Of a stretch of DNA of 63,751 nucleotides, positions 1 to 63,751 are shown piece after piece. Both the position numbers and the translations under genes were made by a program. The notes beneath the pieces are model-generated. The model searched no databases, was not told where the DNA came from, and saw only the letters and a program-made list of their open reading frames with translations. The DNA lies in assembly GCA_012798115.1 (NCBI GenBank), contig JAAZNV010000012.1:1-63751 (forward strand). The letters run 5' to 3'. Position 1 is the first letter of the stretch. Every line of letters begins with the position of its first letter. Origin of the DNA: a candidate division WWE3 bacterium. Its GTDB lineage: Bacteria > Patescibacteriota > WWE3 > UBA101185 > UBA10185.

Positions 1-344
1 CATTTCTTTGATCCAGCAGTGCACTCATTTACCTCGTTTCCACAAAAACTTCCATAAGGTGTTCTAACACAAACATATGGAGAACAACATGTTTTACCAC
101 TGCAATTACCACCCTTTGCTACACAAGAAGGAGTAGAAGGTTTTGGTTTTGGTTTCGGAACCTTGGGCTTAGGGATGGTTGCACCTCCCCCGCCAGTACC
201 ACCAGGGACCATTGAAATCCTCGACCCTAAAACATCATTACTAATATTAGTCTTAAGAAGACTGGAGGTAAAAACAAGAGACAGAAAAACCAATGATGCT
301 TTTATCAAATTCAATATTCCAATGTAGCCGTTTTTCTTACTCAT
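1..344 (-). CDS. partial CDS (runs off window start): secreted Cys-rich protein with signal anchor, G/P/K-rich linker and cystine-knot-like C-x6-C-x4-CC-x4-C-x8-C spacing
   Basis: Hand translation of minus strand from ATG at 344-342: MSKKNGYIGILNLIKASLVFLSLVFTSSLL...GGTGGGGATIPKPKVPKPKPKPSTPSCVAKGGNCSGKTCCSPYVCVRTPYGSFCGNEVNEC, open to position 1. Absent from the ORF track because there is no stop in the window. Confidence 0.45.
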   Translation of the reverse strand, partial: MSKKNGYIGILNLIKASLVFLSLVFTSSLLKTNISNDVLGSRISMVPGGTGGGGATIPKPKVPKPKPKPSTPSCVAKGGNCSGKTCCSPYVCVRTPYGSFCGNEVNECTAGSKK

Positions 345-430
345 TTTATCTGCACTTTCAATTCTAAATGAATTGCCTCAACACATCAATATGAATTTAG
401 TAGGTTAAAAAATTAAAAGAGAGTATGTTC

Positions 431-1195
431 TTACCTCAAATCATCTTCCTCTAGCATCGTAGCAACATATTCTTTGGAGGTTTTTTCACTATTTTCTGTA
501 GTTTTTCCCCTCTTTTCAACCTTTGCAAAACTTTTCTTAACAGGAGGTTTTGTTTTTAAGTCTAGCTTTTTTTCCTTTTTTTCAACTTCCTTTGTAGCCT
601 TATGAAAAGAATCTTTTTCTTTATCGTGACTTCCTTCTTTAAATTTCTGTGAACTTGTATTTTCCTTATAAACCCTATCCAAAGCTGCAAAAGGAACATT
701 TGAGTTATTAGCTGGAATAAAAGCAGATACTTTATCGTTTAATTCAGCTTGATTAAACTCTGCAGCAACATCCAACACCTTGAATGAACCAGAATCCGAA
801 AGGATATGCCATTTACCTTCCTTTTTAGTCAAAATACCCTCAATTTTCTTTCTTTCCACTTTGTCAATTTGCTTAAACACCTGCTTTCCATTGTCAGCAA
901 ATACCTTTAGCACGTCTCCACATACAAGCCTTGACTTAGCTGCATAATTTCCAGGAACTTCTGTCCTTCTCCCATCAGAGGCTACTAAGTACTGACCATC
1001 AAACACTCCTTCTGTGCCAGGAACACTTTGGTAATAAGCTTTCTTTTCTTCATGTTCCATCATTTCAATAACATTAGAAACATGCTCTAGTTGATATTGA
1101 GCAGATTTTAAAAGCCTTTTGATACTATCAAACTTTTTAGCATAAGGTGGCTGCAACTTTGATTCTTCGCTTTCTTGGTTTTTTTCCTCTTTCAT
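431..1195 (-). CDS. hypothetical protein with K/E-rich C-terminal tail, probably co-transcribed with the upstream TraD-like ATPase
   Basis: 254-aa ORF starting 2 nt after the stop of the 849-aa ORF. No motif I recognise. Confidence 0.5.
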   Translation of the reverse strand: MKEEKNQESEESKLQPPYAKKFDSIKRLLKSAQYQLEHVSNVIEMMEHEEKKAYYQSVPGTEGVFDGQYLVASDGRRTEVPGNYAAKSRLVCGDVLKVFADNGKQVFKQIDKVERKKIEGILTKKEGKWHILSDSGSFKVLDVAAEFNQAELNDKVSAFIPANNSNVPFAALDRVYKENTSSQKFKEGSHDKEKDSFHKATKEVEKKEKKLDLKTKPPVKKSFAKVEKRGKTTENSEKTSKEYVATMLEEDDLR

Positions 1196-1197
1196 TT

Positions 1198-3747
1198 TTA
1201 GTTCTCCTTTTTGGTACTCTCTAAATTATTTACTTCTATCTTCCCATTATTTGATGGGGAAGATCCATTTCCATATTCTTGAGCAATGGCCATACCTTTG
1301 TCAAACCTAGTAGTCAGCCATTTATTTACCTTTTCTTCAACCTTTTCCTTTGGGACACCATACTTTTCTCTGCTTCTTGCTAGAACTTTTTCCTTATTGT
1401 TTGTTCTAGAAACAGGGAAACCATCTTCCCATGGAAGAAGAATCTTTGCAGAAAAAGGATGTGACGTCATTCCATCAATCATAAGTTTTGTATAAATTTG
1501 GAATCTTTCAAGAGATATTATGTCTTCTTCCGTGAAATAAGGAGCAAACTCTTTAGCTAAATCTTTAGCATCAGGAGCCCCAAGAGAAAAAGTCATAATG
1601 GTTCCAACATTACCAAATACAGCCTTCAATAAATCCTCAGGAAGTTGTCCTGTAAATTGGTGCGTTAGATAAAGACCCAACTTATACTTTCTTGACTCAG
1701 ATAATATTTCCTCAAAGCTCCCTGTAGCAAAATTTTGGAATTCATCTACATAAAGATAAAAAGGTCTCCTTTGCTCTGTGGGTATTTTTGCTCTCTGAAG
1801 TGCATAGAATTGAATTCTAGACACCAAAAGAGCACCAAGCAAATCTGCATTATCACTTCCAATTTTACCTTTTGCAAGATTCATAAAAATGATCTTTCCA
1901 GAGTTCATTGCATCCCAAATGTCGATTGTAGAATTTCTCTGTCCAAGTATATTTCTAATAGTTGTAGAAGCTAAAAACCTGTTTACTTTGTTTTGAATTG
2001 GAGATATAGCCTCAGTTACTAATTTTTGGTTACCCTTCATTTGTTTAAATTCTTCTTCCCAGAATCTAATAACAACAGGATCTTTCACAAAATGAAGAAT
2101 ATATTTCCTATAATTATCATCCTCGAGAAGTCTAGTAATCCCTAGCATAGTGGTTCCTGGAACTTCAAGGAGAGTTAAGACGGCATAATTAAGTAAATAC
2201 TCAAGTCTTGGCCCCCAAGAAAAATCGAAGTGTTCTTTAATAGCAGAAACAAGGCCAGAGGCCATTAAGTTTTTCTGAGAAGGATCATCAATTTCAAGTA
2301 AATTTAAGCCAATAGGTCTTTCTGTATCTGAAGGATCAAAGTAAATTACATCTTCAACCCTGTTATCAGGAATTCTTTCTAAAACCTTTTCAATTGTTTC
2401 TCCATGAGGGTCAAGAATAGCAACGCCAGCACCATTTGCAATATCTTGAGACAACATAGAAACAAATAAAGAAGACTTCCCTGTTCCTGACTTCCCTATC
2501 ACATACAAATGTCTGAGTCTATCATCATCGTTTTTTATTCCAAATTTTACTGTCTTATTTCTATATAACGTTTCACCTATATAAACACAATCTTGAATAG
2601 GAAGATTAACTGGGGGCTCAGACTTTCTAGAGTAAGTCCAAGATATGTTAGGGGTGTCTATATGAGCAAGCGGAAAATGAAAGAATGTTGCAAGCTCTTC
2701 TGTGTTTAAAATAATAGATCTATCTGAATTAAACTCTCTTTTCTTGTAATCACTAAGCACCTTTTCCTTGTTGTCCTCATCTTTTTCTACAAAACTATTT
2801 ATACTTGTTCCAGAAAACTGAACAAAAGAAGCAACAATACTTCTCAGGTTTGCATTTACCCTCTCTTCAAGTGATGCTGCAGATACAACTCTAATTACTG
2901 TTTCAAACCCCATTCTAGATAATTTGTTTTCAATAGCTCTAAGTTCCGTTTCTTTCGCTGCACTTATCTTCACAATAGGCGTAGATATCTTTCCAGCATA
3001 TTGCTCTTGTTTACTAGCACTGCTAAAAAGACCTGTGAAAACACCAGATATTATTCCAACTGCTTCCTTCTTAAATGTATCTGCAAGAACATTGAGTAGG
3101 GTATTACTCTTTGTAGGATCATTACCTTCTCTAACCTTATTCACAAAATCAAAACCTTCTTGTTGCCACCTGTCAGGAATAGGTCTAACAAGAACCTGAA
3201 GCCAAACTTCTTCTCCTTTTACAAGATTTGAAACTGCAGACGTAATAGAAGACATTGGGTCTATTTCAAAATCCCTAAAACTTTTTATTGGGTAAAAATT
3301 ATCTTTAGAAAAAGCTAATGAGGCTACTTTATAAGTTGTATGACTTGGGTTTATAGCATCAGTATAGTCAGATACCAAACTAACATTAGCAGATGGATAT
3401 TGAGCATAAATTTGACTTTCAACAAACTTAACAATAGAAGAAGGAACTGCAACGTAAAACCTAATACCTCTATCTCCAGATGAGGCCATCTCAAAAGATA
3501 TATGCTCCTGTAGTTCTGGTTCGCTTTTTAAAAGACCATGTAACGCTGAAAACAAATTTTCAGCACTTAATGCAGACGCAGAAATATCCTTTGAAACTTC
3601 CTCATTCTTACTAAGCTGTATTTCTATTATCTCAACACTATCAGACGTAACTTTCTTGGACCCTTTGGATTTTTTTAACCGAATAACTACACCAATAACA
3701 ATCAAACCAACTGCCAGTAAGAGTATAAAAATTTGATTTAAGACCAT
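1198..3747 (-). CDS. membrane-anchored P-loop NTPase, TraD/VirD4/TraG (type IV coupling protein / HerA-FtsK-like) family
   Basis: N-terminal TM helix (IFILLLAVGLIVIGVVI). Walker A is VIGKSGTGKSS and Walker B-like is FYLYVDEFQNF. Size is 849 aa. Confidence 0.7.
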   Translation of the reverse strand: MVLNQIFILLLAVGLIVIGVVIRLKKSKGSKKVTSDSVEIIEIQLSKNEEVSKDISASALSAENLFSALHGLLKSEPELQEHISFEMASSGDRGIRFYVAVPSSIVKFVESQIYAQYPSANVSLVSDYTDAINPSHTTYKVASLAFSKDNFYPIKSFRDFEIDPMSSITSAVSNLVKGEEVWLQVLVRPIPDRWQQEGFDFVNKVREGNDPTKSNTLLNVLADTFKKEAVGIISGVFTGLFSSASKQEQYAGKISTPIVKISAAKETELRAIENKLSRMGFETVIRVVSAASLEERVNANLRSIVASFVQFSGTSINSFVEKDEDNKEKVLSDYKKREFNSDRSIILNTEELATFFHFPLAHIDTPNISWTYSRKSEPPVNLPIQDCVYIGETLYRNKTVKFGIKNDDDRLRHLYVIGKSGTGKSSLFVSMLSQDIANGAGVAILDPHGETIEKVLERIPDNRVEDVIYFDPSDTERPIGLNLLEIDDPSQKNLMASGLVSAIKEHFDFSWGPRLEYLLNYAVLTLLEVPGTTMLGITRLLEDDNYRKYILHFVKDPVVIRFWEEEFKQMKGNQKLVTEAISPIQNKVNRFLASTTIRNILGQRNSTIDIWDAMNSGKIIFMNLAKGKIGSDNADLLGALLVSRIQFYALQRAKIPTEQRRPFYLYVDEFQNFATGSFEEILSESRKYKLGLYLTHQFTGQLPEDLLKAVFGNVGTIMTFSLGAPDAKDLAKEFAPYFTEEDIISLERFQIYTKLMIDGMTSHPFSAKILLPWEDGFPVSRTNNKEKVLARSREKYGVPKEKVEEKVNKWLTTRFDKGMAIAQEYGNGSSPSNNGKIEVNNLESTKKEN

Positions 3748-3842
3748 ATTAAACTTCCCTCCTTAATTTTAGTACCTTCTTTAAGTCTCTCATTTAAATT
3801 GTATTTATTCCCTTTACTTAAAGTAAAAACACAATTAAATTA

Positions 3843-3867
3843 CCCCCGCCCTAATTTGGGACGGGGG
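3843..3867 (-). terminator. GC-rich hairpin downstream of the LCP gene (putative intrinsic terminator)
   Basis: cccccgccc-taattt-gggacggggg, 8 of 9 bp paired, followed on the minus strand by a moderately T-rich stretch. Confidence 0.4.
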
Positions 3868-3896
3868 ATAGAAAGGAGAGAGTACTAGGATATATT

Positions 3897-4961
3897 TTAG
3901 TATAAATCACCTGCAGTGTCAAATCCAAATATAACTACTACATCCGACCTATCAACTTCATTTTCAAGATAACTAGAAGCTTTATCTTTATGAATTATGT
4001 CAGGGATCATAAATACTCTTGATAAAAACAATGCCGTCCTGGAGTCTATATCATCTGCAATAATTACACTCTTTTCGTAAAAGCTTTCTGTGTTAGTAAC
4101 AGCAACTACTCTGCCTCCTATATTTGATACCACTCGCGAACCAAAAGACGCCAACCCGTTGTAGTTAGTCCCATTTAAAATAGCAATATTTTTCTTCTCA
4201 TTCGAAATAGCAGAGTCGTACGTAATCTCTCTCACTTGATCATCAAAATCTTGGGTGTTTAAAAAGCTTTTTGGTGTAGTAGTTTCGTTTATTACCCTAT
4301 CTTGAGGAAGGGAATGTGTAAAAGATAATAAGTTATTAAACTCCTTCAAACTCATGTTAGTCTTTAATGACCCTTCTAAGCTGTATATACTTTTTAGGTT
4401 TAAAAGGCCAGCAAAACCACCTTCCCTCCAAAGCTTGTCAAAAAAACTTTCATGGGCAAAGTCAGTCAAAACAAATTTATCAACTTTAAAACCAAACAAT
4501 TTAAAGATACATCTATTTATAGCTTGAGACCCTGCTTCTAAGGGATCGTTAGAGTTCATTGCTCCTAGAGCAAACAACTTTGAGAACTCATCTCTACCAT
4601 ACTTCCCTGGTATTTCGTAGTCAGTGTTCACAGGAACATTGTAAATAGAAACTTTGTTGTTAACCTTATCAAATAGTATGAAATTTACTTTTTTAACAAC
4701 AACTGGACTAGCATTTAAATCTTCAACCACAATGTAGGAAAGTGTGGGAATTGTATCATCAAGTATAGAATAACTTGAGGTTGATAAAGCAGATGCAAAA
4801 TTCTGATTAAGATACTTATGAAAGCTGTAAGAGAATAGAAAAACTAAAGACAAGGTAAAAAGTACAGAAACAACAACAACCCTGTGAGCATTCTTTCTAA
4901 CAGAACGACTTATAATTCTTTTAGATTTTTTTGGTTTCCTTCGGGCAGGCTTCCTTTTCAT
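3897..4961 (-). CDS. LytR-CpsA-Psr (LCP) family protein with LytR_C-like C-terminal domain
   Basis: Basic N-terminus plus TM helix. LCP-like core (KVSIYNVPVNTDYEIPGKYG). C-terminal NIAILNGTNYNGLASFGSRVVSNIGGRVV resembles the LytR C-terminal domain. Confidence 0.6.
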   Translation of the reverse strand: MKRKPARRKPKKSKRIISRSVRKNAHRVVVVSVLFTLSLVFLFSYSFHKYLNQNFASALSTSSYSILDDTIPTLSYIVVEDLNASPVVVKKVNFILFDKVNNKVSIYNVPVNTDYEIPGKYGRDEFSKLFALGAMNSNDPLEAGSQAINRCIFKLFGFKVDKFVLTDFAHESFFDKLWREGGFAGLLNLKSIYSLEGSLKTNMSLKEFNNLLSFTHSLPQDRVINETTTPKSFLNTQDFDDQVREITYDSAISNEKKNIAILNGTNYNGLASFGSRVVSNIGGRVVAVTNTESFYEKSVIIADDIDSRTALFLSRVFMIPDIIHKDKASSYLENEVDRSDVVVIFGFDTAGDLY

Positions 4962-4982
4962 GATATTTACTAATATATCATA

Positions 4983-5690
4983 TTATAACTGGAAGTCGAC
5001 TGGCAAGGGGGCTTCAAAACGTTGAAATTTCAGTGTTTTCGGATTAGAAAACCCCAATGTTCTAGCATGTAGCATTAGCCTATTGAAAACGGTAAAGTCC
5101 ACTTTGAGTAAATTATTTGCACAATATATTTGATCACATACTACACTATGCCCAATTGCAGACAAGTGAACTCTAATCTGATGAGTTCTACCAGTTTTTG
5201 GAGCCACCTTTAAAAGAGTATACTCGTTTCCCTCTACACTTACATTCTTTATCCTATTAATTCTAGTCAAAGCGTACTTCCCTGTGGATACTACTGCATA
5301 CTTTAAGGGATTGTTTGGATTTCTTGCTAGTGGAGCATTTATTTCTATACTTTCATCGTCTATTCTACCTCTCACTAAAGCTACGTATTCCTTATATACA
5401 TTTCTTTCCTTAAACTGTTTTTGCAAAAAGTAAAAGGAATCAACGTTTTTAGCTATAACTATAACCCCAGAAGTATCTTTATCTAATCTATGAACAATAC
5501 CCGATCTATCCTTATACTCTGTATCATCTATACTTTCGATGTTAAATAGGTATTTTTCCTCTAGAATATCCTGTAAGGTTTGTTCAGTAGTTGTATTGGA
5601 CCTGTTCACCACTAAACCTGAAGGTTTATCTAAAACAATAATATTTTCATCTTCATATATCTTTCTTATTTCTTTTACTTCTTTTTCCAT
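4983..5690 (-). CDS. RluA-family pseudouridine synthase (no S4 domain)
   Basis: HRLDKDTSGVIVIAK catalytic Asp motif and KTGRTHQIRVHL motif. Confidence 0.85.
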   Translation of the reverse strand: MEKEVKEIRKIYEDENIIVLDKPSGLVVNRSNTTTEQTLQDILEEKYLFNIESIDDTEYKDRSGIVHRLDKDTSGVIVIAKNVDSFYFLQKQFKERNVYKEYVALVRGRIDDESIEINAPLARNPNNPLKYAVVSTGKYALTRINRIKNVSVEGNEYTLLKVAPKTGRTHQIRVHLSAIGHSVVCDQIYCANNLLKVDFTVFNRLMLHARTLGFSNPKTLKFQRFEAPLPVDFQL

Positions 5691-5989
5691 ATTGTTATAA
5701 CAACCAAAATAATTCCGATTGTAATCATAAGATCATAATGATTAAAGAAAAAAAGACCGAAGAAATTTATGAAGTCATGTACACAACCATACTTAGACCA
5801 TTGAGAAAGATTCATCATTCCACCTATTACAATAAGTCCAAATCCAACATTACCTAAGAGTTCTCCTTTGTAATTTTTAACATAAAAAAAGGAAAATGCT
5901 AAAAGAATTAAGATAGACAAAACAACAAATTGACTAAGACTTAAATAATCAAATAAGAAGAACCTGCAATTATTAACATTTGTGAACAC
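5675..5989 (-). CDS. lspA: short lipoprotein signal peptidase II-like membrane protein
   Basis: GGMMNL...GCVHDFINFFGLFFFNHYDLMITIG parallels LspA GGxxxNLxDR...VxDFxxF...FNxAD, so both Asp positions are kept. Only 104 aa. Classic lspA-rluD adjacency. Confidence 0.5.
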   Translation of the reverse strand: MFTNVNNCRFFLFDYLSLSQFVVLSILILLAFSFFYVKNYKGELLGNVGFGLIVIGGMMNLSQWSKYGCVHDFINFFGLFFFNHYDLMITIGIILVVITIWKKK

Positions 5990-5992
5990 GTA

Positions 5993-7045
5993 TTATTCCC
6001 CTAATTGCTTTTCAAGAATCTCATCTTCTTTCACATCTTCTTCTTGAGAAACATTTGTAGCACAATCTATGCAAGTGGTAGCTTCTGGATAAGCTTCTAA
6101 CCTTGCTCTATCTATTGGCTTACCACAAACTTCACACTTTCCATACCTTCCAAGCTTAATGGCGGCTAGTGCTTTCCTAATCTGAACTTTCATTGATTTA
6201 ACAATACCAAGTCTAGCATCAGAAACAGTTTTTCCAGTATCTTCTAAAACCTCGTCCATAACTTCTGCATTATCTACATCTCTACCATGTTGTAAGTATG
6301 GATCTTCCTTGATTAAAGCTTGTTGCTCCATCTCAAGATTCTTCTCCTTTGATACTAATTTCTTCTTTAACCCTTCAAGAAAATGTTCCGGCATAATTGA
6401 TTTATTCATAGTTTTTTTACCTCTCAAATACAAATTTAACATACTTATTGTAACCAAAAGACCACTAAAGAGTAAATACCCACTTTTCCCGGAGAATAGA
6501 AGGAGAAATAGAACAATAGAAAACAGGAACATTGAAAATATTGCCCCAGACAAAAATTTATAACCTCTATATCTCATTACAAAGAGGTAAAGAAACAACA
6601 AAAGTAAAAAAAGACTAATGTACTCTCTTTGAGGATGAACCAAAAACTTTCCAAGACTTAAAAACATTAATAGAATATTTGTTGCCATAGCGTATATATC
6701 CACTATTCTAAACACAGACCACTTCCACTTTTTGGAGAAAACCAGTATGGGTAACAAAGATACTAAAAATACAACAATACCAAGAAACATCTCTCTATCT
6801 GGTCTTAAAAGAAAATTTGAAGGGTGATATATCTCCAACCATCCCGTTAAAGATCTTAAACCATGGTAGGAAAGTAAGGACAAGATAACAGATGAAAAAA
6901 CTAAATCAAAAAACTTCTCTGAGTTAAAACCATCCTTTTTAGCTTCAAACCAAAGAATAAAGCACCAGCAAATTATGCCCATGAGAAAAATTAAAAGCAT
7001 TATACTTACTGGCTTAAATCCAATGTTTATAAATTCTGGAAGCAT
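5993..7045 (-). CDS. polytopic membrane domain (Lgt-like topology, catalytic motifs not evident) fused to a C-terminal DksA/TraR-type C4 zinc-finger domain
   Basis: About 210 aa of TM helices. This is followed by a coiled coil plus CEVCGKPIDRARLEAYPEATTCIDC (CxxC-x17-CxxC, DksA/TraR/YteA-like). Confidence 0.6.
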   Translation of the reverse strand: MLPEFINIGFKPVSIMLLIFLMGIICWCFILWFEAKKDGFNSEKFFDLVFSSVILSLLSYHGLRSLTGWLEIYHPSNFLLRPDREMFLGIVVFLVSLLPILVFSKKWKWSVFRIVDIYAMATNILLMFLSLGKFLVHPQREYISLFLLLLFLYLFVMRYRGYKFLSGAIFSMFLFSIVLFLLLFSGKSGYLLFSGLLVTISMLNLYLRGKKTMNKSIMPEHFLEGLKKKLVSKEKNLEMEQQALIKEDPYLQHGRDVDNAEVMDEVLEDTGKTVSDARLGIVKSMKVQIRKALAAIKLGRYGKCEVCGKPIDRARLEAYPEATTCIDCATNVSQEEDVKEDEILEKQLGE

Positions 7046-7073
7046 ATTTATATACTTATACTACCATTACATA

Positions 7074-7628
7074 TTACGCTTTGGACACATACTCCCCAGT
7101 CCTAGTATCTACCTTTACCCTATCCCCTATCTTAATAAACATAGGCACCTTTACTTTAGTTCCATTATCAAGTTCTGCATCCTTGTAAACATTAGTAACA
7201 GTATTTCCTTTAAATCCTGGCTCTGTGTATTTTATTTCAAACACCATGGATATTGGTAAATCCACGCTATATGGCTGCCCTTCAAAGTACTTAACAATAA
7301 CATTTTCTCCTTCCTTTAAGAATTTAGCAGAATCCCCAACAACCTCCTCTGAGATTACAAACTGATCATAAGTGTTAGGACTCATAAACACATAACCATT
7401 ACTATCCTTGTATAAGTACTGAGCATTTTTGTTTTCAATATATGCATCCTCAACACTTGCACCAGATTGCCATGTTTTTTCTAAAACTTGCCCAGTTATT
7501 ATGTTTTTAGCCCTAACTTTTACTTGAGCACTGCCTCTACTTACCTTTATATGTTGGTATTTAAGAACAAGAAAAGGATGTCCCCCATCTTTAAATATCG
7601 TTCCATTTTTTAAGTCTGTAACTATCAT
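7074..7628 (-). CDS. efp: translation elongation factor P
   Basis: 184 aa. MIVTDLKNGTIF...HIKVSRGSAQVKVRAKNIITGQVLEKTW is typical EF-P. Confidence 0.95.
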   Translation of the reverse strand: MIVTDLKNGTIFKDGGHPFLVLKYQHIKVSRGSAQVKVRAKNIITGQVLEKTWQSGASVEDAYIENKNAQYLYKDSNGYVFMSPNTYDQFVISEEVVGDSAKFLKEGENVIVKYFEGQPYSVDLPISMVFEIKYTEPGFKGNTVTNVYKDAELDNGTKVKVPMFIKIGDRVKVDTRTGEYVSKA

Positions 7629-7705
7629 AATGAGTTATTCTATCACTTTTAACCTGTTTATAAACAAAAAGCCGGGAAAGTTAATAATCCCGGCTAGTGA
7701 ATAAT

Positions 7706-8062
7706 TTAATCTTCGTCTTCCTTTCCTCCACCTATATAATCAAAACTGTCGCCCTCATAGCTATCACTTGCTTCTTCAATGATTCTTTTAATGGAAAAGA
7801 CAATTTCTAGCAACAATGCAATTGGAGGGAAAATGGATAGTAAAAAACCATAGAGATCTTGTGAATCTTTATGCTCAAACCCAAAGATAATATTAATAGC
7901 CAAATCTTCTTGAACGTAAAGCAGTAACAAACAAACGGCATAAAGTATAACCCAAAGTAATGATATTTCCTTTATGTTTACTTTGCACAAAAACAAAATA
8001 GTACCAATAAACATTATCCCAATAACACTACTAATTACTCTGCCACACAAGCCTCTTTTCAT
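7706..8062 (-). CDS. small membrane protein with acidic tail (start moved to Met57 of the track ORF)
   Basis: The track ORF 7706..8230 runs through a tRNA gene. The internal ATG at 8062 gives a 118-aa, roughly 3-TM protein. Confidence 0.4.
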   Translation of the reverse strand: MKRGLCGRVISSVIGIMFIGTILFLCKVNIKEISLLWVILYAVCLLLLYVQEDLAINIIFGFEHKDSQDLYGFLLSIFPPIALLLEIVFSIKRIIEEASDSYEGDSFDYIGGGKEDED

Positions 8063-8130
8063 CTCCTCATCCTTTCCTTGTTTTGAAGAAATTTTATTAC
8101 TATAACAAGAAAAAGTCAAAATGGATTGAT

Positions 8131-8217
8131 TGGTGCCGTGGGTGGGAGTTGAACCCACACGGGCTGAAAGCCCAAAGGTTTTTGAGACCTTCGCGTATGC
8201 CATTCCGCCACCACGGC
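8131..8217 (-). tRNA. tRNA-Leu (anticodon CAA), long variable arm, CCA encoded
   Basis: Reverse complement GCCGTGG..AAGGT-CTCAAAA-ACCTT..GTGGG-TTCAACT-CCCAC-CCACGGC-A-CCA folds as a cloverleaf. Confidence 0.9.
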
Positions 8218-8270
8218 ACAAAGAATACAAATCATTGATATTTTAACATTAAATAAAGCCGGACATAAAA

Positions 8271-8948
8271 TTATCCGGCTCCAAAAAATCTTCGTGCTCT
8301 CCTAATGTTTCTTATAGCTTGAGCTTCGTAAAGGTTACGAAAATGATTGGTTCTAAACATTCCTTCTGGTTTATTGACAAAAGCTTCTAAAATAACTAAT
8401 CTTTTCTCAACAAAGGTATCCATAGGAATGTGTTTCCACTCATCTCTAACTTTCTTCCAATTCTCCAAAAATACAAACCAATTTTTGCCTAAAAAACACA
8501 AGTCAATATCGGTTATCAATTTTCCATCAATGCCCAAGCTAGAGTCATAAGCATCATGCTTTGTTTCAAGAATTAATCTACAAGCTTTCTCTACAACATC
8601 TTTTGGCCACTTATATCTCTTAGCTTCACCTTTCACAAATTCAGCACTTTCAATTTCTGTGTCTTTTATATCATGATAGAAAATTCCAAGAGTTAGAGCC
8701 GAAACATTCTCTGCCACATAGACTACTTCTTTCAACTCCTCAAGGCAGTCTGCTATATGACCTATATCATGATATGACCTATTAGGAGAATTGTATCTTT
8801 CTACTAGGTTAGAAAACGCTTCTTTAAAGTTGCCAACAGAGCCCAACGAATTCCACAATTTACGGTAATCGTTTCTAGCAAGTTCAAAACTTTCCTCACT
8901 ACTCCTCATATATCTCCTTTTCTTTTCATTTTCAGGGAATGCTATCAC
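8271..8948 (-). CDS. HD-superfamily metal-dependent phosphohydrolase-like protein (COG4339-type)
   Basis: RSYHDIGHI and FYHDI motifs. The real start may be the internal Met14. Confidence 0.55.
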   Translation of the reverse strand: MIAFPENEKKRRYMRSSEESFELARNDYRKLWNSLGSVGNFKEAFSNLVERYNSPNRSYHDIGHIADCLEELKEVVYVAENVSALTLGIFYHDIKDTEIESAEFVKGEAKRYKWPKDVVEKACRLILETKHDAYDSSLGIDGKLITDIDLCFLGKNWFVFLENWKKVRDEWKHIPMDTFVEKRLVILEAFVNKPEGMFRTNHFRNLYEAQAIRNIRRARRFFGAG

Positions 8949-9003
8949 ATTAATCTAATACACTCAAATATGGTATTGTTTAGATTCTAATAACTAATAA
9001 AAC

Positions 9004-10344
9004 TTACTCCCTCTTTTGCTCTACTTCATAGAACTTAGTAAATTCAGTCCTAAAGAATAAATCAAGTTCCCCTGTTGGGCCATTTCTATGCTTTGCAACA
9101 ATAAGCTTAGCATTTGATTTATCTTCTTCATCAGGTCTGTACAAAAACATAACAATATCAGCATCCTGCTCAATAGATCCAGAGTCTCTTAAATCTGAAA
9201 GCTGAGGCTTTTTATCTCCTCCCCTTTGCTCTACAGCCCTAGAAAGTTGAGAAACTGCAAGAACAGGAACTTTTAACTCTCTAGCTAAGTTCTTTAAACC
9301 TTGTGAGATCTTTGAAACTTCTTGTACTCTGCTTTCTGCTTGAGGTGCTTTAACAAGTTGCATATAGTCAACAATTATCAAATCAATTTTATTCTCAAGC
9401 ATTAATCTTCTTGCTTTTGTTCTCATTTCCATAACTGAAATACCAGCAGTATCATCAATAAATATTGGTGCTTCAGCAAGTTCTCCTGCTGCAACACCAT
9501 ATTTTTCAAAGTCTTCCTCATCAAGGTTACCTGTTGATATTTTCCAGTTGTCAATACCAGCTTGTGAAGAAGTTAATCTATCAACAAGCATTTCCCTACC
9601 CATTTCAAGAGAAAAGAAAGCAACACCAAACCCTCCTGTTACTGCAGCATATTGAGCAATATTTAAAGCAAGAGATGTCTTACCAACAGAAGGTCTAGCT
9701 GCAATTACACATAAATTTTCCTTCTGAAGGCCAGAAAGCAATCTATCAAGGCCTTTTATTCCAGTTGGTACTCCTCTCAAGGCACCTTTCTTTTTTGAAA
9801 GTTCGTCAAGTCTCTCAAATGTGATTTCAAGGGTATCCTTTATTGGAACAAAATCTTGGTAGGTCATATCTTGAGAGACTGAGTATACTAATTGTTCAGA
9901 CTTATCAAGAAGATCTTCAACCTCTCCTTCATTAAAAGCTAATTCTCCTATTTCAGAGGCAGTAGTTATTAAAAATCTCTTAATTGCATCATTTTTAATA
10001 AGATGCGCATAGGCTTCTATGTTAGCTGAAGTAGGCACAGAGTTAACAAGCTCAGTAAGGTAAGACACTCCACCAATATTATCCAACTCCTTCATTTTCT
10101 TAAGTTGGTTAGGAACCGTAATAAGATCGGCAGGTTCTCTTTTTTCATAAAGAATAAGAATAGCTTCATATATCTTTTCATGAGCTGATTTATAAAAATG
10201 CTTAGGTTTAAGAAATTCTACAACTTTGACAATAGAATCCTTATCAATGAGGAGAGACCCAAGTACAGACTTCTCTGCCTCAAGATCATGCGGAGGAACT
10301 TTCATTCCAACATTTTCATTTTTATTTGGTTTTCTTGTAGACAT
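9004..10344 (-). CDS. dnaB: replicative DNA helicase DnaB
   Basis: PPHDLEAEKSVLGSLL N-terminus, Walker A ARPSVGKTS, IVDYMQL, RNGPTG. Confidence 0.95.
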   Translation of the reverse strand: MSTRKPNKNENVGMKVPPHDLEAEKSVLGSLLIDKDSIVKVVEFLKPKHFYKSAHEKIYEAILILYEKREPADLITVPNQLKKMKELDNIGGVSYLTELVNSVPTSANIEAYAHLIKNDAIKRFLITTASEIGELAFNEGEVEDLLDKSEQLVYSVSQDMTYQDFVPIKDTLEITFERLDELSKKKGALRGVPTGIKGLDRLLSGLQKENLCVIAARPSVGKTSLALNIAQYAAVTGGFGVAFFSLEMGREMLVDRLTSSQAGIDNWKISTGNLDEEDFEKYGVAAGELAEAPIFIDDTAGISVMEMRTKARRLMLENKIDLIIVDYMQLVKAPQAESRVQEVSKISQGLKNLARELKVPVLAVSQLSRAVEQRGGDKKPQLSDLRDSGSIEQDADIVMFLYRPDEEDKSNAKLIVAKHRNGPTGELDLFFRTEFTKFYEVEQKRE

Positions 10345-10352
10345 TTACTGCC

Positions 10353-11003
10353 TTAGTGGGTAGGTTTAAGTACAATAACTTCTGTATCTTCAGACTCATC
10401 CTTTTTAGCATTTACTGTGAGTTTGTCCATATCTTTTTTTATACCATTCTCTACTCCCATAACGTCAAGGAATTTATCAACCCCATCTATATCTTGCATT
10501 ACAGAGTCATTTGTTTTGTAATGCATTGGAATAACATAAGCAGGTTGCACTGCAGATATAACTTTAGAAGCAACTTCAGCATCTAAAGTATACTTTCCAC
10601 CCACTGGAATCATTAACACTTCTACACTTGGAATTTTCTCTAAATCTTCTTGTGACAACTCATGACCTAAATCTCCTAAATGGAGAATATCCACACCATC
10701 TACAGTTATTAAATAAAAAGTGGACTTTCCTCTTTCAGCACCCTGTTTATCATCATGAAAAACAGACCTACCGTATATAAAGACCCCTCCAACTTCATAT
10801 TCACCCGGACCATCAACAACTAATCTGTAGTCTGACACACCAGCTATATTGTTATGATCAAAGTGATCGTGTGTAACAAGAACTACATCAGCACTCAATT
10901 TTGGAAGTTTATAACCAATCTTTGAATCATAAGGATCAATAACTAAAGACAATGTCTTTCCCTTTATTTTAAAACAAGAATGCCCTACGTATGTAATTTC
11001 CAT
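10353..11003 (-). CDS. MBL-fold metallo-hydrolase (UPF0173-like)
   Basis: VTHDHFDHNN (HxHxDH) motif and overall pattern MEITYVGHSCF. Confidence 0.8.
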   Translation of the reverse strand: MEITYVGHSCFKIKGKTLSLVIDPYDSKIGYKLPKLSADVVLVTHDHFDHNNIAGVSDYRLVVDGPGEYEVGGVFIYGRSVFHDDKQGAERGKSTFYLITVDGVDILHLGDLGHELSQEDLEKIPSVEVLMIPVGGKYTLDAEVASKVISAVQPAYVIPMHYKTNDSVMQDIDGVDKFLDVMGVENGIKKDMDKLTVNAKKDESEDTEVIVLKPTH

Positions 11004-11056
11004 GGGACTATATTAACAGGTTAGTTTGAATTTTGGAAGATGAAATATCTTTTAAT

Positions 11057-11085
11057 TTGACATATATTTTTAGATATCCCATAAT
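11057..11085 (+). promoter_or_regulatory. sigma70-like promoter TTGACA-17 nt-CATAAT facing an ORF-free, hairpin-rich region
   Basis: TTGACA at 11057-11062, 17-nt spacer, CATAAT at 11080-11085. Confidence 0.4.
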
Positions 11086-11404
11086 GTTTTTAACGCATAG
11101 AAAGAGCATCTTACTCTTCCTTGAAGAGGGAGGTGGAGGTAATCGAACTTCCACCTCTCAAGGAAGGTTGGATTGTTGTGTCTAAACGCCCTCAAAGCTT
11201 AAACCTAGACATAAATCGTTACGTTAAGAAAGGATATATCTAATCCATTAGCAATAGGATCTTGGCTAACTTCATTAAGCTCAATACTTAATAAGTATAT
11301 GTTTAGGGTATACCTTCGCATAACAGAGGGGTGATATGCTAAGTCTTCTTATCACCCCTGTCTCGCTACAAAACAGAAAATCTTTAATAATGTTTTCATT
11401 TGTG

Positions 11405-12148
11405 TTATATCTTCCCAACAAATAACAAACTAAGATTTTTAGAGTATCCTTTAAACAACAGTCCATACTTTTCAGATAATTTTAATGTAGCCATTGCTTT
11501 CTCAGCAGGTACTAAACTATCAAGACTTAGATCAAATCTACTTAAAATCTTCGACGTCTCAACAGGCATTCCTCTTATTATCACTTCTCCATTTGGCTTG
11601 AGCCCATTTTCTTTCTCTTCCAAATCTAGAAGATATTTTTGGAGGCTAGGACCTGTAGACTGGCCACAGAAACAGCCCATTGCTAAAGTGAAGAAAACAT
11701 CATTTTTACCCAATAATCGCTTAAACTCTTCTAAGGAAAATTTAAACAATTGCTCACCAAAACCATTACCCCTAAACTGAGGTTTTACCATGTAATAAGC
11801 TAACTCTCCGACGATGTTTCTCTGGTTGCAACTAGGGAAGAAACTTCCAAAACTAGCTAGAGAGATAAAACTACAATCCTCGCAATGCAGATGAAAGAAC
11901 AATTGTGGCTCGATTATATCCCACACATAAAACTTATTAAGCAGAACTCCCACTAATACATTATTATCCCTTATTGTATACAAATCAGCGCCTCTTCCCA
12001 GAAGCTTATCCTTACACAACTCAGACCCCGATACGCATAATAAATTCCGAACATTTCTTAAAAAATCATCTCTTTGTTGCTCCGGAAAAAATTCTAGGCT
12101 TAGCGCTTCAACAGCCTCAACATCAAAATTAACCCTATGAATTTTCAC
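11405..12148 (-). CDS. GNAT-family N-acetyltransferase-like protein
   Basis: VKPQFRGNGFGEQLF matches the acetyl-CoA binding motif (Q/R-x-x-G-x-G/A). Confidence 0.55.
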   Translation of the reverse strand: MKIHRVNFDVEAVEALSLEFFPEQQRDDFLRNVRNLLCVSGSELCKDKLLGRGADLYTIRDNNVLVGVLLNKFYVWDIIEPQLFFHLHCEDCSFISLASFGSFFPSCNQRNIVGELAYYMVKPQFRGNGFGEQLFKFSLEEFKRLLGKNDVFFTLAMGCFCGQSTGPSLQKYLLDLEEKENGLKPNGEVIIRGMPVETSKILSRFDLSLDSLVPAEKAMATLKLSEKYGLLFKGYSKNLSLLFVGKI

Positions 12149-12238
12149 AGCATTTCTCCTTTCCTTTCAAAATGGTATAATTCTGATCGATATTCTAACA
12201 TGATTAGCAATACCAACAAAAACAATAGGAGAGAAAAT

Positions 12239-13450
12239 ATGTATAAGCTGTTCAGTATGCTTGAAGATCTTGACAAAATACCAAACGTCCCTTTCTTCAC
12301 CAGTAAAGTTAGTGAAGCCTTAATAAGGATTTGTAAAGACATAGGAATAAATGAAGAAAACGCCAGCATAAACGAGGATTTCTTAGGGGTTTCTGTTACA
12401 ATCAAGGCAGGGAAACCTAATAAGAGGATTATCTTATGTTCCCACTTAGATCATCCAGGTTTTGTATTCAATGGTAATGGGATAGGGAGACCTTTAGGAA
12501 GCGTAGGTGGAATAGGAAACTTAGGTTTGTCAAAAATAAATAAACCATCCGATATGGATTTCTACTCAAAGGAAGGTAAATACGTAGGAAGATCAGATGT
12601 TCGTATAGAGAACGGTAGAATATTTTGTGAAAACCTAAACCTAAAGAAAAACACAGTTGGCATATGGCATATAGAAAACACTTCCTTTTCTAGTCCTACC
12701 ATTAAGATGAGATCTGCTGATAACCATGTGTCTACAGCAACAATTCTATACACAGTATCTGAGATTATAAACTCACTTAAAGATACAGAGTTGATACTTT
12801 TATTTACATCAGTAGAAGAAGTATTTCAAATGTCCATGACAGGAATGTGTATTGAAACTGGAATTGCAGGGAGAAAAATCAACAAAGATGACCTTTTTGT
12901 AGTCTTAGAAACCATGGAAATAGAACCATACAATTCATCGGTCATTAGTTATTCGGGGGGTCCGTTGATAAAGGTAAACGATGCAGAAGTTCCATACGGT
13001 GTGGCTTCTGGGCAAAAGGTCAACAAGTCTGAGTCAATGCTGTTAGAAGCTGCTGTTAATTTGAAGCATCAGCATGGATTTTCTAGCGGTCATACAGATG
13101 CACTAGCGCTTTCTCTAATGACAGACTGTCCTAACATAGTAACTTTGGCAATACCATGTCAAAACAAACACAATGTGACAAGTACAGGAGAAATAACAAC
13201 TGAGGATGTAAAAACTCAAGACATAGACCTCAGTATAACAATACTGAAAAAGTTGCTAAAGTGCGGATACACTGGAGAAACAAACGAGATCTTAAGCACA
13301 AAAACTACAGGAAACCTAAAGGGGCTTCAAGGTAGAAAGATTGAAAGAATATTAAAGTATAAGCAAAACAAACCTAGATTGCTGATGGGTTTTTACTACC
13401 CAGAAAACATTCTACATTGGCTTTTGCTTGCCAAAGCCCGCTTCATTTAA
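12239..13450 (+). CDS. M42/M20-type metallopeptidase-like protein
   Basis: CSHLDHPGFVF resembles the M42 HxDxxGF metal site. Start set at ATG 12239, preceded by AGGAG; the track start at 12137 overlaps the divergent GNAT gene. Confidence 0.45.
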   Translation: MYKLFSMLEDLDKIPNVPFFTSKVSEALIRICKDIGINEENASINEDFLGVSVTIKAGKPNKRIILCSHLDHPGFVFNGNGIGRPLGSVGGIGNLGLSKINKPSDMDFYSKEGKYVGRSDVRIENGRIFCENLNLKKNTVGIWHIENTSFSSPTIKMRSADNHVSTATILYTVSEIINSLKDTELILLFTSVEEVFQMSMTGMCIETGIAGRKINKDDLFVVLETMEIEPYNSSVISYSGGPLIKVNDAEVPYGVASGQKVNKSESMLLEAAVNLKHQHGFSSGHTDALALSLMTDCPNIVTLAIPCQNKHNVTSTGEITTEDVKTQDIDLSITILKKLLKCGYTGETNEILSTKTTGNLKGLQGRKIERILKYKQNKPRLLMGFYYPENILHWLLLAKARFI

Positions 13451-13851
13451 GCATAGACCGGGCGACTCTAATCATTAGAAACCCGGTCAATCTTCTTCTA
13501 TTAATAAAACTTCCACTATGTGGTACAATTCTTCCGTTGAAAACCAAACAATAAAGAAAAAGGGTCAAAAAGAAATAGTAGAAAGAATAGATTATTTTAA
13601 GAGAGGCAGAACGGTGAAAGCTGCTAGTAATTTATCTTTTGAACACGTCTTTCATCTATATTTAATTAGAACCCTTCTAGGAAAGAAAGTTTATACATAA
13701 TCCTAGACGGAAATCTTACCGTAATTAAGAAACCTAGTGTCGTAGTAACGGAGCTGGGATACAAACGAGAATTAAGAAAACTCTCGCTTCCTAACATATA
13801 TGTACGATATTATTGACATGTTAGAGAAACGAGAGTTTTTGTTTTAAATAT

Positions 13852-13927
13852 GGTGGTTGTAGCTCAATGGTAGAGCGCTGCTCTGTGGAAGCAGATGTTG
13901 CGGGTTCGATCCCCGTCAACCACCCCA
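13852..13927 (+). tRNA. tRNA-His (anticodon GTG) with encoded G-1 and CCA
   Basis: G-GTGGTTG..CTGCT-CTGTGGA-AGCAG..GCGGG-TTCGATC-CCCGT-CAACCAC-C-CCA. G-1:C73 pairing is typical of bacterial tRNA-His. Confidence 0.9.
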
Positions 13928-14260
13928 AAGCACCTTAATATTCTACTTATCGTTTAACATCTTGGCCCAGATTTCTGTGTCCTTATTCTTAATACCTAGA
14001 TTATATTCAACTGAGGTTTTGATATACCAAACAACATAAAGATCTATTTTGGTATTCACTCTTTTGTTTTCAATGTATTTATTAAGTCCAATAAGAAGAC
14101 CTTAACTGCCGGGGTGATATCAGATTTGTATTTATCGGCAATAGATTTAGTTAAATTTAAAAGATTTAGTACAAGAGATATTTGTTCTTTATTTAATGTT
14201 CTTTTCATAGTTTTGGTCAAAAAGAAAGAGATACAACATACTATTTCACTCAATTATTGC

Positions 14261-14911
14261 TTATTCATAGCTCTCAATTCCATTAAACTGTATGGATTCA
14301 TCAATATGAACATGCCCATGAAAATATGCATCGATTCTATTATTTGATAATAATAGATTCATATCATCTTTTGGAAGGGCGTAGTAACTACTCTCTGTCG
14401 ACTTCCACGTAGTACTATACTTAGGAGCATGTACTAAGAGAAAAATATTTTTATCTTGATTAGATTGGATATTTTCTTCCGCCCAATTTAATTCAGAACT
14501 CAAGAATTTTACTTCATTTACATTTCCATAGGTACATCCCATTGCTATCACGGTTATGTTATCAAATGTCTTTGTGTATGTCGCGCTTTCATACCCAAGT
14601 TTATCTAAAAATATTGACAGTGACTCCCCACCTTTATCCTTGTCGTGGTTTCCAGCTACCTCTACCCATTTTTCTCTTGCCAAAATACTTGTGTTTCTAA
14701 TAGTTATATAAGTGTCAAAAAACTCTTCTGTAGCATATTGGACATCTCCACTCCCAACTAGATCCCCAATCACAAACGAATAGCTAACCCCAAGCATATT
14801 CATATCACCTATTGTTTTCTTAAATAAAATATCTCCGTTAGGACTACCAATATGCAAATCTGACATGAGAGCTATTTTTAATTCATTCTTTCCACTATAT
14901 GGATACGTCAA
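14261..14911 (-). CDS. calcineurin-like metallophosphoesterase (TTG start in track; reading frame is open further upstream through a G10 tract)
   Basis: IALMSDLHIG, VIGDLVG, AGNHD, LLVHAP, GHVH motifs. Confidence 0.8.
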   Translation of the reverse strand: MTYPYSGKNELKIALMSDLHIGSPNGDILFKKTIGDMNMLGVSYSFVIGDLVGSGDVQYATEEFFDTYITIRNTSILAREKWVEVAGNHDKDKGGESLSIFLDKLGYESATYTKTFDNITVIAMGCTYGNVNEVKFLSSELNWAEENIQSNQDKNIFLLVHAPKYSTTWKSTESSYYALPKDDMNLLLSNNRIDAYFHGHVHIDESIQFNGIESYE

Positions 14912-15228
14912 CTTAAAACTCCTGTCATATTCCTGCAGGTACGTACCCCCCCCCCATTTCCGATCATTCTTACTCGTATAGTAGCCGTATCACTTAGAGG
15001 GGTTAAAACAAGAACTCTATAAAAACCATAGTATTCGGTAGAAACATTGTAATAAAAAATTTTAGACCCCTTCATTCTATTTTTAGTATCAGACAATGTT
15101 TGATTAATACCATCAATAACTTTTTTATCATTTAGATGAACTGTCTCATAGACAATAATATTACTAACAAACAATAACAAAAGGGACAAAAGTAAACGAC
15201 GCACTTTCATAAACAAATAATAACACAC
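14908..15228 (-). CDS. signal-anchored small ORF, possibly the N-terminal part of the downstream phosphoesterase, separated at a homopolymer
   Basis: MKVRRLLLSLLLLFVSNIIVY signal-like N-terminus. The ORF ends 13 codons after the G10 tract. Confidence 0.4.
   Translation of the reverse strand: MCYYLFMKVRRLLLSLLLLFVSNIIVYETVHLNDKKVIDGINQTLSDTKNRMKGSKIFYYNVSTEYYGFYRVLVLTPLSDTATIRVRMIGNGGGVRTCRNMTGVLS
14946..14955. repeat. C10 (G10 on the coding strand) homopolymer tract
   Basis: acgta-cccccccccc-atttcc read directly. Exceptional in this AT-rich sequence. Confidence 0.95.
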
Positions 15229-15298
15229 GAGTCTTCATTAATAGCCGTGAGTTTTGTATAATTTAGCTAAGGTTAGTAGTCCTATAAAGAGATTGCGT

Positions 15299-16600
15299 AT
15301 GACAAATAAAATGACAACACAACCATATAAAGGAAGTAGAGACTTTTATCCTGAGGATATGAAGATAAGAAACTTCATATTTGATACTTGGAAGAAGGTC
15401 TGTAAATCCTATGGTTATGAAGAATACGATGGTCCTTTTATTGAATCATTTGAACTTTATGCAGCTAAATCAGGTGAAGAGTTAGTAAACGAACAATTAT
15501 ATAGCTTTGAGGATAGAGGCAAAAGAAAAGTAGCAATAAGACCAGAAATGACCCCTACCCTTGCAAGAATGGTAGCAAGTAAGATAAACGAGCTTCCTAA
15601 ACCAATAAGATGGTTTTCTATTGCAAACTTCTGGAGGTATGAAAAACCACAAAGAGGAAGAGGAAGAGAATTCTTTCAATTAAATTTAGATATGTTCGGA
15701 ATAGAAGGAGTTGAAGCTGATCTTGAAGTAATTTCCACATCGGTAGATATACTTAAAAGCTTTGGGGCTAAAGAAACAATGTTTGAAGTTAGATTTAATA
15801 ACAGAAGACTTGCTGATGATATTTATAGAAATCTTGGACTTAGCACCGAGCAAAAAAAGTTAGTAAACAAAGCACTAGATAAAAAACTTAAAATATCTCA
15901 AGAGGAATTTAACAGTTGGTTAAAAGATGATGCAAAACTATCAAATCTTGAGCTTAAATCTTTAAATGATTACTTGGAAAACCCTATGCCTATGGTGAAT
16001 CAGTTAGTACCTAAATCAAAAGGTGCACAAGAAGTCGTCAAACTCACAGAGCTAATTAATAACCAAGGTTTAAGCATGTTCGTTAAGTTTGATCCAACAA
16101 TAATCAGGGGTTTAGATTATTACACCGGCAACGTATTTGAAGTCTATGACTTAAATCCTCAAAACATTAGGGCTATTGCTGGAGGAGGAAGATATGATGA
16201 TTTAGTAACTGTTTTTGGAAAGGACAAACTAACAGGAACTGGATATGCAATGGGAGATATTACCTTAAAGGACTTTTTAAAAGGTTGGAATCTTCTTCCA
16301 AAATTTGAATCTGAGTGTGAATACTTGATTACCTTATGGCCATCAGAAGACCCTAAATTCTTAAAAAAGGAACTGGAGATATCCAAGATTTTAAGAAATA
16401 ACGGTTTAAATGTTCAAACATGGTTAGAAAACAACACAAAGCTAGAAAAACAATTAAAATATGCAGATAAAAAAGGATGTAAATACGTTATAATCATTGG
16501 AGAAAACGAACTAAAAGACAACTTGGTAACAATCAAGAATTTAAAAGATTCTACTCAAGAGACAAAACCTTTAGAAAAATTCATATCAGATATAAAATAA
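15299..16600 (+). CDS. hisS: histidyl-tRNA synthetase
   Basis: YKGSRDFYPEDM, class II motifs (RPEMTP, FRYEKPQRGRGREF, AGGGRYDDL). Start moved to ATG 15299, because the track TTG start lies inside a TATAAT box at 15257-15262. Confidence 0.9.
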   Translation: MTNKMTTQPYKGSRDFYPEDMKIRNFIFDTWKKVCKSYGYEEYDGPFIESFELYAAKSGEELVNEQLYSFEDRGKRKVAIRPEMTPTLARMVASKINELPKPIRWFSIANFWRYEKPQRGRGREFFQLNLDMFGIEGVEADLEVISTSVDILKSFGAKETMFEVRFNNRRLADDIYRNLGLSTEQKKLVNKALDKKLKISQEEFNSWLKDDAKLSNLELKSLNDYLENPMPMVNQLVPKSKGAQEVVKLTELINNQGLSMFVKFDPTIIRGLDYYTGNVFEVYDLNPQNIRAIAGGGRYDDLVTVFGKDKLTGTGYAMGDITLKDFLKGWNLLPKFESECEYLITLWPSEDPKFLKKELEISKILRNNGLNVQTWLENNTKLEKQLKYADKKGCKYVIIIGENELKDNLVTIKNLKDSTQETKPLEKFISDIK

Positions 16601-16606
16601 ATAATA

Positions 16607-17608
16607 ATGTTTAGAAGAAACCTGCCTAAAAACCTTGTTCTTGCGTATGTTGCATTAACTGGTGCTACCATTCTTTGGGGTGCAGCAAACCCAATAATTA
16701 AACTTACACTAGGCTACATTCCACCAATTACATTTTTATTCTTAAGGTTCTTAATAGCTTGCATCATCCTTTTACCTTATGTTTTGTATGAGACACAAAA
16801 AACAAAAATTGATAAAAGAGATTATTTAAACATATTTTTGTTTGGCTTGTTTTCTCAAACTTCACTTATATTGATTTTTGTGGGACTTGAATACACAACT
16901 GTTGTGGAGTCCTCAATCATAGGTATTCTTGGATCTATTCTTACTGTTGCTGCAGGCCACTACTTCTACAAAGACAACGTAAATAAAGGAGTTAAGACAG
17001 GATTATTAATTGCGTCTTTAGGTACATTGTTTGTTATCATTGAGCCATTGTTTACAGGCAATATCCACAATACCAGCTTAGTTGAAAGGACATTTGGAAA
17101 TTTTCTTGTATTTTTATATAACATAACATGGGTGATATTTATTGTATGGTCAAAATTTAGCATGGGAGAAGAAAGATCTTCTCTATTAAAAAAAGCTTTA
17201 AGCTTCATTCAGTTGAAACCAATGAAAAAAGAATACTCCTCAACTTTTCTTACAGCACTTTCATTATATGTTGGACTAGCAACTGTTACTCCTCTCGCCT
17301 TTTTAGAAAACACAGGGTATATAGGAAACAACCCACCATTTGATATATTCTCCATAAAACCTATTGGTATAATAGGATTACTGTACATGGCTATATGCTC
17401 CTCAATTATTGCTTACATGTTATATCAATGGTCTTTAAAATATGTGAAAGTTTCAGATACTGCATTCTTTGGGTACCTAGCCCCAATCTTAACACTACCC
17501 TTTTCTTATGTAATCTTAGGAGAACTCCCAACAAAATCTATGGTTATTGGAGCAATAATAATAGGCATAGGGGTATACATTTCAGGGAAGAATTTAAATA
17601 ATCATTAA
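16607..17608 (+). CDS. EamA/DMT-family transporter
   Basis: 10-TM pattern in two EamA-like halves. Confidence 0.75.
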
Positions 17609-17655
17609 AGCCCTACTTGTCTATGCAAGTAAACCCTGGTATACTGCACTTCGTC

Positions 17656-18000
17656 ATGAAAAAGGATATACATCCAAAATTAAATACTTGTGTTGTCACA
17701 TGTGCATGTGGAAACACATTTACAACAGTATCCACACTACCTTCAATAACGGTAGAAATATGTAGTGCATGTCATCCTTTTTACACAGGGCAAAGCAAAT
17801 TTGTTGATACAGAAGGGAGAATAGATAAATTTTCAAGAAGATTAAAATTAGCAGAAGAAAAGAAAAAGAAAGCTGATGAGTTAAAAGCTATTAAATCCTC
17901 AAAGAAAAAAGGTCCTGAAGTATTAAAAGAAATGACTTTGAAAGAAATGCTCCAGAAGGCTAAAGCTGAAGAAGAGTCAAAAAAACAATCCGAAGAGTAG
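17656..18000 (+). CDS. rpmE: ribosomal protein L31 with K/E-rich C-terminal extension
   Basis: [10 protein letters not shown]...CxC...[11 protein letters not shown]...[11 protein letters not shown] at 17656. Confidence 0.9.
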
Positions 18001-18051
18001 ATTAAACTCTCTAAGTTTTCCAAGATGTTAAACTGAAAGTACAATATACTT

Positions 18052-19026
18052 ATGGATCAAGCACATAATTACATTCAAAACGAAATAGAAAGAATAACAA
18101 AAGAAATAGAATTTAACAAAAAAACATTGGAAAGTGAAATTAATACTGAGATGAAGAAGCTTTACGAAGAAGAAATCTATAGTCTTCAAAAACAAAAAGA
18201 AGAGTTAGAAAAATCCTTAGATAGTTCAAGTTACCAACCAGAAAAGAAAAATATAATAAGTGAAGGAGATTTTAATTTAGATCCTAACGTTGCAACCATG
18301 GAAATAAGATCAGGAACAGGTGGGGATGAAGCAGGATTATTTGCTAAAGATTTATTTAGAATGTATTCAAGATACGGCGAAAAGGCTAAATGGAAGATAA
18401 CAGAAGAGTATCTAAATGAAAATGAAGTAGGAGGAATTAAAACTTTGATAGCTGACATTAAAGGACAAAATGTGTATAAGCTCCTAAAAAATGAGTCTGG
18501 AGTTCATAGAGTACAAAGAATTCCAGTAACGGAATCTGGTGGTAGAATACACACCTCAACAGCCACCGTAGCTGTTCTTCCAAAATTAAAAAATATTAAC
18601 ATTGAAATAAAACCAGATGATTTAAAATGGGAGTTTTATAGGTCTGGAGGAAAAGGTGGCCAAAATGTTAATAAAGTATCAACTGCAGTTAGACTTACTC
18701 ATATACCAACGGGAACTATTGTTGAATGCCAAGAAGAAAGGTACCAAGGAAAAAACAGAGAAAAAGCTTTAAGTATTCTCCATTCCAAGCTTTACACTCA
18801 AATGCAAGAACAACACGTAAAAAGTATAACTGAGTTAAGATCCTCCCAGGTAGGCACAGGAGAGCGAAGCGAAAAAATAAGAACATATAATTTTCCACAA
18901 GATAGAATCACAGATCATAGAATAAATAAAACATGGCATAGCATTGAAAGAGTTATGAATGGGGATGTAGAAAATATATTAGAAGAGTGCTCTCTAATTG
19001 AATCACAAGATAATAAAAATGATTAA
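18052..19026 (+). CDS. prfA: peptide chain release factor 1
   Basis: GGKGGQNVNKV GGQ motif and RIPVTES (PxT tripeptide, RF1-type). Confidence 0.85.
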   Translation: MDQAHNYIQNEIERITKEIEFNKKTLESEINTEMKKLYEEEIYSLQKQKEELEKSLDSSSYQPEKKNIISEGDFNLDPNVATMEIRSGTGGDEAGLFAKDLFRMYSRYGEKAKWKITEEYLNENEVGGIKTLIADIKGQNVYKLLKNESGVHRVQRIPVTESGGRIHTSTATVAVLPKLKNINIEIKPDDLKWEFYRSGGKGGQNVNKVSTAVRLTHIPTGTIVECQEERYQGKNREKALSILHSKLYTQMQEQHVKSITELRSSQVGTGERSEKIRTYNFPQDRITDHRINKTWHSIERVMNGDVENILEECSLIESQDNKND

Positions 19027-20246
19027 TACTGCTTTGCAAGATCTAAAGCTTTATCAAGCTGAGTATCTTTCCTTGCCATTGAATCTTCATTTGTGATTTC
19101 CACTTTTATATCCGGCTCAAGACCTTTTTTATGAATCCACACTTTGTTTGGGGTAAGCCATTTTGCAATAGTTATGTGAATACCAGAACCGTCTTCAAAA
19201 TCCTTTGCATCTTGAATAGTCCCTTTACCAAAAGATTTCATACCAATAAGCTTGGCTCCAACATTATCTCTTAAAGCTGCTGCTAGTATCTCAGAAGCAG
19301 AAGCACTTCCTTCGTCAATAAGAACAAATACTGCTGGAACATCTCCAAACATACCCACTCTAGTAGCTTCCAAAGGAATCTGCTCTCCTGTAGCTTCCTC
19401 CTCATATACAACTACTTTTCCCCTAAAAAATTCTTCGGCAATATAAACTGCTGATTGAAGATATCCACCAGGATTTCCTCTTACATCTATTACTAAAGCA
19501 TCCAATTCCTTTGCTTTCACATTTATTTCAGAAGCAACTCTATCCCACTCTTCGTTTGTTTCCGATCCAAATCTACTTATTCTTATATAGATAGTTCCAT
19601 CACCTTTATCTTCCCAGCTCACACTAGCTACGGTTATCAATCCCCTGGTAATAATTAAATCTCTTGGCTCCTCATCATTTGTTTGAATGGTAAGACCAAT
19701 CTTGGTTCCAGCAGAACCTCTAATCTTAGCTACTGCTTCACTTACAGACATCCCAAATGTAGACTCACCTTCAATTTTAACTATCTTATCCCCAGGTTTT
19801 ATTCCAGCACTTTTTGCAGGAGAGCCATCAAACGGAGAAACAATAATAAGTTGATTATCCTTTAAACCAAGTTCAGCACCAATCCCTTCATACTTTCCGC
19901 CTAGAGCATCACCAAAACTTTTATTAACATCTGGGGTTAGAAACGATGTATAAGGATCACCTAAAGAATCAACCATACCAGATATAGCTCCATAGAGCAT
20001 TTTCTGAGGATCAACAGGTCTTTCTAAATAAGAACTATTTAAGAGATCCCAGACATTCCAAAACAAAGAAAAGTCAATTTCCTTATCAGCAGGATATTGA
20101 TTAATTACTTCTACCTTAGGAGGGTTCTTTCTTACTTCAAATATAAAACCTCTTTTTCCCATGTAGTATCCACCATAAAAGAACCCTACAGCTACTAAAA
20201 AGGTTACAAGCAAACGCTGAAATTTTTGAAACTTTAATGTTTTCAT
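19023..20246 (-). CDS. ctpA: S41-family C-terminal processing peptidase (PDZ-containing)
   Basis: TM anchor, PDZ (SPAKSAGIKPGDKIVKIEG), DVRGNPGG, GSASASEI. Confidence 0.85.
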   Translation of the reverse strand: MKTLKFQKFQRLLVTFLVAVGFFYGGYYMGKRGFIFEVRKNPPKVEVINQYPADKEIDFSLFWNVWDLLNSSYLERPVDPQKMLYGAISGMVDSLGDPYTSFLTPDVNKSFGDALGGKYEGIGAELGLKDNQLIIVSPFDGSPAKSAGIKPGDKIVKIEGESTFGMSVSEAVAKIRGSAGTKIGLTIQTNDEEPRDLIITRGLITVASVSWEDKGDGTIYIRISRFGSETNEEWDRVASEINVKAKELDALVIDVRGNPGGYLQSAVYIAEEFFRGKVVVYEEEATGEQIPLEATRVGMFGDVPAVFVLIDEGSASASEILAAALRDNVGAKLIGMKSFGKGTIQDAKDFEDGSGIHITIAKWLTPNKVWIHKKGLEPDIKVEITNEDSMARKDTQLDKALDLAKQY

Positions 20247-21232
20247 TCGATTATTAAGAAATTTGGTAGTTTAATTTCTACTGAATTTTTATCTATACCG
20301 AACCTAACAAATATACTAGATTCACAAACTCTGTCAACAACCCCAATCCATCCAAAATACGGATTCTGAAGCACCTGCACTGTCATATTAGGCTTAACAT
20401 GCTTAATTGGTTCTATACTTTCACTAGCATTTATACCCTTATTAACATTGTCAAAAGGGATAGGAATTCTTAACAAATTTTTATCTCCTTCAAAAAACAC
20501 GTATCTGTATGAAACAGCGCTTAACATCTTGTAAACAACATCAGGGGTCTTTATCTTTCCAAATCCCGAGATAATTCCAAGGGAAAAGTTATGGCTCTTG
20601 GCAAAGTCAAAAACTTCCTTATGTGCACTACCTACTATTACAGCACTTGCTTCCATTTCGTATGCTCTTTCAATTACATCTAAACTGACATTATGACCAA
20701 CATAAATAATCTTTCCTTTAATTCCTTTTGCAAAATTCTCAAGATAAGACCTTTTAAGAACATCCGTAGGGTTAGGAAAAACTACCAACTCTCCAGATGC
20801 TTGTACTTTTGTGCTTATGGAAAGAAGGATATCTTTTGTTTGAGTCTCTAAAAGGATTGATTTCTTACCGTAAACAGACTTTACTATGCCCCAAACTCCA
20901 GATAAAACAATATATTTTTTGTCTATTTCCTTAAATACGTAAACCCTTTCACACAAAGATAAATTACCATCGTAAGGAGCAAAAACCTCATTGGAACCAA
21001 CTTTTCCAAGCAGTGATCCTGAATAATAGTATCTTTTTTCTGTTCTCAATCCGTAGGGCTTAAAACCCTTTGGTAGAATTAGCTCCCTTTGTGAAAAGAA
21101 ACAATCTCCTAAATGATCAAAAGGTTCAACTTTATCGTCGACTGAAACTACAATATTACCTTCAACAGGAAGAACTCTTTCTATGAAGCATCTACTATTT
21201 TGTTTTATCCTTTTTACAACTGGCACCAGCAT
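20243..21232 (-). CDS. conserved-looking hypothetical protein, translationally coupled (ATGA) to ctpA
   Basis: 329-aa ORF. Its stop overlaps the ctpA start at 20243-20246. Confidence 0.5.
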   Translation of the reverse strand: MLVPVVKRIKQNSRCFIERVLPVEGNIVVSVDDKVEPFDHLGDCFFSQRELILPKGFKPYGLRTEKRYYYSGSLLGKVGSNEVFAPYDGNLSLCERVYVFKEIDKKYIVLSGVWGIVKSVYGKKSILLETQTKDILLSISTKVQASGELVVFPNPTDVLKRSYLENFAKGIKGKIIYVGHNVSLDVIERAYEMEASAVIVGSAHKEVFDFAKSHNFSLGIISGFGKIKTPDVVYKMLSAVSYRYVFFEGDKNLLRIPIPFDNVNKGINASESIEPIKHVKPNMTVQVLQNPYFGWIGVVDRVCESSIFVRFGIDKNSVEIKLPNFLIIE

Positions 21233-21234
21233 AG

Positions 21235-22263
21235 TTACTTCTCTTGTTTAAAAGAATTTCCAAACTGCTTAATACAATCATTAAAGGTTTTCACATTAGA
21301 ATATATACTTTCGCCACTTGTTCTGGTATCAAATATTATTCCTACTTCCCCACCTAATGTAGAAATGTCTGTAGATCCTAAAGCAGAACTTTTTATAGAT
21401 AATCTTGCTGGTAAGTCAAGTTTCAACGGTATTACGAACATTCTATCCTTATCAATTTCAATAAACTGATCCTCCCCAACTTTCGTACTTAACAAGCATT
21501 CAATAGAACCTTTAAATTTCACAAGCAATCCAGTACTTTCTATGTAATCTCCCGCATATATATCTACATCCTTGTCATACATCTTCAGCAATTGGACGAG
21601 TGGGAATACATTCTTAGTATCCATGTATATCTCATAAATACCAGGATTTTTAATTAAGTCCAAAGCTAGGACATAATTTAATTCCTTGCTACATATATTT
21701 TGTGTAAATCTCCCACCAGTAAAGACAATCTTTCTATTATCTCCAATCTTAAAGTCTAAAGGTAATTTTTTAGAAATATCTTTATCAAGATCACTTTGGG
21801 CAGACAAATCATCAGACACTATCTGAGGATAAACACAAAGGTTTGAATGGTAATCAAGCTCCCCAAAATCCCTGTTATTACTACCCTTATCTTCTGCATT
21901 ACAAAATGAGAAGGAACTAATAAAGTTGTTTGTAACTATGGAAGAGCTGTTTACAACAATAGGAATATATTCTGTAGAGTTTTGGATCAAATCTGTTATT
22001 CCAACTTTAAATTTTGAGTCATCTATAAAATCAGGAGCTTCTAAAAAACCAGATACTATTAGGTCACAAGAACTTAATTTAATTTTTCTCTCGCTCAAAA
22101 ACCTTTCAATTAAGAATTTATAGAATTCTTTATCACTACATTGATTAGACAAGATGCTTTCTGAGTAAACATAAGGAAAAGTGAAAAATTCAATATCCTT
22201 CTTATCTTCTTTTAACAATAAGCTAACAACTGAAGCATCAAAATAGGCAGCTAACAAAGGCAT
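21235..22263 (-). CDS. hypothetical protein, first gene of the three-gene unit ending in ctpA
   Basis: 342-aa ORF ending 2 nt before the next start. No motif recognised. Confidence 0.5.
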   Translation of the reverse strand: MPLLAAYFDASVVSLLLKEDKKDIEFFTFPYVYSESILSNQCSDKEFYKFLIERFLSERKIKLSSCDLIVSGFLEAPDFIDDSKFKVGITDLIQNSTEYIPIVVNSSSIVTNNFISSFSFCNAEDKGSNNRDFGELDYHSNLCVYPQIVSDDLSAQSDLDKDISKKLPLDFKIGDNRKIVFTGGRFTQNICSKELNYVLALDLIKNPGIYEIYMDTKNVFPLVQLLKMYDKDVDIYAGDYIESTGLLVKFKGSIECLLSTKVGEDQFIEIDKDRMFVIPLKLDLPARLSIKSSALGSTDISTLGGEVGIIFDTRTSGESIYSNVKTFNDCIKQFGNSFKQEK

Positions 22264-22282
22264 GAGTATATGATAACAACGT

Positions 22283-22540
22283 CTACAAAGCGTGTCTATC
22301 GGTATAAGGTAAAAGACCCATGTATCTGGCCTTTTTAATCTCTATTGCTAAAAGTCTTTGATTTTTAGCGGTTAAGCCACTGTATTTTTGAGGGATTATT
22401 TTTCCTCTTTCGTTTATAAACCTCTTTAAAACAAGCACATCCTTATAATCAGGTTTTGTTCCTGTTTGTTTGAAATAACAATTTCTTGGTACAGGCGTTC
22501 TTTTTTCTCTTTTTGGTCTTTTATCTTTTTTTAATGCCAT
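22283..22540 (-). CDS. rpsR: ribosomal protein S18
   Basis: [42 protein letters not shown]. Confidence 0.95.
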
Positions 22541-22556
22541 ATTTGTTTAAAAAACT

Positions 22557-22580
22557 TATGCCCTGCTTACACAGGGCATA
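22557..22580 (-). terminator. 9-bp hairpin plus T-run between ssb and rpsR (internal terminator/attenuator candidate)
   Basis: tatgccctg-cttaca-cagggcata, followed on the minus strand by agTTTTTTaaac. Confidence 0.4.
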
Positions 22581-22594
22581 ATCGTTAATCAAAG

Positions 22595-23092
22595 TTACTT
22601 TTCCTTCTTTTCCTTTTCTTCTTCTTCGCTATCTAAGCCTCCTAAATCTAGATCTCCAAGATCATCTAAATTAACCTCTTCCTCTGGACCAACCTCTTCT
22701 GCCTCTGGAGCCTCAACATCAATTAAGTCCTCATCTACGGAACTTTCTTCTCCAGCTTTTTTAGGGGTTAATATAATCATGTCATCAATAATTATTTCAG
22801 TCTTATATCTTTTCTTTCCATCCTCCCCAACCCAATCTCTAGTTTGTAATCTTCCTTCAACAAATACTTTTGTTCCCTTCTTAAGAAGCTGTCCGCAAAT
22901 TTCTGCTAGTTTATTCCATGCAACAACATTATGGAAGTCAACAGATTGTTTCTTTTCTCCTTGTGTAACCCACTCCCTGTTCGTGGCTATTACAAAACTT
23001 GCTACTGCATTTCCTTGAGGAGTATATCTTACCTCAGGATCCTTTGTAAGGTTACCTATAAGCATTACTTTGTTTAGATTTCTTGATGCCAT
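22595..23092 (-). CDS. ssb: single-stranded DNA-binding protein
   Basis: OB-fold N-terminus NKVMLIGNLTKDPEVRYTPQGNAVASF and an acidic tail. Lies between rpsF and rpsR. Confidence 0.9.
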   Translation of the reverse strand: MASRNLNKVMLIGNLTKDPEVRYTPQGNAVASFVIATNREWVTQGEKKQSVDFHNVVAWNKLAEICGQLLKKGTKVFVEGRLQTRDWVGEDGKKRYKTEIIIDDMIILTPKKAGEESSVDEDLIDVEAPEAEEVGPEEEVNLDDLGDLDLGGLDSEEEEKEKKEK

Positions 23093-23115
23093 AGTGTTTT
23101 CCTTGCCTCCTTAGC

Positions 23116-23397
23116 TCACTTCTGAGCTGTAATTAGATACCTTACTAAACCTGATAGCAGATTTAGTTTTACCCTTAATTTTGCAACTATGCTAGATTCA
23201 CACTCAATAGAAATCACATCATAAAACCCTTCTGTGCTGTGGTTTATTTCATATGCAAACTTTCTTCTCCCCCAAAAATTTGTTTCAACAACTTTTGCAC
23301 CAAGAGAAGTAATTATTTCCTGCATCTTCTTGGAGAGGTTAGCTGCACCTTCTTCACCAAGATCATTTTTATAAATTGCCATTATCTCGTATTTCAT
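23116..23397 (-). CDS. rpsF: ribosomal protein S6
   Basis: MKYEIMAIYKND...WGRRKFAYEI. ATG at 23397 (the track start is TTG). Confidence 0.9.
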   Translation of the reverse strand: MKYEIMAIYKNDLGEEGAANLSKKMQEIITSLGAKVVETNFWGRRKFAYEINHSTEGFYDVISIECESSIVAKLRVKLNLLSGLVRYLITAQK

Positions 23398-23542
23398 AAC
23401 TTTTTCTTGTACTAACAATAAGATTATATATTACAAATATTTTATGTCCACATTTAAATATCTAGTACAAATAGAAAGTTAACACTAGAAAGCTAAATGC
23501 TTTGAAGATACTACATAAAATTTAATAAAAAGGCAATACTTC

Positions 23543-24655
23543 TTATACACTAAAGTTAAACTCTATAATATCCCCATCTTTCACTATGTAACTCTTACCT
23601 TCAAGCCGGACCAACCCTGCATCTTTAGCTTTTCTTAAGCTTTCAAAGGGCTTTAAAGTTTCAAAGTTTATAACTTCAGCAGATATAAAACCTCGTTCAA
23701 AATCAGTGTGAATTTCTCCTGCTGCTTGAGGAGCCCTAGAACCCTTTTTAATTGTCCATGAGTGGACTTCTTTAGGCCCCATAGTTAAGTAACATTCTAA
23801 CCCTAATAGTTCATAACACCTTTTAATTAACTTATCTAATCCAGTTTCCTTCACCCCAAGTGATGAAAGGTAATCTTCCCTTTCTTTTTCATTAAAATCA
23901 GATAAATCTGCTTCAGTTTTTGCACATATTACAATGGCCCCACTACCTCTAATAACTATTTTCTGAGCAAGTTTTTGTTTCAATTCTTCTTCACAGACAT
24001 TAAGTATATAAATCATTGGTTTCAAGGTTATTAAATTTAACTCTTTTACTAGCTCTTTTTCTTCATCATCTAAATTTATATCCAAAGCAAGTATACCTTT
24101 TTCTAAGTTTTCTTTAATTTTCTTAGCAACTTCTAGTTTTTTTGTTATTTCCTTTGATTTTTCTACTCTTACATCCTTTTCTATCCTTACCATTAATTTA
24201 TCCATCAACTGAAGATCAGATAAAATGAGTTCCATATTAACTACATCAACATCACTTAAAGGATTTGTAGACCCTGATCTTATTACATTGTTATCTGGAA
24301 AATCTCTAACTACATGAGCAACAGCACTAACATTTCTGATATGCCCAAGGAATTCATTCCCCAACCCTTCTCCTTGAGACGCTCCTTTTACAAGCCCAGC
24401 TATGTCAAAGAATTTAATTATTGAAGGAACTATTTTCTCAGGAATTTGTTTATCTGTTCTTGGATAATCGTTTCTTACATATTGACAAAGAAGATCTAAT
24501 CTTTCATCAGGAACATCTACAACACCAACATTAGGTTCTATCGTTGCAAATGGATAATTTGCAACAAGAGCTGCTTGTCTTTTAAGCAATGCATTAAACA
24601 ATGTAGACTTTCCAACATTTGGAAGACCAACTATTCCTACGGATAATGAAGACAT
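23543..24655 (-). CDS. ychF: redox-regulated ATPase YchF (Obg-like)
   Basis: GIVGLPNVGKSTLFNAL, DIAGLVKGAS, C-terminal TGS-like GDIIEF. Confidence 0.9.
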   Translation of the reverse strand: MSSLSVGIVGLPNVGKSTLFNALLKRQAALVANYPFATIEPNVGVVDVPDERLDLLCQYVRNDYPRTDKQIPEKIVPSIIKFFDIAGLVKGASQGEGLGNEFLGHIRNVSAVAHVVRDFPDNNVIRSGSTNPLSDVDVVNMELILSDLQLMDKLMVRIEKDVRVEKSKEITKKLEVAKKIKENLEKGILALDINLDDEEKELVKELNLITLKPMIYILNVCEEELKQKLAQKIVIRGSGAIVICAKTEADLSDFNEKEREDYLSSLGVKETGLDKLIKRCYELLGLECYLTMGPKEVHSWTIKKGSRAPQAAGEIHTDFERGFISAEVINFETLKPFESLRKAKDAGLVRLEGKSYIVKDGDIIEFNFSV

Positions 24656-24710
24656 AAAAAGATTATACAGCTTTATGCTTTCTTGCCATATTTTCTTTAT
24701 TTACCAATGT

Positions 24711-25274
24711 TTACAAAAGGTTAACTAATTCTTCAATTTCTTCCTTCAACCCTTTGTTGTGAGGTGTTTCAAGAACATAATTATAGTTACCTTGTAGCTC
24801 ACTTCTTGATCTTATACTCTTCCTTCCAACAACATTCATTCCAAGAGTTTCACAATATTGAGCAACATTGTTTGTACAAGCATCTGTATACTCTGGTTCT
24901 TCCGCTCCAACACAAATCACTATTGCTTTCTTTTTACCAAATTCATCTTGCTTATTTGCTGTATAAAGAACACTACATCTGTCTATGAAATCTTTAAATA
25001 TTCCTGGAGGCATACTAAAGTAATTCGGACATACAAATACAAACCCATCTGCTTGCTCCATCTTTCTAACTAGTTCATTCATATCATCTTTTTGCAAACA
25101 TTTAAGATTTTTATTACAAAACTCCACACAGCCTCCACAATGTTTAATATTCTTTGTTCTTAAAAGAACTACTTCATTATCCACCCCTTTCTTTTTAAGA
25201 AGATCTTGAATAAACAAGACTAAGGTCTCGGAATTTCCTTTTCTTGGGCTTCCACAAATACTTAATACTTTCAT
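24711..25274 (-). CDS. flavodoxin-like FMN reductase / iron-sulfur flavoprotein-like
   Basis: MKVLSICGSPRKGNS flavodoxin-like loop and Cys cluster CGGCVEFC. Confidence 0.65.
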   Translation of the reverse strand: MKVLSICGSPRKGNSETLVLFIQDLLKKKGVDNEVVLLRTKNIKHCGGCVEFCNKNLKCLQKDDMNELVRKMEQADGFVFVCPNYFSMPPGIFKDFIDRCSVLYTANKQDEFGKKKAIVICVGAEEPEYTDACTNNVAQYCETLGMNVVGRKSIRSRSELQGNYNYVLETPHNKGLKEEIEELVNLL

Positions 25275-25325
25275 AGCATTATATTATCATCAAGCGTAAT
25301 CTGTTAAAAGAAAAAACTAAAGAAT

Positions 25326-26510
25326 TCAACGAAGTTTTTCCATTAAAATTGAGTAAAACCTAAGATTATGGATAGTAGCAAGTCTATAAGCAGAAGGCTC
25401 CTTTATTTTAAATAAGTGGTGTAGGTAGGCTCGAGTATAATTTTTACACAAAAGGCAATCACAAGCTTTACTTATAACATCTTTATCATTAGTATATTTG
25501 CTCTTTTCAGGAGAAAAATAGCCATAAAAACCATCTTTTTTCACATTTATATCTTTAATTGAATCTGCACTAAACACATAAAGTCTTCCATGTCTTGCAT
25601 CTCTAGTTGGAAGTACACAATCAAAAATATTAAACCCTAAATCTACACATTTAACTATGTCATCAGGCTTCCCTACTCCCAACCCATACAGAAAATAGTT
25701 ACTTGGAGAATTTTCTGCAATTACTTTTGCAATATTAAGATTAAACTTCCCATTTCTCATTATTGGCCAACCCCCATAACCTAATCCATCAAATCCTATT
25801 TCAACTAATTTCTTCGTGCATTCTTTTCTTAGATCCAAAAAATTACCTCCTTGAACAATTCCTAAAAGATAAGGTCTTTTTTCTTCAGTTAATTTTTTTT
25901 CTTTACATATTTTAAGAAATTCTTCTTTAGACTTCCTTGCCCAAAGAATAGTTCTTTCAACTGTTTCTTTTGCTTTTTCATAATTTGCATCTAAATCTGT
26001 AAAATCATCTAACACTACACACATATCTGGATTAATAAGCATTTGTATTTGAATTGATTTTTCTGGAGTTAGTTTTATTTTCTTTTCTCCAAACAAATTA
26101 TCTTTAGAATAAAAAGTTACTCCATTATTATTTACATAGTCATTTTTATTTTTAGATTTTTTTAATAAGTTTAGTAAATTATTCTTAAAAATACTTTTAT
26201 CATTTTCTTCCAAATCTAATTTAGATTTAGCTAAAGACATAACTTGGAATCCACCAGAATCAGATATTAAACCTCCATTCCATGACATAAATTGTCTTGC
26301 TCCACCATACATTTCTAACACATCTTGTCCTAAGTCTTTGTATAAATGATATGTGTTTACAAGCACTCCAGGGGTCTTTGTATTTTCTATGTCTTTGGAA
26401 TCAAGAGTTTTTAAAACTGCTCTTGTTGCATCAGGAAAGAATATTGGGAGAGGTATTTCTCCTTTGATTGTTTTAAATATTTTAATTTTCCTTTTCATAC
26501 CCTTTTTCAT
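25326..26510 (-). CDS. tgt: tRNA-guanine transglycosylase (queuine tRNA-ribosyltransferase) family
   Basis: FFPDAT, LISDSGGFQV, zinc site CDCLLCKNYTRAYLHHL. Confidence 0.85.
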   Translation of the reverse strand: MKKGMKRKIKIFKTIKGEIPLPIFFPDATRAVLKTLDSKDIENTKTPGVLVNTYHLYKDLGQDVLEMYGGARQFMSWNGGLISDSGGFQVMSLAKSKLDLEENDKSIFKNNLLNLLKKSKNKNDYVNNNGVTFYSKDNLFGEKKIKLTPEKSIQIQMLINPDMCVVLDDFTDLDANYEKAKETVERTILWARKSKEEFLKICKEKKLTEEKRPYLLGIVQGGNFLDLRKECTKKLVEIGFDGLGYGGWPIMRNGKFNLNIAKVIAENSPSNYFLYGLGVGKPDDIVKCVDLGFNIFDCVLPTRDARHGRLYVFSADSIKDINVKKDGFYGYFSPEKSKYTNDKDVISKACDCLLCKNYTRAYLHHLFKIKEPSAYRLATIHNLRFYSILMEKLR

Positions 26511-27574
26511 TTTAAAGTGTAATAAGTAGACCTTCCTCCACCTTTTCTTTTTAGTACCCCTAACTTAGCAAGTCTTTTAAAATCTAATGCTCTTGTTGCT
26601 TTAGCTCTATTAGTGATTTTCTTATAAGTAGAATCAGTGATGTAACCATTGCTTTCTATATACGTTATTATTTTTTTATCATGCAACTTCATAGACGTTT
26701 CAGGATTAAAGCTAGCCTTAGATAACTCATTAAATAATCTTGTGAGTTCATCTATTATTCCATCGGTAAAGTATTCTAGCCAATCTGTGAAATCTATAGA
26801 ATTCTTAATTTCGTAATAATCACCAAAGACACCTACATTCTTAAAGTACTCAGATACATTTTTGTTGTAGTAATTCTCAAAGCTAAACAAATTAAAGGTG
26901 TTTAAACCCATCCGTGATAATAAAAACTTAGTGAGAAGTCTTGCTGTCCTTCCATTTCCATCAATAAAAGGGTGTATTACTACAAAGTGCTTATGAAATA
27001 TTCCAGAAAGGATAATTGGATCAATTATCAACATATTTTTATTAATAAAACCAATAAGTTCTCCCATAAGTTTATTTACATCTTTGTAATTAGGGGGTAA
27101 ATAAACTATTTTTCCATTTCTAGGATTATTTACAACAACAGGTTTGTTTCTATATTTACCTTCGTCTGCTTTTAAAATTAAACCAGATGTAACTTTTTTA
27201 TGAATTTTCAAAATTAAGGAGTTATTCAGAAGTATCTTACTCATCTCTAAACTTTTCGTGTATGAAGTATCAGATGCACTTTTATCAGTAATTATTTTTA
27301 AATATTCCAAAGCTTCGTTATAGTTTAATACTTCCCTTTCAGTATCTCTAATATGTTGAGGTTTATTCTTAAGTATTTTTTTAACTTCAGTTAAAGAGAG
27401 GGGATTTCCTTCTATACTTGTAGAAGAATATGTAGATTGTTCTAGAGCCATTTTCTCAAATTTCAGAAGTATTGTCTTAGGATATCTTTTAAGGTTTAAT
27501 TTGGTGGTCAAGGATGTTATTTCTTTTATGTTGTTAAGTATTTTAGATGTTATTGTATATCTAGGATTAAACAT
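26507..27574 (-). CDS. Fic-family protein (class II, internal inhibitory helix) with C-terminal wHTH-like domain
   Basis: HPFIDGNGRTARLL Fic motif. STSIEG matches the inhibitory (S/T)xxxE(G/N) motif. Start moved to ATG 27574, because the track TTG start is part of a TTGACA box. Confidence 0.85.
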   Translation of the reverse strand: MFNPRYTITSKILNNIKEITSLTTKLNLKRYPKTILLKFEKMALEQSTYSSTSIEGNPLSLTEVKKILKNKPQHIRDTEREVLNYNEALEYLKIITDKSASDTSYTKSLEMSKILLNNSLILKIHKKVTSGLILKADEGKYRNKPVVVNNPRNGKIVYLPPNYKDVNKLMGELIGFINKNMLIIDPIILSGIFHKHFVVIHPFIDGNGRTARLLTKFLLSRMGLNTFNLFSFENYYNKNVSEYFKNVGVFGDYYEIKNSIDFTDWLEYFTDGIIDELTRLFNELSKASFNPETSMKLHDKKIITYIESNGYITDSTYKKITNRAKATRALDFKRLAKLGVLKRKGGGRSTYYTLK

Positions 27575-27732
27575 GGATATTAGACTAATAATAGACGAAT
27601 AATAGACAAATGTCAATTTGTTTAAACTGAAAGAACCAAAAATGCGCTCCCGTGCATTAAGTCGAGCAGTCCTACCCTACTACTCTCCTTTCACAGAAGC
27701 GCATTTTTATCCCCAAGTTTTTAAAACTTACA

Positions 27733-27781
27733 GGAGGTGGGTTGGCATCTTTTTAAGATATTCCAATACACCTCCCAAGAG
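27733..27781 (-). terminator. conserved hairpin element, copy 1 (terminator-like, downstream of the 133-aa ORF)
   Basis: Stem GGAGGTG/CACCTCC encloses a 22-nt core gcatctttttaagatattccaa identical to copy 2. A GTTTT run follows on the minus strand. Confidence 0.5.
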
Positions 27782-27789
27782 GCTTTATT

Positions 27790-28191
27790 TTATTCCTCCT
27801 TTATAACTTCCGCATTAAAGATATCCAAAAACTTTTTCTTGGATCTTACTAGGTTTGTCCATACACACCTATTTCCATCCTGGTGGGAAGGAAGGTATAT
27901 ATCTATCCTCCGCTTCCTTAACTCCTCCTCAGCCACAGCAAAGGTAAGCTTATTACTGTAAAGGTAACTATGGAAAATTACCTCAAAGACAGAAAGAGTA
28001 CATCCTTCTACTCCGCTAAGAATGCTCTCAACACCTATATAGGTACTAAAAAGGATATTGTTTAATACCTCTTCTGGCATTTCTTTGTTGGCTACCTTTA
28101 TTTTTTCCAGGAGCTTTCTTTCATGAACCCCCAGGCTATCTTGGGAGATCTTCTCCCAGATACCTGTATTTCTTTTGTTCTTTTCTTCCAT
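27790..28191 (-). CDS. hypothetical protein (orphan, in accessory cassette)
   Basis: 133-aa ORF with a purine-rich SD-like GGAAAGAGGA upstream. Confidence 0.5.
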   Translation of the reverse strand: MEEKNKRNTGIWEKISQDSLGVHERKLLEKIKVANKEMPEEVLNNILFSTYIGVESILSGVEGCTLSVFEVIFHSYLYSNKLTFAVAEEELRKRRIDIYLPSHQDGNRCVWTNLVRSKKKFLDIFNAEVIKEE

Positions 28192-28323
28192 CTTTTCCTC
28201 TTTCCTTTTTATTTATTTTTTGATCTTTCATAACCTCTAGATCAATTTTTTTAACCAAGAAGTTATTAGAGAGATAGGGAATGGGGAGAAAACAAATGAG
28301 GTCGAAGTCTCCCCTCTGCAGAA

Positions 28324-28617
28324 CTAGTGTTTAGAAATCAACACTTTGTTCGCCCTTCCATCGTCGTACCACACCTCTCCAAAGGCATGGAGAACAGCAT
28401 GGAAAACGATGAGGTAAGCCCACACAGCCATAGGACCAGTGAGCACAACTGCCTTCCGATCATTAGCAGGAATTTCCTGCACAATTTTCTGCGCATTCCT
28501 ACCAATAATGTTGGCCGCCTCTTCCGGAGGCGTAATCAAGGTCAAACGACCCCCGACCTCTTGAACATTACACCCAACATATAGTTGGATGTTGTCTAAA
28601 CCCATGTTAATTTTCAT
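28324..28617 (-). CDS. small Csx3/Crn3-like protein (candidate cyclic-oligoadenylate ring nuclease fold)
   Basis: ATG at 28617 is preceded by AAGGAG. AVVLTGPMAVWAYLIVFHAVLHAFGEVWYDDGRANKVLI resembles the Csx3 core as I recall it (VVISGRGPIWL..L.H..HH..VAVYDPRLG..VV). Locally GC-rich by eye. Confidence 0.45.
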   Translation of the reverse strand: MKINMGLDNIQLYVGCNVQEVGGRLTLITPPEEAANIIGRNAQKIVQEIPANDRKAVVLTGPMAVWAYLIVFHAVLHAFGEVWYDDGRANKVLISKH

Positions 28618-28682
28618 TTTTTTCTCCTTTCCACTTTTTGGGTTTTCAGAACTTTCCAATGTTTGAAAAGCTCAAAAAACTC

Positions 28683-28729
28683 GGGAGGTACTAGCATCTT
28701 TTTAAGATATTCCAACTACCTCCCAAGAG
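28683..28729 (-). terminator. conserved hairpin element, copy 2 (terminator-like, downstream of the 28791 ORF)
   Basis: Stem GGGAGGTA/TACCTCCC with the same 22-nt core. Followed on the minus strand by GTTTTTT. Confidence 0.55.
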
Positions 28730-28790
28730 ACTTGTGCGTTTAAGTTTTTGGACATTACACACCGTGGTCCTCTATCCCTATCCCTGAGTT

Positions 28791-29345
28791 TTAATATATA
28801 CCATCTCCCTCAGGGGTAGACTCAAATTCATAGCCTAACTTGGCCATGAATTTCACCTCTTTCTCTGTTGGTTTTAACAGAGAAGGAGACACCTCTATGA
28901 TAGAGGCGTATCTTGCTGACATTAATAGACTAACGTCAGCAACTTTCGCGGTTGTTACACCACGAAAGATTTTTTGTTTTCCCTTATCACCTTCATACTC
29001 GGTGACGAGGGCTTTTCTTCCTTCTTTACCAGGAAGCCTTATAAAGGTTCCGGTAATGAGCCCTGAGTGATGAGATGTCCTCACCACTCTTCTATACCTA
29101 TAAATCATTTTCTTCCCCCTTCTGATACATCCAGAAGGAGGATGGTAATTATAATCACTGTCATAATCCCCAATACCGTGTTCACAACTTGGGGAAAAAC
29201 AATCACTGCGACCACATAGATCACAGTGAAACCGCATAAAATTCCCATCAACTTCTCTTTTGTTCTCATTTTTCCTCTTCTCCAAAGGACTGATCTTGTC
29301 CAATGGTTGGTGCATACATATATACGTATGTATGCACACAATCAT
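28791..29345 (-). CDS. hypothetical protein. Alternative model: a 54-aa two-TM peptide (29105..29269) plus a 105-aa protein (28791..29108) coupled by ATGA.
   Basis: 184-aa track ORF. A second open frame gives MRTKEKLMGILCGFTVIYVVAVIVFPQVVNTVLGIMTVIIITILLL, whose stop overlaps the internal ATG at 29108 (tcat at 29105-29108). Confidence 0.4.
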   Translation of the reverse strand: MIVCIHTYICMHQPLDKISPLEKRKNENKREVDGNFMRFHCDLCGRSDCFSPSCEHGIGDYDSDYNYHPPSGCIRRGKKMIYRYRRVVRTSHHSGLITGTFIRLPGKEGRKALVTEYEGDKGKQKIFRGVTTAKVADVSLLMSARYASIIEVSPSLLKPTEKEVKFMAKLGYEFESTPEGDGIY

Positions 29346-30138
29346 TTGGCAAAATAAAAATGAAAATATTTAGCTATTCTTGGGATATTCAATTGTAAAA
29401 GTACTCCTTCTTTCTTACTTACTATCTGGTTTTGGTACTATACTTTTCGTACAGTACCTAATCAGAAAGCAAATGCTTAACGTACTTCTCCTTTGTGTAA
29501 CAGTCATAAATTTACTTACTACAAAGGGTAGGTTTGTAACAAACAAATTAATGTTTATTACTTGTCTTTAGTCTCTTTTTATTTGAGCCACTCTGTACTC
29601 TAAAAGTACCAGATTCTCTAATTCATTCTTTTAGTCATTCCTAAACTTCTTTGCTAAAAGATATACTTGTTAGCAACCGCTTGGGTAGGAAATATTAGGC
29701 TGACATCTACTTAAGATAATTTGTCTTAAGCAAAAATCTGTCTAAGATATCGGTAGGCCAGTTTGAACTCTCTCCTTAAATAAATAGGTATAAAGTACCT
29801 TCAACTTTAGAAAGAAAACAGTGTTCCGTGTATCTTGGGCAGATTTTCACCTAAGAAACAAAATTAGCTCGGTTCCTTTAACCCGAGCTTATACTTTTAG
29901 CTTTAAACCTTATCAACTAAGGTCCGGTAGGAACAAGCTTTGATCATTATATTTTAAATGTTCTCTCTAACTTTCTAAATATATTGTATCTCATAGTTTA
30001 ATATTTGTCAAGTACTTTGACTAGATCTACAAGACATTAATAGAGCTATTATGTACGTTCTATAGAATAATTGTACTATAAGATTATAGGTATGTCAATA
30101 CCGTTGACAGTATATTGGAAAGTTGCTTATATGTATAT

Positions 30139-30942
30139 ATGTCTCTAATTAATGAGGTTCTTACTCAAGCAGGCTTAGATAGCAAAGAAGCATCTGTTTA
30201 CTCCACCCTACTTAATAATGGCGGTCTTACTGTACTAGAGATTGCAAATAAATCTGAGCAAAAAAGAACTAACCTTTATAACATCCTTGAAGATCTTAAA
30301 CAACAAAACTTAGTAAAAGAAGTTAAAGAAGGCACAACTACCAAATACTTTCCTCAGTCCCCCAAGGAAATTGAGAAATTATTAGAGAGAAAATCACAAA
30401 TGGTTCATCATGCAAAACTTAACTACGAAATACTCATTAACTCTCTTCAATCACAATTTACACTCATAGAAAACAAACCTTTGATAACATATCTTGAGGG
30501 TATTAAAGGCTTACATAGACTTTATGAAGACATAAATGATACTGGAGAAGATATATTGTTGTTAAGATCTGCTTACGATGACAAGAGAAAAGACGTAGAT
30601 AATTTAGTGTCTGCACAAATAGTAGAACAAGTCAAAAGAGGAATACATGCAAAAGTAATAGGACCATTAGAAGACATTGAAGAGGCAAAATCACTGTATA
30701 CAAAGTACGACAAGATAAGATTAGTTGAAGAAAGGTATATCAAAAACTTTCCTTTTAATCTACCAGCTCAGGTAACCGTATATGGAACCAAAACTGCAAT
30801 CTCCACGATAAGAAAAGACATTATTATTACAATAATAGATAACAAAGATACTACCGATACCTTTAGAACGTTATTTGATTTTATATGGAAATACTCTACC
30901 CCTGAGCATAACAACATAGTAAAGAACTGGGTGCAGGAGTGA
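30139..30942 (+). CDS. TrmB-family transcriptional regulator
   Basis: N-terminal wHTH LTQAGLDSKEASVYSTLLNNGGLTVLEIANKSEQKRTNLYNILEDLKQQNLV plus a TrmB-like C-terminal domain. ATG at 30139 (the track start is TTG). Confidence 0.7.
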   Translation: MSLINEVLTQAGLDSKEASVYSTLLNNGGLTVLEIANKSEQKRTNLYNILEDLKQQNLVKEVKEGTTTKYFPQSPKEIEKLLERKSQMVHHAKLNYEILINSLQSQFTLIENKPLITYLEGIKGLHRLYEDINDTGEDILLLRSAYDDKRKDVDNLVSAQIVEQVKRGIHAKVIGPLEDIEEAKSLYTKYDKIRLVEERYIKNFPFNLPAQVTVYGTKTAISTIRKDIIITIIDNKDTTDTFRTLFDFIWKYSTPEHNNIVKNWVQE

Positions 30943-30949
30943 GTTAGAC

Positions 30950-33223
30950 CTATCTCACAAACCTTGATTTGATATACCCTCTAAATTTTTCTGCAACCTC
31001 AGGAAAATGATTTGCAACTTCTGGCTTAAATGAAAGTTCACTATGACCACCTTCTGATCCTTCTACAAGCCCCAAAACACGTCCAACACGTTGCGAAGGC
31101 CAAATTCCAGCACTTCTATCAGGTTTCCCTACTCCTATATCTAAAGAAACAACTGTAGGCTTATCTACTTCACCAATAAAATCCCCATAGTCACTTAAGT
31201 CAAGACTAATTCTTGCATTATCCTTAGTTTTTGAATTTGTTACACTAAAATTTATTCTAGCTTCACCGCCCAAAATACTACCTTTCTTTATAGTTGACTT
31301 AGGTCTTATAGAAATTACAATGCGATTTTCTAATTTATCAACCAGTACAAAGGAGGTTGAGGCAGACTTAACTAGGACACCATCTTTATCATACTCATCT
31401 TGGGTCTGCGGCTTTTGCTCAAGTCGTAAACCTGAATCTTCTTCATATACACCCTTTAGAGCTCTTAAAGAAAAGACCATAGTATTCATGTTTTTCAGTA
31501 GTTCCTTTATCGTTATATCTCCACCCTCACCCTTGGCTATAATCTGTGCTGCTTTAAAGAACTCGGCATTTTTTCTCACAAAAGCCTCATACACTTGCGG
31601 AGCAAATTCATAACCAATATCTGTCTCTGTTTGCTTAAAAATTTCTCGCAAACCTAATGCTTCATTTGCAACACAATAAAAATTCTTAAGCACGGCTAAC
31701 TTTTCTTCCTTTTCTAACTTTGAAGTTTCTGCAAAATCAAGTATTTCCTGTCCAGAGCCACCATACTCTAAAGCTAAAAATGACTTAAGTCCATATTCAC
31801 CATATTCTGTAACAAACTTTCTTAGTCGTTCTAGTTCCTTAGTATCTTCTTGATTAGATAGTTTTAAATAATTAAGGAGAAACCACCCTTGCTCATGTAG
31901 ATCAAGCGAATTTAATTTTACTCCTGTACCTTTAAAAAACTTATCGTTAAAAATATTTTCATAGTTCTCCAAGAACAACTGCAGGTATTTATCTCTTTGT
32001 TGCCTTTGTATAGGTGTTTCGTCTGCTTTTGGCAGGAATAACTCCTGCGACATCAACTGACGCACTTCAGTTTGAATCACATCTTCTTTTGAATAAAGAT
32101 TTAGCGGAAAAACCCCTTTAATACTTCCTTCTTCCAGTACTGCCATCAAACCCGAGCTATTTAATCTCCTTACAAAAAAGTCAGGATCGTTGTATTTACC
32201 TAAATCATATAATTTACCAAGGTATTCAACGCCTTTTTCTGTAACACCAACATTACCAAGTTCAAGTCTAAAAAGAATCTCTGCACTCATTCTTCTTGTT
32301 AGAGTGTCATTACTCTTTAGATTTTTCAACAAGTACGGAACGGCATTTTCTGCACCAAGATTTTCAAATGCTTCAACATAATTTCCTAAACTTCCTTCTG
32401 ATCTCACACTTAAGTATTCTGTCAAAAACCTTGCAGCTATTGGTCTTTCTTTTTCACTCCATGAGTAATTAGCAATAGCTTTAACAACAGTAGAGTGAAA
32501 TTTTCTATACTCTGGATCAGCAAACTCCAAATACGTATCTTTGTTGTAGTATACGTCTTCATCATAGTCATAACTAATCTCCCCATACTCTCTAGATAAA
32601 ATCTGCTGGTAGGAACTAGTCTTAACATCAGTAATATACTCGGATGCTTTTTCTATTGAAGGAAATGCAGATGCACCATTAATATTCAACATACTAACAA
32701 CCAACTCAGATGCTCTGTTGAAATACCAAGAGTCAAACTCATACTGCTTTTGTATGTACTCCTCAAGTCTAGTTATTACAGAGGAACGATCTGTAGCACT
32801 GCCACTCGTGCTTAATTTTTCAAGTTTGCTTAATGCAGGTAGAAAAGCCTTGTTCATAAGATAGCAATATGCGCCTGATTCTACTGGTGAGTCATCATAA
32901 TAAATACTCCCCTTCACTACCTTCTTTCCTAGCCAATCCCCCATAAAAAGCTTGTCAACTTGTTGAAGATGATTAAAAACTGCGTCTAATGATTTAGCTT
33001 CATCCAAACTTTGTGCAACTTTTGGTATTACATCAGCATAAGTGTTTTCGACATCCTTCCTTTCCCACTCTGCAATGGAATAACTCTTTTTATCAACAAC
33101 ATTCTCTGGTAATTCCTTCACACCAGGCCATAACTCTTCAATCAAATCCCCGCTTAAATACTCATGTTCTTGACCTTCCTCTACAGGTATTTTGGGTTGT
33201 TCAGTTTCAACGAAATTTGACAT
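30950..33223 (-). CDS. large orphan protein with HEAT/PBS-lyase-like repeat segment, function unknown
   Basis: 757-aa uninterrupted ORF. ENAVPYLLKNLKSNDTLTRRMSAEILFRL is HEAT-like. I found no catalytic motif. Confidence 0.7.
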   Translation of the reverse strand: MSNFVETEQPKIPVEEGQEHEYLSGDLIEELWPGVKELPENVVDKKSYSIAEWERKDVENTYADVIPKVAQSLDEAKSLDAVFNHLQQVDKLFMGDWLGKKVVKGSIYYDDSPVESGAYCYLMNKAFLPALSKLEKLSTSGSATDRSSVITRLEEYIQKQYEFDSWYFNRASELVVSMLNINGASAFPSIEKASEYITDVKTSSYQQILSREYGEISYDYDEDVYYNKDTYLEFADPEYRKFHSTVVKAIANYSWSEKERPIAARFLTEYLSVRSEGSLGNYVEAFENLGAENAVPYLLKNLKSNDTLTRRMSAEILFRLELGNVGVTEKGVEYLGKLYDLGKYNDPDFFVRRLNSSGLMAVLEEGSIKGVFPLNLYSKEDVIQTEVRQLMSQELFLPKADETPIQRQQRDKYLQLFLENYENIFNDKFFKGTGVKLNSLDLHEQGWFLLNYLKLSNQEDTKELERLRKFVTEYGEYGLKSFLALEYGGSGQEILDFAETSKLEKEEKLAVLKNFYCVANEALGLREIFKQTETDIGYEFAPQVYEAFVRKNAEFFKAAQIIAKGEGGDITIKELLKNMNTMVFSLRALKGVYEEDSGLRLEQKPQTQDEYDKDGVLVKSASTSFVLVDKLENRIVISIRPKSTIKKGSILGGEARINFSVTNSKTKDNARISLDLSDYGDFIGEVDKPTVVSLDIGVGKPDRSAGIWPSQRVGRVLGLVEGSEGGHSELSFKPEVANHFPEVAEKFRGYIKSRFVR

Positions 33224-33268
33224 ATTTTACACATTCATACTAAACATCACTACTTAATTGTATATAAA

Positions 33269-33841
33269 CTAAATAACTTCTTTGATAAAGATTCTAATAA
33301 CATCCTCTAACTTATTGGAAGGAATATCAGATAAAGCAACTCTCCAATCATCAATTAATATCTTTAAATCTTCATATAAACTATCTGCAGCATGATTTCT
33401 ATTTTCTATTGTATTTCTACTATCTCTGGAATTTGCAAACAACCCCGTGATTTTATGTTTATACAAAACAGCATTGGCCACTTTGTTTACATTCTGTCCC
33501 CCAGGCCCACCTGCTGAAAATTGACTGTAATCTAAATCTTTTGTTTCAACAAAAGGCTCTCCTAAATCTAAAGATTTAATCAACCAAGAACAGTATTTAT
33601 CTATATTTTTATCATTTACTTCCTTGTTTATATCTTTTGGAAAATGCTCTAGGGATTTGATAATTTTATCTTCTGCTTCTTTTAATCTTTTCTTTTGGGA
33701 GTTAGATATTTCTTCATCTTTTACTGCTTTTAATGTCTTTCCTCCTATACCTCCGCTTTTTCCACCACTTATACTTGTTACTATTTCATCTCCCAAACTA
33801 CTAGCTTCATCTATAGTTAAATCTTTAAAAATAACAGGCAT
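33269..33841 (-). CDS. GGQ-domain protein (release-factor domain 3 / ArfB / PrfH-like) lacking a codon-recognition domain
   Basis: FSAGGPGGQNVNKVANAVLYKHKITGLF...SRNTIENRNHA. About 110-aa unrelated N-terminal extension with GGKSGGIGGK. ATG at 33841. Confidence 0.7.
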   Translation of the reverse strand: MPVIFKDLTIDEASSLGDEIVTSISGGKSGGIGGKTLKAVKDEEISNSQKKRLKEAEDKIIKSLEHFPKDINKEVNDKNIDKYCSWLIKSLDLGEPFVETKDLDYSQFSAGGPGGQNVNKVANAVLYKHKITGLFANSRDSRNTIENRNHAADSLYEDLKILIDDWRVALSDIPSNKLEDVIRIFIKEVI

Positions 33842-33873
33842 ACAAAAATTATAGCAAATGGTAGTATTTTCAT

Positions 33874-34455
33874 ATGGAAGAAAAATATCCACCAAGCAAT
33901 AACGAAAAGCCCTTTGAAGTACCCAATGATGAGAAGCTTAAAGCTGTGAAAGACCCAGTAAAATTTTTAGAAAGTTATAAAAATAGCTCTGAATACGCAG
34001 AAGCATTAAATAAATTTAAATCTGGTAAAGACTCCTCCATTGCAACAGAAGAAGAGTGGAAGGAAGAATTTGAGGAACTTGATTTAGCAAGACAGACATT
34101 ACTTAAATTCTCTCAAAACAATGGAACCATTTTGTCTTTTTCTTCACAATATTACCCCAAAGGGTTCACAGAAGCTTATAATGACTACAGTGGAATGCTC
34201 AAAGATCTCCATAAGGGTAAGTATTTTGGTAAAGAAAGGGACGAAATTATCAAGTTTGATCAGATACGATCCCATTATCACAGTGAAGCTGCAAGTTGCC
34301 TTGTTAAGGCTGGTATAACCAAGTCAATCAAAATAGCAAGAGGTTTGGTAGAGTTAATGACTATTGACCAAAAGCTTGAAACTTTCAATAATGCATTCAT
34401 AGATGAAACTCAAAGAATAAAGTTCCAATTATCTAGTTCTCCAGAGGTATTTTAA
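33874..34455 (+). CDS. hypothetical protein
   Basis: 193-aa ORF divergent from the GGQ gene. No motif recognised. Confidence 0.5.
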   Translation: MEEKYPPSNNEKPFEVPNDEKLKAVKDPVKFLESYKNSSEYAEALNKFKSGKDSSIATEEEWKEEFEELDLARQTLLKFSQNNGTILSFSSQYYPKGFTEAYNDYSGMLKDLHKGKYFGKERDEIIKFDQIRSHYHSEAASCLVKAGITKSIKIARGLVELMTIDQKLETFNNAFIDETQRIKFQLSSSPEVF

Positions 34456-34528
34456 CCACGATCCTATAGTTGACCAAAAGAAACCAAAATGATAGAATTC
34501 TCACACTTAACATACACAAGGAGAGAAA

Positions 34529-34837
34529 ATGGAAATGGAAAGTATTCTCACCGAACTAAAGGATCTTCTTAGGAGTACAAAGGTCCAAGTCCAACTAAAA
34601 CAAGACGTTGACGTTATAGAAACAACAATTATTGGATCTGCGTACTCAATAGAAATTCGCAGAGTACTTGGTGAACAAAGGTACTTAGCACATATCGTTA
34701 AGTGTGGTGTAAGCATAGACAACTTTGATTCCACCAATATAAGAGAGTTAATGTTAGTTTGCTTACAAAGGATTGTAAACCTATTAGGAGGAGAAAGAGA
34801 ACTAATAGAGCAAAACCTTAGACAGCTCATTGAGTAA
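34529..34837 (+). CDS. small hypothetical protein
   Basis: 102-aa ORF with strong SD (AAGGAGAGAAAATG). Confidence 0.55.
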   Translation: MEMESILTELKDLLRSTKVQVQLKQDVDVIETTIIGSAYSIEIRRVLGEQRYLAHIVKCGVSIDNFDSTNIRELMLVCLQRIVNLLGGERELIEQNLRQLIE

Positions 34838-34899
34838 AAAACCAGTGAGCTGTTTTTATTTCCTTTTAAACTTCTAGAAAATAAACTATCATTAACTCA

Positions 34900-36846
34900 A
34901 TGCCCAAATCTTCTTTGTTAAGAAAACAACTCTTTACATTCGTATATCTTTTCTTGTTTGCTTTTATTCCTACTAAAGTTTTTGCGGAAACAACTCCTCC
35001 CGTTACTACCGCCGAAAAAGAACCCCCTGCTCCAAATGGCAAACTTCTTTGGTACGTTACTCCAGTGGAAATAACACTCACATCTACTGACCTTGAAAGC
35101 GGTGTTAAGGAAATAAACTACAAGATAGATAGCAGCAACTGGGCAAAAAAAGACTTCACAGACACACTAAATTTAATATCTAATCCATCATTTGAAATGT
35201 CGGATGAAAATACTCCAATTTATACTAAAGATTGGGCAGTTGGAGTACAAGATCAGTATGTAACTTACTCAAGAGACAGTTTGAACTATAAACCAGGATT
35301 TGCAACAACTTCAATTCAAATATCGTCAACAGGAGGATCTTGGCACTCAATAAACAACTCAGATAACTTTGCCGTTTCTACTTCCTACAACAATATGAAT
35401 GCGTATGCATGGATAAAGACAGAAAGTGTTTCTGGTTCTGCATATTTTAAAGTATATGCAATATCTCAAGATCAAAGTGGTCAACAAACAATAAACTTAT
35501 TATCTACAAGTTCATCTTTAACAGGAACAAACGATTGGACGCAGCTATCATTAAACTTTGTTGTAGGAGTTGATAATGCTATTGGTGTCTATATGGAAAT
35601 AGGTATAGAAGGAGCAGGGACAGTGTGGATGGATGCAGTAAACATAAACAGCTCCTTAGCTCCAACTACCACTTTTACAGTAGCAACAGATGGAGAACAT
35701 ACAGTTCAATATTATGCAGTGGACAAAGCAGAAAACATAGAAAACATCAAAACTACCAGCTTTAAAATAGATCAAACACCACCAGGAAACTGGAGAGATT
35801 CCGGTGCAGTTAGGGCGTTATTCGGTAGTGATCACGAGCTTTATGTTTGGACCCACGTAGATGATACAACATCTGGATTATCAACACTTACTGATAAATT
35901 TCAATACACAACAAGAGTACATGATGGGTTTGGTAGATTCTCAACTTTATACAGTTGTAGCAGCACATGGCAACCAAACACATGGGCAGTACTAGTTAGC
36001 CCACCATTTTTACCAGGAGCATACTCTGCATACCTAATTACACCTAAAGTAGATTTTTGCGATAGTAACTGGAAGATATGTCACTACACTAGATTTTATG
36101 CCGAAGACTTAGCAGGAAATTCTTCCACTAAAGACATGTGTATAAACGGTCCATGGATAAAGGTTAGAGGGAAAGGAATAGTAAGATCAAACAATGATAT
36201 TGACATGATTTCAGAAGCTTACGAGGACAATACAGATGGATTAATAGAAACGAAAGGAAATTTTATAGACTTTTTTAATTCATCCGTTGGCTTATATATG
36301 AACAACTCTGTTAATCCTCCTGATTACGACTACAATAAATTCTTTAATATGACATCAAGTTCAAAAAACCAAATATCAACATCAGAAGATTTAATTTCAG
36401 CAGATGGAATTTACTTTGTAGACGGGGACTACGAGATAACATCTCAAAAAATACCAAGCAATTATTCTAGTGCTACCTTTAATCAAATAGTTTTCATAAA
36501 TGGAAACCTTAGGATATCTAGTGCAATTCAAGTAGCAAATAGTTCAACAGCATTGTTTATAGTAAAAGGAAATGTAGAAATAGCTAAGACAGTAACAACA
36601 ATTAAAGTAGGAATAATTTGTGATGGTTCAATATATACTGCATACAATATAACGGAAGGAGAAGCATCTTCTGCTATCACCATGAACGGAATTTTTATTG
36701 CAAATAAAATAGCTTTTCAAAGAACTCTTCAGGGTACACAAAACGAAAAATATCCTTCTGACGAAATAACATATGAACCTAAATATGTATTAAAACTAAG
36801 AGATTATATAGGTGTGAATGATATCCAATGGCTTTCTACAAACTAA
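34900..36846 (+). CDS. secreted surface protein: signal peptide, two Ig-like (chitobiase/OmpL47-type) modules flanking a CBM4/9-like jelly roll, then a beta-rich C-terminal domain
   Basis: Signal LFTFVYLFLFAFIPTKVFA-ETT. ESGVKEINYKIDSSNW and GEHTVQYYAVDKAENIENIKTTSFKIDQTPP. NPSFE...W CBM-like start. Confidence 0.7.
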   Translation: MPKSSLLRKQLFTFVYLFLFAFIPTKVFAETTPPVTTAEKEPPAPNGKLLWYVTPVEITLTSTDLESGVKEINYKIDSSNWAKKDFTDTLNLISNPSFEMSDENTPIYTKDWAVGVQDQYVTYSRDSLNYKPGFATTSIQISSTGGSWHSINNSDNFAVSTSYNNMNAYAWIKTESVSGSAYFKVYAISQDQSGQQTINLLSTSSSLTGTNDWTQLSLNFVVGVDNAIGVYMEIGIEGAGTVWMDAVNINSSLAPTTTFTVATDGEHTVQYYAVDKAENIENIKTTSFKIDQTPPGNWRDSGAVRALFGSDHELYVWTHVDDTTSGLSTLTDKFQYTTRVHDGFGRFSTLYSCSSTWQPNTWAVLVSPPFLPGAYSAYLITPKVDFCDSNWKICHYTRFYAEDLAGNSSTKDMCINGPWIKVRGKGIVRSNNDIDMISEAYEDNTDGLIETKGNFIDFFNSSVGLYMNNSVNPPDYDYNKFFNMTSSSKNQISTSEDLISADGIYFVDGDYEITSQKIPSNYSSATFNQIVFINGNLRISSAIQVANSSTALFIVKGNVEIAKTVTTIKVGIICDGSIYTAYNITEGEASSAITMNGIFIANKIAFQRTLQGTQNEKYPSDEITYEPKYVLKLRDYIGVNDIQWLSTN

Positions 36847-36857
36847 CTCGTAAGATA

Positions 36858-38243
36858 TTAAAACTTCTTCTTAACCTTAAACTCTCCACTTGGTGTGTCT
36901 TCTACAATATATCCCATTCCAAGTATTTGCTTTCTTATGACATCAGCTTTATCCCAGATCCCATTTCTTCTGTATTCTCTTCTCATTTTAGCAAGATCTA
37001 TAATGTTATTAGGAATTTCATACCCAATGTGTTCTTGAAGCTTCAAACCCAAGAATTCATCCATTTTCAAAATAGTATTTAACTTTGAGTCCTCAGGTAT
37101 AGCACTTTTTAACAACTCCCAAACAACTGCCAAAGCTTCGGGGGTGTTAAAATCATCCTCCAGCTTTTCCCTAAATTTCTTGATATATTTATCAGAAATT
37201 TCAGCTTTTGGATCTTGCTCATAACTTCCTACTATTTCATATATTTTATTAAGAGAATTTTGCGCACTACTTAAAGCTTCCCAAGTAAAGTTAAGCGGTG
37301 TTCTATAATGAGCAGTCATGTATAAATATCTTAGATCAAGAGGATTAAAACCCTTGTTAACTACCTCACTTAAGGTATAAAAGTTTCCAAGGCTTTTACT
37401 CATCTTTCCGGCATCTACCATTAAAAACGCACTATGAATCCAGTAGTTTACAAATTTCTTTCCAGTAGCACATTCGCTCTGGGCTATCTCATTTTGATGA
37501 TGAATCATTTTTAAATCCTCACCACCTAAATGAATATCAATAGTATCCCCAAGCTCCGAAAGAACCATTGCAGAACACTCAAGATGCCATCCAGGAAAGC
37601 CAATACCCCATGGAGATTGCCACTCTTGTTGTCTTTTCTTGCTAGTGGGAGAAAATTTCCAAAGTGCAAAATCAGTGGGATTTTTCTTTTCAGGATTAGG
37701 ATCAATTCTTGCACCTTCTTTAATGTTTTCAACAGTAAGGCCAGATAATTCACCATAACTTGAAAACTTAGACGTATCAAAGTAAACACCATCAGATGTT
37801 TCATACGTATATCCTTTTTCTTCTAACGTGGCTATTAAATCAATTTGATCATCGACATACTCAGTTGCTCGCGTAAACTTTCTAGGTTCAGACAAGTTTA
37901 AGTCTTTATAACCCTTTAAAAACTCTTTAATATAAAAATCAACAATTTCTTTGGCTGATTTTCCTTCTTCAACAGCTTGCTTTTCAATCTTATCTTCTCC
38001 TCCTTCTGGATTACCTTGCTCTTCAAACAAATGACCAACATCAGTCATATTCATAACGAAGTCAACCTTATACCCGTTAAACCTTAGGGCTCTATAGACA
38101 AAGTCTGACAAAGAGAAAAGCCTCCAATTTCCTATGTGGGGATGCATGTAAACGGTTGGGCCACAGCAATACATTTTTACTAAACCAGACTCAATAGGTT
38201 TAAAATCTTCCAACTGTTTAGATAGTGAATTATAAATCTTCAT
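36858..38243 (-). CDS. cysS: cysteinyl-tRNA synthetase
   Basis: CGPTVYMHPHIGN (HIGH) and KMSKSLGN. Confidence 0.95.
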   Translation of the reverse strand: MKIYNSLSKQLEDFKPIESGLVKMYCCGPTVYMHPHIGNWRLFSLSDFVYRALRFNGYKVDFVMNMTDVGHLFEEQGNPEGGEDKIEKQAVEEGKSAKEIVDFYIKEFLKGYKDLNLSEPRKFTRATEYVDDQIDLIATLEEKGYTYETSDGVYFDTSKFSSYGELSGLTVENIKEGARIDPNPEKKNPTDFALWKFSPTSKKRQQEWQSPWGIGFPGWHLECSAMVLSELGDTIDIHLGGEDLKMIHHQNEIAQSECATGKKFVNYWIHSAFLMVDAGKMSKSLGNFYTLSEVVNKGFNPLDLRYLYMTAHYRTPLNFTWEALSSAQNSLNKIYEIVGSYEQDPKAEISDKYIKKFREKLEDDFNTPEALAVVWELLKSAIPEDSKLNTILKMDEFLGLKLQEHIGYEIPNNIIDLAKMRREYRRNGIWDKADVIRKQILGMGYIVEDTPSGEFKVKKKF

Positions 38244-38279
38244 ATTGAGTAAAATAATATCACAAAGAGGTATTTATTG

Positions 38280-38924
38280 TTATACCTCCAGTCTCCCGTC
38301 AAGTGCCCTACTTAGTGTAATATCATCTGCATATTCAATATCACCACCCACAGGTAAACCCCTAGCTATTCTTGTTAACTTAACTCTGTCTGAATCAAAT
38401 CCTTTTTCCCTTATTAACTTTGATACATACATGGCTGTTGATTCTCCTTCCATACTTGTATTTGTTGCAAGAATTACTTCAACAATCTTGTCTTCATTTA
38501 CGCTATCAAAAGACGGTTCATCCACTAATCTTGATATCCTATCTATTAGTTCTTTGATAAAAAGGTCATCCGGCCCAACACCATTTAATGGGTCTATTAT
38601 TCCATGAAGAACATGATAAACCCCCTTAAAGTTTGTCTTCTCAAGAGCAAAAGCATCAAGAGGATTAGCTACAACAGCAATTAACTTTTTGTTCCTTGAA
38701 GAATCATCACATACCGAACAAACATCAAATTCTGTCACATTTTTGCATACATTACACAACTTAGTTCCTTTCTTAAGTTCTACCAAGGAATCTGCAAACC
38801 TCTCTAATTCTTCTTGTGGAAAATGAAGTAGAAAGAAAGTCAATCTTTGAGCGGTCTTAGGACCAATTCCAGGAAGTCTTTCAAAAGAGTCTATTAAGTT
38901 TGAAATAGGCTTTGGTAGCTTCAT
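38280..38924 (-). CDS. recR: recombination protein RecR
   Basis: LPGIGPKTAQRLTFFLL HhH, C4 zinc finger CNVCKN...CSVC, Toprim. Confidence 0.95.
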   Translation of the reverse strand: MKLPKPISNLIDSFERLPGIGPKTAQRLTFFLLHFPQEELERFADSLVELKKGTKLCNVCKNVTEFDVCSVCDDSSRNKKLIAVVANPLDAFALEKTNFKGVYHVLHGIIDPLNGVGPDDLFIKELIDRISRLVDEPSFDSVNEDKIVEVILATNTSMEGESTAMYVSKLIREKGFDSDRVKLTRIARGLPVGGDIEYADDITLSRALDGRLEV

Positions 38925-38937
38925 CTATAGTATTGTA

Positions 38938-40488
38938 TCAATTTTTAGCCATTATAGGTAAACCACCATCAAAAGCTTCTATTATTGATTTATTATCAAC
39001 TCCAGACGGAATAGTAACATTCATATCAGTAAGATCGTTCTTTTTTGGTTTTTCATTGCTTACTACACACTTAATGGTTAGAGGAACACCAAATACATCT
39101 TTGCTTAAGCCCTCAAGTAATTTTCTTGTCCTTGCACATTCTAACCTTTCCTTATGAAATGGGTAAAAAACTTCAAGAACCAAAAAGCTTCCTTCCACCC
39201 TTAAAGGTTTGCTGGAAGTTAAAAGTGCAGTTATGGAATGGTTTAACTCTCTGCTTTGTTTAATAAAGCTATCCCATTGGCTTTTTATCTTTTTCATTGG
39301 AATAATAGGTCTTTCACTCAACCCACTGCCATCTTTACCTTTCTCAAGTAAATCATCAGCATCATCATCCTTTCTTGCAACTTTGCCCTTATCATCTCCA
39401 CCTTTTTTTTGTGCACTACAATCATCCTCAAGGCCATAAGAACAAATTTCAACTATAGCAACTTCTACTGGAAGTTGAGGAATAAAAGAACTCCTAATAC
39501 TTTTATGTGCTTCAAGCAAAGTATTCGTGGTGTTAACTAACCATTTCAAATCCACTTTCTTAGCTTGTTGTTTGGTAGCTTCAATAATTTCATCTGTAAC
39601 TTCTGCAGCACTTTCAGAGACCCCAGATTTTATAAACATCAAAGTCCTCAGATATTTCAATAACTCCCCAACCCATACATAAAGATCTACGCCTTCTTCA
39701 AATACGGCGTTAACTATGGAAAGGGCTTTTGAAACTTTGCAGTTTATTAAATAATCTACACATTCTATATATTTTTCCTTGGAAGAAGCACTCAAGAGAG
39801 AATCAATGTTTATATCTCCTTCTACAACCTGCTGAAGCAGAGTTTCAGCGTCTCTAAACCCACCAAGAGAGGCTTCTGCTATTTTCTTAAGCTCAAGATC
39901 CGATATTTTTATATTTTCACTTTCTGCAATTTTATTAAGTTTTTCAACGATTTGACCAACTGTTGCTCTTTTAAATCTAAATACTTGACATCTAGATTTT
40001 ATAGTTGCTGGAACTTTATGATCTTCAGTTGTACAAAGTATAAAATGTGTATTCTTTGGAGGTTCTTCAAGAGTTTTAAGAAGTGCATTAAAGGCCTCTG
40101 TAGTTAACATATGAACCTCATCAATAATGTATATCTTCTTCTTCCCCATTGTTGGGGCAAGCTTTATCTTATCCTTCAAGTCTCTTATATCATCTATTCC
40201 CCTATTACTTGCAGCATCTATTTCTATTAGGTCCACATAAGAACCAGATTTAATAGACTCGCAGTTAGTACATTTGTCACAAGGGTCTCCGTTTGCCTTT
40301 ACTTTTATACAATTTAAGGCCTTAGCTAGAATTCTTGCCACAGTGGTCTTTCCTGTTCCTCTTGGTCCTACAAAAAGATATGCATGAACAGTTTTACCTG
40401 TTTGAACTTGTTTTGCTAGTACATCAGCAGCTTCATTTGGACGACATATTTCTGTAAATTTTTGTGGACGATATTTTGTATAGTACAT
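38938..40488 (-). CDS. dnaX: DNA polymerase III subunit gamma/tau
   Basis: GPRGTGKTT Walker A, zinc module CDKCTNC, IIDEVHML, SRCQ. Confidence 0.95.
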   Translation of the reverse strand: MYYTKYRPQKFTEICRPNEAADVLAKQVQTGKTVHAYLFVGPRGTGKTTVARILAKALNCIKVKANGDPCDKCTNCESIKSGSYVDLIEIDAASNRGIDDIRDLKDKIKLAPTMGKKKIYIIDEVHMLTTEAFNALLKTLEEPPKNTHFILCTTEDHKVPATIKSRCQVFRFKRATVGQIVEKLNKIAESENIKISDLELKKIAEASLGGFRDAETLLQQVVEGDINIDSLLSASSKEKYIECVDYLINCKVSKALSIVNAVFEEGVDLYVWVGELLKYLRTLMFIKSGVSESAAEVTDEIIEATKQQAKKVDLKWLVNTTNTLLEAHKSIRSSFIPQLPVEVAIVEICSYGLEDDCSAQKKGGDDKGKVARKDDDADDLLEKGKDGSGLSERPIIPMKKIKSQWDSFIKQSRELNHSITALLTSSKPLRVEGSFLVLEVFYPFHKERLECARTRKLLEGLSKDVFGVPLTIKCVVSNEKPKKNDLTDMNVTIPSGVDNKSIIEAFDGGLPIMAKN

Positions 40489-40577
40489 AACTGCCTAAAC
40501 TTTAGTATAAATCTTCAGTTATTGTAAACCACTAATTAACGTTGGAAAATTATGTAAAATAATATAAACAAAAGAAT

Positions 40578-41078
40578 TTACAATAGCAGTGAATCAATGT
40601 TTAAACTTTCTATAATTTCTAATTCTTTATCACTAAAATCTAATAACACCCAGTTTTCGACCAGAATATTTTTGTTTTCAGGTCTTCCAACTCCTATTCT
40701 AACTCTCCAAAAGTCTTTAGTCCCAATACTCTTAATAATACTTTCCACCCCATGATGTCCTGCAGAGCCGGAACCTATTTTCCTCTTGACCAAACCAAAA
40801 GGCAAATCTACATCATCATGTATAACTATTAATTCTTCAGGGCTTATTTTATAAAAATCTAAGATTTTAGAGACTGCCTTCCCTGAATTATTCATAAAAG
40901 TTAAGGGTTTACACAATATAAAATCTTTTTGAAGGATAATATCAGACTCAAACTTCTGTGAATTTTCCCAGTCTAGATTTAAACTTCTTACATAATTATC
41001 AAGAACCATATATCCAACGTTGTGCCTATTTTTCTTATGATCTTCTCCAGGATTTCCCAGCCCAACAACTAACTTCAT
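40578..41078 (-). CDS. pth: peptidyl-tRNA hydrolase
   Basis: MKLVVGLGNPG...NRHNVGYMVLD. Confidence 0.9.
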   Translation of the reverse strand: MKLVVGLGNPGEDHKKNRHNVGYMVLDNYVRSLNLDWENSQKFESDIILQKDFILCKPLTFMNNSGKAVSKILDFYKISPEELIVIHDDVDLPFGLVKRKIGSGSAGHHGVESIIKSIGTKDFWRVRIGVGRPENKNILVENWVLLDFSDKELEIIESLNIDSLLL

Positions 41079-41392
41079 TTCTCCTCCTCATGATGAACAC
41101 CTAAAAGGTGCAACATACCATGCTCTACAAGCTCTGCTATTTCCTTTTCAACATCATTATCATAGCTGGAAGCCTGTCTTTGAGCCTGTTCTTTATTTAC
41201 TACAATATCTCCAAGGTAAAAAGCTCCATCGTCCTGCAGCTCACCTATTTCAAAGGAAAGAACATCTGTTGGGTAATCTCTACCAAGATATTTCTTGTTC
41301 AAGTCTTTCATTTCTTTGTCACTAACGACAGTAACAGACACATACACTTTTTTTTGGTTCAGAAAATCTTTAGCATTCATAAAACTTTTCAC
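41075..41392 (-). CDS. ybeY: rRNA maturation endoribonuclease YbeY (short form)
   Basis: HGMLHLLGVHHEE zinc-binding H-x-x-x-H-x-x-x-x-x-H motif. Confidence 0.8.
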   Translation of the reverse strand: MKSFMNAKDFLNQKKVYVSVTVVSDKEMKDLNKKYLGRDYPTDVLSFEIGELQDDGAFYLGDIVVNKEQAQRQASSYDNDVEKEIAELVEHGMLHLLGVHHEEEK

Positions 41393-41725
41393 CTAGTTAC
41401 TTTTCTGAGCCATTGGATTTGGATTATCAAGCTCAAAAGGAAATAATTTTGCATACTCTAAATAAATCTCAAGTTCATCTTTTTCTTTCTGAAGAAGATC
41501 TGATCTATTAGCCTTAGCGTATGTTTCAATTCCTTCTTTCCTATTTTTTATTTCTTTCCTTAACACTTTAAATACGTCCTCATCACTTAACTCTTTTCCT
41601 TGAGCTCTCAATTCTATTTCCTTGTTTTTCACCTGAGATAAGAAAAACCTCAACACACCAAGCTTAAAAGAATCACTGGCTTTTTGATACTCAATTAATT
41701 TAGACCTAAGATTATCTACCATCAT
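41393..41725 (-). CDS. GatB/YqeY-domain protein
   Basis: [17 protein letters not shown]...[15 protein letters not shown] pattern. Confidence 0.7.
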
Positions 41726-41913
41726 TTGTTTTTACCCTCCAAATAAAATCTATGCTTTAGCTCTTTGTATTTTCTTCTTTTTATTTCACTAGGTTTAACA
41801 TAATGTTCCCTATCTTTTAACTCTTGCAGTATACCTGCTTTTAACACTTCTTTATTAAATCTTCTTAAAGCTTGATCTAAACTTTCTCCATGTCTAACTT
41901 TTACTTTTGTCAT
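41722..41913 (-). CDS. rpsU: ribosomal protein S21
   Basis: [20 protein letters not shown]...[12 protein letters not shown]. Confidence 0.9.
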
Positions 41914-42333
41914 ATTTTTGCATCAAACATTTAATGTTCACTAGCAGTTGAACATATTGTTTGATATAAGCGTAATATCACGCTTGGCAGAAAACACCTC
42001 CAGACCATCATTTTTAACTATAAATACAATATAAAACTAAATTTTGCTCTCTTCTCTTACAGAATAATGTCATAATAAGTTTCTAGCAAGTAGTGAACCC
42101 ATCTGACAATATTAAAGGTACATACTGTGAATAATTTATTTACTCAATAACTATCATCCAAACCCTCAAAAGAAATCACTAAACAAATTACTTACAGTAT
42201 TATATTCTCAAGTATACACACACTACTCAAAATAATGCAAAACTTATACCACATTAGAAAGGTTGAGACAATAGTATAAAGCACCGTTGCTATAATTATT
42301 GATTTAGAAGGATAATTGCTAAAAAGTTAACAA

Positions 42334-43497
42334 TTATATATGAAGATCTTTAAGTGTAATTAAGACAGCAAACACTAGAAGAACAACCATACCAAACTTA
42401 TGAACGTTTGATTCAAAATTGACGTTTACTTTCTTTCTTGTAATGACCTCATATGCTTTAAATGCTATCCTACCGCCATCAAGCGCGGGTATTGGCAGTA
42501 TATTAGAAAATGCAAAACCAAGAGATATAATTCCAACTGTATCCATTAAGACAAGTGGGAGTCTGGGCCCTCCTTGTTTAAAAACACTCCCTATTACATT
42601 AAACACTCCAACAGGTCCTGCCACACTATTAGATATAGGAGATATATCTCTTGTAGCAACTGACAACCCTATTATCTTACCAAAAGCAGTTATTGAATAA
42701 GAAAGAATATCATACGAATAAAGAAACCCTGATAATATCCTTTCTATTGGCTTCTCATAGTTTATGGAAACAGCATTCCCAAGATAAACTCCAATTATGG
42801 AATCACCTTCTTCAAGACTTTTAGGTGCAACATTTGTTTTAGGAACTACGCTTATTGTTTTAACATTTGATTGTGTTTTATCATTTAAATTTAAAACTTC
42901 TATTTCCACCGTTTTTCCAGCCTTTCCTGATAATGCTTTCCTCATATCTGTTACTTCATTTATGCTTACACCATCTATCTTTAAGATTACATCTCCAACA
43001 TTTATTCCATATTGCTTTGCAGCTGAATTATCTTCCATATCAAACACCACTGTTTTATAAATTTCTTCTCTTCCAAATTTGAACTTGTGATCAAAAATCA
43101 TTGGAATGTAAAACGTCTTAAAACCATTAAAAAGAAAAAACACATAAAACAAAACTACTGCCAAAAGAAAGTTCATTAATATGCCAGCTGATAAAATTAC
43201 CATCTTTTGCTTTGGAGATTTAGATACAAAGCTCTTAGAGTCCTTTAAAAACTTTTTCTCCTCACTCTCAGTTTCAGCACCTTCTCCTGCAATCTTCACA
43301 AATCCCCCAAATGGAAGAAGATTAATAGAATAAAGAGTTTCCCCTTTTTGCTTTCCCCACAATCTTGGCGGATACCCTATCCCAAATTCTTCAACCTTTA
43401 CTCCATTTCTTTTTGAGGCAATAAAATGTCCAAATTCATGTACCAAAACAAGAACGGACATAATTATTAAAATAAAAAGTATGTTGAGAATACTCAT
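42334..43497 (-). CDS. rseP: RIP zinc metalloprotease RseP (M50, PDZ-containing)
   Basis: HEFGHFIASK near the N-terminus, PDZ, LPIPALDGG. Confidence 0.85.
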   Translation of the reverse strand: MSILNILFILIIMSVLVLVHEFGHFIASKRNGVKVEEFGIGYPPRLWGKQKGETLYSINLLPFGGFVKIAGEGAETESEEKKFLKDSKSFVSKSPKQKMVILSAGILMNFLLAVVLFYVFFLFNGFKTFYIPMIFDHKFKFGREEIYKTVVFDMEDNSAAKQYGINVGDVILKIDGVSINEVTDMRKALSGKAGKTVEIEVLNLNDKTQSNVKTISVVPKTNVAPKSLEEGDSIIGVYLGNAVSINYEKPIERILSGFLYSYDILSYSITAFGKIIGLSVATRDISPISNSVAGPVGVFNVIGSVFKQGGPRLPLVLMDTVGIISLGFAFSNILPIPALDGGRIAFKAYEVITRKKVNVNFESNVHKFGMVVLLVFAVLITLKDLHI

Positions 43498-43501
43498 GTA
43501 A

Positions 43502-44053
43502 TTAAATCGTCATGATTTCCTTTTTCTTTTCTTCACCCAAAGTATCAGCCTGTCCAACAAACTCCCTAACAATCTTTTCCACTTCTTCCTTTTGCTTAAA
43601 CTTTTCATCTTCGCCAATTAATTTATCAGAAAAGAGCTTATCTATATCCTTCATGGCATCCTGTCTAATGTTTCTCATTGAGTTTTTAGATTCTTCTACC
43701 TTTTCTGACACTTCTTTTGTAAACTGAACTCTTCTTTCTTCAGTTAATGCTGGAACAGTAACCCTAACTCTATCTGCTTCTTTCACAGCTCCTAACCCTA
43801 AATTGCTATTTCTAATTCCATTTATTATTGCATCCATCACACCTTTATCCCACGGTGTAACAGCAAGGTTGTGGAGATCCATCACTGTGATAGAACCAAC
43901 TTCCTTCAAAGTCATAACAGTGCCATTGTAAGCTTCAACAGAAACATCTGATATGAGCTGGGGAGAAATTCTTCCAGTTCTAATCTGGTTAAGTTCAGAT
44001 TTTAAAAATTCAATAGATTTAGATAACTTGATTCGTAAATCAGAAATATCCAT
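43502..44053 (-). CDS. frr: ribosome recycling factor
   Basis: MDISDLRIKL...IRTGRISPQLISDVSVEAYNG aligns with the RRF N-terminus. ATG at 44053 (the track GTG start overlaps tsf). Confidence 0.9.
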   Translation of the reverse strand: MDISDLRIKLSKSIEFLKSELNQIRTGRISPQLISDVSVEAYNGTVMTLKEVGSITVMDLHNLAVTPWDKGVMDAIINGIRNSNLGLGAVKEADRVRVTVPALTEERRVQFTKEVSEKVEESKNSMRNIRQDAMKDIDKLFSDKLIGEDEKFKQKEEVEKIVREFVGQADTLGEEKKKEIMTI

Positions 44054-44078
44054 ACCAATGATAATATCAAAAGGAGAT

Positions 44079-44537
44079 TTATTCTCCAACACTAAACTTT
44101 ACAAATTTAACTATTTCTATCTTTTCCCCAAGCTTAGCAATTGCTTCATTTACTAAGTCTATTATCTTTTTAGAAGGATCTCTAATGTATTCTGCTTCTA
44201 ACAAATCTTCTACGTTATTTAATTCTTCCGTACACACTTGCATAGCAACTTCATGACACAATTTCTTGAAGTCTTCTGTTTTTGCCACAAAATCTGTCTC
44301 ACATGAGACTAAAATCATACTCCCAACCTTCCCTCCATTATGAATATAGGAATAAACAAGCCCATCATTAGCCGTTCTATCAGCCTTTTTAGCTGCTTTT
44401 GAAGCTACTTTCCTCATTAAAATTTCTTTAGCTTTATCATAATCATCTGCTGTTTCTTCAAGAGCACTCTTAATCTCAAGTACTCCTGCTCCAGTTTCTT
44501 CTCTTAGTTTTTTAATCTTTTCCACATCAATTGCCAT
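44079..44537 (-). CDS. tsf: elongation factor Ts (short form)
   Basis: IKKLREETGAGVLEIKSALEE UBA-like start. ATG at 44537 follows AGGAGG. Confidence 0.85.
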   Translation of the reverse strand: MAIDVEKIKKLREETGAGVLEIKSALEETADDYDKAKEILMRKVASKAAKKADRTANDGLVYSYIHNGGKVGSMILVSCETDFVAKTEDFKKLCHEVAMQVCTEELNNVEDLLEAEYIRDPSKKIIDLVNEAIAKLGEKIEIVKFVKFSVGE

Positions 44538-44580
44538 ATATTTACCTCCTGTAACCAACTTACATTATATTAGCAAAAAT

Positions 44581-45507
44581 TTACTTGGAACTCTTCTTAG
44601 ACTTACTTTCTTCTTTACTCTTTTTTGAATCTTCTTCCAAAACCTCTTCAGTAGGAGATTCTTTAACTATCTTTTCTTGTTCTTCTCTCACAACTTCTTC
44701 AACTAATTTTTCTTCTACTGCTATTGCTTCTTCTGGTTTAACCTCAGACTTAACTTCAAGTTCCTTTTCTTTTTCTTTTCTTAATTCTTCTTCTTTTTCT
44801 TTCTTTGCTTTGCCCCATTCTTTATAACCTTCTTCTACTGCACTAGATATAGCTTTTACTAACAAGGCTACGGATTTGATAGCATCATCATTAGCTGGAA
44901 TTGAATAGTTTACTTCCGTTGGATCTGCATTTGTATCAACAATTCCTACAACAGGAACCCCTGCTCTTCTAGCTTCCTTCACTGCAGTCTTTTCCCTTCT
45001 TGGATCGATCACAAATAAAACTTCAGGGCTTTTTTTTAAGCTAACTATTCCACCATAAGAGGTTTGTAATTTCTCAATATTTCTATCAATCATTAATCTT
45101 TCCCTCTTGGTATAAACATCAAATCTTCCTTCTTCTCTCCCTTTTATCAAATCAAGAAGCTTGTCTAGATTCTTTTTGATTGTTTCAAAGTTAGTAATAG
45201 TACCTCCCACCCATCTTTCATTTACATACATAGCACCACATCTTTTTGCTTCAAGCTCAACTACATCCTTGGATTGCCTTTTTGTGCCTACAAATACAAT
45301 TGATTTACCTAAGGAGGATTGCTCGTACAAAAATCCACAAGCTTCTTTCAAAGCAACCTCAGTTTTCTCTAAATCAATTATATGAACATTTTTAGACACA
45401 GTATAAATATACTTCTCCATCTTAGGATTCCATCTTTTTGCTTGGTGACCAAAGTGAACTCCTGCATCAAGCATATCTTGTATTTTTGGTAACTTATATT
45501 TTGTCAT
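44581..45507 (-). CDS. rpsB: ribosomal protein S2 with K/E-rich C-terminal extension
   Basis: MLDAGVHFGHQAKRWNPKM. Confidence 0.95.
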   Translation of the reverse strand: MTKYKLPKIQDMLDAGVHFGHQAKRWNPKMEKYIYTVSKNVHIIDLEKTEVALKEACGFLYEQSSLGKSIVFVGTKRQSKDVVELEAKRCGAMYVNERWVGGTITNFETIKKNLDKLLDLIKGREEGRFDVYTKRERLMIDRNIEKLQTSYGGIVSLKKSPEVLFVIDPRREKTAVKEARRAGVPVVGIVDTNADPTEVNYSIPANDDAIKSVALLVKAISSAVEEGYKEWGKAKKEKEEELRKEKEKELEVKSEVKPEEAIAVEEKLVEEVVREEQEKIVKESPTEEVLEEDSKKSKEESKSKKSSK

Positions 45508-45749
45508 TTATTTATTTTTTTGAGGGAACAAACGAAGGAGTCAAATAATCATTCGAGTTTCCCTCTTTTAGTTTTGAAATTTAATTTACACTTGCTAATT
45601 TCTCACCTGAACCCATTTCTGGGAGAGAGCTTCAGGACATTAGTAAGTTATCACATGAAAATATATTTAGCAATAACATAAAACCATCCTACTTTCATCT
45701 TAAATTCCACAACCTACTCACTTCTCTAGTCTTCTTCATGTCCTATAGC

Positions 45750-45778
45750 TTGACAGACGTTATTAATTATGCTAAGCT
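45750..45778 (+). promoter_or_regulatory. sigma70-like promoter TTGACA-17 nt-TAAGCT with TGn extension
   Basis: TTGACA 45750-45755, TG 45770-45771, TAAGCT 45773-45778. No ORF downstream. Confidence 0.4.
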
Positions 45779-45784
45779 CATCCT

Positions 45785-46005
45785 AGCAGTTCAGAAAGAA
45801 GGCATAACCCCGCAATATTGGGTTTCTAGAAAAAATTTCTAGGTCACAGGGTTATTTACCCCATTAAGACGTGACAAACCTTAACTGAAAGCAAATATTT
45901 CGGGTACTTGAGAAAAGGTTTATTGAGACGGTAATTATAGTTATTTTCGGGTTTTATCTAACTACAGCCAGTCTCTTAACTGCCCTTCTTAAGTACCCGT
46001 TTTTT
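45785..46005 (+). ncRNA. candidate small RNA of unknown class (promoter to long terminal hairpin plus U-run)
   Basis: Hairpins ctagaaa-aaa-tttctag and ggtcac...gtgac. About 100-nt closing hairpin cgggtacttgag...cttaagtacccg (45901-45999), followed by TTTTTT. Confidence 0.3.
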
Positions 46006-46025
46006 ATGCTTAAATTAAAAAAGTA

Positions 46026-46058
46026 AAAGGCTGCTAAAACTAAAGTCTAACAGCCTTT
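46026..46058 (-). terminator. intrinsic terminator of tdk
   Basis: aaaggctg...cagccttt 8-bp stem, followed on the minus strand by a T-run. Confidence 0.55.
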
Positions 46059-46082
46059 CAATACCACTAATTTTACTTTTGT

Positions 46083-46649
46083 TTATCTTTGAATTTCGTG
46101 ATGTCTCCTGCAACGTGCTTCATATGACTCTTCAGCTCCAATAACTACAAGTGGATCAGTATATTTAGCTGGTCTGCCATTAACTAAACGTTGCGTTCTT
46201 GTAGCAAGATCTCCACATACCACACATATTGCTTTAAGTAGAGTAATATCATCTGCCTTTGCCATAAGATCAGGCATTGACCCAAATGGTTCCCCTTTAA
46301 AGTCTAGATTTAAACCATTAATAATTACTCTTTTACCAGTCTGACATAGCTTATCTGCTACTTCTACAACCCCAGCGTCGAAGAATTGAGCTTCATCAAT
46401 TGCAACCACTAAAATTTCTGGCAAGGCTAAATCCAGTATGTCTTGTGATTTTTCTACCGCCACTGCATCAAACTCTTCCCCAGAGTGAGATGTAATCTTA
46501 CCTGATTTAAATCTTGTATCTACCATAGGCTTAAACACCTGCAAACTTTGTTTTGCAATTACTACCCGTCTTAACCTCCTAATCATTTCTTCGGTTTTGC
46601 CACTAAACATACCACCACAAATCACTTCAATAGATCCTTTAGATTCCAT
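46083..46649 (-). CDS. tdk: thymidine kinase
   Basis: GGMFSGKTEEMIRRLRR, C-terminal zinc ribbon CVVCG...CRRHH. Confidence 0.9.
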   Translation of the reverse strand: MESKGSIEVICGGMFSGKTEEMIRRLRRVVIAKQSLQVFKPMVDTRFKSGKITSHSGEEFDAVAVEKSQDILDLALPEILVVAIDEAQFFDAGVVEVADKLCQTGKRVIINGLNLDFKGEPFGSMPDLMAKADDITLLKAICVVCGDLATRTQRLVNGRPAKYTDPLVVIGAEESYEARCRRHHEIQR

Positions 46650-46722
46650 ATCTTCTCTCCTTTATTTTTTAATCTACACAGGATTTTATCACAAAGGAAA
46701 AAACAGCAAAGAGAACTTAACT

Positions 46723-48879
46723 TCAAAATAAAGACGTTACAGATTCTCTTTTCTTTTCCTTTTTAAGCAGAGGATTCCTCCAGCTACTATAGTCGCAATC
46801 AGGATACCTACTGCAACCATAAAACTTTTTTCTCTTTGCTCTTTTAACAACAACATCCCCTGTTCCACATTTAGGACATTTAACACCAACTTTATCCATA
46901 AAGTTTTGTGTCGTCTTGCATTTTGGGTAATTGCTGCATGCTAAAAACTTTCCAAATCTTCCTTGTTTTAACTTAAGAACACCATCAGAACAATTAGGAC
47001 ACTTACCATAATCCTTCTGCTCATTTTCTCCATTTTCCCCCACCAACGGTTTTGCATACTTGCAATCAGGGTATCCAGAGCAGCTTAAAAACTTCCCATA
47101 CTTTCCAAGTTTAAAAACCAGAGGCTTGCCACATTCTGGACATGCTTCTCCACTTTCCCCAAGGTTGGTCACATCGCTTTTACTTAAGGCCTTGTCTTTC
47201 TCAACTAAAGTTTTTTCAAACGGCTCATAGAAATTTCTAACAAGAGGGATCCACTTCTTTTTGCCTTCTGCAACTTCATCTAAATCCTCTTCCATTTCCG
47301 CAGTAAATCCATAATCAATAATATCCGGAAAGTGTGCTACTAAAAGATCATTTACTACATAAGCGACATCTTTTGGAATAAAAGACCTCCCATCTTTTTC
47401 AACATACCCCCTTGATTGAATCGTTGTAATTGTAGGAGCATATGTAGAAGGCCTCCCAACACCAATCTCCTCCATCTTTTTAATTAACGTAGCATCTGTG
47501 TATCTTGCAGGAGGCTGTGTGAAATGCTGTTCAGAAATCAACCCTTTCAAGGCAACTTTATCATTTAATGACAACTCAGGAAGAAGTGTTTGGTCAGATT
47601 CTCCATTTCCATTACCAACAGTACTTATCCCCAAGTATTTTCCAATTGCAAACCAACCATCAAATTTCACATAAGAACCAACTGCTTTAAACAAATATTT
47701 TTTACTAGATTCTACTTTTATAGTTGTTAAGTCATACACTGCAGGAGCCATCTGACATTCAAGTGATCTTTTCCAGATTACTGAGTAAACTTTTAACTCA
47801 TCTGATTTTAATTTCTTTTTACCTTTTCCTGGTATAAAAAGCAGATTAGTAGGTCTTATTGCTTCGTGTGCTTCTTGTGCATTCTTAGACTTTGTTTTAT
47901 AGAAAACACCTTTTTCAGGTAAGTATTCCTTTCCAAATTGATCCTCAACAAATCCTCGAGCATTGTTTACAAAAACCGGAGATAAGTTTAATGAATCTGT
48001 CCTATGATAAGTAATTATCCCTTGTTCAAATAAACTTTGAGCAGCAGACATTGTCCTTTTAGCTGTAAAACCAAAAACATTAGACATGGCTTGTTGAAGA
48101 GTCGATGTACTAAAAGGAGCATAGGGTTTACTTTCCCTTTTTGACTTTTCAATGGAAGAGATCTTAAACATATCTCCTTTCAAATCACCTTCAATCTTTT
48201 TAGCTTCTTCTTTATTTTTTATTTCTACCTTTTTCCCGTTTTTTTCAAACAAGAAGGCTTCAAAAGGCTCCTTTGAGCTCACTTTTTCAAATAGTCCCTT
48301 CATCGACCAGTATTCATCTGGTTTAAAAGATTGTCTTTCTCTTTCTCTCTCAACAATTAATCTTACTGCAACACTTTGCACCCTACCTGCAGATAGACCA
48401 TACATCACCTTTTTCCAAAGAAGTGGGGATAATTTATAACCAACAAGCCTATCTAAAACTCTTCTTGCTTGCTGAGCATCTACTAAATTCATATCCACCT
48501 TACCTAAGTTTTTAAATGCTTCTTTTATTGCAGATTCTGTAAGCTCATGAAACACAACCCTTCCAAATTTAATGTTTCCTTTCCTAGGAGTAAGTAAATA
48601 TTCTAAATGCCATGCAATTGCTTCTCCTTCTCTATCAGGATCAGTCGCAAGAATAATCTCTTCTACATCTTTGGATTTCTTTTTAAGACTTGTTAATGTC
48701 TTCTTGGCTTTAGGAGGAACAACATATTCAACTTCAAAATTCTTTTCAACATCAACACCTAAGCCACTTTTAGGTAAGTCCCTTATATGACCCATTGATG
48801 CTTCTATTGCGTAATCCTTTGGCAGGATTGATGAAAGAGTCTTAGCCTTTGTAGGCGACTCCACAATTACCAATTTCAT
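46723..48879 (-). CDS. topA: DNA topoisomerase I with C-terminal C4 zinc fingers
   Basis: Toprim MKLVIVESPTKAKT, DPDREGE, YHRTDS-type active-site Tyr region, three CxxC...CxxC fingers. Confidence 0.95.
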   Translation of the reverse strand: MKLVIVESPTKAKTLSSILPKDYAIEASMGHIRDLPKSGLGVDVEKNFEVEYVVPPKAKKTLTSLKKKSKDVEEIILATDPDREGEAIAWHLEYLLTPRKGNIKFGRVVFHELTESAIKEAFKNLGKVDMNLVDAQQARRVLDRLVGYKLSPLLWKKVMYGLSAGRVQSVAVRLIVERERERQSFKPDEYWSMKGLFEKVSSKEPFEAFLFEKNGKKVEIKNKEEAKKIEGDLKGDMFKISSIEKSKRESKPYAPFSTSTLQQAMSNVFGFTAKRTMSAAQSLFEQGIITYHRTDSLNLSPVFVNNARGFVEDQFGKEYLPEKGVFYKTKSKNAQEAHEAIRPTNLLFIPGKGKKKLKSDELKVYSVIWKRSLECQMAPAVYDLTTIKVESSKKYLFKAVGSYVKFDGWFAIGKYLGISTVGNGNGESDQTLLPELSLNDKVALKGLISEQHFTQPPARYTDATLIKKMEEIGVGRPSTYAPTITTIQSRGYVEKDGRSFIPKDVAYVVNDLLVAHFPDIIDYGFTAEMEEDLDEVAEGKKKWIPLVRNFYEPFEKTLVEKDKALSKSDVTNLGESGEACPECGKPLVFKLGKYGKFLSCSGYPDCKYAKPLVGENGENEQKDYGKCPNCSDGVLKLKQGRFGKFLACSNYPKCKTTQNFMDKVGVKCPKCGTGDVVVKRAKRKKFYGCSRYPDCDYSSWRNPLLKKEKKRESVTSLF

Positions 48880-49010
48880 ATGTTATTCAAATTTGAGTAT
48901 ATCACAGGAAACTTTTAGTCAAGAATATTTATAACTTTGCTTGTTGTAATTCTATTTGATTTTAATCATATTTTGTCATACAATGTAAGCACCAACAAAA
49001 GGAGAAAGAA

Positions 49011-49250
49011 ATGGAGGAGATTTCAAGTAGTTTACTAGTTTTACTAGCTAGTCCATTGTTCAGAGCAGTATGTCTTAGCGTAGCTTTTTATGTGTTTTTT
49101 GACTTGATGGTAAAGACAACACCAATGGAAGGAAAGGGTTTTTCCCCAGGAGGAAAAGAAGAAGCTCTAAACTCTATTTTTTCTCTACTAATGGGGGTAA
49201 CTGGGATACTGTTTACAGTAAACCTTATTTTTGCAATTTTCTTTTTTTAA
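49011..49250 (+). CDS. small two-TM membrane protein
   Basis: 79-aa ORF with SD AAAGGAGAAAGAAATG and two hydrophobic helices. Confidence 0.5.
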   Translation: MEEISSSLLVLLASPLFRAVCLSVAFYVFFDLMVKTTPMEGKGFSPGGKEEALNSIFSLLMGVTGILFTVNLIFAIFFF

Positions 49251-49313
49251 TTCTTCTGTACACAGGCTTTAACAAACAACCGTTAGAGCCTATTTTTATG
49301 CTAGAATATTGCT

Positions 49314-49853
49314 ATGGCAGTCAAAGCTGTAATTACCGTTCCCAACTCAATACTAAACAAAAAAGCTCAAAAAGTGAGCAACATCACTAGTGACGTAAAA
49401 AACACAGCAAAGGACCTTCTAGACACTGTGAAGTTAGCAAAAGATCCTGAAGGAGCAGGTCTTGCAGCTCCTCAAATAGGAATATCACAAAGAATAATAG
49501 TAGTAAGAAACTTCTTTGAAGATCCCATTAATCCGCAAGAGATTCATTCCGATGACATAATTTTAATAAACCCTAAGATCACATCTTCCTCTTCTGAGAC
49601 AGAAACTGATTGGGAGGGATGTTTAAGTGTCCCAGATAAATATGGACTTGTAGAAAGGTTTAAAAAAATAAAAGTAACGGCTAAAGACCTCAATGGGAGC
49701 AACTTAAAAATCAAAGCAGAAGGATTTTTTGCAAGAACAATACAACATGAGGTAGATCATCTAAACGGAATATTATTTACCTCAAAAGTAATAGGAAACA
49801 CCATATCTCAAAAAGAATTTGATGAGATTATTGAAAAGGAAAGCCTCGTATGA
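49314..49853 (+). CDS. def: peptide deformylase
   Basis: GAGLAAPQIG, EGCLS, HEVDHLNG. Confidence 0.9.
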   Translation: MAVKAVITVPNSILNKKAQKVSNITSDVKNTAKDLLDTVKLAKDPEGAGLAAPQIGISQRIIVVRNFFEDPINPQEIHSDDIILINPKITSSSSETETDWEGCLSVPDKYGLVERFKKIKVTAKDLNGSNLKIKAEGFFARTIQHEVDHLNGILFTSKVIGNTISQKEFDEIIEKESLV

Positions 49854-50785
49854 AAGTTGCTTTTTTTGGAACATCAAACAGATCAATCCCAATACTTGAG
49901 TCACTAAAATCACACTTTGACATAGTACTAATAGTTACTAAAGAAGACGTTGTAGTAGGAAGGAAGAAAATCAAAAGGGAGACTGAAGTCAAAAGATGGG
50001 CTAAAGAAAATGATATAAAGTTTCTGGAAATAAAGTTTCTCAAAGGAGAAGATTTAGAAAAAGTGGTTGAAGAAGTAAAGGAAACCAACCCTGACTATGG
50101 AGTTGTTGCAGATTTCAGTTTTATTATTCCAAAAGAAATAATTAGCTTATTTGATATCAGACTTATAAATATACACTTTTCTCTTCTACCGAAGTACAGG
50201 GGTTCTAGCCCTGTTCAATTTGCAATACTAAACGGTGATAAAACAATAGGAATAACCTTTCACGTGGTGGATGAAAAAATGGACAATGGAGCAATATTAT
50301 TTCAAAGCTGTTATAGTATGAACGGAAATGAGACAGCAGGTGAGCTTTATGATATCTTATTCAAAATTGCTTCAGATAAACTCCCAGAGATACTAGAAAA
50401 ATATTCACAAGGTCAAATAAAGCCCATTGTTCAAGATAAAGAACTTGCAACATTTACGTTCTCAAAAACTCATCCCAAAAGTACTTTTATCTTCAAGGAG
50501 GACGCTCTAATTGACTGGAGTAAAAAACCAGAAGAAATAGAAAGAGTAGTAAGAGCATTTAATCCGTGGCCTATTGCATGGACATATTTAAAAAACTTGG
50601 AAAAGAGTAAGTACTTGATCACAAGAATAAAACTTAAGAAGCATATCGATAAGGACTTAAAAGTTAAAATATACAAAGCAGTAATTAAAGATGGAAAACT
50701 ATTAATTGAACAGCTACAAGTTGAAGGTAAGAACAAGGTATCATGGAAAGACTTTGAGAATGGTTACTTGAATTCCACTAATTGA
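49850..50785 (+). CDS. fmt: methionyl-tRNA formyltransferase
   Basis: MKVAFFGT, NIHFSLLPKYRGSSPVQ. Overlaps def by 4 nt. Confidence 0.9.
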   Translation: MKVAFFGTSNRSIPILESLKSHFDIVLIVTKEDVVVGRKKIKRETEVKRWAKENDIKFLEIKFLKGEDLEKVVEEVKETNPDYGVVADFSFIIPKEIISLFDIRLINIHFSLLPKYRGSSPVQFAILNGDKTIGITFHVVDEKMDNGAILFQSCYSMNGNETAGELYDILFKIASDKLPEILEKYSQGQIKPIVQDKELATFTFSKTHPKSTFIFKEDALIDWSKKPEEIERVVRAFNPWPIAWTYLKNLEKSKYLITRIKLKKHIDKDLKVKIYKAVIKDGKLLIEQLQVEGKNKVSWKDFENGYLNSTN

Positions 50786-51015
50786 GCTTTTGCTTCCATC
50801 TCTCTTTGCATATCTTTATCTTCTTTTTTTATTCTTTTTAAACAAGAAGCACAAAGCTTGAATTTGACTCTTACCCCATTTATTAAAAATCTTTTCACTC
50901 TAAGATTAGCTTTGTTATGAGATTTAGTTCTTCTAGTAACACGATTACCAATACCTCTTGGTACTAAGTTTGACTTTTGATAGGTTTTCCCGCAAATATC
51001 ACATACTCTTGACAT
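50764..51015 (-). CDS. rpmB: ribosomal protein L28 with C-terminal extension
   Basis: MSRVCDICGKTYQKSNLVPRGIGNRVTRRTKSHNKANL. Confidence 0.9.
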   Translation of the reverse strand: MSRVCDICGKTYQKSNLVPRGIGNRVTRRTKSHNKANLRVKRFLINGVRVKFKLCASCLKRIKKEDKDMQREMEAKAQLVEFK

Positions 51016-51128
51016 AACATTGTGAATTAAACCATATTTAGTGTTTTAAAGTCAACAAAAAGACCGGCGATATGTTTAATAACACCAATCCGGTCTTTCG
51101 TTTGAGAGACTTTATACTTTAACTTTGT

Positions 51129-51413
51129 TTAAAATATCTGCTCTATGTGAAAGCCACCTTCCATGAATTCTTGAATAGTATCCATCGGAGACAAAGGTAG
51201 CTCCTCATCACACAGTCCACAATCATGAGGAGACCCGGGACATAACCCTTCGCGACGTGCTATACAACTTTTAGAGCACCTAGTCTCAATCTCCTCTGAC
51301 GATGGTTTCTTCGAAATTGTCAATATGGAAATGCCATTCAACATATCATCTCTCCTTTTTCTGTCTCTCATGTTGGTGATTGACAGTATAGTACTTATTT
51401 CTTTCCATAGCAA
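51129..51413 (-). CDS. small Cys-containing hypothetical protein (start uncertain)
   Basis: 94-aa ORF next to the tRNA cluster, GC-richer by eye, no motif recognised. Confidence 0.3.
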   Translation of the reverse strand: MLWKEISTILSITNMRDRKRRDDMLNGISILTISKKPSSEEIETRCSKSCIARREGLCPGSPHDCGLCDEELPLSPMDTIQEFMEGGFHIEQIF

Positions 51414-51498
51414 CTTATCAGCTGTTAGAAATACAAAATAAATATATATTATGCTAAAATCGTAAGACAGAGTTACCTTGAAAATTAAGTTAGAATAG

Positions 51499-51573
51499 GC
51501 CGTCTTAGCTCAATGGCAGAGCAGGCGCTTTGTAAGCGTCAGGTTGTGAGTTCAAATCTCACAGACGGCTCCA
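51499..51573 (+). tRNA. tRNA-Thr (anticodon TGT), CCA encoded
   Basis: GCCGTCT..GGCGC-TTTGTAA-GCGTC..GTGAG-TTCAAAT-CTCAC-AGACGGC-T-CCA. Confidence 0.9.
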
Positions 51574-51574
51574 T

Positions 51575-51660
51575 GCCGAGATACCAAAGTGGTCAAATGG
51601 AGCGGTCTGTAAAACCGTTGGCTTTTGCCTTCGAAGGTTCAAATCCTTCTCTCGGCACCA
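51575..51660 (+). tRNA. tRNA-Tyr (anticodon GTA), long variable arm, CCA encoded
   Basis: GCCGAGA..GCGGT-CTGTAAA-ACCGT..GAAGG-TTCAAAT-CCTTC-TCTCGGC-A-CCA. Only 1 nt after tRNA-Thr. Confidence 0.9.
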
Positions 51661-51688
51661 GTGTTTATTAATTTAATCTTAAAAAAGC

Positions 51689-51991
51689 ATGAAAGATTTC
51701 ATAAAATTTATTAGAGAACAAGGAGTAGTAGGTTTGGCCGTTGGCTTTATCCTTGGGGGAGCAGTATCTGAAATTGTATCTTCTATCATTAAAGATTTAA
51801 TTAACCCTTTACTTGGTTTGGTATTAGGACTTACAGGAGGACTTCAAACATCAGTATTAAAAATTGGTTCTGCAGAATTAGGAATAGGAAATTTTATAAG
51901 TACACTAATTGATTTCTTAATCATTTCACTTGTTGTGTATTTTGGAGTAAAGCTTTTGAAACTAGAAAAACTAGATAAAAAGAAGGATTAA
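51689..51991 (+). CDS. mscL: large-conductance mechanosensitive channel (short form)
   Basis: FIREQGVVGLAVGFILGGAVSEIVSSIIKDLINPLLG parallels the MscL TM1 region. Confidence 0.85.
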   Translation: MKDFIKFIREQGVVGLAVGFILGGAVSEIVSSIIKDLINPLLGLVLGLTGGLQTSVLKIGSAELGIGNFISTLIDFLIISLVVYFGVKLLKLEKLDKKKD

Positions 51992-51999
51992 TTTTTATT

Positions 52000-52074
52000 G
52001 CCTGGGTAGTTCAGTGGTAGAACGCTTCCATGGTAAGGAAGAAGTCGAGGGTTCAATTCCCTCTCCAGGCTCCA
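52000..52074 (+). tRNA. tRNA-Thr (anticodon GGT), CCA encoded
   Basis: GCCTGGG..CTTCC-ATGGTAA-GGAAG..GAGGG-TTCAATT-CCCTC-TCCAGGC-T-CCA. Confidence 0.9.
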
Positions 52075-52097
52075 TCAAGTCCCAAGTTAGTACTAAG

Positions 52098-52134
52098 AAA
52101 AACCGGCTTTATTCATTTCTGAATTGCCGGTTTT
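52098..52134. terminator. bidirectional hairpin terminator between tRNA-Thr and the convergent lipoprotein gene
   Basis: aaaaccggc...gccggtttt, with A/T runs on both sides. Confidence 0.55.
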
Positions 52135-52136
52135 AA

Positions 52137-52613
52137 CTATTTTTCATAGATGGGAACTACATAACCTTTGCTACGTAGATTGTTTCCCATCTCAACCATT
52201 TCTTCCTGCAAAACATCTAAAATTTTTGCTGCAGGAAAATTGTCAAATTGGATAACACATCCATTTTGACACCCATACGCTTCAGCGTACGTTTTGATTC
52301 TTGCATCAGACCACAGTCTGACGACATCTAATGAGACAAAATATATCTCATCAGAATCCAGCCACAGTTGATCGTGATATTCAAAAAACTCTCTTACCCT
52401 GTTAACACACAAGGGAAGAGTTTCTTCAACCCGATCAGCTGCAATTCTACCAATAGTAGCAGCACAAGCGGTAGTAAGAGCATTATCTACCTCAGGGCTA
52501 AGAGGCTGCTTCTCACTTGTAGCAACGTTGTTTAGCACAGAGGTAACAGTAGTAGATGCACATCCAGACACCATGGCTGAAAGCAAAATGAAGGCTAAAA
52601 TCTTCTTCATCAC
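52137..52613 (-). CDS. lipoprotein, function unknown
   Basis: MMKKILAFILLSAMVSGC lipobox (VSG-C). Confidence 0.65.
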   Translation of the reverse strand: MMKKILAFILLSAMVSGCASTTVTSVLNNVATSEKQPLSPEVDNALTTACAATIGRIAADRVEETLPLCVNRVREFFEYHDQLWLDSDEIYFVSLDVVRLWSDARIKTYAEAYGCQNGCVIQFDNFPAAKILDVLQEEMVEMGNNLRSKGYVVPIYEK

Positions 52614-52707
52614 TCTCTCCTTGTTTTTGATTAGTTATGTTGCTATTGTAGCATCAAACCAAATATTAGTCAAAGCTATAGGATTATATCTTTTAATAGC
52701 AAGTACA

Positions 52708-53511
52708 TTAGATACCTAAAAAATTCATAATTAAGTATCTAACAACGAGAGGTCCCATTCCTCCTGGGGATTTTGAAATAAAATTCAAATGATCCAGTTT
52801 TGAATTCATATCTAGATCACCAACACATTTGTTGTTTATGACACTTGATCCAAAATCAACCACATTGCAAGCATGTTCAATATTTTCTCCCTTCACTAAG
52901 TTACAGACCCCAGCAGATAAAATTAGTAATTGACAAGATATTTTGCACTTGCCATCATAGTCTGACAAGACATTAACATTAGCTTTTTGCTTGGACAAAT
53001 AATAAGCAATAGGCTTACCAACTAAATCTCCATCTCCTATTACAGTTACATCAAGATTATTCAAATTAATTTTGTTTCCATCAATGAAATGTTTCAATGA
53101 TCTAACAACAGGAGGAAGGGTAACAAAATTTCCTTCATAAAAGCTTTTCTTACCTTCTGTAGATATGATATCAATATCCTTTTCTAAAGGTATTAAATCA
53201 AGCAATTTATTTAAGCTTTTTCTAGGTAGAGGAAGCTGAATAATACATCCTGAAACCTTGTCATTATCAAGTATTTTCTTAACCAAACTAATTATAACCT
53301 CATCAGAAAGGCTATCTTTGATATACGAAGTAGAAACTGGGATGTTAAATTTGTCACAAAGCTTTTTCTTTATTTCAATAAACTTGTCAGAAGATAAATT
53401 CTCACCTATTTGTATTATTGCTAACTCTTTGTCTACTGAGTGATTTTTTACATACTCTTCTATTTTTTTATCAAGAAAGCTTGCTTCTTTTCTTCCATCA
53501 AACAACATCAT
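52708..53511 (-). CDS. folD: bifunctional methylenetetrahydrofolate dehydrogenase/cyclohydrolase
   Basis: DGRKEASFLDKKI...LAIIQIGENLSS, IQLPLP, GDGDLVGKP, PGGMGP. Confidence 0.9.
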   Translation of the reverse strand: MMLFDGRKEASFLDKKIEEYVKNHSVDKELAIIQIGENLSSDKFIEIKKKLCDKFNIPVSTSYIKDSLSDEVIISLVKKILDNDKVSGCIIQLPLPRKSLNKLLDLIPLEKDIDIISTEGKKSFYEGNFVTLPPVVRSLKHFIDGNKINLNNLDVTVIGDGDLVGKPIAYYLSKQKANVNVLSDYDGKCKISCQLLILSAGVCNLVKGENIEHACNVVDFGSSVINNKCVGDLDMNSKLDHLNFISKSPGGMGPLVVRYLIMNFLGI

Positions 53512-53540
53512 TACGATATTATACTTTATAAAAACAAAAA

Positions 53541-53556
53541 CCTCGCAATTGCGAGG
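53541..53556 (-). terminator. intrinsic terminator (cctcgcaattgcgagg plus T-run on the minus strand)
   Basis: Perfect 6-bp stem with a 4-nt loop, followed on the minus strand by TTTTTGTTTT (plus 53531-53540). Confidence 0.55.
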
Positions 53557-53740
53557 TATAAATTTGCCCCGATGTGTCGATCCACCAAGATCGGATCTCC
53601 GTTTGAGTACAGGTGGGTGCTTAGGTTTAAAACTTTCGAATTAAACACTCTTAGCTCCCAGTGAAGATCAAATCGATGGAAGATTTACACGACCTTCGGT
53701 TTGTCCGAGCACATCAGGTTTGCTCGATGAGCATTAATAA
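53557..53740 (-). ncRNA. candidate rod-shaped structured RNA (6S-like or SRP-like architecture; class not established)
   Basis: GC-richer ORF-free stretch between the M50 stop and the terminator. Long-range pairings on the minus strand: gaugug/cacauc, ucgg/ucga, gaucuuc/ggagauc, ucca/ugga. Confidence 0.3.
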
Positions 53741-53795
53741 AATAATAACAAACAAGAGGTAGAGTGCAAATCAAGTATCTTTGTATTTATTGTTA

Positions 53796-54407
53796 CTAAG
53801 GCAAATAAACACCTAATATTTTCATTGTTGTATCAACCAAAGGTGTAAGTATTTTCTCTGTAGAATTAGTTAGGACTAAAAACATTAAAATATATGTTCC
53901 ATATCTCTGAAAATCTTCCCATTGAACAGATAAGTTGTACGGAAGAAAACCATAAACAATCTTATTTCCATCTAATGGTCCAAATGGAATTAAATTAAAA
54001 AACCCAAGGGTGAGATTATATAAAATAGTTAATCCTAAAAATACTCCAGTTAAAGAGTTGATTCCAAGATATTTAAAGGGAAGAGATAGAACAACTGCAA
54101 GGATAAAGTTAGAAGCAGGACCTGCTAAAGAAATTAATGCTGCATCTCTTTTAGGATTCTTTAAATTCAATGGATTAAAAGGAACAGGTTTACCCCACCC
54201 AAACCCCACGAAAAGAAGAAATAAAGTTCCAACAGGATCAAGATGAGCTTTGGGATTTAAAGTTAATCTTCCAAGATACTTAGCTGTAGGATCTCCTAGT
54301 TTATAAGCAGCAAGAGCATGAGAAAATTCATGTATACAAATAGATACTATTAACGCCCCTGCTAACAAGAAAAATGTGAGAGGGCTTTGAAACAACAAAC
54401 TAATCAT
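53796..54407 (-). CDS. M50-family (site-2 protease-like) zinc metalloprotease
   Basis: HEFSHALAA HExxH in a TM helix, and FNLIPFGPLDG. ATG at 54407 is chosen to avoid overlapping secE. Confidence 0.75.
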   Translation of the reverse strand: MISLLFQSPLTFFLLAGALIVSICIHEFSHALAAYKLGDPTAKYLGRLTLNPKAHLDPVGTLFLLFVGFGWGKPVPFNPLNLKNPKRDAALISLAGPASNFILAVVLSLPFKYLGINSLTGVFLGLTILYNLTLGFFNLIPFGPLDGNKIVYGFLPYNLSVQWEDFQRYGTYILMFLVLTNSTEKILTPLVDTTMKILGVYLP

Positions 54408-54452
54408 ATCTATAGCATTATACCATTGAGAAGAAAAAATAATCATGTTACA

Positions 54453-54647
54453 ATGTGCGGCGTGAAGCACGTCATTGGATTCATTAAACAATCTATTGAG
54501 GAATTGAAGAAAATTCAATTTCCAAGTAGGAGAGAAACTTTAAGATTGACTGCTTATGTAGTTGGAATAAGTATTACAGCAGGACTTTTAATTACATTAT
54601 TTGACTATGTATTTAAAGAATTGCTAACCTTAATACTTACAAAGTAA
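54453..54647 (+). CDS. secE: preprotein translocase subunit SecE
   Basis: FIKQSIEELKKIQFPSRRETLRLTAYVVGISITAGLLITLFD, directly upstream of nusG. Confidence 0.8.
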   Translation: MCGVKHVIGFIKQSIEELKKIQFPSRRETLRLTAYVVGISITAGLLITLFDYVFKELLTLILTK

Positions 54648-54649
54648 TT

Positions 54650-55321
54650 ATGGAAGAAACAAATACAAATCAAGTAAATAACAACCAGCTTGATCAAACA
54701 AATGATCAAACAACAAGCCAGTTGAATCAAGCTCAACAAATGAGCGATGAAGAAATTGATGAAGAAAATGTTGTTGTAATAAACAAGAATATATCTAATA
54801 ATGCTCATTGGTATGTAGTACATACCTATTCAGGACATGAAAGCAAGGTAGCAGTAACTCTAAAAGAAAGGATTGAAGCTGCAGGGCATGTAGATAAGGT
54901 ATTTAAAATATTTGTTCCTCACCAACAAAAAATTGTTGTATCTGAAGGAAAAAAGAGATCAGTTGACGAAAAATTGTTTCCTGGATATCTAATGATTCTA
55001 ATGGAAATGAGTGACGATAGTTGGTATGTGGTAAGATCTACACCTGGAGTAACAGGATTTGTTGGAATGGGATCAACCCCTACCCCACTTCCTGAATCAG
55101 AAGTTAGGACACTAATGAAATTTGCTAAAATGGAAGCTCCTAAGTTTGAAGCTAAGTTTAGGGCTGGAGATTCTATTAAAATTAATGATGGCCCATTCAA
55201 GGACTTTTTAGGAAAAGTAGATGAAGTTAATGAGGAGCAAGGTAAGGTGAAAGTTTTGGTTTCTGTTTTTGGAAGAGAAACACCACTAGAACTAGACTTT
55301 GCTCAAGTATCTCAGCTTTAA
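54650..55321 (+). CDS. nusG: transcription termination/antitermination factor NusG with N/Q-rich N-terminal extension
   Basis: WYVVHTYSGHESKV NGN start, and KOW GDSIKINDGPFKDFLGKVDEV. Confidence 0.9.
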   Translation: MEETNTNQVNNNQLDQTNDQTTSQLNQAQQMSDEEIDEENVVVINKNISNNAHWYVVHTYSGHESKVAVTLKERIEAAGHVDKVFKIFVPHQQKIVVSEGKKRSVDEKLFPGYLMILMEMSDDSWYVVRSTPGVTGFVGMGSTPTPLPESEVRTLMKFAKMEAPKFEAKFRAGDSIKINDGPFKDFLGKVDEVNEEQGKVKVLVSVFGRETPLELDFAQVSQL

Positions 55322-55339
55322 AAGTTAAAAGGAAAAATT

Positions 55340-55780
55340 ATGGCAGTAGCTAAAAAAGGTAAAAAAGTAAAAGCAATAGTTAAACTTGCAGTTGATGCTG
55401 GAAAAGCAACACCAGCACCTCCAATTGGACCTGCACTTGGTCAGCATGGTGTATCGATTATGGATTTCTGTAAGGAATTTAATGCTAGAACCACAAAAAT
55501 GGAAGGAAACATTATACCTGTTCTATTAACAGTTTATGAAGATAGAACCTTCACATTTATAACCAAAACACCAGTTTCTACACACTTAATAAAGAAAGTA
55601 TTAAAACTACAAAAAGGATCTTCTACTCCAAATAAGGAAAAAGTTGGAAAATTAACTAAGGCTCAAGTTGAAGAAGTAGCTAAGCAAAAAATGCCGGATT
55701 TAAATACTAAAAATTTGGAGGAGGCAGTAAAGATAATAGAAGGTACTGCTAAATCAATGGGTATAGAGGTAGAAAAATGA
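55340..55780 (+). CDS. rplK: ribosomal protein L11
   Basis: [24 protein letters not shown]. Confidence 0.95.
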
Positions 55781-56430
55781 AAAAGGTGAAGAAAGAAAGA
55801 GACATAAAAGAATACAAATTAAGTGAGGCCATTAAGAGAGTAAAAGCTGAATCAAAAACAAAGTTTGATGCCAGTATTGAACTTCACATTAACCTTAACA
55901 TAGATCCAGTTAAACAAGGAATTAGATTTTCAGTGGATCTTCCACATGGAACTGGAAAAACGAAAAAGATTGCAGTTCTTTCAAGTGGAAAAGTTAATGG
56001 GGCAGACGTTACTTTAGATGAATCAAGTTTATCTGGAATAGATAGCGGAAAAATAAAACCAAACGTTGATTTTGAGGTGTTTATCGCAGAACCAAAGTTC
56101 ATGCCTTTACTTGCCAAATACGCAAAAGTTTTAGGTCCAGCAGGAGTTATGCCCAATCCAAAGAATGGAACAGTAACTGAAGACGTAAATACAGCAGTGG
56201 AGCAATTTAAAAAAGGAAAAGTAGAAATTAAAACTGAAAAGTTAGCATCCCTTATTCACACAATAGTAGGTAAAGTGAGTTTTGAAGATAAAGCTTTGGA
56301 AGAAAACTTTAAAGAAATAGTTAATACACTTAAACAGAACAAACCTGCAAAAGTAGATCCTTTATGGATTAAGAGTATGTATCTTACTTCATCAATGGGA
56401 CCTTCTGTAAAAGTTGCGATTGAAGATTAA
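55777..56430 (+). CDS. rplA: ribosomal protein L1
   Basis: [16 protein letters not shown]...[15 protein letters not shown]. Confidence 0.95.
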
Positions 56431-56442
56431 TCTCTAATTTCA

Positions 56443-58938
<2,496 letters not shown>

Positions 58939-58942
<4 letters not shown>

Positions 58943-60444
58943 ATCTTTGCTTTCTCCATGTAATCAACCAACTCTTTATGCTGTGCACTTATTTTTCCAA
59001 GAATAGAATTAAAATCATCAGACGAGTTGATAATCTTTTTTAACTTGTCTCTAAATATAGGATCCTTATCATAAAGCTTCTGTGCTTGAGCCCTATAAAA
59101 TCTAATTTTTCCAATGGTTTCTTCCTTCAAAATCCCAGACCATATCATAACAAAGAGGAATATCTGTACGTCAATTGAAAGGATTTCTTCGGTAGTTTGA
59201 TCAAAAAATTGATCCAACTTCTTTCCCATCTCAAGGGTAGCTTTTATACCCTCATTCAACTCTGCTCCAAAGTGTATAAACCTTTCAGTCTTACTGTGAA
59301 GATAAAAGAAACTGGACAACTCTCTATTTATCCCCCATTTCACCTTGCTTTGAGTTTGTCTTCCAACTCTTGTAACAGAAAGAAAGTAGTTAATTGCTGG
59401 CTTCTTTCCTGACTTAAAAAGGGACTGATCAAAGAATATATGTCCATCAGTAATAGACATTAAGTTAGTTTGAATATAACCAGTAATATCACCTTCTATG
59501 GCTTCTGCCAAAGGAAGACATGTGATTGAAGATACTTTATTTCCAAACTTAAAATTTCCTGCTCTTTCAAGAAGCCTAGAATGAGCATAAAAGACATCAC
59601 CAGGATAAGAATCTCTACCTGGAAATTTTTTAGCAATCAATGATAATTCTCTGTAGAATTTTGCATGGGTAGAAAGATCGTCCAGTATTAATAAAACATC
59701 TTTGCCTTTATCTCTAAAATACTCTGCTATTGTCATAGCAGTATATGGAGTAAGATATATGTTTGCAATTGGATCAGATGAGCCAGAAGCAACGATGATG
59801 GTTCTATTCATTACACCGCTTCTTACTAACTGATTTTCAACTTTTTTAATAGAATGAAGCTTCTTACCAATACCTGCGTAAATGCACACCGTTCCAAGCT
59901 TAGCTTGAGATAGCATTACTTGCATAGCAAATGTTGTCTTACCAGTATTTCTATCTCCTATCACAAGTTCCCTCTGCCCTCTGCCTAAAGGTATAAGGAA
60001 ATCTACTAAAGAAACACCTGTCTCAAGTGGCACAGTAATTCTTTCTCTAAAATTGATGGGGGGAGGAGAAGCATTAGTATCCCTAAACTCACTAATTCCT
60101 GTTATCACCTTATTTTCATGCATAGAGTTTCCCAAGGAATCCACTACATTTCCAAGCAAGCCATCACCAACAGGTATATGAAGAATCTCATTTGATCTTG
60201 AAACCTTTTCCCCTACTAAAACAGGAGTGTTTCTAAAAACCATTACTTCTACATAATCTTCAAGAAGAGACGTAACAATACCCATACAACCTGACTCAAA
60301 GTACACTACTTCAGACAACCTGGCTTTAGGAAGGCCATTGATGTAGACAATGGGATGTGTTACCTCATCAACAAAACCAGTTTCCTTGTTTCTATCTAGT
60401 GAGATATTAAAGTTTTCTTTATAAATATCTACTAATGGCATCAT
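58939..60444 (-). CDS. atpA: F1 ATP synthase alpha subunit
   Basis: GDRNTGKTT Walker A, LLILDDLSTHA, PGDVFY. Confidence 0.95.
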
Positions 60445-60949
60445 TTTTCTCTAAATAACCTACTAAGAAACTCTTAAGAGTTACATCAACATACCTACCA
60501 CCTACATACAACTTCATTCCCCCAGTAATGGAATTATCAACATTAAAGTCTAATAAAAAATTACTCTTATCAACGCCACAACTTTTTATCTCCCCTACAA
60601 TCTGATACAAATTTTCGATAAAACAATCAGATGGAGTAAAAGATAATTCAACTTTTACCAGTAAGGCCTTGCTTATCTCTTCCTGTAGATCTAAAAGAAA
60701 GTTCCTTACAACGTTGCTGTTACCTTTCTCCAATAATTCCACTTCTAAAACCTCAAACCAAGAAGGAACATTATCACCATAGTTCTTTTCAGCCATCTTC
60801 TTAATGTCAAAACCATCTGTACTAAACATTCCTTGCAATACAAGTCTAATAAAATCACTAGCTTGATTAGCTTTTTCCTTTGTTTTTAACGAACTAAAGA
60901 AACTACTTCTAAACTTTTTGCTCACAGCTGATTGAATCTTCTCGTTCAT
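60419..60949 (-). CDS. atpH: ATP synthase delta (OSCP) subunit
   Basis: Operon position, and C-terminal ITGGMKLYVGGRYVDVTLKS resembles delta IGGxxVxVGdxxxDxSv. Confidence 0.6.
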   Translation of the reverse strand: MNEKIQSAVSKKFRSSFFSSLKTKEKANQASDFIRLVLQGMFSTDGFDIKKMAEKNYGDNVPSWFEVLEVELLEKGNSNVVRNFLLDLQEEISKALLVKVELSFTPSDCFIENLYQIVGEIKSCGVDKSNFLLDFNVDNSITGGMKLYVGGRYVDVTLKSFLVGYLEKNDAISRYL

Positions 60950-60968
60950 AAACTACCTCAACAAATAA

Positions 60969-61757
60969 CTACTCCCTTAATGTTGAATTTGGGGTGTAAC
61001 CCATACCAGACTTATTAATTTCTTCCTTTAACAACTCTAAAATCAGTTTTTCATGCTTTATTTGATCTAAATCTTGCATTATCACTCTTGAATATACTTC
61101 TGATAAGATATCAAAAATCTTGTTGTTAAGGTTTTTTATCTTTTCTTGCTTGTACAACTCTAACTCGTTCTCAACTTTAGAATATTCCATTTGAATCTTC
61201 CCCTCTAAAGCCCTTTTAGCTCCTAAGGTTTCCTCTTTTATTGCCGTTTTTAGTTCATCTACTCCAGACAGGGCCTCCCTTTTCATTGCTTCAGTTGTTT
61301 CATAAAGTGTCCTAATATTTTCTTCCTTACCTTGTTGAACGGCGTGCTTATAAGATTGGAGTAATTCCTTATTTATATCTTCTAAAGACTCTGCTTGCTT
61401 TTTGTATATTTCAGATAAATTATCATCTAATTCCTTTCTACTTTCTTGAGTGATAGCATATGTGCTTCTTAAAACATTTTGTGCTTTCAATTGTGCTCTG
61501 CTTAAAATTCTTAAGGAATCTGTTCTTGCTTTGTCCAATATTTGTAGAGCATCTTGATAAGCATCTTCTCCTATATCATCCATGCTCATTGCTTTCTTTT
61601 TCTTTCTTCTTTTTAAGTTTTTTTTGTTGAGAACAACTACAACATACACAAAAAGAAGAAATGCCATCACGATCAATAGGCAACCAACGACAACTAAATG
61701 AGTATCCCCGGTAAAAAGAAACTCGTCTGTAAAGTACATAGGCAGATTCAATTTCAT
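60969..61757 (-). CDS. atpF: ATP synthase b-like stalk subunit (long, 262 aa)
   Basis: Single N-terminal TM helix followed by a long charged coiled coil. Operon position. Confidence 0.55.
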   Translation of the reverse strand: MKLNLPMYFTDEFLFTGDTHLVVVGCLLIVMAFLLFVYVVVVLNKKNLKRRKKKKAMSMDDIGEDAYQDALQILDKARTDSLRILSRAQLKAQNVLRSTYAITQESRKELDDNLSEIYKKQAESLEDINKELLQSYKHAVQQGKEENIRTLYETTEAMKREALSGVDELKTAIKEETLGAKRALEGKIQMEYSKVENELELYKQEKIKNLNNKIFDILSEVYSRVIMQDLDQIKHEKLILELLKEEINKSGMGYTPNSTLRE

Positions 61758-61831
61758 ATAGTTATTATAATCACAGAAAAGTCAATAATCTAGCTGCTAG
61801 TGCTAATATTAGCTACCAGAAGCTTTAAGGA

Positions 61832-62608
<777 letters not shown>

Positions 62609-63348
62609 TCATAGTTAAAAAACTAAGAACAAGCAACAGCACGACATATTTACCTTTAAATGCTCATATTTCTTAGAACAGAAACCTAGGTAACATAAAA
62701 ACATGCGTTCTTATAACGAGCTGAAAATGTCATATTGAAATAGAACAAAAAATTTCAAACTTTGCCAAATGCTCTATCTAAAGCAAGAAAATTATGACAA
62801 CAGACAAAAGCTAATTTTATAGACATTTTGCAAATGTTATAGAAGTAAAGTGTTTTTTAAGATTCTAAATTCCACTTCTTAACCAAATCTATTAAGCAAA
62901 GCAACTATCAATCTATCTAATAACTATCTAGGTCTTTCACCTATTAGGACATGAAAACAAATTAAAATACTTATTGATAAATAATAAACTTCTCACTAAT
63001 GTAAAACCAGACAAAAATTATTGTATTAAAATAATGCATATCTGATTTTTTATGCTCTGTAAACTCAATAAGATAATCTTAGATATAAATATAAAAACAA
63101 ATATGGAGTAATTAAGATAATCAATAAGTTAGTTTATTTTACATAGAGAAATTTAAACTAAAGTTTCGTTGAAATCCAGAACACAACATTGTATTTGTAT
63201 AGAAGAAATATTAATACTAAAGCAAAAACATAGGCATCTTATATAAGACAAAATCTACGAAGAACTACTATGAACAATATGACAAAATATAATCGAGTAA
63301 AATGAGACATCAAAACCTTTCCAAAACTCGTCAGCAAAATAAAAATGC

Positions 63349-63377
63349 TTGACAATCACATATAACATTTCTACAAT
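63349..63377 (+). promoter_or_regulatory. near-consensus sigma70 promoter TTGACA-17 nt-TACAAT
   Basis: TTGACA 63349-63354, TACAAT 63372-63377, about 55 nt upstream of the ATG at 63432. Confidence 0.45.
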
Positions 63378-63431
63378 TACATTAAACTCTACCAAATATT
63401 ATTGTAGCAATATTTAGTAAAGTTTTTTGAT

Positions 63432-63751
63432 ATGGATCTGCCTGCCCAAGAAAACACAAAAAAACATATAGACTCAAAATATAACTTTCATAGATTTAAC
63501 TACTTGAAGGTTTCTCAAGCTGCAAAAATTCTAGGGGTATCTTCTTCTTCACTCAGACGTCTTGAAAACGAAGGAAGAATTTCTTCCGAAAGACTTCCTG
63601 AGAATAACTACAGAGTGTATAGACTTGATCTTATAAACCAATTGAAATCAGAGTTGGAGGAGATTCAAGACCCATTCACTAAGGAAAAGGGTTCAAAAGT
63701 GGTTAATGTCAAAAACCTTTTTGTGATACCAAAAACCATAGATGTAAGACC
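63432..63751 (+). CDS. partial CDS (runs off window end): MerR/excisionase-type HTH DNA-binding protein
   Basis: Hand translation: MDLPAQENTKKHIDSKYNFHRFNYLKVSQAAKILGVSSSSLRRLENEGRISSERLPENNYRVYRLDLINQL... No stop before the window end, so it is missing from the ORF track. Confidence 0.6.
   Translation, partial: MDLPAQENTKKHIDSKYNFHRFNYLKVSQAAKILGVSSSSLRRLENEGRISSERLPENNYRVYRLDLINQLKSELEEIQDPFTKEKGSKVVNVKNLFVIPKTIDVR

Follow-up and report, generated by a model that had tools for sequence, protein, structure and literature searches.

The GGQ protein encoded in the window (the whole stretch of 63,751 nucleotides analysed here) is, judging by sequence comparisons, a member of a distinct, widespread and unstudied family of ~190-aa class-I release-factor catalytic-domain proteins. 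On balance, we favour a reading in which this stand-alone family hydrolyses peptidyl-tRNA in a codon-independent, ribosome-dependent manner and without a partner, the 757-aa gene that follows it in the window being separate. Unaided, the protein would enter the A site of the ribosome and hydrolyse peptidyl-tRNA without reading a stop codon, as an ArfB-like or mtRF-R-like rescue factor. We also put forward, more tentatively, that the family could represent a kind of codon-independent ribosome rescue factor with a new architecture, one that is common in Patescibacteria and relies on an N-terminal Gly-rich/basic tail and a helical bundle to guide an RF1/RF2-type GGQ domain. The features on which the argument draws are collected in Table 1.

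Table 1. Position of the GGQ gene, its predicted parts and the surrounding features in the window.
Feature	Position	Strand	Basis
prfA (RF1), canonical, PCRF and RF-1 domains, PVT motif	18052..19026	+	Pfam
tgt (tRNA-guanine transglycosylase)	25326..26510	-	Pfam TGT E 1e-88
Variable island between GGQ gene and tgt	26507..33223	.	locus comparison, PADLOC
TrmB-family winged-helix regulator	30115..30942	+	Pfam TrmB (PF01978) E 1.9e-13, 50.5 bits vs cut-off 25.6
757-aa clade-restricted orphan protein, HEAT-like repeat	30950..33223	-	ORF, homologues, AF2, synteny
Spacer, GGQ stop codon to 757-aa start, 45 nt, AT-rich	33224..33268	-	sequence
Stand-alone GGQ (RF-1 domain) protein gene	33269..33841	-	ORF list, Pfam RF-1, family alignments, profile searches
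C-terminal helix, residues 175-189 (predicted)	33275..33319	-	AF2, charge, hhalign
GGQ catalytic domain, residues 98-169	33335..33550	-	Pfam, AF2, Foldseek, profile vs PDB
GGQ tripeptide G114-G115-Q116	33494..33502	-	invariant in 60/60 aligned family members
Two-helix hairpin (H37-64, H73-93), residues 37-93 (predicted)	33563..33733	-	AF2 model, invariant columns
Acidic N-terminus, then Gly-rich/basic segment, residues 1-36	33734..33841	-	AF2, family charge pattern, alignments
pth (peptidyl-tRNA hydrolase)	40578..41078	-	window annotation

The GGQ protein is 190 aa long counted from its ATG, which was preferred to the TTG at position 33895 (the start of the longest ORF) because the homologues open at the same 'MP.I' as the ATG. 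The first-pass annotation had recognised a release-factor catalytic domain in this ORF, and the match to Pfam RF-1 (PF00472) over residues 98-159 is well beyond chance (E 2e-13, 50.7 bits, against a curated cut-off of 35 bits), with GGPGGQNVNKV...SRNTIENRN present in the sequence. Domain 3 of RF1/RF2 is the closest in sequence, its GGQNVNK, H-PT and R-Q-NR motifs being kept, but the GGQ protein has half the length of these factors and lacks their domain 1, their domain 4 and, as already noted in the first pass, their codon-recognition elements (no PCRF domain in Pfam searches, no PxT or SPF tripeptide in the sequence). It scores far below the NCBIfam cut-offs for prfA and prfB (41 and 40 bits vs 400 and 370) and for ArfB (NF006718, 25.1 bits vs 100). 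The canonical prfA and pth genes lie elsewhere in the window, the GGQ gene being an extra, as had been proposed.

Structure prediction yielded a moderately confident AF2 model (pLDDT 75.8, pTM 0.65; residues 1-35 unmodelled), in which the GGQ domain consists of strands 103-109, 123-129 and 135-138 and helix 144-169, with the catalytic loop between strands and the long helix after them. The domain is of the classical type, without an alpha-i insertion; H129 and N147 are invariant along with the GGQ tripeptide in 60 diverse members, and W166 is near-invariant. Foldseek, one of the searches suggested at the outset, matched the model to domain 3 of RF1, RF2, PrfH and C12orf65, and the family profile run against the PDB gave 86 bits for RF1, 83 for PrfH, 73 for RF2, 66 for C12orf65 and at most 44 for ArfB/ICT1, the last aligning over only about 35 residues.

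The catalytic domain is preceded by a 97-aa N-terminal module. The first-pass annotation had described an N-terminal extension with a Gly-rich GGKSGGIGGK segment; the segment is there (residues 26-35), but the extension is not unique, as had been claimed, being conserved across a large family. Residues 1-36 end in a K35-T36 pair conserved in the family alignments and are largely predicted to be disordered (AF2 pLDDT below 50 at residues 1-8, 17-19 and 21-35). The N-terminal charge follows the same pattern family-wide, with a median of -5 and then +6, the basic segment of the window protein being weaker (+2). Reading GGKSGGIGGKT as a Walker A P-loop was rejected, as it is predicted to be disordered, its spacing to the KT varies in the family and no NTPase fold comes after it. 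The predicted helical hairpin that follows is a family-specific module in which Y83 and W86 are invariant in the 60-member alignment. None of the 60 members has a Pfam match over the hairpin, and no homology to RF domains 1, 2 or 4 was detectable with hhalign, the profile of the N-terminal 99 aa reaching a probability of 0.7% against RFs and 0.06% against truncated CPR RFs, which rules the hairpin out as a remnant of RF domain 1 or 2. A match to Ccdc124/Oxs1 in 1/60 members (E 0.024) is not significant. At the other end, the helix at residues 175-189 is not homologous to RF domain 4, and charge analysis agrees with the earlier remark that the C-terminus lacks the basic tail of ArfB (C-terminal segment, family median net charge -1).

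A profile search delimits the family clearly, its 90 clusters (at 90% identity) scoring at least 132 bits and canonical RFs at most 96 bits. Among the best 150 representatives at 50% identity, about 125-130 are 175-260 aa long and match over nearly their full length. They share one architecture, which opens with an acidic N-terminus, continues through a disordered, Gly-rich and basic stretch and a helical hairpin to an RF1/RF2/PrfH-type GGQ domain, and closes with C-terminal helices; no model in Pfam or NCBIfam covers it. RF-1 is the sole Pfam domain in all members tested (60/60), which places them in the class-I release-factor catalytic domain superfamily; none of the 60 has a PCRF domain in Pfam searches or reaches the NCBIfam cut-offs for prfA, prfB, prfH or ArfB.

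As far as source names and contig content tell, these being the sole basis for the taxonomic spread, the family occurs mainly in the ultra-small Patescibacteria (CPR): the sources include 'Patescibacteria group bacterium', one 'Bacteroidetes' MAG and a contig of 53.5% GC with FTHFS and formate dehydrogenase genes. A scan of GTDB genomes with an alignment-derived pattern that had been reduced to the GGQ motif returned ordinary RF1/RF2 genes only (0/80 loci with a family member). Family proteins are labelled 'hypothetical' or 'release factor-like' in their sources.

A functional parallel is with ArfB (YaeJ) and ICT1, which are likewise small stand-alone GGQ proteins that lack a codon-recognition domain and have no obligate partner gene; by analogy with them, the family presumably hydrolyses peptidyl-tRNA on the ribosome independently of the codon. 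The order of parts is reversed, however. ArfB starts with the GGQ domain and ends, after a flexible linker, in a basic helix that inserts into the mRNA channel; in the family, the GGQ domain comes after an N-terminal tail and a helical hairpin, and the C-terminus lacks basic character. Speculatively, the N-terminal basic tail and helical bundle might take over from the C-terminal tail of ArfB in binding the ribosome or sensing its state. ArfB, ICT1, mtRF-R and PrfH each showed a distinct way to recognise a ribosome in trouble, and the translation apparatus of Patescibacteria is known to be unusual. The family keeps the catalytic loop and combines it with a recognition module that has no known relative; should it prove to be a rescue factor, it would offer a new sensor design and fill a gap on how CPR bacteria handle stalled ribosomes. 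The rescue of non-stop or stalled ribosomes would then have been solved independently in reduced genomes, and the family would have been overlooked because annotation stops at 'release factor-like'.

Other origins and activities have to be weighed against this reading. The release-factor catalytic domain alone is recognisable, as would be expected of what is left of a prfB or prfA gene after decay or a frameshift (the prfB case having been named in the first-pass annotation as an outcome that would undo its proposal), but we see practically no chance of the gene being such a pseudogene. The N- and C-terminal parts are kept at full length over more than 100 diverged clusters, invariant or near-invariant tryptophans and tyrosine (W86, W166, Y83) included, only 32 nt separate the GGQ start codon from the divergent upstream ORF and therefore leave lost domains no space, a near-identical strain carries an identical gene (0 differences in 573 nt) while its neighbouring genes vary, and the score gap to canonical RFs is clear. 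PrfH, another 'extra' release-factor paralogue, provides the best single-sequence match in the PDB (9mor, E 1.1e-5) as well as the second-best profile match, and resembles the GGQ protein in length (about 200 aa) and in the position of the GGQ motif. A PrfH-type role in RNA repair, in which the protein would free peptides from ribosomes damaged by nucleases, is nevertheless very unlikely. PrfH has retained a codon-recognition-like domain 2/4, and its gene adjoins RtcB, whereas here the AF2 model shows nothing but helices outside the GGQ domain and, on its N-terminal side, none of the beta-structure of PrfH/RF domain 2/4, the N-terminus has no homology to RFs, the PrfH model TIGR03072 scores 32.6 bits vs a cut-off of 166.65, and an RtcB gene was found neither in the window annotation nor in ten family contexts. 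More plausible than these, though still unlikely, is that the protein acts not on 70S non-stop complexes but on the peptidyl-tRNA retained by split large subunits, either as in mtRF-R (C12orf65) or as an RQC-type release step. The type of GGQ domain fits, since C12orf65 is also a stand-alone rescue-type factor with a classical domain that lacks the alpha-i insertion and outscores ArfB/ICT1 in the profile comparison, and the compact helical module predicted beside the GGQ domain could bind tRNA or 23S rRNA instead of the mRNA channel. Yet mtRF-R carries its extension, which is basic, at the C-terminus and acts together with MTRES1 on split large subunits, whereas the GGQ family has a helical extension at the N-terminus and no evident partner, genes like those for MTRES1, RqcH or RqcP being absent from the contexts examined; the data themselves do not discriminate between 70S and 50S substrates.

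A factor acting alone fits the gene neighbourhoods of the family. In one clade, the context is cysS...GGQ-tgt, while other subfamilies show gyrB-ppa-NAGPA-GGQ-DUF167-PspC, a Gp49/HTH pair-GGQ-methyltransferase or formate dehydrogenase-GGQ. Contexts differ in this way between subfamilies, and the GGQ family has no conserved gene partner. Within the clade, cysS, the 648-aa protein gene, the GGQ gene and tgt make up the conserved side of the locus, and a variable island begins just downstream of the GGQ gene in the window. The first-pass description of the neighbourhood as accessory-looking therefore suits what lies downstream but not the GGQ gene itself; the TrmB regulator, the divergent orphans and the secreted (648-aa) protein that it listed are as described, according to the ORFs and Pfam.

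Two genes could nonetheless be candidate associates. The tgt gene comes directly after the GGQ gene in eight loci of the clade (L001, L002, L003, L006, L012, L104, L107 and L112), with gaps of 38-124 nt or overlapping stop-to-stop ORFs, and this tight pairing could point to a functional tie to queuosine tRNA modification. We consider such a tie improbable, as the pair is limited to a single clade, the genes beside GGQ in other subfamilies are unrelated, one locus (L105) has tgt without a GGQ gene, and in the window the two are split by the island of about 6.7 kb, which only in this strain lies between the GGQ gene and its usual neighbour. The other candidate is the 757-aa gene, which had been proposed to form an operon with the GGQ gene, the two products making up a two-component module for ribosome-directed rescue, quality control or conflict. 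The gene is on the same strand at the 45-nt distance first reported, and no terminator-like hairpin was found in the spacer, so co-transcription in the window would be possible on the sequence; promoter and terminator scans of positions 30000-35000 gave counts at background level. Defence-like genes (SoFic and a weakly Csx3-like ORF) also occur in the island around it. The synteny check that had been suggested largely refutes such a module: the pair is not kept together in other genomes, an outcome that the first-pass annotation had itself named as undoing its proposal. Of ~20 related loci, only those of the window's own strain (window and L098) have the 757-aa gene immediately after the GGQ gene. 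In five other locus types (L003/L004, L006, L104 and L107/L112), the two lie within about 4 kb of each other with tgt, and in places other genes, in between; three loci (L001, L002 and L012) have the GGQ gene with no 757-aa gene within 8 kb, and several others (L100/L101/L106, L105, L110/L111, L113 and the P0060 contig) have the 757-aa gene with no GGQ gene nearby. A 691-kb contig carrying the family member P0005 has no 757-aa homologue listed, and distant members of the GGQ family, which is far wider than the 757-aa family (34 clusters, one clade), have no such neighbour. That the two genes lie close together within the clade is accounted for by an inherited gene order, since synteny is just as strong for cysS, ychF and the 648-aa gene. 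A joint module is thus even less probable than a tie to tgt, although some looser association of the two genes is conceivable. The 757-aa gene is not part of the GGQ system and belongs to a separate 757-aa/TrmB module in the variable island; ruling it out as a partner spares effort on a complex whose existence is improbable.

What invariably accompanies the 757-aa gene is the TrmB gene, which adjoins it in convergent orientation in every related locus with downstream sequence. The HEAT-like repeat first noticed in the 757-aa protein is real: the family profile, run against the PDB, matches alphaRep/HEAT designs with an E value of 3e-21 (profile positions about 254-319, ~60 residues). The likeness to alphaRep and PBS-HEAT-like proteins is restricted to about two tandem repeats (~ residues 277-335), the remaining ~700 residues matching nothing in Pfam, the PDB or BFVD. 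The AF2 model (pLDDT 82.7) predicts a helical solenoid at residues 50-320, and Foldseek gave the model no significant match in the PDB or BFVD. The part outside the repeats includes two beta-rich domains and many invariant Arg, Asp, His and Glu residues. No Pfam domain was found in the 33 members tested (34 homologues in all), and PADLOC, PHROGs and a scan of viral contigs likewise returned nothing recognisable besides the short repeat.

Apart from the 757-aa and TrmB genes, the island comprises a 770-nt ORF-poor spacer, three orphan ORFs and a SoFic-type Fic gene, PADLOC assigning SoFic with an E value of 1.7e-45 and finding one orphan weakly Csx3-like (E 3.5e-6). No convincing flanking repeats, tRNA genes or integrase were found around it. 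The orphans and the Fic gene are missing from the close relatives compared (L001-L008 and L012), and a distant Fic gene (34% identity) occupies the equivalent place in L100, L102 and L106. Divergence between strains is mosaic across the island: the 757-aa gene differs from that of the near-identical strain at 75 of 2274 nt, the differences being clustered in a recombination-like patch. A search for transcripts turned up no RNA runs; the sequence occurs in DNA metagenomes from activated sludge, bioreactors, biofilm, wastewater and soil.

The GGQ gene and the 757-aa gene that follows it have exactly the positions, on the minus strand, that the first-pass annotation had given them. The GGQ ORF starts at an ATG rather than at the TTG further upstream that opens the longest ORF, since homologues begin at the same 'MP.I'. 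Its product matches Pfam RF-1 (PF00472; residues 98-159, E 2e-13, 50.7 bits for a cut-off of 35), contains no PCRF domain, PxT or SPF tripeptide, and scores far under every cut-off of the NCBIfam prfA, prfB, prfH and ArfB models. The original observation of a stand-alone GGQ protein is confirmed. The window also carries a normal RF1 gene and pth, to both of which the GGQ gene is indeed an addition. The remaining genes are core Patescibacteria-type housekeeping genes (ATP synthase, L11/L1, nusG, def-fmt, topA, rpsB-tsf-frr, dnaX, recR, cysS, ychF, ssb, hisS, dnaB and efp), and 55 ORFs of the window end in TAA (37), TGA (11) or TAG (7).

Features of the window, of the two proteins and of related sequences
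Feature	Coordinates	Strand	Remarks
tgt	25326-26510	-
SoFic-type Fic gene	within 26507-27616		PADLOC SoFic, E 1.7e-45
Hairpin element, two copies	27730-27785; 28680-28735		~45 nt; identical 22-nt core GCATCTTTTTAAGATATTCCAA
111-aa ORF	28324-28659		weak Csx3 match, E 3.5e-6
ORF-poor spacer	29346-30114		~770 nt, upstream of TrmB gene
TrmB gene	30115-30942	+
757-aa ORF	30950-33223	-	starts 45 nt past GGQ stop codon
GGQ ORF	33269-33841	-	190 aa counted from ATG
Divergent 193-aa orphan	33874-34455		kept in some relatives only (L001 40%, L105 36%)
648-aa protein	34900-36846		OmpL47-type beta-barrel and Big_13-like domains
prfA	18052-19026		normal RF1; PCRF and RF-1 domains, PVT motif
pth	40578-41078
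GGQ protein, N-terminus	residues 1-35		AF2: mostly low confidence, apparently disordered; weakly supported helix 10-21
GGQ protein, hairpin	residues 37-64, 73-93		AF2: helix pair
GGQ protein, GGQ-domain strands	residues 103-109, 123-129, 135-138		AF2: GGQ loop between first and second
GGQ protein, GGQ-domain long helix	residues 144-169		AF2
GGQ protein, C-terminal helix	residues 175-189		AF2
757-aa protein, helical solenoid	residues ~50-320		AF2
757-aa protein, small beta domain	residues 331-384		AF2
757-aa protein, helical domain	residues 404-593		AF2
757-aa protein, beta-rich domain	residues 600-700		AF2: followed by terminal helix
Short CPR release factors	P0023-P0045; L016 3774-4739; L021 4911-5639

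The stand-alone GGQ protein comes from a sizeable family that is so far uncharacterised and whose accessory module is new. A first search recovered about 22 homologues of 190-216 aa. The profile built from them found 57 matches below 1e-30 among 1.84 billion cluster representatives; of the 150 best matches, about 125-130 are 175-260 aa long and matched over almost the full profile. A second profile search separated the family by a clean score gap, with 90 clusters (at 90% identity) scoring at least 132 bits and canonical RF1/RF2 appearing from 96 bits down. RF-1 is the sole domain in all 60 diverse members tested, none of which reaches a curated NCBIfam cut-off, and members are named in their sources just 'hypothetical protein' or 'peptide chain release factor-like protein [Patescibacteria group bacterium]'. 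We found no description of this architecture in the literature consulted: a 2019 survey of release factor peptidyl-hydrolase domains covers RF1, RF2, two ArfB classes, PrfH, ICT1, C12orf65 and MRPS35 (PMC6514570), and a 2024 census of rescue pathways leaves Patescibacteria/CPR unmentioned (PMC11633108). The family may reach past the CPR, as one subfamily lies on a contig of 53.5% GC carrying FTHFS and formate dehydrogenase genes. At another locus with a family member (L096), the gyrB gene at 1284-4562 (1092 aa) holds an intein with an Intein_splicing domain.

An AF2 model of the GGQ protein was obtained from the family alignment (pLDDT 75.8, pTM 0.65). Family-wide, the first ~27 residues are acidic (median charge -5) and the next 45 are Gly-rich and basic (median +6), closing with a conserved K-T; the C-terminus is not basic. 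Y83, G114-G115-Q116, H129 and N147 are invariant, and W86, N119, K120, R142, A151 and W166 nearly so. The conservation of aromatics in both the hairpin and the post-GGQ helix suggests that the helices may pack as one bundle. Homology to release factors does not extend beyond about residues 95-165: the first 99 residues reach hhalign probabilities of 0.7% against release factors and 0.06% against truncated CPR release factors, and release factor domain 3 is the sole match in Foldseek and profile-against-PDB searches.

The catalytic GGQ domain is joined to a conserved, family-specific N-terminal module; it is intact and invariant across the family, the codon-reading domain is absent, and no conserved partner of the GGQ gene was found across subfamilies. 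We infer that the protein acts alone, as a codon-independent, ribosome-dependent peptidyl-tRNA hydrolase. Unpartnered, it would hydrolyse peptidyl-tRNA on the ribosome without reading the codon, its basic tail and helical bundle standing in for the C-terminal tail of ArfB and serving either to bind the ribosome or to sense an empty A site/mRNA channel. A variant acting on 50S-bound peptidyl-tRNA, in the manner of mtRF-R, is indistinguishable from this model on the present data. Against the PDB, the family profile places RF1, PrfH, RF2 and C12orf65 well above ArfB and ICT1, which align with the family just as far as their own alpha-i insertion. Assignment of the protein to PrfH fails on a mismatch of architecture and the absence of RtcB from the window and ten family contexts. 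Family-wide conservation also excludes a pseudogene.

The first-pass annotation had proposed that the GGQ and 757-aa genes form a two-gene operon or module for ribosome rescue, quality control or conflict. This interpretation is not supported by the approximately 20 related loci, collected by exact-protein look-up and metagenome scanning, that we compared by tblastn, blastp and family HMM. Outside the window, L098 alone has the 757-aa gene immediately after the GGQ gene; this locus comes from the same population (~99% DNA identity). Each gene is also found without the other. The order in L003/L004, L006, L104 and L107/L112 is GGQ, tgt, zero to two small ORFs, 757-aa gene and, on the opposite strand, TrmB. 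The GGQ gene of L001 (a 691-kb contig), L002 and L012 precedes tgt and ychF; no 757-aa gene lies less than 8 kb away, and the matches listed include no 757-aa homologue from these contigs. Conversely, the 757-aa/TrmB pair occurs with no GGQ-family gene in its flanks in L100/L101/L106, L105, L110/L111, L113 and the P0060 contig. The 757-aa family comprises 34 clusters in a single clade, the GGQ family being far larger. No terminator is predicted in the 45-nt spacer between the two genes, so that putative co-transcription across it is possible.

Two other pairings emerge from this comparison. GGQ and tgt are tightly spaced in L001, L002, L003, L006, L012, L104, L107 and L112 (38-124 nt apart, or with stop-to-stop ORFs that overlap), a pairing that is real yet limited to this clade. 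The tgt of L012 is broken into ORFs of 51 and 308 aa, possibly by a frameshift or as a pseudogene. A convergent TrmB gene comes next after the 757-aa gene in all loci having downstream sequence, and the functional context of the 757-aa protein is this regulator, not the GGQ protein. As first noted, a HEAT-like repeat (about residues 277-335) is the sole recognisable feature of the 757-aa protein, which has no relative in Pfam, PADLOC, PHROG, PDB or BFVD. AF2 models it confidently (pLDDT 82.7). Conservation is concentrated in the C-terminal half, where numerous invariant Arg, Asp, Glu and His residues (LHEQGWF, R640, R656, R671, D675, D695 and H727 are invariant examples within ~330-757) hint at an enzyme; the confidently modelled C-terminal two-thirds (residues ~330-757) may represent a new enzymatic fold.

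In this strain, GGQ and tgt are separated by an island at ~26.5-33.2 kb, which carries the Fic gene and the weakly Csx3-like ORF as well. A weak Cas_csx3 ORF, like that of the island, is also present in L006, downstream of the TrmB gene. The window and L098 are identical over the GGQ gene (0 differences in 573 nt), whereas 75 differences fall in the 757-aa gene (42 codons changed synonymously and 25 non-synonymously), most densely at 31000-31500, and the orphan ORFs of the island differ too, against a background divergence of ~0.2-0.4%. The stretch 28259-31500 is a mosaic: 31000-31499 (3' third of the 757-aa gene) accounts for 49 differences and 28250-29499 for another 56; around ORF 27790-28191, ~1.4 kb of different DNA takes the place of the segment in L098. 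This pattern looks like recombination tracts, so that the island behaves like a variable stretch undergoing recombination.

Each copy of the island's hairpin element lies directly 3' of a minus-strand orphan ORF, and the outer stems differ through compensating changes. Folding energies of the minus-strand RNAs are -20.8 kcal/mol (z -3.7) and -23.0 kcal/mol (z -3.9), with a U-run following the second copy. The element, found in none of the related loci fetched, is probably a terminator-like repeat. The spacer upstream of the TrmB gene has counterparts of 0.5-1.2 kb in relatives and shares conserved patches with L003 and L006/L007 (for the latter, 67 nt at 84%, ~29947-30013). With no match in Rfam, it could be a TrmB operator/promoter region or encode a small RNA.

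The accessory appearance attributed to the neighbourhood does not extend to the 648-aa protein, which is core to the clade, as its gene neighbours cysS in all relatives (46-77% identity); the divergent 193-aa orphan is kept in only some of them. Elsewhere in the CPR, short release factors of ~230-250 aa occur in Saccharibacteria, Paceibacterota, Giovannonibacteria and Colwellbacteria; these begin right at domain 2, the N-terminal domain 1 being absent, and carry PCRF and RF-1 domains with a PxT-like PKT or PAT motif.
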